Shown in pieces: positions 1 to 28,960 of a DNA stretch of 28,960 nt. Source of the DNA: a virus. Taxonomy: Duplodnaviria > Heunggongvirae > Uroviricota > Caudoviricetes. The stretch is from IMG/VR virus record IMGVR_UViG_2693429733_000004, positions 1-28,960 of that record. One strand, 5' to 3'. The translations under genes were made by a program, and so were the position numbers. Numbering within the stretch: the first letter of the stretch is position 1; each line of letters starts with the position of its first letter. The notes beneath the pieces are model-generated. The model did no database searches, was not told where the DNA came from, and worked only from the letters and a program-made list of their open reading frames with translations.

Positions 1-201
1 TAACAGATGTCTGGAAATATAGGGGCAAATCCAATCGTCGCCGTATTCCCGTATTAACAGAGACCGTAGCCCGACGGGGAACTCCTTCTGCGCGAGTGTG
101 CGGGAATAATCAAAAACGATGCACACCGGGGTTACCGGGTACACATATTTCATCATGCCAGCGAGTCCGGTTCTGGCACGGAAGAAACCGGACGTTATGA
201 T

Positions 202-612
202 TTAGTGCGGAAATATTTGTGTAGTGTTCTGTATGTTCTCAGTAAAGAGTAATGAATTATCAAAGGTATAGTAATACCTTTTGTTTTCGTGGATATTTGT
301 AATCCATCTGAAAACCCCTGCTGTAGCAAGATTTTTCCTGTATTCGTAAAATGATAACTCTCCTGATTTGAATCCTTTTAAGGTGGCTTCTATAAGGCAT
401 TTATTTTTTGAAAATCTTACATTTACAACCTTACCCTGTCCTTTTATTAAAACCGTATTATCGTTTTCAAGAACAAGATGAATATTCTCTGTGGCTAAAT
501 AGTAAATGTAATGTGAGACATTGTGACGTTTTAGTTCAGAATAAAACCAGTGATAGTTTAAATTATTTCGCACTTTATCGAATATTTGTTTAAAAATGGC
601 AACCTGAGCCAT
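202..612 (-). CDS. Prophage moron protein, YbcV-like (DUF1398 family); likely start at second Met of the 141-codon ORF
   Basis: ORF 202..627 on - strand; GGAAGG Shine-Dalgarno 7 nt upstream of internal ATG at 612; low-GC island; protein recalled as resembling DLP12 YbcV from memory, not searched. Confidence 0.5.
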
Positions 613-669
613 TGTAGTACCTTCCATGTGATATGAGGGGGCGTAGTCTGCACGATTATCTAAATTGCT

Positions 670-903
670 TCAATCTGGTCTAACCTGTTTTCTGAGCAAT
701 TCAGTAATGTCACTCTTTTCTTTGTTTGCTTCAGGCGAAACTCTTTTTTCTGAGCACAGTCTCCGGCGGCAGGCTTCAATGACCCAGGCTGAGAAATTCC
801 CGGACCCTTTTTGAACAAGAGCGATGTTAATTTGTTCAATCATTTGGTTAGGAAAGCGGATGTTGCGGGTTGTTGTTCTGCGGGTTCTGTTCTTCGTTGA
901 CAT
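670..903 (-). CDS. Small 77-aa protein, YlcI/DUF3950-like; predicted ribbon-helix-helix-like fold
   Basis: ORF 670..903 on - strand; N-terminal basic stretch then RNIRFP strand plus two helices (NQMIEQINIALVQKG / NFSAWVIEACRRRL) typical of RHH; weak RBS; family assignment from memory. Confidence 0.45.
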   Translation of the reverse strand: MSTKNRTRRTTTRNIRFPNQMIEQINIALVQKGSGNFSAWVIEACRRRLCSEKRVSPEANKEKSDITELLRKQVRPD

Positions 904-959
904 GAGGTTGCCCTGTATTCAGTGTCGCTGATTTGTATTGTCTGAAGTTGTTTTTACGT

Positions 960-1290
960 TAAGTTGATGCAGATCAATTAATACGATACCTGCGTCATAA
1001 TTGATTATTTGACGTGGTTTGATGGCGTAGATGCACGTTGTGACATGTAGATGATAATTATTATCATTTTGCGGGTCCTTTCCGGCGATCCGACAGGTTA
1101 CGGGGCGGAAGGCGCGCGGGTTTTCGCTATTTATGACAATTTTCCGGTTTAAGGCGTTTCCGTTCTTCTTCGCCGTAACCTAATGTTTTTATTTAAAACA
1201 CCCCCTGAAAAGAAAGGAAACGACAGGTGCTGAAAACGGGCTTTTTGGCCTCTGTCGTTTCCTTTCTCTGTTTTTGTCCGTGGAATGAAC
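960..1290. other. cos: cos region (cosQ-cosN-cosB equivalent); cosN 12-mer at 1103..1114 = GGGCGGAAGGCG
   Basis: Flanks match recalled lambda ends (…ccgacaggttacg | 12-mer | cgcgggttttcgctatttatga…ttttccggtttaaggcgtttccgttcttcttcg…); lies immediately upstream of nu1 as in lambda. Confidence 0.8.
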
Positions 1291-1291
1291 A

Positions 1292-1811
1292 ATGGAAGTC
1301 AACAAAAAGCAGCTGGCTGACATTTTCGGTGCGAGTATCCGTACCATTCAGAACTGGCAGGAACAGGGAATGCCCGTTCTGCGAGGCGGTGGCAAGGGTA
1401 ATGAGGTGCTTTATGACTCTGCCGCCGTTATAAGATGGTATGCCGAAAGGGATGCTGAAATTGAGAACGAAAAGCTGCGCCGGGAAGTTGAAGAACTGCG
1501 GCAGGCCAGCGAGACAGATCTCCAGCCAGGGACTATTGAGTACGAACGCCATCGACTTACGCGTGCGCAGGCCGACGCACAGGAGCTGAAAAATGCCAGA
1601 GACTCCGCTGAAGTGGTGGAAACCGCATTCTGTACTTTCGTGCTGTCGCGGATCGCAGGTGAAATTGCCAGTATTCTCGACGGGATCCCCCTGTCGGTGC
1701 AGCGGCGTTTTCCGGAACTGGAAAACCGACATGTTGATTTCCTGAAACGGGATATCATCAAAGCCATGAACAAAGCAGCCGCGCTGGATGAACTGATACC
1801 GGGGTTGCTGA

Positions 1812-1837
<26 letters not shown>
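1292..1837 (+). CDS. nu1: Terminase small subunit Nu1 (181 aa)
   Basis: ORF translation MEVNKKQLADIFGASIRTIQNWQEQGMPVLRGGGKGNEVLYD… essentially the lambda Nu1 sequence; position right after cos; overlaps A start. Confidence 0.95.
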
Positions 1838-5518
<3,681 letters not shown>

Positions 5519-5538
<20 letters not shown>

Positions 5539-5812
5539 TCTCCCGCATATTGCCAGCATGGCTTTTAATGAGCCGCTGATGCTTGAACCCGCCTATGCGC
5601 GGGTTTTCTTTTGTGCGCTTGCAGGCCAGCTTGGGATCAGCTGCCTGACGGATGCAGTATCCGGCGACAGCCTGACTGCCGGAGAGGCACCCGCGGCGCT
5701 GGCGTTATCCGGTGATGATGACGGACCACGACAGGCCCGCAGTTATCAGGTAATGAACGGCATCGCCGTGCTGCCGGTGTCCGGCACGCTGGTCAGCCGT
5801 ACTCGGGGATGA
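5519..5812 (+). CDS. C: gpC N-terminal ORF (97 codons, GTG start) - 5' part of a frame-disrupted head protease/scaffold gene C
   Basis: AGGAGG SD at 5504..5509 then GTG 5519; translation (M)TAELRNLPHIASMAFNEPLMLEPAYARVFF… matches gpC N-terminus; frame ends at TGA 5810..5812. Confidence 0.6.
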
Positions 5813-6819
5813 CCGGTTACAACGGCATTATCGCCCGTCTGCAACAGGCTGCCAGCGACCCGATGGTGGACGGCATTCTGCTCGATATGGACACACCGGG
5901 CGGAATGGTGGCGGGAGCATTTGACTGCGCTGACATCATCGCCCGTGTGCGTGACATAAAGCCGGTATGGGCGCTGGCCAATGACATGAACTGCAGCGCA
6001 GGTCAGCTGCTTGCCAGTGCCGCCTCCCGGCGTCTGGTCACGCAGACCGCCCGGACAGGCTCCATCGGCGTCATGATGGCTCACAGTAATTACGGCGCTG
6101 CACTGGAGAAACAGGGCGTGGAAATCACGCTGATTTACAGCGGCAGCCATAAGGTGGATGGCAACCCCTACAGCCATCTACCGGATGATGTCCGGGAAAC
6201 ATTGCAGTCCCGGATGGATGCAACCCGCCGGATGTTTGCACAGAAGGTGTCGGCATATACCGGCCTGTCCGTGCAGGCTGTGCTGGATACCGAGGCTGCA
6301 GTGTACAGCGGTCAGGAGGCCATTGATGCCGGACTGGCTGATGAACTTGTTAACAGTACCGATGCGATCACCGTCATGCGTGATGCACTGGATGCACGTA
6401 AATCCCGTCTCTCAGGAGGGCGAATGACCAAAGAGACTCAATCAACAACTGTTTCAGCCACTGCTTCGCAGGCTGACGTTACTGGCGTGGTGCAAGCGAC
6501 GGAGGGCGAGAACGCCAGCGCGGCGCAGCCGGACGTGAACGCGCAGATCACCGCAGCGGTTGCGGCAGAAAACAGTCGCATTATGGGGATCCTCAACTGT
6601 GAGGAGGCTCACGGACGCGAAGAACAGGCACGCGTGCTGGCCGAAACCCCCGGTATGACCGTGGAAACGGCCCGCCGTATTCTGGCCGCAGCACCACAGA
6701 GTGCACAGACGCGCAGTGACACTGCGCTGGATCGTCTGATGCAGGGGGCACCGGCACCGCTGGCTGCAGGTAACCCGGCATCTGATGCCGTTAACGATTT
6801 GCTGAACACACCAGTGTAA
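5809..6819 (+). CDS. C: gpC C-terminal ORF (336 aa; S49/ClpP-like prohead protease domain; contains Nu3 in frame)
   Basis: ORF MTGYNGIIARLQQAASDPMVDGILLDMDTPGG… in a different frame from 5519..5812; its ATG overlaps the upstream stop (ATGA at 5809..5812). Confidence 0.7.
   Translation: MTGYNGIIARLQQAASDPMVDGILLDMDTPGGMVAGAFDCADIIARVRDIKPVWALANDMNCSAGQLLASAASRRLVTQTARTGSIGVMMAHSNYGAALEKQGVEITLIYSGSHKVDGNPYSHLPDDVRETLQSRMDATRRMFAQKVSAYTGLSVQAVLDTEAAVYSGQEAIDAGLADELVNSTDAITVMRDALDARKSRLSGGRMTKETQSTTVSATASQADVTGVVQATEGENASAAQPDVNAQITAAVAAENSRIMGILNCEEAHGREEQARVLAETPGMTVETARRILAAAPQSAQTRSDTALDRLMQGAPAPLAAGNPASDAVNDLLNTPV
6424..6819 (+). CDS. nu3: Scaffolding protein Nu3 (131 aa; internal in-frame start within C)
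   Basis: ATG at 6424 preceded by GGAGGG; MTKETQSTTVSATASQADV… matches lambda Nu3; shares stop with C. Confidence 0.75.
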   Translation: MTKETQSTTVSATASQADVTGVVQATEGENASAAQPDVNAQITAAVAAENSRIMGILNCEEAHGREEQARVLAETPGMTVETARRILAAAPQSAQTRSDTALDRLMQGAPAPLAAGNPASDAVNDLLNTPV

Positions 6820-6828
6820 GGGATGTTT

Positions 6829-7161
6829 ATGACGAGCAAAGAAACCTTTACCCATTACCAGCCGCTGGGCAATAGTGACCCGGCTCATACCGCAACCGCG
6901 CCCGGCGGATTGAGTGCGAAAGCGCCTGCAATGACCCCGCTGATGCTGGACACCTCCACCCGTAAGCTGGTTGCGTGGGATGGCACCACCGACGGTGCTG
7001 CCGTTGGCATTCTTGCGGTTGCTGCTGACCAGACCAGCACCACACTGACGTTCTACAAGTCCGGCACGTTCCGTTATGAGGATGTGCTCTGGCCGGAGGC
7101 TGCCAGCGACGAGACGAAAAAACGGACCGCGTTTGCCGGAACGGCAATCAGCATCGTTTAA
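6829..7161 (+). CDS. D: Head decoration protein gpD (110 aa)
   Basis: [27 protein letters not shown]… ; start taken at second ATG (6829) to match lambda gpD length. Confidence 0.9.
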
Positions 7162-7216
7162 CTTTACCCTTCATCACTAAAGGCCGCCTGTGCGGCTTTT
7201 TTTACGGGATTTTTTT

Positions 7217-8242
7217 ATGTCGATGTACACAACCGCCCAGCTGCTGGCGGCAAATGAGCAGAAATTTAAGTTTGATCCGCTGTTTCTGCGTCTCTTTTTC
7301 CGTGAGAGCTATCCCTTCACTACGGAGAAAGTCTATCTCTCACAAATTCCGGGACTGGTAAACATGGCGCTGTACGTTTCGCCGATTGTTTCCGGTGAGG
7401 TTATCCGTTCCCGTGGCGGCTCCACCTCTGAATTTACGCCGGGATATGTCAAACCCAAGCATGAGGTGAATCCGCAGATGACCCTGCGTCGCCTGCCGGA
7501 TGAAGATCCGCAGAATCTGGCGGACCCGGCTTACCGCCGCCGTCGCATCATCATGCAGAACATGCGTGACGAAGAGCTGGCCATTGCTCAGGTCGAAGAG
7601 ATGCAGGCAGTTTCTGCCGTGCTCAAGGGCAAATACACCATGACCGGTGAAGCCTTCGATCCGGTTGAGGTGGATATGGGCCGCAGTGCGGCGAACAACA
7701 TCACACAGTCCGGCGTCACGGAGTGGAGCAAGCGTGACAAGTCCACGTATGACCCGACCGACGATATCGAAGCCTACGCGCTGAACGCCAGCGGTGTGGT
7801 GAATATCATCGTGTTTGACCCGAAAGGCTGGGCGCTGTTCCGTTCCTTCAAAGCCGTCAAGGAGAAGCTGGATACCCGTCGCGGCTCTCATTCCGAGCTG
7901 GAGACAGCGGTAAAAGACCTGGGCAAAGCGGTGTCCTATAAGGGAATGTATGGCGATGTGGCCATCGTCGTGTATTCCGGACAGTACGTGGAAAACGGCG
8001 TCAAAAAGAACTTCCTGCCGGACAACACGATGGTGCTGGGGAACACTCAGGCTCGCGGTCTGCGCACCTATGGCTGCATTCAGGATGCGGACGCACAGCG
8101 CGAAGGCATTAACGCCTCTGCCCGTTACCCGAAAAACTGGGTGACCACCGGCGATCCGGCGCGTGAGTTCACCATGATTCAGTCAGCACCGCTGATGCTG
8201 CTGGCTGATCCTGATGAGTTCGTGTCCGTTCAACTGGCGTAA
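7217..8242 (+). CDS. E: Major capsid protein gpE (341 aa)
   Basis: MSMYTTAQLLAANEQKFKFDPLFLRLFF… ; internal ATG 7217 of the longer ORF gives the 341-aa lambda gpE length. Confidence 0.95.
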   Translation: MSMYTTAQLLAANEQKFKFDPLFLRLFFRESYPFTTEKVYLSQIPGLVNMALYVSPIVSGEVIRSRGGSTSEFTPGYVKPKHEVNPQMTLRRLPDEDPQNLADPAYRRRRIIMQNMRDEELAIAQVEEMQAVSAVLKGKYTMTGEAFDPVEVDMGRSAANNITQSGVTEWSKRDKSTYDPTDDIEAYALNASGVVNIIVFDPKGWALFRSFKAVKEKLDTRRGSHSELETAVKDLGKAVSYKGMYGDVAIVVYSGQYVENGVKKNFLPDNTMVLGNTQARGLRTYGCIQDADAQREGINASARYPKNWVTTGDPAREFTMIQSAPLMLLADPDEFVSVQLA

Positions 8243-8283
8243 TCATGGCCCTTCGGGGCCATTTTCTCTCTGTGGAGGAGTTC

Positions 8284-8682
8284 ATGACGAAAGATGAACT
8301 GATTGCCCGTCTTCAGGAGCTGGGTGAGCAATTGAACCGCGATGTCAGTTTGACGGGAACGAAAGAAGAACTGGCGCTTCGTGTGGCAGAGCTGGAAGAA
8401 GAGCTTGATGACACGGATGAAACTGCCGGTCAGGACACCCCTCTCAGCCGGGAAAATGTGCTGACCGGGCATGAAAATGAGGTGGTATCAGCGCAGCCGG
8501 ATACCGTGATTCAGGATACGGCTGAACTGGTCACGGTCGTGGCACTGGTGACGCTGCATACTGATGCACTTCACGCCACGCGGGATAAACCTGTGGCATT
8601 TGTGCTGCCGGGAACGGCGTTTCGTGTCTCTGCCGGTGTGGCAGCCGAAATGACAGAGCGCGGCCTGGCCAGAATGCAATAA
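8284..8682 (+). CDS. FI: DNA packaging protein FI (132 aa)
   Basis: GGAGG SD then ATG 8284; MTKDELIARLQELGEQLNRDVSLTG… ; position between E and FII. Confidence 0.85.
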   Translation: MTKDELIARLQELGEQLNRDVSLTGTKEELALRVAELEEELDDTDETAGQDTPLSRENVLTGHENEVVSAQPDTVIQDTAELVTVVALVTLHTDALHATRDKPVAFVLPGTAFRVSAGVAAEMTERGLARMQ

Positions 8683-8693
8683 CGGGAGGCGCT

Positions 8694-9047
8694 GTGGCTG
8701 ATTTCGATAACCTGTTCGATGCTGCCATTGCCCGCGCCGATGAAACGATACGCGGGTACATGGGAACGTCAGCCACCATGACATCCGGTGAGCAGTCAGG
8801 TGCGGTGATACGTGGTGTTTTTGATGACCCTGAAAATATCAGCTATGCCGGACAGGGCGTGCGCGTTGAAGGCTCCAGCCCGTCCCTGTTTGTCCGGACT
8901 GATGAGGTGCGGCAGCTGCGGCGTGGAGACACGCTGACCATCGGTGAGGAAAATTTCTGGGTAGATCGGGTTTCGCCGGATGATGGCGGAAGTTGTCATC
9001 TCTGGCTTGGACGGGGCGTACCGCCTGCCGTTAACCGTCGCCGCTGA
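8694..9047 (+). CDS. FII: Head-tail joining protein FII (117 aa, GTG start)
   Basis: GGGAGG SD; 117 aa; C-terminus …SPDDGGSCHLWLGRGVPPAVNRRR. Confidence 0.9.
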   Translation: MADFDNLFDAAIARADETIRGYMGTSATMTSGEQSGAVIRGVFDDPENISYAGQGVRVEGSSPSLFVRTDEVRQLRRGDTLTIGEENFWVDRVSPDDGGSCHLWLGRGVPPAVNRRR

Positions 9048-9058
9048 AAGGGGGATGT

Positions 9059-9637
9059 ATGGCCATAAAAGGTCTTGAGCAGGCCGTTGAAAACCTCAGC
9101 CGTATCAGCAAAACGGCGGTGCCCGGTGCCGCCGCAATGGCCATTAACCGCGTTGCTTCATCCGCGATATCGCAGTCTGCGTCACAGGTTGCCCGTGAGA
9201 CAAAGGTACGCCGGAAACTGGTAAAGGAAAGGGCCAGGCTGAAAAGGGCCACGGTCAAAAATCCGCAGGCCAGAATCAAAGTTAACCGGGGGGATTTGCC
9301 CGTAATCAAGCTGGGTAATGCGCGGGTTGTCCTGTCCCGCCGCAGGCGTCATAAAAAGGGGCAGCGTTCATCCCTGAAAGGTGGCGGCAGCGTGCTTGTG
9401 GTGGGTAACCGTCGTATTCCCGGCGCGTTTATTCAGCAACTGAAAAACGGCCGGTGGCATGTTATGCAGCGTGTGGCCGGGAAAAACCGTTACCCCATTG
9501 ATGTGGTGAAAATCCCGATGGCGGTGCCGCTGACCACGGCGTTTAAACAGAATATTGAACGGATACGGCGTGAACGTCTTCCGAAAGAGCTGGGCTATGC
9601 GCTGCAGCATCAACTGAGAATGGTAATAAAGCGATGA
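9059..9637 (+). CDS. Z: Tail completion protein gpZ (192 aa), tail module copy A
   Basis: 192-aa ORF, lambda gpZ length and sequence as recalled; ATGA overlap with U. Confidence 0.9.
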   Translation: MAIKGLEQAVENLSRISKTAVPGAAAMAINRVASSAISQSASQVARETKVRRKLVKERARLKRATVKNPQARIKVNRGDLPVIKLGNARVVLSRRRRHKKGQRSSLKGGGSVLVVGNRRIPGAFIQQLKNGRWHVMQRVAGKNRYPIDVVKIPMAVPLTTAFKQNIERIRRERLPKELGYALQHQLRMVIKR

Positions 9638-10029
9638 AACATACTGAACTCCGTGCAGCCGTACTGGATGCACTGGAGAAGCATGACACCGGGGCGACGC
9701 TTTTTGATGGTCGCCCCGCTGTTTTTGATGAGGAAGATTTTCCGGCAATTGCCGTTTATCTCACCGGCGCTGAATACACGGGCGAAGAGCTGGACAGCGA
9801 TACCTGGCAGGCGGAGCTGCATATTGAAGTTTTCCTGCCTGCTCAGGTGCCGGATTCAGAGCTGGATTCGTGGATGGAGTCCCGGATTTATCCGGTGATG
9901 AGCGATATCCCGGCACTGTCAGATTTGATCACCAGTATGGTGGCCAGCGGCTATGACTACCGGCGCGACGATGATGCGGGCCTGTGGAGTTCAGCCGATC
10001 TGACTTATGTCATTATCTATGAAATGTGA
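9634..10029 (+). CDS. U: Tail terminator protein gpU (131 aa), copy A
   Basis: 131-aa [31 protein letters not shown]…. Confidence 0.9.
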
Positions 10030-10036
10030 GGACGCT

Positions 10037-10777
10037 ATGCCTGTACCAAATCCTACAATGCCGGTGAAAGGTGCCGGGACCACCCTGTGGGTTTATAAGG
10101 GGAGCGGTGACCCTTATGCGAACCCGCTTTCAGACGTTGACTGGTCGCGTCTGGCAAAAGTTAAAGACCTGACGCCCGGCGAACTGACCGCTGAGTCCTA
10201 TGACGACAGCTATCTCGATGATGAAGATGCAGACTGGACTGCGACCGGGCAGGGGCAGAAATCTGCCGGAGATACCAGCTTCACGCTGGCGTGGATGCCC
10301 GGAGAGCAGGGGCAGCAGGCGCTGCTGGCGTGGTTTAATGAAGGTGATACCCGTGCCTATAAAATCCGCTTCCCGAACGGCACGGTCGATGTGTTCCGTG
10401 GCTGGGTCAGCAGTATCGGTAAGGCGGTGACGGCGAAGGAGGTGATTACCCGCACGGTGAAGGTCACCAATGTGGGACGTCCGTCGATGGCAGAAGATCG
10501 CAGCACGGTGACGGCGACGACCGGCATGACGGTGACACCCGCCAGTGCTTCCGTAGTGAAAGGGCAGAGCACCACGCTGACCGTGGCATTCCAGCCGGAT
10601 GGCGCAACCGACAAGAGCTTCCGTGCGGTGTCTGCGGATAAAACAAAAGCCACCGTGTCGGTCAGTGGTATGACCATCACCGTGAAAGGTGTTGCTGCAG
10701 GCAAGGTCAACATTCCGGTCGTATCTGGTAATGGTGAGTTTGCTGCGGTTGCAGAAATCAACGTCACCGCCAGTTAA
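10037..10777 (+). CDS. V: Major tail tube protein gpV (246 aa) with C-terminal Ig-like domain, copy A
   Basis: GAGGA SD then ATG 10037 (the ORF-track start 10007 overlaps U); [33 protein letters not shown]…. Confidence 0.9.
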
Positions 10778-10792
10778 TCCGGAGAGTCAGCG

Positions 10793-11215
10793 ATGTTCCT
10801 GAAAACCGAATCATTTGAACATAACGGTGTGACCGTCACGCTTTCTGAACTGTCAGCCCTGCAGCGTATTGAGCATCTCGACCTGATGAAACGGCAGGCA
10901 GAACAGGCGGAGTCAGACAGCAACCGGAAGTTTACTGTGGAAGACGCCATCAGAACCGGCGCTTTTGTGGTTGCGATGTCCCTGTGGCATAACCATCCGA
11001 AGAAGACGCAGATGCCGTCCATGAATGAAGCCGTTAAACAGATTGAGCAGGAAGTGCTTACCACCTGGCCCACAGAGGCAATTTCTCATGCTGAAAACGT
11101 GGTGTACCGGCTGTCCGGTATGTATGAGTTTGTGGTGAATGATGCTCCTGAACAGGCAGAGGACGCCGGGCCTGCAGAGCCTGTTTCTGCGGGAAAGTGT
11201 TCGACGGTGAGCTGA
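10793..11215 (+). CDS. G: Tail assembly chaperone gpG (140 aa), copy A
   Basis: 140-aa ORF ending …PVSAGKCSTVS; slippery heptamer near its 3' end. Confidence 0.9.
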   Translation: MFLKTESFEHNGVTVTLSELSALQRIEHLDLMKRQAEQAESDSNRKFTVEDAIRTGAFVVAMSLWHNHPKKTQMPSMNEAVKQIEQEVLTTWPTEAISHAENVVYRLSGMYEFVVNDAPEQAEDAGPAEPVSAGKCSTVS

Positions 11216-11631
11216 GTTTTGCCCTGAAACTGGCGCGTGAGATGGGGCGACCCGACTGGCGCGCCATGCTTGCCGGGATGTCATCCACGGAGTATGCCGA
11301 CTGGCACCGCTTTTACAGTACCCATTATTTTCATGATGTTCTGCTGGATATGCACTTTTCCGGGCTGACGTACACCGTGCTCAGCCTGTTTTTCAGCGAT
11401 CCGGAGATGCATCCGCTGGATTTCAGTCTGCTGAACCGGCGCGAGGCTGACGAAGAGCCTGAAGATGATGTGCTGATGCAGAAAGCGGCAGGGCTTGCCG
11501 GAGGTGTCCGCTTTGGCCCGGACGGGAATGAAGTTATCCCCGCTTCCCCGGATGTGGCGGACATGACGGAGGATGACGTAATGCTGATGACAGTATCAGA
11601 AGGGATCGCAGGAGGAGTCCGGTATGGCTGA
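10793..11631 (+). CDS. T: Tail assembly chaperone GT fusion (G plus T via -1 frameshift at 11191..11197), copy A
   Basis: T-frame ORF 11197..11631 has no independent strong start; fused to G as in lambda. Confidence 0.8.
11191..11197 (+). promoter_or_regulatory. Programmed -1 ribosomal frameshift slippery heptamer G GGA AAG (G to GT), copy A
   Basis: GGGAAAG in correct phase of the G frame (…TCT GCG GGA AAG…); downstream T frame is the -1 frame and stays open to 11631. Confidence 0.8.
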
Positions 11632-14185
11632 ACCGGTAGGCGATCTGGTCGTTGATTTGAGTCTGGATGCGGCCAGATTTGACGAGCAGATGGCCAGAGT
11701 CAGGCGTCATTTTTCCGGTACGGAAAGTGATGCGAAAAAAACAGCGGCAGTCGTTGAACAGTCGCTGAGCCGACAGGCGCTGGCTGCACAGAAAGCGGGG
11801 ATTTCCGTCGGGCAGTATAAAGCCGCCATGCGTATGCTGCCTGCACAGTTCACCGACGTGGCCACGCAGCTTGCAGGGGGGCAGAATCCCTGGCTGATCC
11901 TGCTGCAACAGGGTGGTCAGGTTAAGGACTCCTTCGGCGGGATGATCCCCATGTTCAGGGGGCTTGCCGGCGCGATCACCCTGCCGATGGTGGGGGCCAC
12001 CTCGCTGGCGGTGGCGACCGGTGCGCTGGCGTATGCCTGGTATCAGGGCAACTCAACCCTGTCCGATTTCAACAAAACGCTGGTCCTTTCCGGTAATCAG
12101 GCGGGACTGACGGCAGATCGTATGCTGGTCCTGTCCAGAGCCGGGCAGGCGGCAGGGCTGACGTTTAACCAGACCAGCGAGTCACTCAGCGCACTGGTTA
12201 AGGCGGGGGTAAGCGGTGAGGCTCAGATTGCGTCCATCAGCCAGAGTGTGGCGCGTTTCTCCTCTGCATCCGGCGTGGAGGTGGACAAGGTCGCTGAAGC
12301 CTTCGGGAAGCTGACCACAGACCCGACGTCGGGGCTGACGGCGATGGCACGCCAGTTCCATAACGTGACGGCGGAGCAGATTGCGTATGTTGCTCAGTTG
12401 CAGCGTTCCGGCGATGAAGCCGGGGCATTGCAGGCGGCGAACGAGGCCGCAACGAAAGGGTTTGATGACCAGACCCGCCGCCTGAAAGAGAACATGGGCA
12501 CGCTGGAGACCTGGGCAGACAGGACTGCACGTGCATTCAAATCCATGTGGGATGCGGTGCTGGATATTGGTCGTCCTGATACCGCGCAGGAGATGCTGAT
12601 TAAGGCAGAGGCTGCGTTTAAGAAAGCAGACGACATCTGGAATCTGCGCAAGGATGATTATTTCGTTAACGATGAAGCACGGGCGCGTTACTGGGATGAT
12701 CGTGAAAAAAAACGCCTGGAGCGGGATGCAGCCCAAAAGAGGGTAGATCAACAGCGTCAACAGGACAAAAATGCGCAGCAGCAGAGCGATACCGAAGCGT
12801 CACGGCTGAAATATACCGAAGAGGCGCAGAAGGCTTACGAACGGCTGCAGACGCCGCTGGAGAAATATACCGCCCGTCAGGAAGAACTGAACAAGGCACT
12901 GAAAGACGGAAAAATCCTGCAGGCAGATTACAACACGCTGATGGCGGCGGCGAAAAAGGATTATGAAGCGACGCTGAAAAAGCCGAAACAGTCCGGCGTG
13001 AAGGTGTATGCGGGCGATCGTCAGGAAGACAGTGCTCATGCGGCCCTGCTGACGCTTCAGGCAGAACTCCGGACGCTGGAGAAGCATGCCGGAGCGAATG
13101 AGAAAATCAGCCAGCAGCGCCGGGATTTGTGGAAGGCAGAAAGTCAGTTCGCGGTACTGGAGGAGGCGGCACAACGTCGCCAGCTGTCCGCACAGGAGAA
13201 ATCCCTGCTGGCGCATAAAGACGAGACGCTGGAGTACAAACGCCAGCTGGCTGCACTTGGTGACAAGGTTACGTATCAGGAGCACCTGAATGCGCTGGCG
13301 CAGCAGGCGGATAAATTCGCACAGCAGCAACGGGCAAAACGGGCAGCCATTGATGCGAAAAACCGGGGGCTGACTGACCGGCAGGCAGCGCGGGAAGCCA
13401 CGGAACAGCGCCTGAAGGAACAGTATGGCGATAATCCTCTGGCGCTGAATAACGTCATGTCAGAGCAGAAAAAGACCTGGGCGGCTGAAGACCAGCTTCG
13501 CGGGAGCTGGATGGCAGGCCTGAAGTCCGGCTGGAGTGAGTGGGAAGAGAGCGCCACGGACAGTATGTCACAGGTTAAAAGTGCAGCCACGCAGACCTTT
13601 GATGGTATTGCACAGAATATGGCGGCGATGCTGACCGGCAGTGAACAGAACTGGCGCAGCTTCACCCGCTCCGTGCTGTCCATGATGACAGAAATTCTGC
13701 TTAAGCAGGCAATGGTGGGGATTGTCGGGAGTATCGGCAGCGCCATTGGCGGGGCTGTTGGTGGCGGCGCATCCGCGTCAGGTGGTACAGCCATTCAGGC
13801 CGCTGCGGCGAAATTCCATTTTGCAACCGGGGGATTTACGGGAACCGGCGGCAAATATGAGCCAGCGGGGATTGTTCACCGTGGTGAATTTGTCTTCACG
13901 AAGGAGGCAACCAGCCGGATTGGCGTGGGGAATCTCTACCGGCTGATGCGCGGCTATGCGGAAGGTGGTTATGTGGGCGGTGCCGGAAGTCCGGCGCAGA
14001 TGCGGCGGGCTGAAGGCATTAATTTTAATCAGAACAATCACGTGGTGATTCAGAACGACGGTACGAATGGTCTGCCAGGTCCACAGATGATGAAGGCCGT
14101 GTATGACATGGCCCGCAAGGGTGCCCGTGATGAAATTCAGACACAGATGCGTGATGGTGGCCTGTTCTCCGGAGGTGGACGATGA
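11624..14185 (+). CDS. H: Tape measure protein gpH (853 aa), copy A
   Basis: 853-aa ORF MAEPVGDLVVDLSLDAARFDEQMARVRRHF… ; lambda gpH length. Confidence 0.95.
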   Translation: MAEPVGDLVVDLSLDAARFDEQMARVRRHFSGTESDAKKTAAVVEQSLSRQALAAQKAGISVGQYKAAMRMLPAQFTDVATQLAGGQNPWLILLQQGGQVKDSFGGMIPMFRGLAGAITLPMVGATSLAVATGALAYAWYQGNSTLSDFNKTLVLSGNQAGLTADRMLVLSRAGQAAGLTFNQTSESLSALVKAGVSGEAQIASISQSVARFSSASGVEVDKVAEAFGKLTTDPTSGLTAMARQFHNVTAEQIAYVAQLQRSGDEAGALQAANEAATKGFDDQTRRLKENMGTLETWADRTARAFKSMWDAVLDIGRPDTAQEMLIKAEAAFKKADDIWNLRKDDYFVNDEARARYWDDREKKRLERDAAQKRVDQQRQQDKNAQQQSDTEASRLKYTEEAQKAYERLQTPLEKYTARQEELNKALKDGKILQADYNTLMAAAKKDYEATLKKPKQSGVKVYAGDRQEDSAHAALLTLQAELRTLEKHAGANEKISQQRRDLWKAESQFAVLEEAAQRRQLSAQEKSLLAHKDETLEYKRQLAALGDKVTYQEHLNALAQQADKFAQQQRAKRAAIDAKNRGLTDRQAAREATEQRLKEQYGDNPLALNNVMSEQKKTWAAEDQLRGSWMAGLKSGWSEWEESATDSMSQVKSAATQTFDGIAQNMAAMLTGSEQNWRSFTRSVLSMMTEILLKQAMVGIVGSIGSAIGGAVGGGASASGGTAIQAAAAKFHFATGGFTGTGGKYEPAGIVHRGEFVFTKEATSRIGVGNLYRLMRGYAEGGYVGGAGSPAQMRRAEGINFNQNNHVVIQNDGTNGLPGPQMMKAVYDMARKGARDEIQTQMRDGGLFSGGGR

Positions 14186-14511
14186 AAACCTTCCGCTGGA
14201 AAGTGAAACCCGGTATGGATGTGGCTTCGGCCCCTTCTGTAAGAAAGGTGCGCTTTGGTGATGGCTATTCCCAGCGAGCGCCTGCCGGGCTGAATGCCAA
14301 CCTGAAAACGTACAGCGTGACGCTTTCTGTCCCCCGTGAGGAGGCCATGGTACTGGAGTCGTTTCTGGAAGAGCACGGGGGCTGGAAAGCCTTTCTGTGG
14401 ACGCCGCCTTATGAGTGGCGGCAGATAAAGGTGACCTGCGCAAAATGGTCGTCGCGGGTCAGTATGCTGCGTGTTGAGTTCAGCGCAGAGTTTGAACAGG
14501 TGGTGAACTGA
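14182..14511 (+). CDS. M: Tail tip protein gpM (109 aa), copy A
   Basis: 109-aa ORF, ATGA overlaps with H stop and L start. Confidence 0.9.
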   Translation: MKTFRWKVKPGMDVASAPSVRKVRFGDGYSQRAPAGLNANLKTYSVTLSVPREEAMVLESFLEEHGGWKAFLWTPPYEWRQIKVTCAKWSSRVSMLRVEFSAEFEQVVN

Positions 14512-15083
14512 TGCAGGATATCCGGCAGGAAACACTGAATGAATGCACCCGTGCGGAGCAGTCGGCCAGCGTGGTGCTCTGGGAAATCGATCTGACAGAG
14601 GTCGGTGGAGAACGTTATTTTTTCTGTAATGAGCAGAACGAAAAAGGTGAGCCGGTCACCTGGCAGGGGCGACAGTATCAGCCGTATCCCATTCAGGGGA
14701 GTGGTTTTGAACTGAATGGCAAAGGCACCAGTACGCGCCCCACGCTGATGGTTTCTAACCTGTACGGTATGGTCACCGGGATGGCGGAAGATCTACAGAG
14801 TCTGGTCGGCGGAACGGTGGTCCGGCGTAAGGTTTACGCCCGTTTTCTGGATGCGGTGAACTTCGTCAACGGAAACAGTGACGCCGATCCGGAGCAGGAG
14901 GTGATCAGCCGCTGGCGCATTGAGCAGTGCAGCGAACTGAGCGCGGTGAGTGCCTCTTTTGTACTGTCCACGCCGACGGAAACAGATGGCGCTGTTTTTC
15001 CGGGACGTATCATGCTGGCCAACACCTGCACCTGGACCTATCGCGGAAAATGGCGAATTACCGTCTTATATCACTGGCGCTGA
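14511..15083 (+). pseudogene. L: Truncated gpL (first ~179 codons of a ~232-codon gene) fused to 11 unrelated codons - left side of recombination joint
   Basis: Identical in register to intact L copy (20667..21365) through …PGRIMLANTC.W.YRG, then diverges (KWRITVLYHWR*) where the intact copy continues DECGYNGPAVADEFD…. Confidence 0.8.
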
Positions 15084-15160
15084 CATCTCCGGATGACGGG
15101 GGCAGCTGTTATCTCTGGCTCAACCGTGGGCAACCACCCGCAGTTAACCGGCGACGATAA
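15048..15160 (+). pseudogene. 3' remnant of a second FII gene (last ~25 codons) - right side of the L'::FII' joint
   Basis: Reading frame ending at TAA 15158..15160 encodes …TSPDDGGSCYLWLNRGQPPAVNRRR, parallel to the FII C-terminus at 8970..9047, followed by Z copy B at the same spacing. Confidence 0.65.
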
Positions 15161-15174
15161 ACGCAGGGTGAATT

Positions 15175-15750
15175 ATGGCGATAAAAGGGCTTGATCAGGC
15201 GATTGACAATCTGAGCCGGGTTCGTAAAAACGCCATTCCGGCTGCTTCTGCAATGACCATTAACCGCGTGGCCACAACGGCGATTAATCAGTCTTCGTCA
15301 CAGGTTGCCCGGGAAACCAGGGTGAGACGGAAACTGGTAAAGGAACGGTCCAGACTGAAACGGGCGACGGTCAGAAATCCGAATGCCAGAATTATCGTTA
15401 ACCGCGGTGATCTCCCTGTGATTAAGCTGGGGATCAGAATGCTGGGGCGTCGTCCGAACAGCATACTCAAAGCCGGTCAGCATCGTTATCAGCGGGCATT
15501 TATCCAGCGATTAAATAATGGGCGCTGGCATGTTATGCAACGTCTTCCCCAGGCCAGATATGAGGAGGGCAATGACGACAAGGGAAGGAAAAAGCGTAAT
15601 CGCCTTCCCATTCAGGTGGTGAAAATCCCGATGGCGGCCCCACTGAAACAGGCATTTGATGAGAATGTTGACCGTATCCGGCGTGAACGCCTGCCTAAAG
15701 AACTGGCATACGCGCTGAAACAACAACTGAGGATTGCGATAAAACGATGA
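15175..15750 (+). CDS. Z: Tail completion protein gpZ paralog (191 aa), tail module copy B
   Basis: MAIKGLDQAIDNLSRVRKNAIPAASAMTINRVATTAINQSSSQVARE… ; ~70% aa identity to copy A by eye. Confidence 0.85.
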   Translation: MAIKGLDQAIDNLSRVRKNAIPAASAMTINRVATTAINQSSSQVARETRVRRKLVKERSRLKRATVRNPNARIIVNRGDLPVIKLGIRMLGRRPNSILKAGQHRYQRAFIQRLNNGRWHVMQRLPQARYEEGNDDKGRKKRNRLPIQVVKIPMAAPLKQAFDENVDRIRRERLPKELAYALKQQLRIAIKR

Positions 15751-16142
15751 AACACACTGACATTCGTGCCGCAGTGCTGGATGCACTCGAGCAGCATGAA
15801 CACGGGGCGACGCTGTTTGATGGTCGCCCCGTTGTTTTTGACGAAGAGGATTTTCCTGCGATCGCGGTTTATCTGACGGATGCAGAGTATACCGGTGAAG
15901 AGCTGGATGCAGATACCTGGCGGGCCACACTGCATATTGAGGTGTTTTTACCGGCACAGGTACCTGATTCGGAGCTCGATCAGTGGATGGAAAGCCGGAT
16001 TTATCCGGCGATGACTGCGATCCCTGCACTGGCAGGACTGATTACCACGATGGTTACGCAGGGCTATGAGTATCGTCGTGATGACGATATGGCGTTATGG
16101 AGCTCTGCGGATCTGACTTATTCCATTACATACGAGATGTGA
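15747..16142 (+). CDS. U: Tail terminator gpU paralog (131 aa), copy B
   Basis: [44 protein letters not shown]…. Confidence 0.85.
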
Positions 16143-16149
16143 GGACGAT

Positions 16150-16902
16150 ATGGCAACACCAAATCCCCTGGAGCCGGTAAAAGGTGCCGGTACCACTCTG
16201 TGGGTTTACAACGGCAAGGCTGATGCTTATGCAAACCCGTTGTCAGACGATGACTGGCAGCGACTGGCTAAGGTGAAGGATCTGACGCCGGGCGAGATGA
16301 CGGCTGAATCCTATGATGATAACTACCTGGATGATGAAGACGCGGACTGGAGCGCGACCGGGCAGGGGCAGAAATCTGCAGGTGATACCAGTTTTACGCT
16401 GGCCTGGAAACCGGGAGAGGAAGGCCAGAAAGGGCTTATAGGCTGGTTTGAAAGCGGCGATGTCCGGGCCTATAAAATCCGTTTTCCGAATGGCACGGTG
16501 GATGTGTTTCGTGGCTGGGTCAGCAGTATCGGTAAGGCCGTGACGGCGAAAGAAGTGATCACCCGCACGGTGAAAGTCACTAACGTGGGTAAACCTTCTG
16601 TAGCGGAAGAACGCAGCAAAATTACGCCGGTCAGTGCGATTAAGGTGACGCCGACATCCGGTACGGTGGCAAAAGGGAAAACAACCACCCTGACGGTTTC
16701 TTTTGAGCCGGAAAGTGCAACCGACAAGACGTTCAGAGCGGTTTCCGCCGATCCGTCGAAAGCCACCATTAGTGTGAAAGATATGACAATTACGGTAAAC
16801 GGCGTGGCGACAGGTAAGGTGCAGATCCCTGTGGTGAGCGGAAATGGTCAGTTCGCCGCAGTGGCTGAAGTCACCGTTACTGAAGCGGGCGCTGCAGGGT
16901 AA
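16150..16902 (+). CDS. V: Major tail tube protein gpV paralog (250 aa) with Ig-like C-terminal domain, copy B
   Basis: [49 protein letters not shown]…. Confidence 0.85.
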
Positions 16903-16915
16903 ACGGAGGTAATAC

Positions 16916-17347
16916 ATGTTTCTGAAAACAGAACAATTTGAATATAACGGTGTGTCTGTCACGCTTTCCGAATTGTCTGCGCTGCAGCGTATCGAGCATC
17001 TTGCCCTCCTGAAACGGCGTGCAGAACAGGCAGAATCCAGCGGCAACCTGCAGGTAAGCGTGGAAGATCTCGTCAGAACCGGCGCGTTTCTGGTGGCGAT
17101 GTCCCTGTGGCATAACCATCCACAGAAAACGCAGTCACCGTCAATGAATGAGGCCGTGATGAAGATAGAGCAGGAAGTGCTCACCACCTGGCCTGCCGAT
17201 GCCATTGCCCGGGCGGAAGACGTGGTGTTGTGCCTGTCCGGGATGATCGAAGCTGTTCGTCCGGATACTGATATTACTGAAGTGGCGAAAAATAACACGC
17301 TGACTGATGATGATTTTTCTGCGGGAAAGTCTTCGACGGCGAGCTGA
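16916..17347 (+). CDS. G: Tail assembly chaperone gpG paralog (143 aa), copy B
   Basis: MFLKTEQFEYNGVSVTLSELSALQRIEHL… ; ends …SAGKSSTAS. Confidence 0.85.
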   Translation: MFLKTEQFEYNGVSVTLSELSALQRIEHLALLKRRAEQAESSGNLQVSVEDLVRTGAFLVAMSLWHNHPQKTQSPSMNEAVMKIEQEVLTTWPADAIARAEDVVLCLSGMIEAVRPDTDITEVAKNNTLTDDDFSAGKSSTAS

Positions 17348-17787
17348 ACTTTGCCCTCAGACTGGCGCGTGAGATGGGGAGACCCGACTGGCGCGCCATG
17401 CTTGCCGGGATGACATCCACCGAATATGCCGACTGGCACCGTTTTTACCGCACGCATTATTTTCAGGATACCCAGCTGGATATGCATTTTTCCGGGCTGA
17501 CGTACGCTGTACTCAGCCTGTTTTTTTGCGATCCGGATATGCATCCCTCTGATTTCAGTCTGCTTGTCCCCCGGCATGAGGAAGAGCAGGTGGAGAGGCC
17601 GGATGAGGACAAAATGCTGATGCAGAAAGCGGCAGGACTTGCCGGAGGCGTCCGGTTCGGTGGGGACGGAGGGCGCGATATTTTATCGTCTGCGGATGTG
17701 GCGGATGTCATGGTGGATGATGCCGCATTAATGATGGCTTCAGCGGGGATTCCGGGAGGTGTGAGATATGTCCCAGCCGGTTGGTGA
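16916..17787 (+). CDS. T: GT fusion chaperone (via -1 frameshift), copy B
   Basis: T-frame ORF to 17787 overlapping H copy B start; same arrangement as copy A. Confidence 0.75.
17323..17329 (+). promoter_or_regulatory. -1 frameshift slippery heptamer G GGA AAG, copy B
   Basis: GGGAAAG in phase with the G copy B frame; -1 frame open to 17787. Confidence 0.75.
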
Positions 17788-20341
17788 TCTTGTTATTGAC
17801 CTGAGTCTGGATGCTGTCCGTTTCGATGAGCAGATGAGCCGGGTAAGGCGTCATTTTTCAGGTCTGGATACCGACGCCAGAAAAACCGCCAGTGCTGTTG
17901 AACAGGGCCTGAGCCGCCAGGCGCTGGCTGCACAAAAAGCCGGGATTTCCGTCGGGCAGTATAAAGCGGCCATGCGAACCCTGCCCGCACAGTTTACGGA
18001 TATCGCCACGCAGCTTGCCGGTGGTCAGAATCCCTGGCTGATCCTGCTGCAACAGGGCGGTCAGGTTAAGGACTCCTTCGGCGGGATGATCCCCATGTTC
18101 AGGGGGCTTGCCGATGCGATCACCCTGCCGATGGTCGGGGTCACCTCGCTGGCGGTGGCGACAGGTGCACTGGTGTACGCCTGGTACCAGGGAGATTCCA
18201 CGCTTTCAGCGTTTAATAAAACCCTGGTTCTTTCCGGTAATCAGTCCGGACTGACTGCCGATCGTATGCTGACTCTCTCAAGAGCCGGGCAGGCAGCAGG
18301 GCTGACGTTTAACCAGGCGAGAGAGTCACTGGCAGCCCTGGTGAATGCCGGTGTGCGTGGTGGTGAACAGTTTGATGCCATCAACCAGAGTGTCGCGCGT
18401 TTTGCGTCTGCATCCGGTGTGGAGGTGGATAAAGTCGCTGAAGCCTTCGGGAAGCTGACCACTGACCCGACGTCGGGACTGATGGCGATGGCGCGCCAGT
18501 TCCGTAACGTGACGGCAGAGCAGATTGCGTATGTTGCACAGCTGCAGCGTTCCGGAGACGAGGCCGGGGCATTGCAGGCGGCGAACGATATCGCCACGAA
18601 AGGCTTTGATGAGCAGACCCGTCGCCTGAAAGAAAACATGGGAACACTGGAGACCTGGGCGGATAAAACAGGGAAGGCATTCAAATCGATGTGGGATGCC
18701 ATTCTGGATATCGGTCGTCCGGAATCCTCAGCGGATATGCTCGCCAGTGCGCAGAAGGCATTTGATGAGGCGGATAAAAAATGGCAGTGGTACCAGAGTC
18801 GGAGCCAGCGCCGCGGTAAAACCTCCTCTTTCCGGGCCAACCTTCAGGGCGCATGGGATGACCGGGAAAATGCCCGTCTGGGTCTGGCAGCGGCAACGCT
18901 GCAGTCGGATATGGAAAAAGCCGGTGAACTGGCGGCAAGGGACAGGGCTGAGCGTGAGTCGTCACAGCTGAAGTATACCGGAGAGGCGCAGAAGGCGTAT
19001 GAGCGCCTGCTGACGCCACTGGAGAAATATACCGCCCGGCAGGAAGAGCTGAATAAGGCCCTGAAAGACGGGAAAATCCTGCAGGCGGATTACAACACGC
19101 TGATGGCGTCGGCAAAAAAGGATTATGAGTCGACGCAGAAAAAGCCGTCCGGTGTGAAGGTGTCTGCCGGTGAGCGCCAGGAAGACCAGGCGCATGCAGC
19201 CCTGCTGGCGCTTGAAACTGAGCTCAGGACGCTGGAGAAGCACAGCGGTGCGAATGAAAAAATCAGCCAGCAGCGCCGTGATTTATGGAAAGCGGAAAAT
19301 CAGTATGTGGTCCTGAAAGAGGCCGCCACGAAACGGCAGTTATCTGAGCAGGAAAAATCCCTGCTGGCCCATGAGAAAGAAACGCTGGAGTACAAACGCC
19401 AGCTGGCTGAGCTGGGCGACAAGATTGAACACCAGAAACGGCTGAATGAGCTGGCACAGCAGGCGGCGCGGTTTGAACAGCAGCAGAGCGCGAAGCAGGC
19501 GGCAATCAGCGCAAAAGCCCGCGGACTCACCGACCGTCAGGCGCAGCGGGAGTCGGAAGAGCAGCGCCTTCGTGAGGTGTACGGTGATAATCCGGCTGCG
19601 CTGGCGAAGGCCACATCTGCACTGAAGAACACCTGGTCTGCGGAGGAGCAGCTTCGTGGAAGCTGGATGGCCGGGATGAAGTCCGGCTGGGGCGAGTGGG
19701 CGGAAAGTGCGACGGACAGTTTTTCGCAGGTTAAAAACGCGGCCACGCAGACCTTTGACGGTATTGCACAGAATATGGCAGCGATGCTGATCGGCAGCGA
19801 ACAGAACTGGCGTGGTTTCACCCGTTCTGTGCTGTCCATGCTGACAGAGATTTTTCTGAAGCAGGCGATGGTGGGGATAGTCGGGAGTATCGGCAGCGCC
19901 ATTGGCGGTGCTTTCGGTGGTGGTGCGTCTGCCTCCACGGGGACGGCCATTCAGGCTGCGGCGGCGAACTTCCATTTCGCGACCGGGGGATTTACGGGGA
20001 CGGGGGGTAAATATGAACCTGCGGGGATTGTTCATCGCGGGGAGTTTGTCTTCACGAAGGAGGCGACCAGCCGGATTGGTGTCGGCAATCTGTACCGCCT
20101 GATGCGGGGCTATGCGGAAGGTGGTTATGTCGGCGGTGCCGGAAGTCCGGCGCAGATGCGGCGGGCGGAAGGCATTAATTTTAATCAGAACAATCACGTG
20201 GTGATTCAGAACGACGGCCCCAACGGGCGGGCAGGGCCGCAGCTGATGAAAGCGGTGTATGAGATGGCCCGCAAGGGGGCACAGGATGAACTCCGGCTGC
20301 AGTTGCGTGATGGCGGTATGTTATCAGGGAGCGGTGGATGA
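17768..20341 (+). CDS. H: Tape measure protein gpH paralog (857 aa), copy B
   Basis: MSQPVGDLVIDLSLDAVRFDEQMSRVRRHF… ; collinear with copy A but diverged in central coiled-coil region. Confidence 0.9.
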   Translation: MSQPVGDLVIDLSLDAVRFDEQMSRVRRHFSGLDTDARKTASAVEQGLSRQALAAQKAGISVGQYKAAMRTLPAQFTDIATQLAGGQNPWLILLQQGGQVKDSFGGMIPMFRGLADAITLPMVGVTSLAVATGALVYAWYQGDSTLSAFNKTLVLSGNQSGLTADRMLTLSRAGQAAGLTFNQARESLAALVNAGVRGGEQFDAINQSVARFASASGVEVDKVAEAFGKLTTDPTSGLMAMARQFRNVTAEQIAYVAQLQRSGDEAGALQAANDIATKGFDEQTRRLKENMGTLETWADKTGKAFKSMWDAILDIGRPESSADMLASAQKAFDEADKKWQWYQSRSQRRGKTSSFRANLQGAWDDRENARLGLAAATLQSDMEKAGELAARDRAERESSQLKYTGEAQKAYERLLTPLEKYTARQEELNKALKDGKILQADYNTLMASAKKDYESTQKKPSGVKVSAGERQEDQAHAALLALETELRTLEKHSGANEKISQQRRDLWKAENQYVVLKEAATKRQLSEQEKSLLAHEKETLEYKRQLAELGDKIEHQKRLNELAQQAARFEQQQSAKQAAISAKARGLTDRQAQRESEEQRLREVYGDNPAALAKATSALKNTWSAEEQLRGSWMAGMKSGWGEWAESATDSFSQVKNAATQTFDGIAQNMAAMLIGSEQNWRGFTRSVLSMLTEIFLKQAMVGIVGSIGSAIGGAFGGGASASTGTAIQAAAANFHFATGGFTGTGGKYEPAGIVHRGEFVFTKEATSRIGVGNLYRLMRGYAEGGYVGGAGSPAQMRRAEGINFNQNNHVVIQNDGPNGRAGPQLMKAVYEMARKGAQDELRLQLRDGGMLSGSGG

Positions 20342-20667
20342 AAACCTTTCGCTGGAAAGTGAAGCCGGATATGGAGGTGAACTCGCAGCCATCGGTGCGT
20401 GAAGTGCGTTTTGGTGACGGGTACTCACAGCGTATGGCGGCAGGGCTGAATGCTGACCTGAAAACATACAGGGTGACGCTTTCCGTGACCCGGGAGGAGG
20501 CCCGGCATCTGGAAGCGTTCCTGGCAGAGCACGGTGGCTGGAAGGCATTTTTGTGGAAGCCACCCTATGCATACCGGCAGATAAAGGTGACCTGTGCCGG
20601 GTGGTCTGCGCGGGTCGGGATGTTGCGCGTTGAGTTCAGCGCGGAGTTTAAGCAGGTGGTGAACTGA
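20338..20667 (+). CDS. M: Tail tip protein gpM paralog (109 aa), copy B
   Basis: MKTFRWKVKPDMEVNSQPSVREVRFGDGYSQ…. Confidence 0.9.
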   Translation: MKTFRWKVKPDMEVNSQPSVREVRFGDGYSQRMAAGLNADLKTYRVTLSVTREEARHLEAFLAEHGGWKAFLWKPPYAYRQIKVTCAGWSARVGMLRVEFSAEFKQVVN

Positions 20668-21365
20668 TGCAGGATATTCGCGAAGAAAGTCTGAACGAGT
20701 CGGTTAAGTCAGAGCAGTCACCGCGGGTGGTACTCTGGGAAATCGACCTGACGGTACAGGGTGGTGAGCGGTATTTTTTCTGTAATGAGCTGAATGAAAA
20801 AGGGGAGCCGGTCACCTGGCAGGGGCGTAAGTATGAGGCATACCCGATTGACGGCAGCGGCTTTGAGATGAACGGCCGGGGCAGCAGTGCCAGACCGTCG
20901 CTGACGGTGTCCAATCTGTTCGGTCTGGTCACCGGGATGGCGGAAGACCTGCAGAGTCTGGTGGGGGCCACGGTGGTCCGCCGCCGGGTGTATGCCCGTT
21001 TTCTGGATGCGGTGAATTTCGTTGCGGGCAATCCGGAGGCGGACCCGGAGCAGGAGCTGAGTGACCGCTGGGTGGTGGAGCAGATGTCGCAGCTGACAGC
21101 CATGACGGCCTCGTTTGTGCTGGCTACACCGACCGAGACGGACGGGGCGCTGTTTCCCGGTCGCATCATGCTGGCGAACACCTGTATGTGGGATTACCGG
21201 GGAGATGAATGCGGGTATAACGGTCCTGCGGTGGCGGATGAGTTCGACAACCCCACCACGGATATCCGTAAGGACAGATGCAGCAAGTGCATGCGCGGGT
21301 GTGAACTGCGCAGGAATGTCGGCAATTTTGGCGGTTTCCTTTCCATTAATAAACTTTCGCAGTAA
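20667..21365 (+). CDS. L: Tail tip protein gpL, full length (232 aa; Cys-rich C-terminus), copy B
   Basis: 232-aa ORF ending …CMWDYRGDECGYNGPAVADEFDNPTTDIRKDRCSKCMRGCELRRNVGNFGGFLSINKLSQ. Confidence 0.9.
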   Translation: MQDIREESLNESVKSEQSPRVVLWEIDLTVQGGERYFFCNELNEKGEPVTWQGRKYEAYPIDGSGFEMNGRGSSARPSLTVSNLFGLVTGMAEDLQSLVGATVVRRRVYARFLDAVNFVAGNPEADPEQELSDRWVVEQMSQLTAMTASFVLATPTETDGALFPGRIMLANTCMWDYRGDECGYNGPAVADEFDNPTTDIRKDRCSKCMRGCELRRNVGNFGGFLSINKLSQ

Positions 21366-21375
21366 ATCCCGGTTT

Positions 21376-22119
21376 ATGACACAGACTGAATCAGCGATTC
21401 TGGCACATGCCCGGCGGTGTGCGCCTGCGGAGTCGTGCGGCTTCGTGATAAGCACGCCGGAGGGGGAGCGGTATATCCCTTGTGTGAATATTTCCGCAGA
21501 GCCGGAGGCGTATTTTCGTATCGCACCGGAAGACTGGCTGCGGGCAGAGATGCAGGGGGAGATTGTGGCACTGGTCCACAGTCATCCCGGTGGGCTGCCC
21601 TGGCTGAGCGAGGCTGACCGGCGGTTGCAGATAAAAAGCGCACTGCCCTGGTGGTTGGTCTGCCGGGGTGACATTCACAAATTCCGCTGTGTGCCACATC
21701 TGACAGGACGGCGCTTTGAGCACGGGGTGACGGACTGTTACACGCTGTTCCGGGATGCTTATCATCTGGCGGGGACTGAAATGCCGGATTTTCATCGCGA
21801 GGATGACTGGTGGCGCAACGGTCAGAACCTTTACCTGGATAATATGGCGGTCACCGGCTTTTACCGGGTGCCCCTGTCCTCTGCACAGGCGGGCGATATT
21901 CTGCTGTGCTGCTTTGGTGCTTCGGTACCGAACCATGCCGCCATTTACTGCGGCAACGGTGAGCTGCTTCACCATCTGCCTGAACAACTGAGTAAACGGG
22001 AGAGGTATTCCGAAAAATGGCAACGACGAACGCATTCAGTCTGGCGTCACCGCCACTGGCACGCATCTGCCTTCACGGGGATTTACAACGATTTGGCCGC
22101 CGCCTCAGCCTGTATGTGA
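21376..22119 (+). CDS. K: Tail tip assembly protein gpK (247-codon ORF; MPN/JAMM domain plus NlpC/P60 domain)
   Basis: ATG 21376 ten nt after L stop; JAMM motif HSHPGGLPWLSEAD (HxHx7Sx2D) and catalytic-type Cys in GVTDCYTLF; overlaps I by ~100 nt as in lambda; the classical 199-aa lambda start corresponds to an Ile codon here. Confidence 0.85.
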   Translation: MTQTESAILAHARRCAPAESCGFVISTPEGERYIPCVNISAEPEAYFRIAPEDWLRAEMQGEIVALVHSHPGGLPWLSEADRRLQIKSALPWWLVCRGDIHKFRCVPHLTGRRFEHGVTDCYTLFRDAYHLAGTEMPDFHREDDWWRNGQNLYLDNMAVTGFYRVPLSSAQAGDILLCCFGASVPNHAAIYCGNGELLHHLPEQLSKRERYSEKWQRRTHSVWRHRHWHASAFTGIYNDLAAASACM

Positions 22120-22697
22120 ACACGGCAGCGGAAGCCATTCGCGCCCTGTCGATGCAGATGCCGGGCTTTCGCCGTCAGATGAACGAAGGCTGGTACCAGA
22201 TACGTATTGCCGGTTATGACACGGCACCGGAGGCGGTGTACGCCCGTCTTCACGAACAGCTGGGTGAGGGAACGGTCATCCACATTGTGCCGCGACTGGC
22301 CGGGGCCGGAAAGGGTGGACTGCAGATTGTGCTGGGGGCGGCAGCCATCGTGGGCTCTTTCTTCACTGCCGGGGCATCAATGGCGTTATGGGGTTCAGCC
22401 CTGGCAGCCGGTGGTTTTTCTGCCACCACGATGCTGTTTTCACTTGGAGCCAGCATGATTCTGGGCGGTGTGGCCCAGATGCTGGCCCCGAAGGCAAAAA
22501 CACCGGATTACCGCGCAACGGATAACGGCAGACAGAACACGTACTTTTCCTCACTGGATAACATGATTGCCCAGGGGAACCCGATGCCGGTGCCTTACGG
22601 GGAAATGCTGGTTGGCTCCCGCCGTATATCCCAGGACATCAGCACCCGTGATGAAGGCGGGGGCGGAAAGGTCGTGGTTATCGGGCGGCAGGGGTAA
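22017..22697 (+). CDS. I: Tail tip assembly protein gpI (226 aa)
   Basis: MATTNAFSLASPPLARICLHGDLQRFGRRLSLYVNTAAEAIRAL… ; Gly/Ala-rich hydrophobic central stretch. Confidence 0.85.
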   Translation: MATTNAFSLASPPLARICLHGDLQRFGRRLSLYVNTAAEAIRALSMQMPGFRRQMNEGWYQIRIAGYDTAPEAVYARLHEQLGEGTVIHIVPRLAGAGKGGLQIVLGAAAIVGSFFTAGASMALWGSALAAGGFSATTMLFSLGASMILGGVAQMLAPKAKTPDYRATDNGRQNTYFSSLDNMIAQGNPMPVPYGEMLVGSRRISQDISTRDEGGGGKVVVIGRQG

Positions 22698-22743
22698 AAA
22701 GAATAAAAAAATCCCGCAGTGATCGCGGACAGGAACTGCGGGA
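22695..22743 (-). terminator. Rho-independent terminator on - strand (8-bp stem TCCCGCAG/CTGCGGGA then U-tract)
   Basis: - strand reads tcccgcagttcctgtccgcgatcactgcggga then TTTTTTTATTCTTTTT; on + strand the A-tract precedes the stem, so it is orientation-specific for the - strand. Confidence 0.5.
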
Positions 22744-22801
22744 GAGTTACGAAGATTAAGTGTAAGGAATTATTCTTATATCACGACAAAAAAATTAACG
22801 C
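22700..22801 (-). ncRNA. Candidate ~100-nt small RNA in the I-J intergenic insert (promoter to terminator, no ORF)
   Basis: Bounded by predicted sigma70 promoter (22808..22835) and terminator (22695..22743) on - strand; no ATG in the transcript; AU-rich body; not matched to any known sRNA. Confidence 0.3.
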
Positions 22802-22807
22802 AGAGAA

Positions 22808-22835
22808 ATTATACGCGCCACAGTCAGTTTGTGAA
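22808..22835 (-). promoter_or_regulatory. Predicted sigma70 promoter on - strand: -35 TTCACA, 16-bp spacer, -10 TATAAT
   Basis: - strand sequence ttcaca-aactgactgtggcgcg-tataat-ttctctG; perfect -10 hexamer, 5/6 match at -35. Confidence 0.4.
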
Positions 22836-22895
22836 AATGTGAAGATATTCAGAATTTTTATGCCATTACCGGTTTTAACCAACAGGATTATCGGT

Positions 22896-22943
22896 GGGCA
22901 TGAAAGAAAACCCCGGTATCTGCTGATACCGGGGTTTCTCTTT
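22896..22943. terminator. Strong hairpin (13-bp perfect stem AAACCCCGGTATC/GATACCGGGGTTT, 4-nt loop) flanked by T-rich runs on both strands; likely bidirectional terminator
   Basis: Stem 22908..22920 / 22925..22937; followed by TTTCTCTTT on + strand and TTTTCTTTC on - strand. Confidence 0.5.
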
Positions 22944-23040
22944 AGCATGGCAGAAATGTGTTTCATGCTTTTCGGGCGAAGGATATCCGACTTCTGTACG
23001 GAATGGCAAGTGGCGGTTAATTTATTCAGGGGAAGGCTGT

Positions 23041-26000
23041 ATGGGAAAAGGTGGCGGTAAGGCACACACGCCTCGTGAGGCGAAGGATAATCTCAAATCC
23101 ACGCAGATGATGAGCGTGATTGATGCGATTGGTGAGGGACCGATAGAAGGTCCGGTGAAGGGACTGCAGAGTATCCTGGTGAACAAAACCCCGCTGACGG
23201 ACACGGACGGTAATCCCGTGATACACGGTGTGACGGCGGTCTGACGCGCCGGGGAGCAGGAGCAGACACCACCGGAAGGCTTTGAGTCCTCCGGTGCTGA
23301 AACCGGACTGGGCGTGGAAGTGACGAAGGCAAAACCGGTGACGCGCACCATTACGTCCGCGAACATTGACCGCCTGCGGGTTACCTTCGGGGTGCAGTCA
23401 CTGGTGCAGACCACGTCAAAGGGTGACCGAAACCCGACATCCGTCCGCCTGCTGATTCAGTTACAGCGTAACGGTAACTGGGTGACAGAAAAGGATGTCA
23501 CCATTAACGGCAAGACCACCTCGCAGTTTCTGGCGTCGGTGATTCTGGATAATCTGCCTCCCCGTCCTTTTAACATCCGGATGGTCCGGGAGACAGCGGA
23601 CAGCACCACGGACCAGCTGCAGAATAAGACGCTGTGGTCGTCATACACCGAAATCATCGATGTGAAACAGTGCTACCCGAACACGGCCATTGTGGGGCTG
23701 CAGGTGGATGCGGAGCAGTTCGGCGGCCAGCAGATGACGGTGAACTACCATATCCGCGGTCGCATCATCCAGGTGCCGTCAAACTATGACCCGGAAAAAC
23801 GCACGTACAGTGGTATCTGGGACGGCAGCCTGAAACCGGCATACAGCAACAATCCGGCCTGGTGTCTGTGGGACATGCTGACTCACCCGCGCTACGGCAT
23901 GGGAAAACGTCTGGGGGCGGCGGATGTGGACAAGTGGGCGCTGTATGCCATCGGGCAGTACTGCGACCAGACGGTCCCGGATGGTTTCGGGGAGACCGAG
24001 CCGCGGATGACCTTCAATGCGTACCTGGCACAACAGCGTAAGGCATGGGACGTGCTCAGTGATTTCTGCTCGGCGATGCGCTGTATGCCGGTATGGAACG
24101 GCCAGACGCTGACGTTTGTTCAGGACCGCCCGTCGGATGTGGTGTGGCCGTACACCAACAGCGATGTGGTGGTGGATGATAACGGCGTGGGTTTCCGCTA
24201 CAGCTTCAGTGCCCTGAAGGACCGGCACACGGCGGTGGAGGTGAATTATACCGACCCGCAGAACGGCTGGCAGACCTCCACGGAACTGGTGGAAGACCCG
24301 GAAGCCATACTGCGCTACGGACGCAACCTGCTGAAGATGGACGCGTTCGGCTGTACCAGCCGCGGTCAGGCCCACCGTGCCGGACTGTGGGTGATAAAGA
24401 CCGAACTGCTGGAAACGCAGACGGTGGATTTCACGCTCGGGTCTCAGGGGCTGCGGCACACACCCGGTGACATCATTGAAATCTGTGATAACGACTATGC
24501 CGGGACCCTGACCGGCGGACGTGTCCTGTCCATTGATGCTGCCACCCGCACTCTGACGCTGGACCGTGAAGTGACACTTCCGGAGACCGGTGCCGCCACG
24601 GTGAACCTGATTAACGGCAGCGGTAAGCCGGTGAGTGTGGACATCACCGAACACCCCGCGCCGGACCGGATACAGGTCAGTACCCTGCCTGATGGTGTGG
24701 AGACATACGGGGTGTGGGGACTCTCCCTGCCGTCACTGCGCCGTCGCCTGTTCCGCTGTGTCTCCGTCCGGGAAAACACGGACGGCACCTTTGCCATCAC
24801 GGCGGTGCAGCACGTACTGGAAAAAGAAGCCATCGTGGATAACGGTGCCCGCTTTGAGCCGCAGTCAGGTTCCCTGAACAGCGTCATCCCACCGGCAGTG
24901 CAGCACCTGACGGCCAGTATCTGGCGCAGGCGAAATGGGACACGCCGCGGGTGGTGAAGGGTGTGCGCTTCAGTCTGCGCCTGACCAGTGGTAAGGGAAC
25001 GGATGCCAGACTGGTGACCACCGCCATCACCGCAGACACGGAGCACCGTTTCAGCGGCCTGCCGCTCGGGGAATACACCCTGACGGTGCGGGCGATAAAC
25101 AGCTATGGCCAGCAGGGTGAACCTGCCACCACCACCTTCCGGATTGCCGCACCGGCAGCACCGTCGCGGATTGAGCTGACGCCGGGCTATTTTCAGATAA
25201 CCGCAACGCCGCATCTTGCCGTTTATGACCCGACGGTACAGTTTGAGTTCTGGTTCTCGGAAAAGCGGATTGCGGATATCAGGCAGGTTGAAACCAGCGC
25301 CCGCTATCTTGGCACGGCGCTGTACTGGATAGCCGCCAGTATCAATATCAAACCGGGCCATGATTATTATTTTTACGTTCGCAGTGTGAACACCGTTGGC
25401 AAATCGGCATTCGTGGAGGCTGTCGGTCGGGCGAGCGATGATGCGGAAGGTTACCTGGATTTTTTCAAAGGAGAGATAGGGAAAACACATCTGGCTCAGG
25501 AGCTGTGGACGCAGATTGATAACGGTCAGCTTGCGCCTGACCTGGCTGAAATCAGGACGTCCATTACGGATGTCAGCAATGAAATCACGCAGACTGTCAA
25601 TAAGAAACTGAAAGACCAGAGTGCGGCAATCCAGCAGATACAGAAGGTTCAGGTTGATACAAATAATAATCTGAACAGCATGTGGGCTGTGAAGCTGCAA
25701 CAGATGAAGGACGGACGCCTTTATATTGCGGGTATCGGTGCCGGTATTGAGAATACGCCAGCAGGAATGCAGAGTCAGGTGCTGCTGGCGGCAGACAGGA
25801 TTGCGATGATTAATCCTGCGAATGGCAACACAAAGCCGATGTTTGTTGGTCAGGGCGATCAGATATTCATGAACGACGTGTTCCTGAAACGCCTGACGGC
25901 TCCCACCATTACCAGCGGCGGTAATCCTCCGGCATTTTCCCTGACACCGGACGGAAAACTGACCGCTAAAAATGCAGATATCAGTGGCAGTGTGAATGCG

Positions 26001-26492
26001 AACGCCGGGACGCTCAACAATGTCACAATTAATGAGAACTGTCAGATTAAGGGGAAACTGTCAGCCAACCAGATTGAAGGCGATATAGTCAAAACAGTGG
26101 GTAAGGCTTTTCCGCGGGACTCCCGGGCACCGGAGCGGTGGCCATCAGGGACCATTACCGTCAGGATTTATGACGATCAGCCTTTTGACAGGCAAATTGT
26201 TATTCCGGCGGTGGCATTCAGCGGCGCTAAACATGAGCGGGAGAATAACGATATTTATTCGTCATGCCGCCTGATAGTACGGAAAAACGGTGCTGAAATT
26301 TATAACCGTACCGCGCTGGATAATACGCTGATTTACAGTGGTGTTATTGATATGCCAGCTGGTCGCGGCCACATGACGCTGGAGTTTTCGGTGTCAGCAT
26401 GGCTGGTGAATAACTGGTATCCCACAGCAAGTATCAGCGATTTGCTGGTTGTGGTGATGAAGAAAGCCACCGCAGGCATCAGTATCAGCTGA
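23041..26492 (+). pseudogene. J: Tail fibre / host specificity protein gpJ, disrupted (in-frame TGA at 23242..23244; frameshift near 24915..24920)
   Basis: N-terminus MGKGGGKAHTPREAKDNLKSTQMMSVIDAIGEGPIEGP… then TGA, same frame continues RAGEQEQTPPEGFESSG… to 24957; C-terminal ~520 codons in another frame (opens 24858, ends 26492); total span ~1150 codons, the size of an intact J. Confidence 0.8.
25141..26050 (+). repeat. Direct repeat copy 1 (~0.9 kb, ~95-97% identical by eye to 27891..28800) inside J copy B
   Basis: Long identical runs e.g. gattgagctgacgccgggctattttcagataaccgc… and …gatcagatattcatgaacgacgtgttcctgaaacgcctgacgg… present at both loci. Confidence 0.85.
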
Positions 26493-26510
26493 ATTTTATA
26501 ACCCATATAC

Positions 26511-26536
26511 GGGCGCCAGAAATGGCGCCTTTTTTA
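26511..26536 (+). terminator. Rho-independent terminator downstream of J (GGCGCC stem, 6-nt loop, TTTTTTA)
   Basis: gggcgcc-agaaat-ggcgcc followed by tttttta directly after the J stop. Confidence 0.6.
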
Positions 26537-26559
26537 TTGCAGAAAAGCGAGAGGTAATT

Positions 26560-28960
26560 ATGCGTAAAGTTTGTGCAGCCATTTTGTCCGCAGCCATCTG
26601 TCTGTCCGTATCCGGTGCAGGCATGGGGAAACGTCTTGGTGCGGCAGATGTGGATAAATGGGCGCTGTATGTCATCGGCCAGTACTGTGACCAGTCGGTG
26701 CCGGACGGCTTTGGCAGCACGGAGCCGCGCATCACCTGTAATGCCTGGCTGACCACACAGCGCAAGGCGTGGGATGTGCTCAGTGATTTCTGCTCGGCGA
26801 TGCGCTGTATGCCGGTATGGAACGGGCAGACGCTGACGTTCGTGCAGGACCGACAGTCGGATAAGGTGTGGGCCTATAACCGCAGTAATGTGGTGATGCC
26901 GGATGATGGCGCGCCGTTCCGCTACAGTTTCAGCGCCCTGAAAGACCGCCATAATGCCGTTGAGGTGAACTGGATTGACCCGGATAACGGCTGGGAGACG
27001 GCGACAGAGCTTGTGGAGGATACGCAGGCCATTGCCCGTTACGGTCGTAACGTCACGAAAATGGATGCCTTTGGCTGTACCAGCCGGGGGCAGGCACACC
27101 GCGCCGGGCTGTGGCTGATTAAAACGGAACTGCTGGAGACGCAGACCGTGGATTTCAGCGTGGGTGCTGAAGGGCTTCGTCATGTACCGGGCGATGTCAT
27201 TGAAATCTGCGATGATGACTATGCCGGTATCCGCACCGGCGGGCGCGTGCTGGCGGTGAACAGCCAGACCCGGACGCTGACGCTCGACCGTGAAATCACG
27301 CTGCCATCCTCCGGCACCACGCTGATAAGCCTGGTTGACGGGCAGGGGAATCCGGTCAGCGTGGAGGTCCAGTCCGTCACCGACGGCGTGAAGGTAAAAG
27401 TGAGCCGTGTTCCTGACGGTGTTGCTGAATACAGCGTGTGGGGGCTGAAGCTGCCGACGCTGCGCCAGCGCCTGTTCCGCTGCGTGAGTATCCGTGAGAA
27501 CGACGACGGCACGTATGCCATCACCGCCGTGCAGCATGTGCCGGAAAAAGAAGCCATCGTGGATAACGGGGCGCACTTTGACGGCGACCAGAGCGGCACG
27601 GTGAATGGTGTCACGCCGCCAGCGGTGCAGCACCTGACTGCCGAAGTCACCGCAGACAGCGGGGAATATCAGGTGCTGGCGCGCTGGGACACGCCGAAGG
27701 TGGTGAAGGGCGTGAGCTTCCTGCTCCGTCTGACCGTAACAGCGGATGACGGCAGTGAGCGGCTGGTCAGCACGGCCCGGACGACGGAAACCACTTACCG
27801 CTTCACACAACTGGCGCTGGGGAACTACAGGCTGACAGTCCGGGCAGTAAATGCGTGGGGGCAGCAGGGCGATCCGGCGTCGGTATCGTTCCGGATTGCC
27901 GCACCGGCAGCGCTGTCGCGGATTGAGCTGACGCCGGGCTATTTTCAGATAACCGCCACGCCGCATCTTGCGGTTTATGATCCGACGGTACAGTTTGAGT
28001 TCTGGTTCTCGGAAAAGCGGATTGCGGATATCAGGCAGGTTGAAACCACAGCACGCTATCTTGGCACGGCGCTGTACTGGATAGCCGCCAGTATCAATAT
28101 CAAACCGGGCCATGATTATTACTTTTATATCCGCAGTGTGAACACCGTTGGCAAATCGGCATTCGTGGAGGCTGTTGGTCAGCCGAGTGATGATGCATCC
28201 GGTTATCTGGATTTTTTCAAAGGCGAGATAGGGAAAACCCATCTGGCTCAGGAGCTGTGGACGCAGATTGATAACGGTCAGCTTGCGCCTGACCTGGCTG
28301 AAATCAGGACGTCCATTACGGATGTCAGCAATGAAATCACGCAGACTGTCAATAAGAAACTGAAAGACCAGAGTGCGGCAATCCAGCAGATACAGAAGGT
28401 TCAGGTTGATACAAATAATAACCTGAACAGCATGTGGGCTGTGAAGCTGCAGCAGATGCAGGACGGACGCCTTTATATCGCGGGTATTGGTGCCGGTATT
28501 GAGAACACCCCTGACGGCATGCAGAGTCAGGTGCTGCTGGCGGCGGACAGGATTGCGATGGTTAATCCTGCGAATGGCAACACAAAACCGATGTTTGTTG
28601 GTCAGGGCGATCAGATATTCATGAACGACGTGTTCCTGAAACGCCTGACGGCCCCCACCATTACCAGCGGTGGAAATCCATCGGCATTTTCCCTGACTCC
28701 GGACGGAAAGCTGACCGCTAAAAATGCGGATATCAGTGGCAGTGTGAATGCGAACGCCGGGACGCTCAACAATGTCACGGTAAATGAAAACTGTACGATT
28801 AAGGGCATGCTGGAGGCGACTCAGGTCAGAGGTGACTTCGTTAAAGCTGTATCCAAATCATTTCCGAAACAGGCTGGTACGTGGGGTAACACGGAAACAC
28901 CAAACGGGACGGTTACAGTCACCATAAGCGATGATCATAACTTTGACCGCCAGATTATTA
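26560..28960 (+). CDS. Chimeric ORF: lom 5' end (first ~20 codons, signal peptide) fused in frame to gpJ from about codon 290 onward; partial, runs off window end
   Basis: GAGAGG SD then ATG 26560; [20 protein letters not shown] (Lom-type signal peptide) immediately followed by [32 protein letters not shown]… (internal J sequence, parallel to 23896 onward in J copy B); frame open to position 28960; not in ORF track because no stop in window. Confidence 0.75.
27891..28800 (+). repeat. Direct repeat copy 2 (pairs with 25141..26050) inside the lom'::J' ORF
   Basis: See copy 1; the flanking J sequence on either side is much more diverged (~80% or less). Confidence 0.85.

What the first reader, a model, noticed from the sequence alone, without database searches (positions are those of the whole stretch)
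22698..23040. AT-rich 343-bp insert between I and J that has the signals of an antisense small-RNA transcription unit
Lambda has only a short I-J spacer (about 60 bp by my recollection); here there is a 343-bp AT-rich insert. On the - strand it has a near-consensus sigma70 promoter (TTCACA, 16 bp, TATAAT; 22835..22808), then ~100 nt without any ATG, then a hairpin with a U7-rich tract (22743..22695). A second strong 13-bp hairpin (22908..22937) insulates the unit on the other side. This is the layout of a prophage-encoded sRNA moron. Prophage sRNAs and anti-sRNAs have been described in enterobacterial lambdoid prophages, but I cannot assign this one to a known family from memory. The two protein ORFs predicted here (113 aa on +, 94 aa on -) run through the hairpins and look spurious.
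Basis: inference. Interest (0 to 1): 0.65.

Follow-up and report, generated by a model that had tools for sequence, protein, structure and literature searches.

The report
Divergent allele of prophage sRNA PasB
The AT-rich stretch between the phage tail genes I and J carries, on the opposite strand, a small regulatory RNA gene of the already described PasB/EcOnc22 family of prophage sRNAs, here as a common sequence variant that the published survey method would not have picked up.

Summary
A 343-bp spacer (GC 0.42, flanks about 0.6) separates I (stop 22697) from J (ATG 23041). Lambda has 60 bp there. The - strand carries TTCACA-16-TATAAT (22835..22808), a 97-nt stretch without ATG, and a terminator hairpin with U7 (22743..22705).

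This unit is not new in kind. It is an allele of PasB, an 83-nt Hfq-dependent sRNA of EPEC E2348/69 mapped to the same I-J spacer and strand by Northern blot and RIL-seq (Pearl Mizrahi 2021). It probably also matches EcOnc22-24 of EHEC Sakai (Tree 2014). A covariance model built without window-type alleles hits 22801..22705 end to end (70 bits, E 9e-11). The promoter block is 91% identical and the terminator stem is identical, but the RNA body is only 66% identical.

A word-28 BLAST, as used in the 2026 PasB census, finds nothing in the window. Yet this allele occurs in 800 of 5,426 complete E. coli genomes and is never annotated.

The 13-bp hairpin belongs to a separate, nearly invariant 175-bp module. 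It looks like the local version of the I-J hairpin that lambda also has, not an insulator specific to the sRNA. The two ORFs are spurious.

Verdict: a real sRNA gene and a new member of a known family. Interest is modest.

The parts
22116..22697 (+). Tail assembly gene I (3' neighbour of the sRNA terminator)
   Evidence: ORF ending at 22697. The start at 22116 is derived by register from the ATCC 25922 CDS, annotated 'tail assembly protein', 582 nt.
22705..22801 (-). PasB-family sRNA gene. The predicted primary transcript is 97 nt (+1 = G22801). By homology to the 5' end reported for E2348/69 PasB, the mature RNA would be 22786..22705 (82 nt).
   Evidence: CM R1, built from 20 non-window-type alleles including validated PasB, hits 22801..22705 end to end at 70.2 bits, E 9.3e-11. 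Identity to PasB is 72-74%. The Northern probe of PMC8550237 matches 22710-22729 at 20 of 23 positions. The stretch contains no ATG.
22705..22743 (-). Rho-independent terminator: stem CCCGCAGU/ACUGCGGG with a 14-nt loop, then A + U7 (22711..22705). It ends 8 nt from the I stop codon.
   Evidence: RNAfold and terminator scan. The 7-bp stem CCCGCAG/CUGCGGG is essentially invariant and the loop varies across 49 alleles. It is the only consensus structure found by RNAalifold.
22744..22777 (-). Single-stranded body with the family's conserved linear motifs: an A-rich (ARN)3 run AAGAAUAAU, the anti-SD-like AAUUCCUU, and the conserved core UUAAUCUUC. The core is the likely seed, just upstream of the terminator.
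   Evidence: Alignment of 49 alleles. The longest ARN run has median 3 against 0.8 in shuffles. The region is unpaired in the MFE and centroid folds. Zhu et al. 2026 propose the PasB seed in this position.
22808..22835 (-). Sigma-70 promoter: -35 TTCACA (22835..22830), 16-bp spacer, -10 TATAAT (22813..22808)
   Evidence: 11 of 12 positions. The promoter plus upstream block is 90.8% identical to the E2348/69 PasB locus. It is conserved in most alleles.
22835..22861 (.). Nearly invariant block upstream of -35 (AAATGTGAAGATATTCAGAATTTTTAT). It is A/T-rich, contains a CRP-like dyad TGTGA-N6-TCAGA (22838..22853, centre about -44.5), and marks the recombination boundary between the left and right modules.
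   Evidence: It is conserved in all 14 BLAST-derived loci, even where -35/-10 differ. BLAST matches to other spacer types stop at about 22861-22864. The dyad alone is weak evidence: 4 such sites in the window against 0.97 expected.
22862..23040 (.). 'Type B' right-hand module: a non-coding stretch that carries the 13-bp hairpin and the J ribosome-binding site
   Evidence: Present in 1,446 of 5,426 E. coli genomes, at >=99% identity in 1,442 records, never annotated, and with no diverged relatives. It is combined either with the window-type sRNA or with PasB-2. No Pfam hit; only E>0.09 PHROG noise.
22908..22937 (.). Perfect 13-bp hairpin (loop TGCT) with an A-tract before it and T-rich tracts after it on both strands. 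It is terminator-like by eye but was not called by the scan tool.
   Evidence: z -4.4 and -7.0; not listed. Hairpin plus T-run analogues occur before J in lambda and in type A spacers, where the scan does call a + strand terminator.
22980..23009 (-). Weak promoter-like site TTGCCA-18-TATCCT. Together with the hairpin it could define a second roughly 75-nt - strand transcript (about 22973..22897). This is unsupported.
   Evidence: 9 of 12 positions, within chance expectation. The fold of 22975..22895 (-) gives -32.2 kcal/mol. No comparative or experimental support was found.
23041..23244 (+). Start of tail tip gene J, here truncated by a nonsense codon (TGG->TGA at 23242-23244)
   Evidence: alignment with the intact J of ATCC 25922.

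Best explanation
Window 22705..22801 (- strand) is a gene for a small, Hfq-dependent, trans-acting base-pairing RNA of the PasB/EcOnc22 family. It forms a self-contained cassette of about 165 bp, inserted directly after the stop codon of tail gene I and transcribed against the phage late operon.

Shown here:
- The cassette has its own near-consensus sigma-70 promoter, a conserved upstream block and an intrinsic terminator with U7.
- It is homologous over its whole length to experimentally validated alleles.

Inferred:
- In a lysogen, including this defective prophage, host RNA polymerase transcribes a primary RNA of about 97 nt. This RNA may be trimmed to about 82 nt.
- Hfq binds the 3' U-tail together with the terminator hairpin, and also the A-rich ARN stretch.
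- The unpaired region around UUAAUCUUC, possibly with the anti-Shine-Dalgarno-like AAUUCCUU, pairs with host and prophage mRNAs.
- The body is only about 66% identical to PasB, so the target set of this allele probably differs in part.

The 13-bp hairpin belongs to a separate module next to J. It is most simply the local version of the I-J intercistronic hairpin/terminator that lambda also has.
For: Position and strand:
- PasB of E2348/69 maps to NC_011601 1466343..1466261 (-), 83 nt, between E2348C_1436 and E2348C_1437. RefSeq shows these genes are I and J, and PasB ends 6 nt after the I stop.

Experiments on homologous alleles:
- PasB was shown by a Northern band of the expected size and by Hfq-dependent stability. 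It has 37 RIL-seq interactions, is the second RNA in about 99-100% of its chimeras, and has a U-tract of 7 (PMC8550237 main text and Tables S2, S5, S6).
- EHEC Sakai EcOnc22/23/24 are Hfq-CRAC peaks with a roughly 85-nt Northern band, destabilised in delta-hfq. They lie in the I-J spacers of Sp15, Sp14 and Sp11 on the anti-late strand.

Homology:
- A CM trained without window-type alleles hits 22801..22705 at 70.2 bits, E 9e-11.
- The promoter block is 90.8% identical and the RNA 72-74% identical.
- Mosaic intermediates link the alleles.

Anatomy:
- The promoter matches 11 of 12 positions.
- The terminator is confirmed.
- ARN runs are enriched.
- The conserved core is unpaired.

Maintenance:
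- The RNA gene is >=99% identical in 613 records and present in 800 of 5,426 genomes.
- It is intact here although J is a pseudogene.
Against: - There are no expression data for this allele, and none could be obtained with these tools.
- The predicted +1 (22801) and the coverage-based 5' end of PasB (equivalent to 22786) disagree by 15 nt.
- The terminator stem shows no covariation because it is invariant. Structure support therefore rests on the contrast between a conserved stem and a variable loop.
- No target motif was reported for PasB: it is absent from Table S7 of PMC8550237. My scan of start regions in the window was no better than shuffled seeds.
- The EcOnc22-24 assignment depends on a coordinate shift of about +128 to +140 between Sakai genome versions. 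I could anchor that shift only at 1.94 Mb.
Confidence: 0.85

Rival explanations
1. The - strand RNA acts mainly in cis. It is perfectly complementary to the I-J intercistronic part of the late mRNA. During lytic growth it would pair with that mRNA, causing RNase III cleavage or altered J expression. Its convergent promoter might also interfere with late transcription. Trans targets would be secondary.
For: The gene lies inside the late operon on the opposite strand in every locus examined. Its position immediately after the I stop is fixed.
Against: - The RNA does not overlap the I coding sequence or the J ribosome-binding site, which is more than 230 nt away in the window.
- PasB has 37 trans interactions in RIL-seq in a lysogen without late transcription.
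- The gene is kept in defective prophages such as this one, where J is already dead.
- Allelic diversification of the body has no cis rationale, because any sequence is self-complementary to its own antisense.
Confidence: 0.1
2. The spacer signals serve the + strand only, for example an intercistronic terminator, a processing site or translational control of J. On this view the - strand promoter and terminator of this particular allele are inactive relics.
For: A hairpin plus T-run on the + strand precedes J in lambda, in type A spacers and in type B spacers. In type A it shows a compensatory C-G to T-A change. This shows that a + strand element does exist in the spacer.
Against: - That + strand element is the right-hand module, not the sRNA cassette.
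- The cassette's terminator is preceded by A7 on the + strand and so works only on the - strand.
- The window's promoter is closer to consensus (11/12, TATAAT) than the Sakai allele that gives a detectable RNA.
- The allele is >=99% identical in 613 records.
Confidence: 0.04
3. The spacer encodes a small protein: the 113-aa + strand ORF, the 94-aa - strand ORF, or the 44-aa - strand ORF.
For: Open frames exist at 22719..23060 (+), 22781..23065 (-) and 22875..23009 (-).
Against: - There are no Pfam hits, and the PHROG hits are only E 0.095-0.22.
- PGAP annotates no CDS here in more than 1,400 genomes.
- Stop-free stretches change frame and length between alleles, including between the window and L003, which share the right module.
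- The ORFs run through the terminator and the 13-bp hairpin.
Confidence: 0.01

Closest known systems
PasB sRNA of EPEC O127:H6 E2348/69 (Pearl Mizrahi et al., Sci Adv 2021, PMC8550237) and its common variant PasB-2 (Zhu, Shabalina & Storz, bioRxiv 2026)
   Same: - Same place and strand: directly after the I stop, antisense to the late operon of a lambdoid prophage.
- Same promoter and upstream block (90.8% identical).
- Identical terminator stem and U7.
- Same order of motifs: 5' GCGUUA, U-run, A-rich stretch, AAYUCC, AAUCUUC core.
- PasB-2 loci (L003, L004) even share the window's right-hand module with the 13-bp hairpin.
   Different: - The RNA body upstream of the terminator is only 66% identical, and the whole RNA 72-74%.
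- The terminator loop is 5 nt longer.
- The longest shared exact word is 25 nt, so blastn with word size 28 (the published census setting) gives no hit.
- E2348/69 has a 240-bp spacer with a different right module.
- Expression, Hfq dependence and targets are shown for PasB only.
EcOnc22/EcOnc23/EcOnc24 of EHEC O157:H7 Sakai (Tree et al., Mol Cell 2014, PMC4104026, Table S2)
   Same: - They are Hfq-crosslinked RNAs with a roughly 85-nt Northern band, destabilised without Hfq.
- They lie in the I-J spacers of prophages Sp15, Sp14 and Sp11 on the strand opposite the late genes.
- The only promoter-terminator unit there is a 91-nt PasB-family allele, identical to L014.
   Different: - The allele differs: its -35 and -10 are weaker (no TTCACA; -10 is AATAAT) and its body differs.
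- It is combined with a type A right module.
- The link between EcOnc22-24 and PasB is my inference from coordinates. It needs a shift of +128 to +140 between genome versions. I did not find it stated in either paper.
AgvB/AsxR anti-sRNAs (RF02702, RF02703) and other sRNAs at the PR' moron site of lambdoid prophages
   Same: Prophage-encoded, Hfq-binding, short, terminator-ended sRNAs that sit at a fixed 'moron' position and have variable 5' regions and conserved 3' regions.
   Different: Different locus (downstream of PR'/Q, not I-J) and no sequence relation. No Rfam family reaches its gathering score anywhere in the window. They are 51-60 nt and act as sponges of GcvB and FnrS. Nothing of that kind is known for PasB.
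Lambda I-J intercistronic region
   Same: It has a hairpin followed by a T-run on the + strand shortly before the J ribosome-binding site (AAACCGCC/GGCGGTTT + TGTCATTT). This is the counterpart of the window's 13-bp hairpin and of the type A hairpin.
   Different: It is only 60 bp long and has no - strand promoter, terminator or sRNA cassette. CM R1 finds nothing in the lambda locus.

Membership tests
PasB sRNA family (prophage I-J spacer sRNA) | Encoded in the spacer between tail genes I and J of a lambdoid prophage, on the strand opposite the late operon, ending just after the I stop | tested here: met
   Window: the I stop is at 22697 and the U-tract ends at 22705. E2348/69: the I stop is at 1466255 and the PasB 3' end at 1466261.
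PasB sRNA family (prophage I-J spacer sRNA) | Sequence and structure homology to validated PasB over the whole RNA | tested here: met
   CM R1, built from 20 alleles that exclude the window type, hits 22801..22705 over model positions 1-96 at 70.2 bits, E 9.3e-11. The next hit scores 16.8 bits. Pairwise identity is 72-74%.
PasB sRNA family (prophage I-J spacer sRNA) | Own promoter with the family's conserved upstream block | tested here: met
   TTCACA-16-TATAAT. The block and promoter are 90.8% identical to E2348/69.
PasB sRNA family (prophage I-J spacer sRNA) | 3' stem-loop plus poly-U (intrinsic terminator and Hfq-binding module) | tested here: met
   Stem CCCGCAG/CUGCGGG plus U7.
PasB sRNA family (prophage I-J spacer sRNA) | Operational definition of the 2026 census: blastn hit to the 83-nt E2348/69 query with word size 28 and query coverage above 75% | tested here: not met
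   Word 28 gives no hit. Word 11 gives 25 nt only, 30% coverage. The window RNA is therefore a diverged allele, not 'PasB' or 'PasB-2' as catalogued.
PasB sRNA family (prophage I-J spacer sRNA) | Expressed as a discrete RNA of about 80-100 nt | not testable with these tools
   Shown only for E2348/69 and probably for Sakai EcOnc22.
PasB sRNA family (prophage I-J spacer sRNA) | Hfq binding and Hfq-dependent stability, with trans base-pairing to mRNAs | not testable with these tools
   Only sequence proxies are available: U7 tail, ARN run AAGAAUAAU, and an unpaired conserved core.
AgvB/AsxR anti-sRNA family and any other Rfam sRNA family | Match to the family covariance model at gathering score | tested here: not met
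   There are 0 hits in the whole window at gathering thresholds. The best sub-threshold hits in 22600-23100 are 15-20 bits against thresholds of 39-315.
Protein-coding moron | A conserved open reading frame with a family match or kept frame | tested here: not met
   No CDS is annotated in RefSeq.

The most novel reading that the evidence does not exclude
The I-J junction of lambdoid prophages may be a dedicated, recombining sRNA cassette site. A fixed promoter/regulatory block and a fixed terminator/Hfq module would frame a rapidly diversifying targeting region.

- At least four allele classes exist, and some IMG/VR contigs carry two or three units in tandem.
- On this reading, different E. 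coli lineages carry PasB-type sRNAs with different regulons under common control.
- The window allele, typical of ExPEC-type strains, would be a functionally distinct regulator that has not been catalogued.
- A further step is not excluded: the invariant type B module next to it might encode a second small - strand RNA (about 22973..22897).
Probability: 0.3. Interest if true: 0.5.

Novelty: new member of a known kind. Interest (0 to 1): 0.3.

Why it matters
- **Annotation gap.** The spacer is unannotated in every RefSeq genome I looked at, and Rfam has no model for it. A common Hfq-type sRNA gene is therefore invisible in standard annotation. A match to the spacer occurs in 1,662 of 5,426 complete E. 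coli genomes, and the window allele in 800.
- **Undercounted family.** Searching by the published method finds 956 genomes and cannot find the window type. The published picture of PasB as the least diverse Pas sRNA therefore probably undercounts the family by nearly half.
- **Unrecorded link.** It also misses the link to the Hfq-bound EcOnc22-24 RNAs found in EHEC in 2014.
- **Possible biology.** If the alleles differ in targets, lineage-specific prophage remnants would wire different post-transcriptional regulons into ExPEC, EPEC and EHEC.
- **For this window alone**, the result is a correct annotation rather than a discovery.

Tried and rejected
- **Rfam.** Nothing at gathering thresholds over the whole window, and only terminator-like noise at E<=10 over the spacer. 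The same is true for the validated PasB and Sakai loci, so the absence is uninformative.
- **AgvB/AsxR lead from memory.** Rejected: they sit at a different locus (the PR' moron site) and there is no model hit.
- **Protein-coding reading.** Rejected.
- **Consensus structure and covariation in the RNA body.** RNAalifold finds only the invariant terminator stem, so no covariation test is possible.
- **In-window target search.** I ran RNAduplex of the unpaired region against 67 start regions. The best energy was -24.4 kcal/mol against -23.5 +/- 2.4 for shuffled seeds, so there is no signal.
- **CRP-site idea for the conserved block.** The dyad matches 9 of 10 positions, but its centre is at -44.5, which is not a canonical class I or class II position. 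Four such sites occur in the window against 0.97 expected. I keep it only as a weak lead.
- **Literature search by sequence strings.** The two hairpins gave no paper. A search for I/J-spacer sRNAs by gene names gave none.
- **EcOnc54 of Sakai Sp6.** Checked as a possible further I-J sRNA. It lies between L and an antirepressor insertion and is unrelated.
- **Spread beyond Escherichia.** One scan of 185,579 species genomes with the 18-base block found only E. albertii. Two tiny contigs labelled Streptomyces and Parendozoicomonas also matched and are probably contamination. The remaining hits lack the PasB-like terminator and number about what chance predicts (my estimate).
- **Second - strand unit in the type B module.** The promoter is only 9 of 12, within chance, and the module has no sequence variation to test. 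It remains unsupported.
Full report
**The observation**

The I ORF ends at 22697 and J starts at 23041, leaving a 343-bp spacer. Its GC content is 0.39-0.43, against 0.57-0.63 on both sides. In RefSeq the identical spacer of E. coli ATCC 25922 is plain intergenic DNA between 'tail assembly protein' and 'gpJ'.

The features on the - strand are these:
- The promoter scan finds TTCACA-16-TATAAT at 22835..22808, matching 11 of 12 positions.
- The predicted start is G22801.
- The 97 nt down to 22705 contain no ATG.
- These 97 nt end in a hairpin (22743..22712) followed by U7 at 22711..22705.
- The second hairpin is a perfect 13-bp stem, 22908-22920 with 22925-22937. Its folding z-scores are -4.4 on the + strand and -7.0 on the - strand.

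**What it is**

A literature search led to the Pas sRNAs of enteropathogenic E. coli E2348/69. Table S6 of Pearl Mizrahi et al. 2021 (PMC8550237) gives these details for PasB:
- location NC_011601.1, - strand, 1466343..1466261, 83 nt;
- prophage PP6, between E2348C_1436 and E2348C_1437;
- Northern probe AATCCCGCAGTGATCGCGGAGCT.

Fetching that locus shows that the two genes are tail assembly protein I (ending at 1466255) and gpJ (starting at 1466496). PasB therefore lies directly after the I stop, on the strand opposite the late operon. The first 20 bases of the probe equal window 22710-22729.

An alignment of the two spacers shows three things:
- a shared terminator;
- a promoter and upstream block that are 90.8% identical;
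- an RNA that is 72-74% identical overall and 66% identical upstream of the terminator.

For an independent test, I built a covariance model from 20 family members that excluded all window-type alleles. It hits window 22801..22705 over its full length at 70.2 bits, E 9e-11. The next hit in the window scores 16.8 bits. The unit is therefore a member of the PasB family by position, strand, promoter, terminator and overall homology.

**Experimental status of the family**

For PasB itself the 2021 paper reports:
- a Northern band of the expected size and Hfq-dependent stability;
- higher expression in the non-activating condition;
- 37 RIL-seq interactions, with PasB as the second RNA in about 99-100% of its chimeras (258 chimeric fragments in the activating condition, 1,820 in the non-activating one);
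- a U-tract of 7.

Table S2 of the same paper lists pasB with log2 fold changes of -6.8 and -2.4.

Tree et al. 2014 (PMC4104026, Table S2) list Hfq-CRAC peaks EcOnc22, EcOnc23 and EcOnc24 in Sakai prophages Sp15, Sp14 and Sp11. EcOnc22 gives a roughly 85-nt Northern band and is destabilised in delta-hfq. In the current Sakai record these coordinates fall in the three identical 240-bp I-J spacers, on the anti-late strand.

The table uses an older genome version. An AgvB landmark shows a shift of about +140 at 1.94 Mb, and the whole-genome length difference is +128. Either shift puts the peaks inside the only promoter-terminator unit of that spacer, a 91-nt PasB-family allele. I rate this identification as probable. 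I did not find it stated in the papers I read.

Rfam 15 has no model for any of these RNAs. The window, the E2348/69 locus and the Sakai locus all give no hit.

**The family and where the window allele stands**

BLAST against complete E. coli genomes, phage records and IMG/VR gave 134 loci with 49 distinct RNA sequences.

All of them share:
- the 5' GCGUUA;
- a U-run;
- an A-rich stretch that forms ARN repeats (median run of 3 against 0.8 in shuffles);
- AAYUCC, which resembles an anti-Shine-Dalgarno sequence;
- the core UUAAUCUUC;
- the stem CCCGCAG/CUGCGGG with a variable loop;
- the U-tail.

The terminator is the only consensus structure, and because its stem is invariant it offers no covariation. 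The conserved core is unpaired in the folds. It lies where Zhu et al. 2026 propose the PasB seed.

The alleles fall into at least four classes and are visibly mosaic. The window's exact RNA is the most frequent one in my sample, at 26 of 134 loci.

In 5,426 complete E. coli genomes the counts are:
- The 83-nt PasB query finds 956 genomes under megablast. Most are PasB-2 at 98.8% identity.
- The window RNA finds 800 genomes, with 613 records at >=99% identity.

The two queries share no exact word longer than 25 nt, so neither query can find the other allele. The 2026 census used blastn with word size 28 and coverage above 75%. It describes PasB variants as differing by 'a few nucleotides'. Reproducing those settings against the window gives no hit. 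The window allele was therefore very probably not counted.

Outside E. coli, the family block turned up only in E. albertii among 185,579 species genomes, apart from two probable contaminant contigs.

**Architecture of the spacer**

Similarity to other spacer types stops at about 22861-22864. The spacer therefore consists of two modules.

The left module is a cassette of about 165 bp holding the terminator, RNA body, promoter and a nearly invariant upstream block (22835-22861).

The right module comes in several types. The window has 'type B' (22862-23040), with these properties:
- It occurs in 1,446 genomes and is >=99% identical in 1,442 records.
- It has no diverged relatives and is never annotated.
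- It is joined either to the window-type RNA or to PasB-2.

The other types ('type A') are about 80 bp. They carry a hairpin CAGGCAYCC...GGRTGCCTG followed by TTGTTTTT. The scan calls this a + strand terminator, and it shows a compensatory C-G to T-A change. Lambda's 60-bp spacer likewise has AAACCGCC/GGCGGTTT followed by TGTCATTT.

A hairpin plus T-run just before J is therefore a general feature of this junction, with or without the sRNA. The window's 13-bp hairpin is most simply its type B version. That role is not shown, and the scan tool did not call it a terminator on either strand.

A weak - strand promoter-like site at 23009..22980 could, together with this hairpin, define a second small RNA. 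It matches only 9 of 12 positions, which is within chance, and nothing else supports it.

**How it most likely works**

Shown here: a complete, conserved transcription unit homologous to alleles that are Hfq-bound, Hfq-stabilised and engaged in many trans RNA-RNA contacts.

Inferred:
- In the lysogen the host polymerase makes a 97-nt RNA. This RNA may be trimmed to about 82 nt, because the coverage-based 5' end of PasB corresponds to 22786.
- Hfq binds the U-tail and terminator hairpin, and the ARN stretch.
- The unpaired AAUCUUC region, perhaps with AAUUCCUU, pairs with mRNAs.
- Because the body differs from PasB, the target set probably differs.

The conserved block upstream of -35 suggests common regulation. 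It contains a CRP-like dyad (22838-22853). That fits loosely with the higher PasB levels in the non-activating condition reported in the paper. However, the spacing (centre at -44.5) is not canonical, and such dyads are not rare in the window. I treat it only as a lead.

**Rival readings**

A purely cis-antisense role against the late I-J mRNA cannot be excluded as an additional function. It does not explain the trans interactome, the retention of the gene in dead prophages, or the diversification of the RNA body.

A protein-coding reading is rejected. There are no Pfam matches, only E>0.09 PHROG noise, no annotated CDS, and the frames are not conserved.

**Context**

The prophage is defective. 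J carries TGG->TGA at codon 68 (23242-23244), with further frame breaks downstream. The window also holds two tail-shaft modules in tandem. The sRNA cassette is nevertheless identical to that of hundreds of other genomes. This agrees with the published remark that PasB often lies outside intact prophages.

**Verdict**

Three results go beyond the published work:
- the window carries a second major allele that is common, unannotated and missed by the published census method;
- there is a probable, unrecorded link between PasB and EcOnc22-24;
- the I-J spacer has a modular cassette structure.

I rate it a new member of a known kind, with interest 0.3.

Noticed in passing
window 23242-23244 and about 24951-24957: J is a pseudogene. 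TGG->TGA at codon 68 relative to the intact J of ATCC 25922, and the reading frame breaks again near 24957. The prophage is defective although the sRNA cassette is intact.
   Followed up: partly
window 8973-14223 versus 15086-20379: Two tail-shaft modules (major tail, G/T-like, tape measure of 853 and 857 aa) lie in tandem at 75-81% identity. This suggests a recombinant or fused prophage.
   Followed up: partly
L178 (lambda NC_001416 15445-15504): Lambda's own 60-bp I-J spacer contains a hairpin AAACCGCC/GGCGGTTT followed by TGTCATTT on the + strand. A terminator-like hairpin just before J is common to lambda and to all PasB-bearing spacer types.
   Followed up: partly
L100 4418-4980; L059 about 9819-10150; L114 about 4022-4350; L134 about 7294-7620 (IMG/VR contigs): Some I-J spacers carry tandem units. 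L100 has three hits to the PasB model (104, 96 and 31 bits). L059, L114 and L134 have a second unit with the same upstream block but an unrelated RNA body and terminator.
   Followed up: partly
window 22838-22853: A CRP-like dyad TGTGAagatatTCAGA lies in the nearly invariant block upstream of the -35, with its centre at about -44.5. Four sites of this quality occur in the window against 0.97 expected, so the evidence is weak.
   Followed up: partly
window 22980-23009 (-) with 22897-22973 (-): A weak promoter-like site TTGCCA-18-TATCCT, followed by a small hairpin (22944-22969) and the 13-bp hairpin with a U-rich tail, could give a second RNA of about 75 nt on the - strand. No support was found beyond the fold energy.
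   Followed up: partly
L155 about 3962-4100; L085 about 4716-5030: Natural variants of the type B module. L155 has exactly the 13-bp hairpin deleted, between short GAAA repeats. L085 has an insertion sequence with a transposase-like ORF inside the module.
   Followed up: no
L179/L180/L181 (Sakai Sp15, Sp14, Sp11 I-J spacers): Hfq-CRAC sRNAs EcOnc22/23/24 of Tree et al. 2014 map to these spacers on the anti-late strand. After the shift between genome versions they coincide with a PasB-family allele. I did not find this link in the PasB papers.
   Followed up: partly
L034 (contig labelled Streptomyces flavalbus, 3.4 kb) and L027 (Parendozoicomonas haliclonae, 460 bp): These tiny contigs in unrelated genome assemblies carry this E. 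coli prophage spacer. They are most likely assembly contamination.
   Followed up: no
window 324-406 (+): A weak hit of the PasB model (16.8 bits, E 0.25) lies inside a 141-aa - strand ORF. It is probably chance.
   Followed up: no
L183 (Sakai Sp6, 1576553-1578208): In Sp6 a transcriptional regulator and an antirepressor gene are inserted between the tail genes L and K. EcOnc54 lies there. It is unrelated to the I-J sRNA.
   Followed up: no

Follow-up and report, generated by a model that had tools for sequence, protein, structure and literature searches.

The lambda-type J gene at positions 23041 to 26492 of the window, hereafter J copy B, is very probably a non-functional pseudogene lying in a degraded lambdoid prophage remnant and disabled by two independent mutations. 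The window, i.e., the whole stretch of 28,960 nucleotides that was analysed, is an entire draft contig of Shigella sonnei (CXDM01000046.1, assembly GCA_001253895.1). The remnant, called remnant B or module B below, carries both lesions in every S. sonnei locus fetched (n = 14). A pseudogene was already the main reading in the preliminary description of this DNA, and it is supported by the lesions seen relative to an intact orthologue and by their recurrence in 14 of 14 loci.

Two lesions in the J reading frame

From its ATG at 23041, J copy B is open for 67 codons and directly meets an in-frame TGA at 23242-23244, past which the original frame stays open until another TGA at 24955-24957. A downstream frame, open from 24858, runs to 26492. 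Its first start-type codon is GTG 24951, which sits inside the motif GTGGTGA (24951-24957) and overlaps the upstream stop at 24955-24957. The gene is laid out in the window as follows.

23041..23244, plus strand: J fragment 1, codons 1-67 and the premature TGA (23242-23244), where the intact orthologue has TGG
23245..24957, plus strand: J middle part in the original frame, with FNIII-A_GpJ, Phage-tail_3 and the first ~17 residues of Ig_J
24914..24915, plus strand: junction of the 22-nt deletion; intact relatives read CTGACGG-T-GGAGGTGAGCGCAG-CTGACGG-A
24951..26492, plus strand: J C-terminal part in the -1 frame, with Ig_J from profile position 38/104, Ig_J_second, Phage_Tail_Tip and Ig_GpJ_C

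The middle part ends with 14 out-of-frame codons (24915-24954) followed by TGA 24955-24957. In public annotations, it is represented by a 547-aa ORF starting at GTG 23314, and the C-terminal part by products of 513 or 509 aa, which are start variants.

The reference for comparison is the closest intact gene among 5,426 complete E. coli genomes, namely the gpJ gene of strain UID2309220041 (locus L001, 3342-6815), which encodes 1157 aa and displays 98% nucleotide identity to J copy B. The alignment of both genes contains 54 substitutions and one gap. Over the first 788 nt of J copy B, the sole difference is G>A at 23244, by which TGG (Trp68) of the intact orthologue becomes the opal codon TGA. 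The gap corresponds to exactly 22 nt that are absent after 24914, and the same segment (...AEVTADSGE...) is present in the other J sequence of the window, at about 27640-27661. The preliminary description, all coordinates of which are right, had pointed out the TGA with an open frame behind it, the missing 22 nt near 24915 with a frame change about 625 codons into the gene, and the overlap of GTG 24951 with the upstream stop. Reading of the frames bears out the first and the last, with TGG in the intact orthologue as further confirmation of the stop, and the alignments to L001 and to the other J of the window confirm the deletion.

In the intact L001 gene, the lost segment is flanked by a 7-bp direct repeat, CTGACGG, and the 22-bp deletion most likely arose by replication slippage (slipped-strand) or by a microhomology-mediated event. 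The retained repeat is followed by C in J copy B but by T or A in L001, depending on which of the two candidate positions is taken; the end points of the deletion are thus stated relative to L001 and not to the exact ancestral allele. The G>A transition converting Trp68 (TGG) into opal TGA would be one of the two independent disabling events. The deletion beside the CTGACGG repeat would be the other one, causing a -1 shift within the first Ig-like domain.

Identity of the protein and position of the lesions

The intact orthologue matches lambda J (8IYK) with 1810 bits and E = 0, its residues 1-834 aligning to residues 1-836, and its C-terminal part matches gpJ C-terminal structures. The stretches surrounding the two lesions can be aligned with residues 1-121 and 584-714 of lambda J. 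Across the pieces of J copy B, the ordered Pfam set FNIII-A_GpJ, Phage-tail_3, Ig_J, Ig_J_second, Phage_Tail_Tip and Ig_GpJ_C is found, all six domains being present though Ig_J is split at profile position 38/104. In complete S. sonnei genomes, the gene stands after M-L-K-I and before lom and stf.

J copy B thus resembles lambda gpJ (PDB 8IYK, 8K35, 9E7M; 1132 aa) by the same ordered domains and the same place after I and before lom/stf. Unlike lambda gpJ, it has two breaks in its frame, TGA at codon 68 and the 22-nt deletion at codons 625-632, and it sits in a truncated prophage remnant and not in a phage. The single uninterrupted ORF of about 1130-1165 codons expected of the family is lacking. 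J copy B is a gpJ pseudogene and not a functional member of the gpJ family.

Residue 68, which is Trp in the intact orthologue and Phe in lambda J and in the two distant J-like tail-tip proteins shown, belongs to a conserved aromatic-Arg-x-Gly motif. Residues 625-632 (VEVSAADG), which correspond to AEVTADSG at about 626-633 of lambda J, disappear with the deletion. Ig_J extends over residues 609-712 in the intact protein, so the deletion falls inside this domain, and about 20 of its profile positions are either missing or occupied by 14 nonsense residues. The break therefore does not coincide with a domain boundary, since the deletion is internal to Ig_J and the C-terminal ORF begins at profile position 38/104.

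Distribution of the lesions among genomes

The 14 independently assembled S. sonnei loci include six complete chromosomes, e.g., HE616528.1 (53G), CP044151.1, CP044191.1, CP026802.1, and CP041511.1. Both lesions, A at 23244 and the absence of the 22 nt, are identical in all of them. In HE616528.1, the counterpart of 23041-26492 lies at about 2.083-2.086 Mb. An exact-sequence look-up in a public protein collection retrieved the 67-aa piece on 111 contigs and the 547-aa piece on 24, and the C-terminal piece was found on 125 contigs as 513 aa and on 129 as 509 aa, including chromosomes of 4.9-5.0 Mb. The pieces bear the name "host specificity protein J [Shigella sonnei]", one accession being from strain 53G; the 14 loci were taken from those carrying these pieces. 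The fragments of J copy B are already known: many S. sonnei genomes in public databases contain them as named entries.

This distribution bears on the suggestion that errors of sequencing or assembly in a short-read draft simulate the stop and the deletion, the real gene being intact. Misjoins in the draft scaffold that forms the window do justify some distrust of the assembly, but errors would have had to occur base for base in 14 independent assemblies, six complete chromosomes among them, and to yield the protein pieces deposited on 111 (67 aa), 24 (547 aa), and 125 and 129 (513 and 509 aa) contigs. In addition, a 22-nt deletion is atypical of read errors. The suggestion of errors can practically be dismissed, and the recurrence in S. 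sonnei refutes sequencing error as the alternative put forward in the preliminary description. Two characteristics of a pseudogene are found in J copy B: its lesions are disabling by comparison with intact close orthologues, and they are reproducible in independent assemblies.

Neither lesion occurs in any of the 5,426 complete E. coli genomes, about 1,850 of which carry this J stretch at at least 90% identity. For the 100 nt around the stop, the best E. coli matches reach 99/100 and are TGG alleles otherwise identical to J copy B. For the 100 nt around the deletion, the best matches extend over 122 nt in two pieces, and in all complete E. coli genomes matching this stretch the 22 nt are present and the frame is single. 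Exact matches to either lesion-bearing string are also absent from the GTDB species representatives. This last negative result is weak evidence because GTDB presumably subsumes Shigella under E. coli, for which the one representative genome is unlikely to come from S. sonnei.

J copy B varies at six SNP sites across the 14 loci, three of them non-synonymous and three synonymous, and the window has the E. coli-like state at all six. In this small sample (six sites, 14 loci), the substitutions bear no sign of constraint.

Scaffolded make-up of the window

Scaffolding assembled the window from three pieces, with one join at 15047 and, as the base at the breakpoint suggests, probably another at 26619.

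1..15046, plus strand: prophage A piece, beginning with Nu1 and reaching about codon 178 of L; 1643-15046 shows 99.8% identity to a complete lambda-like prophage (A) of the complete genome CP032523.1 (locus L018, 1-13423)
15047, no strand: first scaffold join; N in the public record of the same contig (L016), A in the window
15048..26618, plus strand: piece B, prophage remnant, 99.92-99.95% identical to S. sonnei 53G (L002, 98-11668) and to L010
26619, no strand: probable second join, presumably a scaffold N; the base fits neither lom of remnant B nor J of prophage A
26620..28960, plus strand: part of prophage A J, from about nt 856 of the gene, 99.6% identical to L018 15820-18160

Other draft contigs with a chimeric gene order likewise carry one or several N exactly at the breakpoints. 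The L' ORF spanning the first join (14511-15083) is found on one contig only in the whole collection. A real chromosomal tandem duplication of tail modules was considered and is ruled out by the join at an N (15047), by the base at 26619 matching neither parent, by the junction ORF being confined to a single contig, and by complete genomes, in which the two elements are placed in different contexts.

The preliminary description treated 26560..28960 as an adjacent J copy. Actually, 26560-26618 covers the opening 59 nt of lom and belongs to remnant B, whereas 26620-28960 is a separate piece from the other prophage, where J stays open over 780 codons as far as the end of the contig. The proposal that the prophage is probably tail-defective for want of an intact J in the window likewise starts from a mistaken view of the locus, as the window is a three-piece scaffold and prophage A in complete genomes possesses intact L (232 aa), K, and I and an intact J of 1165 aa. 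Inferring the completeness of a prophage from the window alone is unsafe because single-N joins have become ordinary bases. The joins create the illusion of a tandem of two tail modules and of "three J copies", and the lesson to be drawn is methodological.

In prophage A, the head protease gene C displays a 19-nt deletion between CAGCCG direct repeats, a lesion of the same class as that of J copy B. It is common to one other draft and absent from three other loci, one of them in a complete genome.

The remnant carrying the broken gene

In the window, remnant B comprises an FII stub, Z, U, V, G, T, H, M, L, K, I, and the broken J, and it breaks off 59 nt into lom. The FII-like stub, upstream of Z, is limited to the last ~24 codons (15086-15160). 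In complete genomes, module B opens with IS21-family istB/istA, encoded on the opposite strand; Z, U, V, G, T, H, M, L, K, and I follow, and after them come three J pieces, lom, stf, and tfa. The IS21-family element stands directly upstream of the FII stub. The structural operon of the module is cut, as only ~24 FII codons survive upstream of Z, and an IS separates it from whatever stands farther upstream. The remnant is defective for more reasons than J.

Elsewhere in the module, the tail genes from Z to I as well as lom, stf, and tfa retain full-length ORFs. This indicates that the decay is recent and of limited extent and counts to some extent against a pseudogene. Additional lesions are present in single genomes: J of CP026802.1 carries a further deletion of 17 nt equivalent to 24694-24710 of the window, gene I of CP044191.1 is called as two pieces, and stf of CP041511.1 contains transposase genes, apparently from an IS. 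The J pieces would thus be debris, probably neutral and still decaying in individual strains. Neutrality is suggested by the lack of a recoding signal, by the cut-off FII gene, and by the adjacent IS21-family element. Neither lesion carries a recoding signal, and J is presumably not expressed; indirect signs that it yields no functional product are the missing Shine-Dalgarno and slippery sequences, the truncated operon, and the additional decay in some strains.

Recoding signals and possible expression of the J pieces

No slippery heptamer of the X_XXY_YYZ type exists in the overlap of both frames (24858-24957), whose sole homopolymer is AAA, and a programmed frameshift in this interval was rejected on that ground. 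No Rfam family matched anywhere in the window, and a known RNA or recoding element was likewise rejected. Programmed -1 ribosomal frameshifting is recognized by a heptamer and by a two-frame arrangement conserved in relatives, both of which are missing from J copy B. As for selenocysteine insertion or another programmed recoding of UGA, no recoding RNA element is detected with Rfam and the UGA is not conserved, relatives having TGG. Moreover, no signal has co-evolved with the stop, since the 100 nt around TGA are otherwise identical to E. coli TGG alleles. Finally, no Shine-Dalgarno-like sequence is found in the 20 nt preceding GTG 23314 or GTG 24951.

Two overlapping ORFs in a -1 relation within a lambda-like tail operon recall the tail assembly chaperones G and GT of lambda. 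These are produced by a programmed -1 frameshift at a slippery heptamer, and the system is conserved across phages. Unlike G/GT, J copy B is devoid of a heptamer and its frame change results from a lineage-specific 22-nt deletion, absent from the complete E. coli genomes carrying the J segment.

Against this background, production of a full-length J by recoding, with UGA read as Trp68 and a -1 frameshift between 24858 and 24957, has next to no chance of being real. UGA followed by C is a weak terminator; C does follow the stop here, and -1 is the direction needed. tRNA-Trp misreads UGA in competition with RF2, and such misreading would restore the ancestral residue (PMC10570021). Some readthrough product of the N-terminal part is therefore conceivable. 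Readthrough at 23242, listed earlier as an alternative, is nevertheless insufficient alone because it restores Trp68 only and leaves the 22-nt frameshift unrepaired. A frameshift added to it would find neither a heptamer nor an Rfam element in place, and the flanks are the same as in lesion-free alleles, nothing having evolved to promote recoding. Even after the shift, eight beta-strand residues would be missing, and the combination of two inefficient events would give a negligible yield.

It is very improbable, though a little less so, that J is made as separate functional polypeptides through initiation or reinitiation at GTG 23314 and GTG 24951, the products joining the tail tip or acting alone, for instance as a free receptor-binding fragment. 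The start/stop overlap GTGGTGA at 24951-24957 could allow termination-reinitiation, and the C-terminal piece keeps Ig_J_second, Phage_Tail_Tip, and the receptor-binding Ig_GpJ_C intact. However, as the break is inside Ig_J, a reinitiation product would start in the middle of a domain, both GTG codons lack a Shine-Dalgarno sequence, and the first 67 residues would be detached. The 17-nt deletion of one strain hits the middle piece, and the equal numbers of non-synonymous and synonymous SNPs (three each, in a small sample) give no sign of constraint. Besides, no late transcription of module B is obvious because FII is truncated and an IS21-family element lies upstream.

Significance for S. sonnei

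Prophage pseudogenes and IS-mediated genome decay in Shigella are treated, e.g., in PMC8072062, which cites the 2020 study of Hawkey et al. Features of this kind of decay are recognizable in remnant B of this host-restricted, IS-rich lineage: J has acquired a nonsense point mutation as well as a short deletion, an IS21-family element forms the border, and single strains have extra lesions. IS elements have multiplied in Shigella genomes and pseudogenes have formed on a large scale, IS21 being significantly enriched in S. sonnei (PMC8072062). No substantive difference distinguishes J copy B from prophage decay in Shigella in general, of which it is one instance.

There is a slim chance that the intact 3' part of the gene (24951-26492), which encodes the fibre and receptor-binding domains, still matters, either as a free fragment produced by termination-reinitiation or as a silent recombination donor of receptor-binding sequence. 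The donor role is the more plausible of both. The recipients could be superinfecting lambdoid phages or the co-resident prophage, whose intact J is 92% identical to 25059-26053. On the whole, the biological weight of J copy B is small: S. sonnei is known for pseudogenisation, and J copy B adds another decayed prophage gene.

Assembly of the contig

The draft contig CXDM01000046.1, which is the window itself, is a scaffold of three pieces. Position 15047 is an A in the window, whereas the public record has an N, and base 26619, which matches neither of the parent sequences flanking it, is presumably also an N in origin. The tandem tail modules and the adjoining J fragment are thus artefacts of the joins at 15047 and 26619.

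At its upstream edge, remnant B (the owner of 15048-26618) retains a stub of a head-tail joining gene, directly upstream of which an IS21-family element (istA of 390 aa, istB of 265 aa) is found in complete genomes.

Window 15086-15160: FII-like head-tail joining gene upstream of Z, only the last ~24 codons left

Variation of remnant B among S. sonnei strains

Over the 3.45 kb of the J pseudogene, strains differ from one another at no more than five positions among 14 S. sonnei loci, in which six SNP sites were identified, three of them non-synonymous and three synonymous.

SNP sites in the J pseudogene: window 23141, 23424, 23826, 23983, 24746 and 25455

Such a density seems high for so clonal a species, and may be due to relaxed constraint or to gene conversion from paralogous J copies. 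Additional damage to remnant B, affecting J, gene I and the tail-fibre gene stf, is carried by some S. sonnei strains.

CP026802.1 (L006 8381-9892, corresponding to window 24694-24710): middle piece of J lacking a further 17 nt
CP044191.1 (L005 7167-7747): gene I annotated in two parts, of 113 and 80 aa
CP041511.1 (L007 12361-13911): transposase genes inside stf, an apparent IS

Between the stop of I and the start of J lies an AT-rich spacer of 343 nt (window 22698-23040), in which a GC-rich hairpin precedes a T-rich run (~22912-22950). The I-J gap is likewise 343 nt in the annotation of the E. coli locus with an intact J. The 113-aa ORF of the spacer had no Pfam match. The spacer may represent a terminator or the insertion of a small element.

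Downstream of lom, the region of the tail-fibre C-terminus and tfa varies in gene order and orientation among complete S. sonnei genomes.

Varying tail-fibre/tfa region: ~12361-17100 in the remnant B loci L002, L004 and L006

Between these genomes, stf encodes either 918 or 875 aa and the tfa pairs are swapped. In locus L012, the annotation has a fragment of the resolvase family close by. The region looks like an invertible tail-fibre segment.

Head gene C of prophage A

In prophage A, a 19-nt deletion after 5793, located between 6-bp direct repeats CAGCCG, breaks the head protease/scaffold gene C (window 5519-6819) in two, leaving parts of 97 and 336 aa. The same deletion is present in the draft locus L017; it is absent from L018 (complete genome CP032523.1), L019 and L020, where C is 439 aa long. 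This deletion is a polymorphic pseudogenisation within S. sonnei, an event of the same kind as the 22-nt deletion in J.

Follow-up and report, generated by a model that had tools for sequence, protein, structure and literature searches.

The window analysed here, a stretch of 28,960 nt, carries two copies of the phage tail gene J, termed B and C, that share a near-identical block of ~0.9 kb between strongly diverged flanks. Taken together, the comparisons indicate that this block is probably the product of an exchange of J modules in the phage population, and that the adjacency of the two copies is most likely an artefact of assembly. The window represents the complete contig CXDM01000046.1 of the short-read draft assembly GCA_001253895.1, whose sequence is continuous (0 Ns) and whose host genome is probably that of Shigella sonnei. 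Copies B and C are most likely the J alleles of two lambdoid prophages, with B derived from a degraded prophage (Y) and C from a largely intact, lambda-like prophage (X). J is the tail-tip attachment protein; its N-terminal part forms the tip hub and is followed by Ig-like domains and a fibre shaft, and its C-terminal domain binds the receptor. The features of the window are listed in Table 1.

Table 1. Features of the window, with positions in nt from its first letter.
Feature	Position	Strand	Basis
Prophage X, left part, lambda-like: nu1 to first 536 nt of tail gene L	1292..15046	+	ORF layout, Pfam families
Joint 1: unmatched A (15047), then terminal 38 nt of an IS end (15048-15085)	15047..15085	+	
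Prophage Y fragment, degraded, lambdoid: FII' Z U V G T H M L K I, J pseudogene, first 59 nt of lom	15086..26618	+	
J copy B, prophage Y, pseudogene	23041..26492	+	
Near-identical block, copy B	25141..26050	+	Identity, domains, dS
Receptor-binding end of copy B, Ig_GpJ_C domain	26051..26492	+	
First 59 nt of lom, signal-peptide region	26560..26618	+	Identical to intact lom of sister genomes
Joint 2: single A, neither lom (G) nor X-prophage J (T)	26619..26619	+	
J copy C, prophage X: nt ~856-3196 (codons ~286-1065) of an intact 1165-aa J	26620..28960	+	
Near-identical block, copy C	27893..28802	+	Identity
Three-site patch of copy-B type in copy C	28347..28383	+	Comparison with sister X and Y J copies

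Alignment of the upstream parts of the two copies (23896-24915 vs 26620-27664) yielded 71.8% identity with 25 gap columns, lower than the ~80% estimated in the original prediction, and the stretch of copy B directly before the block (24916-25140) was 62.7% identical to copy C. The block itself aligned over 910 nt without gaps (offset 2752), with 51 differences (94.4% identity); its existence had thus been predicted correctly, whereas the values given for it (95-97%, at 27891-28800 in copy C) had to be adjusted. After the block, identity dropped to 52.6% (26051-26200 vs 28803-28958). Since copy C is cut by the contig end at 28960, ~53 codons beyond the block are visible in the window; the strong difference predicted for the last ~150 codons was verified with the full-length J gene of the sister L027, to which the receptor-binding end of copy B was 50.1% identical. 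In a two-breakpoint likelihood scan, the block limits came out at 25138-26023, with identities of 94.9% within and 68.4% beyond them, and comparing the block with the individual flanks by Fisher tests returned p values of 1e-42, 7e-32 and 8e-37. The longest run identical between B and C comprised 182 nt (25488-25669, corresponding to 28240-28421). A near-identical block of ~0.9 kb between diverged flanks was therefore borne out with slightly corrected numbers, and the properly aligned copies were far from uniform in identity (94.4% in the block vs ~50-72% in the flanks).

Synonymous divergence (dS) between B and C amounted to 0.19 in the block (0.07 in its centre) and ~1.0 upstream, a ~5-fold drop, was saturated downstream, and shifted abruptly at the block borders (breakpoints 25138 and 26023). 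A dS of 0.19 in the block vs ~1.0 upstream points to recombination, not protein constraint, as the cause of the similarity. The block codes for the second Ig-like domain, a linker and the tail-tip fibre domain (~aa 707 to ~1001-1010 of the 1157-aa J), and its edges match the boundaries of Pfam domains, which were located at residues 609-712 (Ig_J), 714-816 (Ig_J_second), 870-998 (Phage_Tail_Tip) and 1027-1157 (Ig_GpJ_C). The solved lambda gpJ constructs begin at residue 713. Chi octamers were sought at the block edges, with 0 occurrences anywhere in the window.

The J alleles of two unrelated E. coli genomes displayed the same profile as B and C, with block identities of 91-99%, which argues for a population-level mosaicism of lambdoid J genes and not for an exchange specific to B and C. 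In a panel of 12 alleles, five J segments gave five different, mutually incompatible groupings, and very different block types were joined to the same receptor-binding end. The best block matches of copy B were alleles in other genomes; none of the complete E. coli genomes exceeded 97.9% identity to its block segment, suggesting that copy B is itself a patchwork, and its receptor-binding end belongs to an allele type common to the VT1-Sakai, PhiR5_1 and PPompW phages. Two sites at which B and C differed jointly from two E. coli reference alleles were considered as private variants and discarded, since both were also found in the unrelated E. coli Ecol_448. Divergence-tolerant homologous recombination has been described as the origin of mosaics among lambdoid phages and defective prophages (PMC3945230). 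That lambdoid J genes are mosaics formed by module swapping is already known, and the pair B/C is a clean, quantified example of it. The two processes originally proposed for this pattern, modular exchange or gene conversion, fared differently: modular exchange is supported by dS, domain edges and the allele panel, exchange specific to the two copies is not, and the three-site patch is the single hint of conversion between B and C.

In the scenario favoured here, the 0.9-kb block (second Ig-like domain and fibre shaft) would have passed between the lambdoid phages and prophages of the Escherichia/Shigella population by homologous recombination, far more recently than did its flanks, and the mechanism may have been phage or host homologous recombination that tolerates divergence. 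As the same block type was found with differing upstream domains and receptor-binding ends in other phages, the block may act as a shared patch of homology for swapping receptor-binding ends.

Copy B is a pseudogene with an interrupted reading frame. It contains a TGA codon at 23242-23244 and, relative to a 98%-identical intact relative, a frameshifting deletion of 22 bp after position 24914 that is flanked by the direct repeat CTGACGG. The intact relative contains all six J-specific Pfam domains above the cut-offs, and copy B lies after K and I and before lom, as is the case for lambda-type J genes. The reading frame of copy C is open, lacks the first ~285 and the last ~100 codons in the contig, and encodes Phage-tail_3, Ig_J, Ig_J_second, Phage_Tail_Tip and the start of Ig_GpJ_C. 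Copy C showed 9 differences from the sister L027 over 2341 nt and 98% identity to the J gene of E. coli 377323_2f. In sister genomes, it occupies the tail-operon position after K and I, whereas in the window it is found downstream of the lom fragment. The match to solved lambda gpJ (8iyk_J) had an E value of 0 and a score of 1810 bits.

The two parts of the window have separate counterparts in other genomes. The left part of prophage X was 94-96% identical to a prophage of E. coli 377323_2f, and positions 18951-26618 were 99.9% identical to the sister contig L016. The 67-, 547- and 513-aa fragments of copy B, followed by an intact 199-aa lom, were present in 10/10 places shown, S. sonnei 53G among them (the 513-aa fragment is listed in 124 collection blocks). 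The tape-measure protein of prophage X is listed in 482 collection blocks; in five of the seven places shown, the exact protein was followed by intact L-K-I-J genes (J 1164-1165 aa), with a split L gene in one of the other two and a truncated J in the other. Both prophages were present in CP032523.1, ~540 kb apart, and in the sister genomes, finished ones among them, the full-length counterpart of copy C was located in a prophage other than that of copy B. At the Y locus of sister genomes, an IS abuts FII' on its upstream side, and the neighbouring transposase carries rve and Mu-transposase-C domains. The suggestion that the block is a ready substrate for recombination between B and C presumes their adjacency, which the sister genomes examined do not share: there, the J genes lie in separate prophages and lom is intact.

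Both joints are blunt, with one unmatched A each. The L gene of the window is identical to that of sister genomes through ...CGCGG at 15046; A15047 has no counterpart in the L gene of sister X or at the sister Y locus. From 15048 on, no difference separates the window from the sister Y locus, in which the IS extends further upstream. The surroundings of one E. coli match had suggested an IS66-family origin for the 38-nt filler at joint 1, an assignment that was dropped; given the rve and Mu-transposase-C domains of the transposase at the sister locus, the filler is referred to as an IS end, without a family. Joint 2 is situated in a patch of chance similarity (ATCCG...GCATGGG) with the 7-nt match GCATGGG, and the lom' frame runs in frame into J' across it. 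No match to joint 1 was obtained in 5,426 complete E. coli genomes or GTDB representatives, and its fusion protein occurred in one contig alone, that of the window. Likewise, joint 2 (lom'::J') had no match in the same 5,426 complete E. coli genomes, GTDB species representatives or IMG/VR, and a genuine duplication of adjacent J genes was thus absent, as judged by its joint, from the independent assemblies and finished genomes searched.

On this circumstantial evidence, the adjacency of B and C (lom'::J') and the L'/IS/FII' joint are most likely false joins introduced by short-read scaffolding or gap closing. The accession series suggests that GCA_001253895.1 was generated with the Sanger pipeline. 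Its authors call this pipeline (Velvet, SSPACE and GapFiller), with which 299 S. sonnei assemblies were made, greedy and prone to false joins; each test genome came out with 4-10 misassemblies (PMC5320598). The part of X that the contig lacks (3' L, K, I and 5' J) is ~80% identical to the Y segment, and the joints lie at non-homologous positions, so that a simple collapse of X-Y repeats does not explain where the contig breaks; a near-identical Y repeat as the cause of the breaks was rejected on the basis of this ~80% identity. As a counterpoint to a false join, a real microhomology-assisted event could also give an in-frame lom'::J' fusion near GCATGGG. The genomes of S. sonnei contain many IS elements and rearrangements, and a private rearrangement is possible.

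Within the block, copy C carries T, A and C at positions 28347, 28363 and 28383, which are bases of the copy-B/Y type: the same sites read C/G/T in 6/6 sister X copies of J and T/A/C in 4/4 sister Y copies. At its widest, the patch could span 28240-28421. Most simply, the 182-nt identical run with its three sites is a collapsed assembly bubble, which in a short-read assembly would mimic gene conversion at these sites; the patch may, alternatively, reflect a genuine short Y-to-X gene conversion.

Of the other explanations for the block, purifying selection alone, by which its protein would be more constrained than the flanks with no recombination involved, fits the low dN/dS of the block (0.12) and the role of the shaft and Ig domains as structural parts of the tip. 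It was rejected on dS and is scarcely credible, because upstream dS exceeds that of the block ~5-fold despite an equally low dN/dS (0.11) in the upstream hub segment, and because the same receptor-binding end carries very different block types in the panel. An ongoing gene conversion between the two resident prophage copies, keeping the entire 0.9-kb block alike by concerted evolution, is very improbable as well. The co-residence of both prophages in the sister genomes examined, the 182-nt identical run and the three-site patch would be in line with it, but J alleles of unrelated E. coli that are not co-resident are just as similar in the block. Moreover, the block of copy B is 94.2% identical to the sister X copy, essentially the same value as to copy C, 51 differences remain, and the closest matches of copy B lie elsewhere, with alleles clustering by type regardless of genome.

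The contig may also be correct as it stands, which is considered unlikely. An 11.6-kb piece of Y (IS end, FII' to lom') would then have replaced 2.4 kb of X (3' L, K, I and 5' J) via two illegitimate joins; the outcome, equally unlikely, would be an in-frame fusion of the Lom signal peptide to J and two J copies 2.7 kb apart, followed by a Y-to-X conversion of 37-182 nt in the block. The continuous sequence without Ns, the match of both the left and right parts of X to one prophage type, the in-frame position of joint 2 beside a chance 7-nt match and the decay of copy B, already a pseudogene, agree with such an event, and the three-site patch is exactly what a conversion from copy B would leave. 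However, the assembly is a short-read draft, neither joint was recovered from any other sequence searched, with the joint-1 protein confined to one contig, and the places read among the 482 blocks with the X tape-measure protein and the 124 with the Y J fragment represent unrearranged loci. The single unmatched A at each joint, together with the start of one joint 38 nt into a multicopy IS end, further resembles abutted contig ends. False joining of J genes from two prophages, with a block shaped by population-level exchange, remains the preferred reading.

Among known systems, lambda gpJ (PDB 8IYK, 8IYL, 8K35, 8XCG, 8XCI, 8XCJ) has the same gene position, after I and before lom, and the same Pfam series (FNIII-A_GpJ, Phage-tail_3, Ig_J, Ig_J_second, Phage_Tail_Tip, Ig_GpJ_C). 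At the DNA level, lambda J and the upstream part of copy C share ~93-95% identity, but lambda J differs in sequence over the second half of the block, has another receptor-binding end, and, in contrast to it, copy B is a pseudogene and copy C incomplete in the window. The mosaicism described by De Paepe et al. 2014 (PMC3945230) is alike in that a recently shared segment is bounded by diverged sequence, links a functional-looking and a defective prophage gene, and reassorts among temperate phages; the case in the window is known from sequence alone. The VT1-Sakai J gene of E. coli O157:H7 (AP000400, 'truncated protein by a mutation') is likewise a frameshift-split J of a resident prophage with the receptor-binding-end type of copy B, although the inactivating lesions differ, those of copy B being a TGA stop and a 22-bp slippage deletion. 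The false joins known for SSPACE/GapFiller (Page et al. 2016, PMC5320598) resemble the joints of the window in the blunt abutment of sequences that are far apart in finished sister genomes, with one side beginning some tens of nt within a multicopy IS and a single unmatched base per joint.

With regard to data quality, the tandem tail modules and the gene fusion of the draft contig vanish upon comparison with sister genomes, some of them finished, and predictions of recombination or deletion that build on the adjacency of the copies should not be trusted without reads. There is a small chance that the contig faithfully depicts a single Shigella sonnei isolate, with an 11.6-kb piece of a decaying prophage in the tail operon of an intact one, a Lom-signal-peptide::J fusion, J repeats 2.7 kb apart and a 37-182-nt conversion; if so, it would capture an exchange between prophages at a host-range gene in the act. 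For the lambdoid phages, the comparison presents J genes as sets of exchangeable modules, in which the shaft region provides shared homology beside a variable receptor-binding end.

The J gene (tail-tip attachment protein) of the degraded prophage Y (copy B) was aligned with the lom'::J' copy assigned to the lambda-like prophage X (copy C). Identity was 71.8% over 23896-24915 and 62.7% over 24916-25140, reached 94.4% across an ungapped block of 910 nt and was 52.6% in the visible part 3' of the block. A likelihood scan placed the block limits at 25138-26023, with a contrast to each flank at a p of 1e-31 or lower; identity thus did not become uniform on alignment, and the predicted pattern of a near-identical block with diverged flanks is correct. 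The original prediction was slightly optimistic in its figures (~80% where 71.8% was measured, 95-97% where 94.4% was measured) and set the second block copy at an offset of 2750 nt, measured here as 2752. The strong divergence claimed for the receptor-binding end holds for the full J of a sister (related Shigella) genome, whose receptor-binding end is about 50% identical to that of copy B; within the window, copy C is cut by the contig end, and most of its receptor-binding end falls outside.

Pfam domains in J comprise Ig_J (aa 609-712), Ig_J_second (714-816), Phage_Tail_Tip (870-998) and the receptor-binding domain (1027-1157). The block spans about aa 707-1001/1010 and therefore represents the second Ig-like domain plus the fibre shaft, its edges coinciding with domain boundaries. 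Structures of lambda gpJ have been solved, some with constructs beginning at residue 713.

The window is the complete 28,960-bp contig CXDM01000046.1 of draft assembly GCA_001253895.1; the neighbouring accession prefixes CXBN, CXBR and CXBV are draft S. sonnei assemblies of the Holt 2012 collection. The ORF list and self-comparison of the window revealed a lambda-type late operon from nu1 through tail gene L, after which the tail genes, beginning with the last part of FII and reaching J, are present again at ~78% identity, followed by a third stretch similar to J. The tail genes are in tandem because prophages X and Y are juxtaposed in the contig. Both tail modules carry, at the end of T/start of H, a 66-nt unit occurring twice (111 nt apart, ~62% identity), which suggests that a short peptide motif was duplicated internally. 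Compared with two sister genomes, gene C of prophage X (head protease/scaffold) has a 19-bp deletion (CAGCCGGACGCGGGCGCTG, ~5793) between CAGCCG repeats, which breaks the 439-aa gene into ORFs of 97/142 aa and 336 aa; genuine decay or a fault in the assembly may account for this deletion. E. coli relatives share the ~340-nt I-J spacer of prophage Y, which prophage X lacks; the annotation of phage ASU11 places a small hypothetical ORF in it.

Copy B is a pseudogene, interrupted by a TGA codon (23242-23244) and by the loss of 22 bp after 24914, between CTGACGG repeats; an E. coli prophage carries an intact 1157-aa J with 98% identity to it. Over 18951-26618 (7.7 kb), prophage Y differs from a sister contig (L016) by seven single bases, one of them inside the block (25455), where sister Y copies are also polymorphic. 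Copy C begins at J codon ~286, preceded in frame by the first 59 nt of lom and one unmatched base; 20 codons of the Lom signal peptide are hence in frame with J, and the frame is open to the contig end. If this joint were real, the fusion would encode a secreted J fragment.

Coordinates of features in the contig
Feature	Position	Content	Basis
Prophage X	1292-15046, plus J copy C	nu1 to first 536 nt of L	
Doubled tail genes	8973-15046; 15086-21365	end of FII, Z, U, V, G, T, H, M, L; ~75-79% identity	
66-nt repeats	11460-11636; 17604-17780	one pair per tail module	
Joint 1	15047	...CGCGG, A, last 38 nt of IS end, FII'; blunt	base-level alignment
IS end	15048-15085	terminal 38 nt of multicopy insertion sequence, between truncated L and FII'	
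Prophage Y	15086-26618	FII' to J pseudogene and lom'	
I-J spacer	22698-23040	prophage Y	
Palindrome	22903-22943	42 nt, imperfect, inside I-J spacer	
J copy B	23041-26492	prophage Y	
Block	25141-26050; 27893-28802	copies B and C	alignment
lom'::J' frame	26560-28960	includes copy C (26620-28960)	
Joint 2	26619	...GGTGC, A, GGCATGGGG...; blunt	base-level alignment
Three-site patch	28347, 28363, 28383	T, A, C in copy C	
X-specific markers	28239, 28422	flank the patch	

In the assembly collection, 124 blocks contain the exact 513-aa copy B fragment, among them HE616528.1 (Shigella sonnei 53G; PMC5447701). Each of the 10 places shown has the same set of three J fragments, with an intact 199-aa lom and side tail fibre genes downstream. 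For the first tail module, 482 blocks contain the identical tape-measure protein; of the seven places shown, five continue with intact L, K and I and a J of 1164-1165 aa, with L split in one of the others and J truncated in the remaining one. Copy C shows 9 differences in 2,341 nt to the J of a sister X prophage. Both prophages lie ~540 kb apart in the same orientation in the finished genome CP032523.1, and relative to sister genomes the contig carries 11.57 kb of Y in place of 2.36 kb of X (3' L, K, I, 5' J). At the position of the IS end, sister genomes have the full IS beside a transposase that carries rve and Mu-transposase-C domains; the head genes of prophage Y were therefore lost by IS-associated truncation.

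The adjacency of copies B and C is probably a false join, since the sister loci are separate, the joints are blunt with an unmatched A and unique, and the pipeline presumed from neighbouring accessions is prone to such errors. The single A at either joint matches neither partner sequence, a protein across joint 1 occurs in this contig alone, and searches for both joints in complete E. coli genomes, GTDB representatives and IMG/VR found neither. The Sanger pipeline behind 299 S. sonnei assemblies depends on SSPACE and GapFiller, which are greedy and liable to false joins according to its authors, and produced 4-10 misassemblies per test genome (PMC5320598). Against a false join, the joints sit at non-homologous positions, the X segment absent from the contig shares just ~80% identity with its Y counterpart, and joint 2 is in frame within a patch of chance similarity. 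True adjacency with real joints is less favoured, and finished sister genomes contradict this structure.

Inside a 182-nt identical run, copy C carries at three sites the bases of sister Y copies (T/A/C, 4/4) instead of those of sister X copies (C/G/T, 6/6), with the flanking X-specific markers kept. This patch reflects either gene conversion over 37-182 nt in the isolate, with B as donor and C as recipient, or a bubble of three SNPs that the assembler collapsed, the latter being favoured because of the other signs of assembly trouble. The proposed conversion between B and C thus gains one hint but, like the proposed nearby recombination substrate, depends on the contig structure at odds with the finished genomes.

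Between B and C, dS (Nei-Gojobori) was 0.19 in the block and 0.07 at its centre, 1.0-1.1 upstream and saturated downstream, with dN/dS equally low (~0.11) in the block and the upstream hub segment. The common ancestor of the block is therefore more recent than that of its flanks. Stronger protein constraint as the cause of the similarity is ruled out by the dS drop at equal dN/dS. The block similarity is a signature of recombination. The mosaic pattern is not special to this pair: in E. coli, the relatives nearest to B and C, from unrelated genomes, show the same profile with a block 91-99% identical.

Twelve J alleles (including lambda, ASU11, VT1-Sakai, PhiR5_1, PPompW and three Stx phages) were grouped differently by the hub, the first Ig domain, each block half and the receptor-binding end. 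PhiR5_1 and Stx2a_2409 have the receptor-binding type of copy B, but a different type of block; lambda J falls with B and C over the first block half only. The best match to the block segment of copy B among 5,426 complete E. coli genomes reached 97.9%, and this block is a patchwork whose variants are found in different alleles. Modular exchange in J was thus rightly predicted, given the dS drop and the segment-dependent groupings, and is well known; it operates at the population level. Lambdoid mosaicism arises via homologous recombination tolerant of divergence, defective prophages included (De Paepe et al., PMC3945230), and the J pattern described here is this already known mosaicism.
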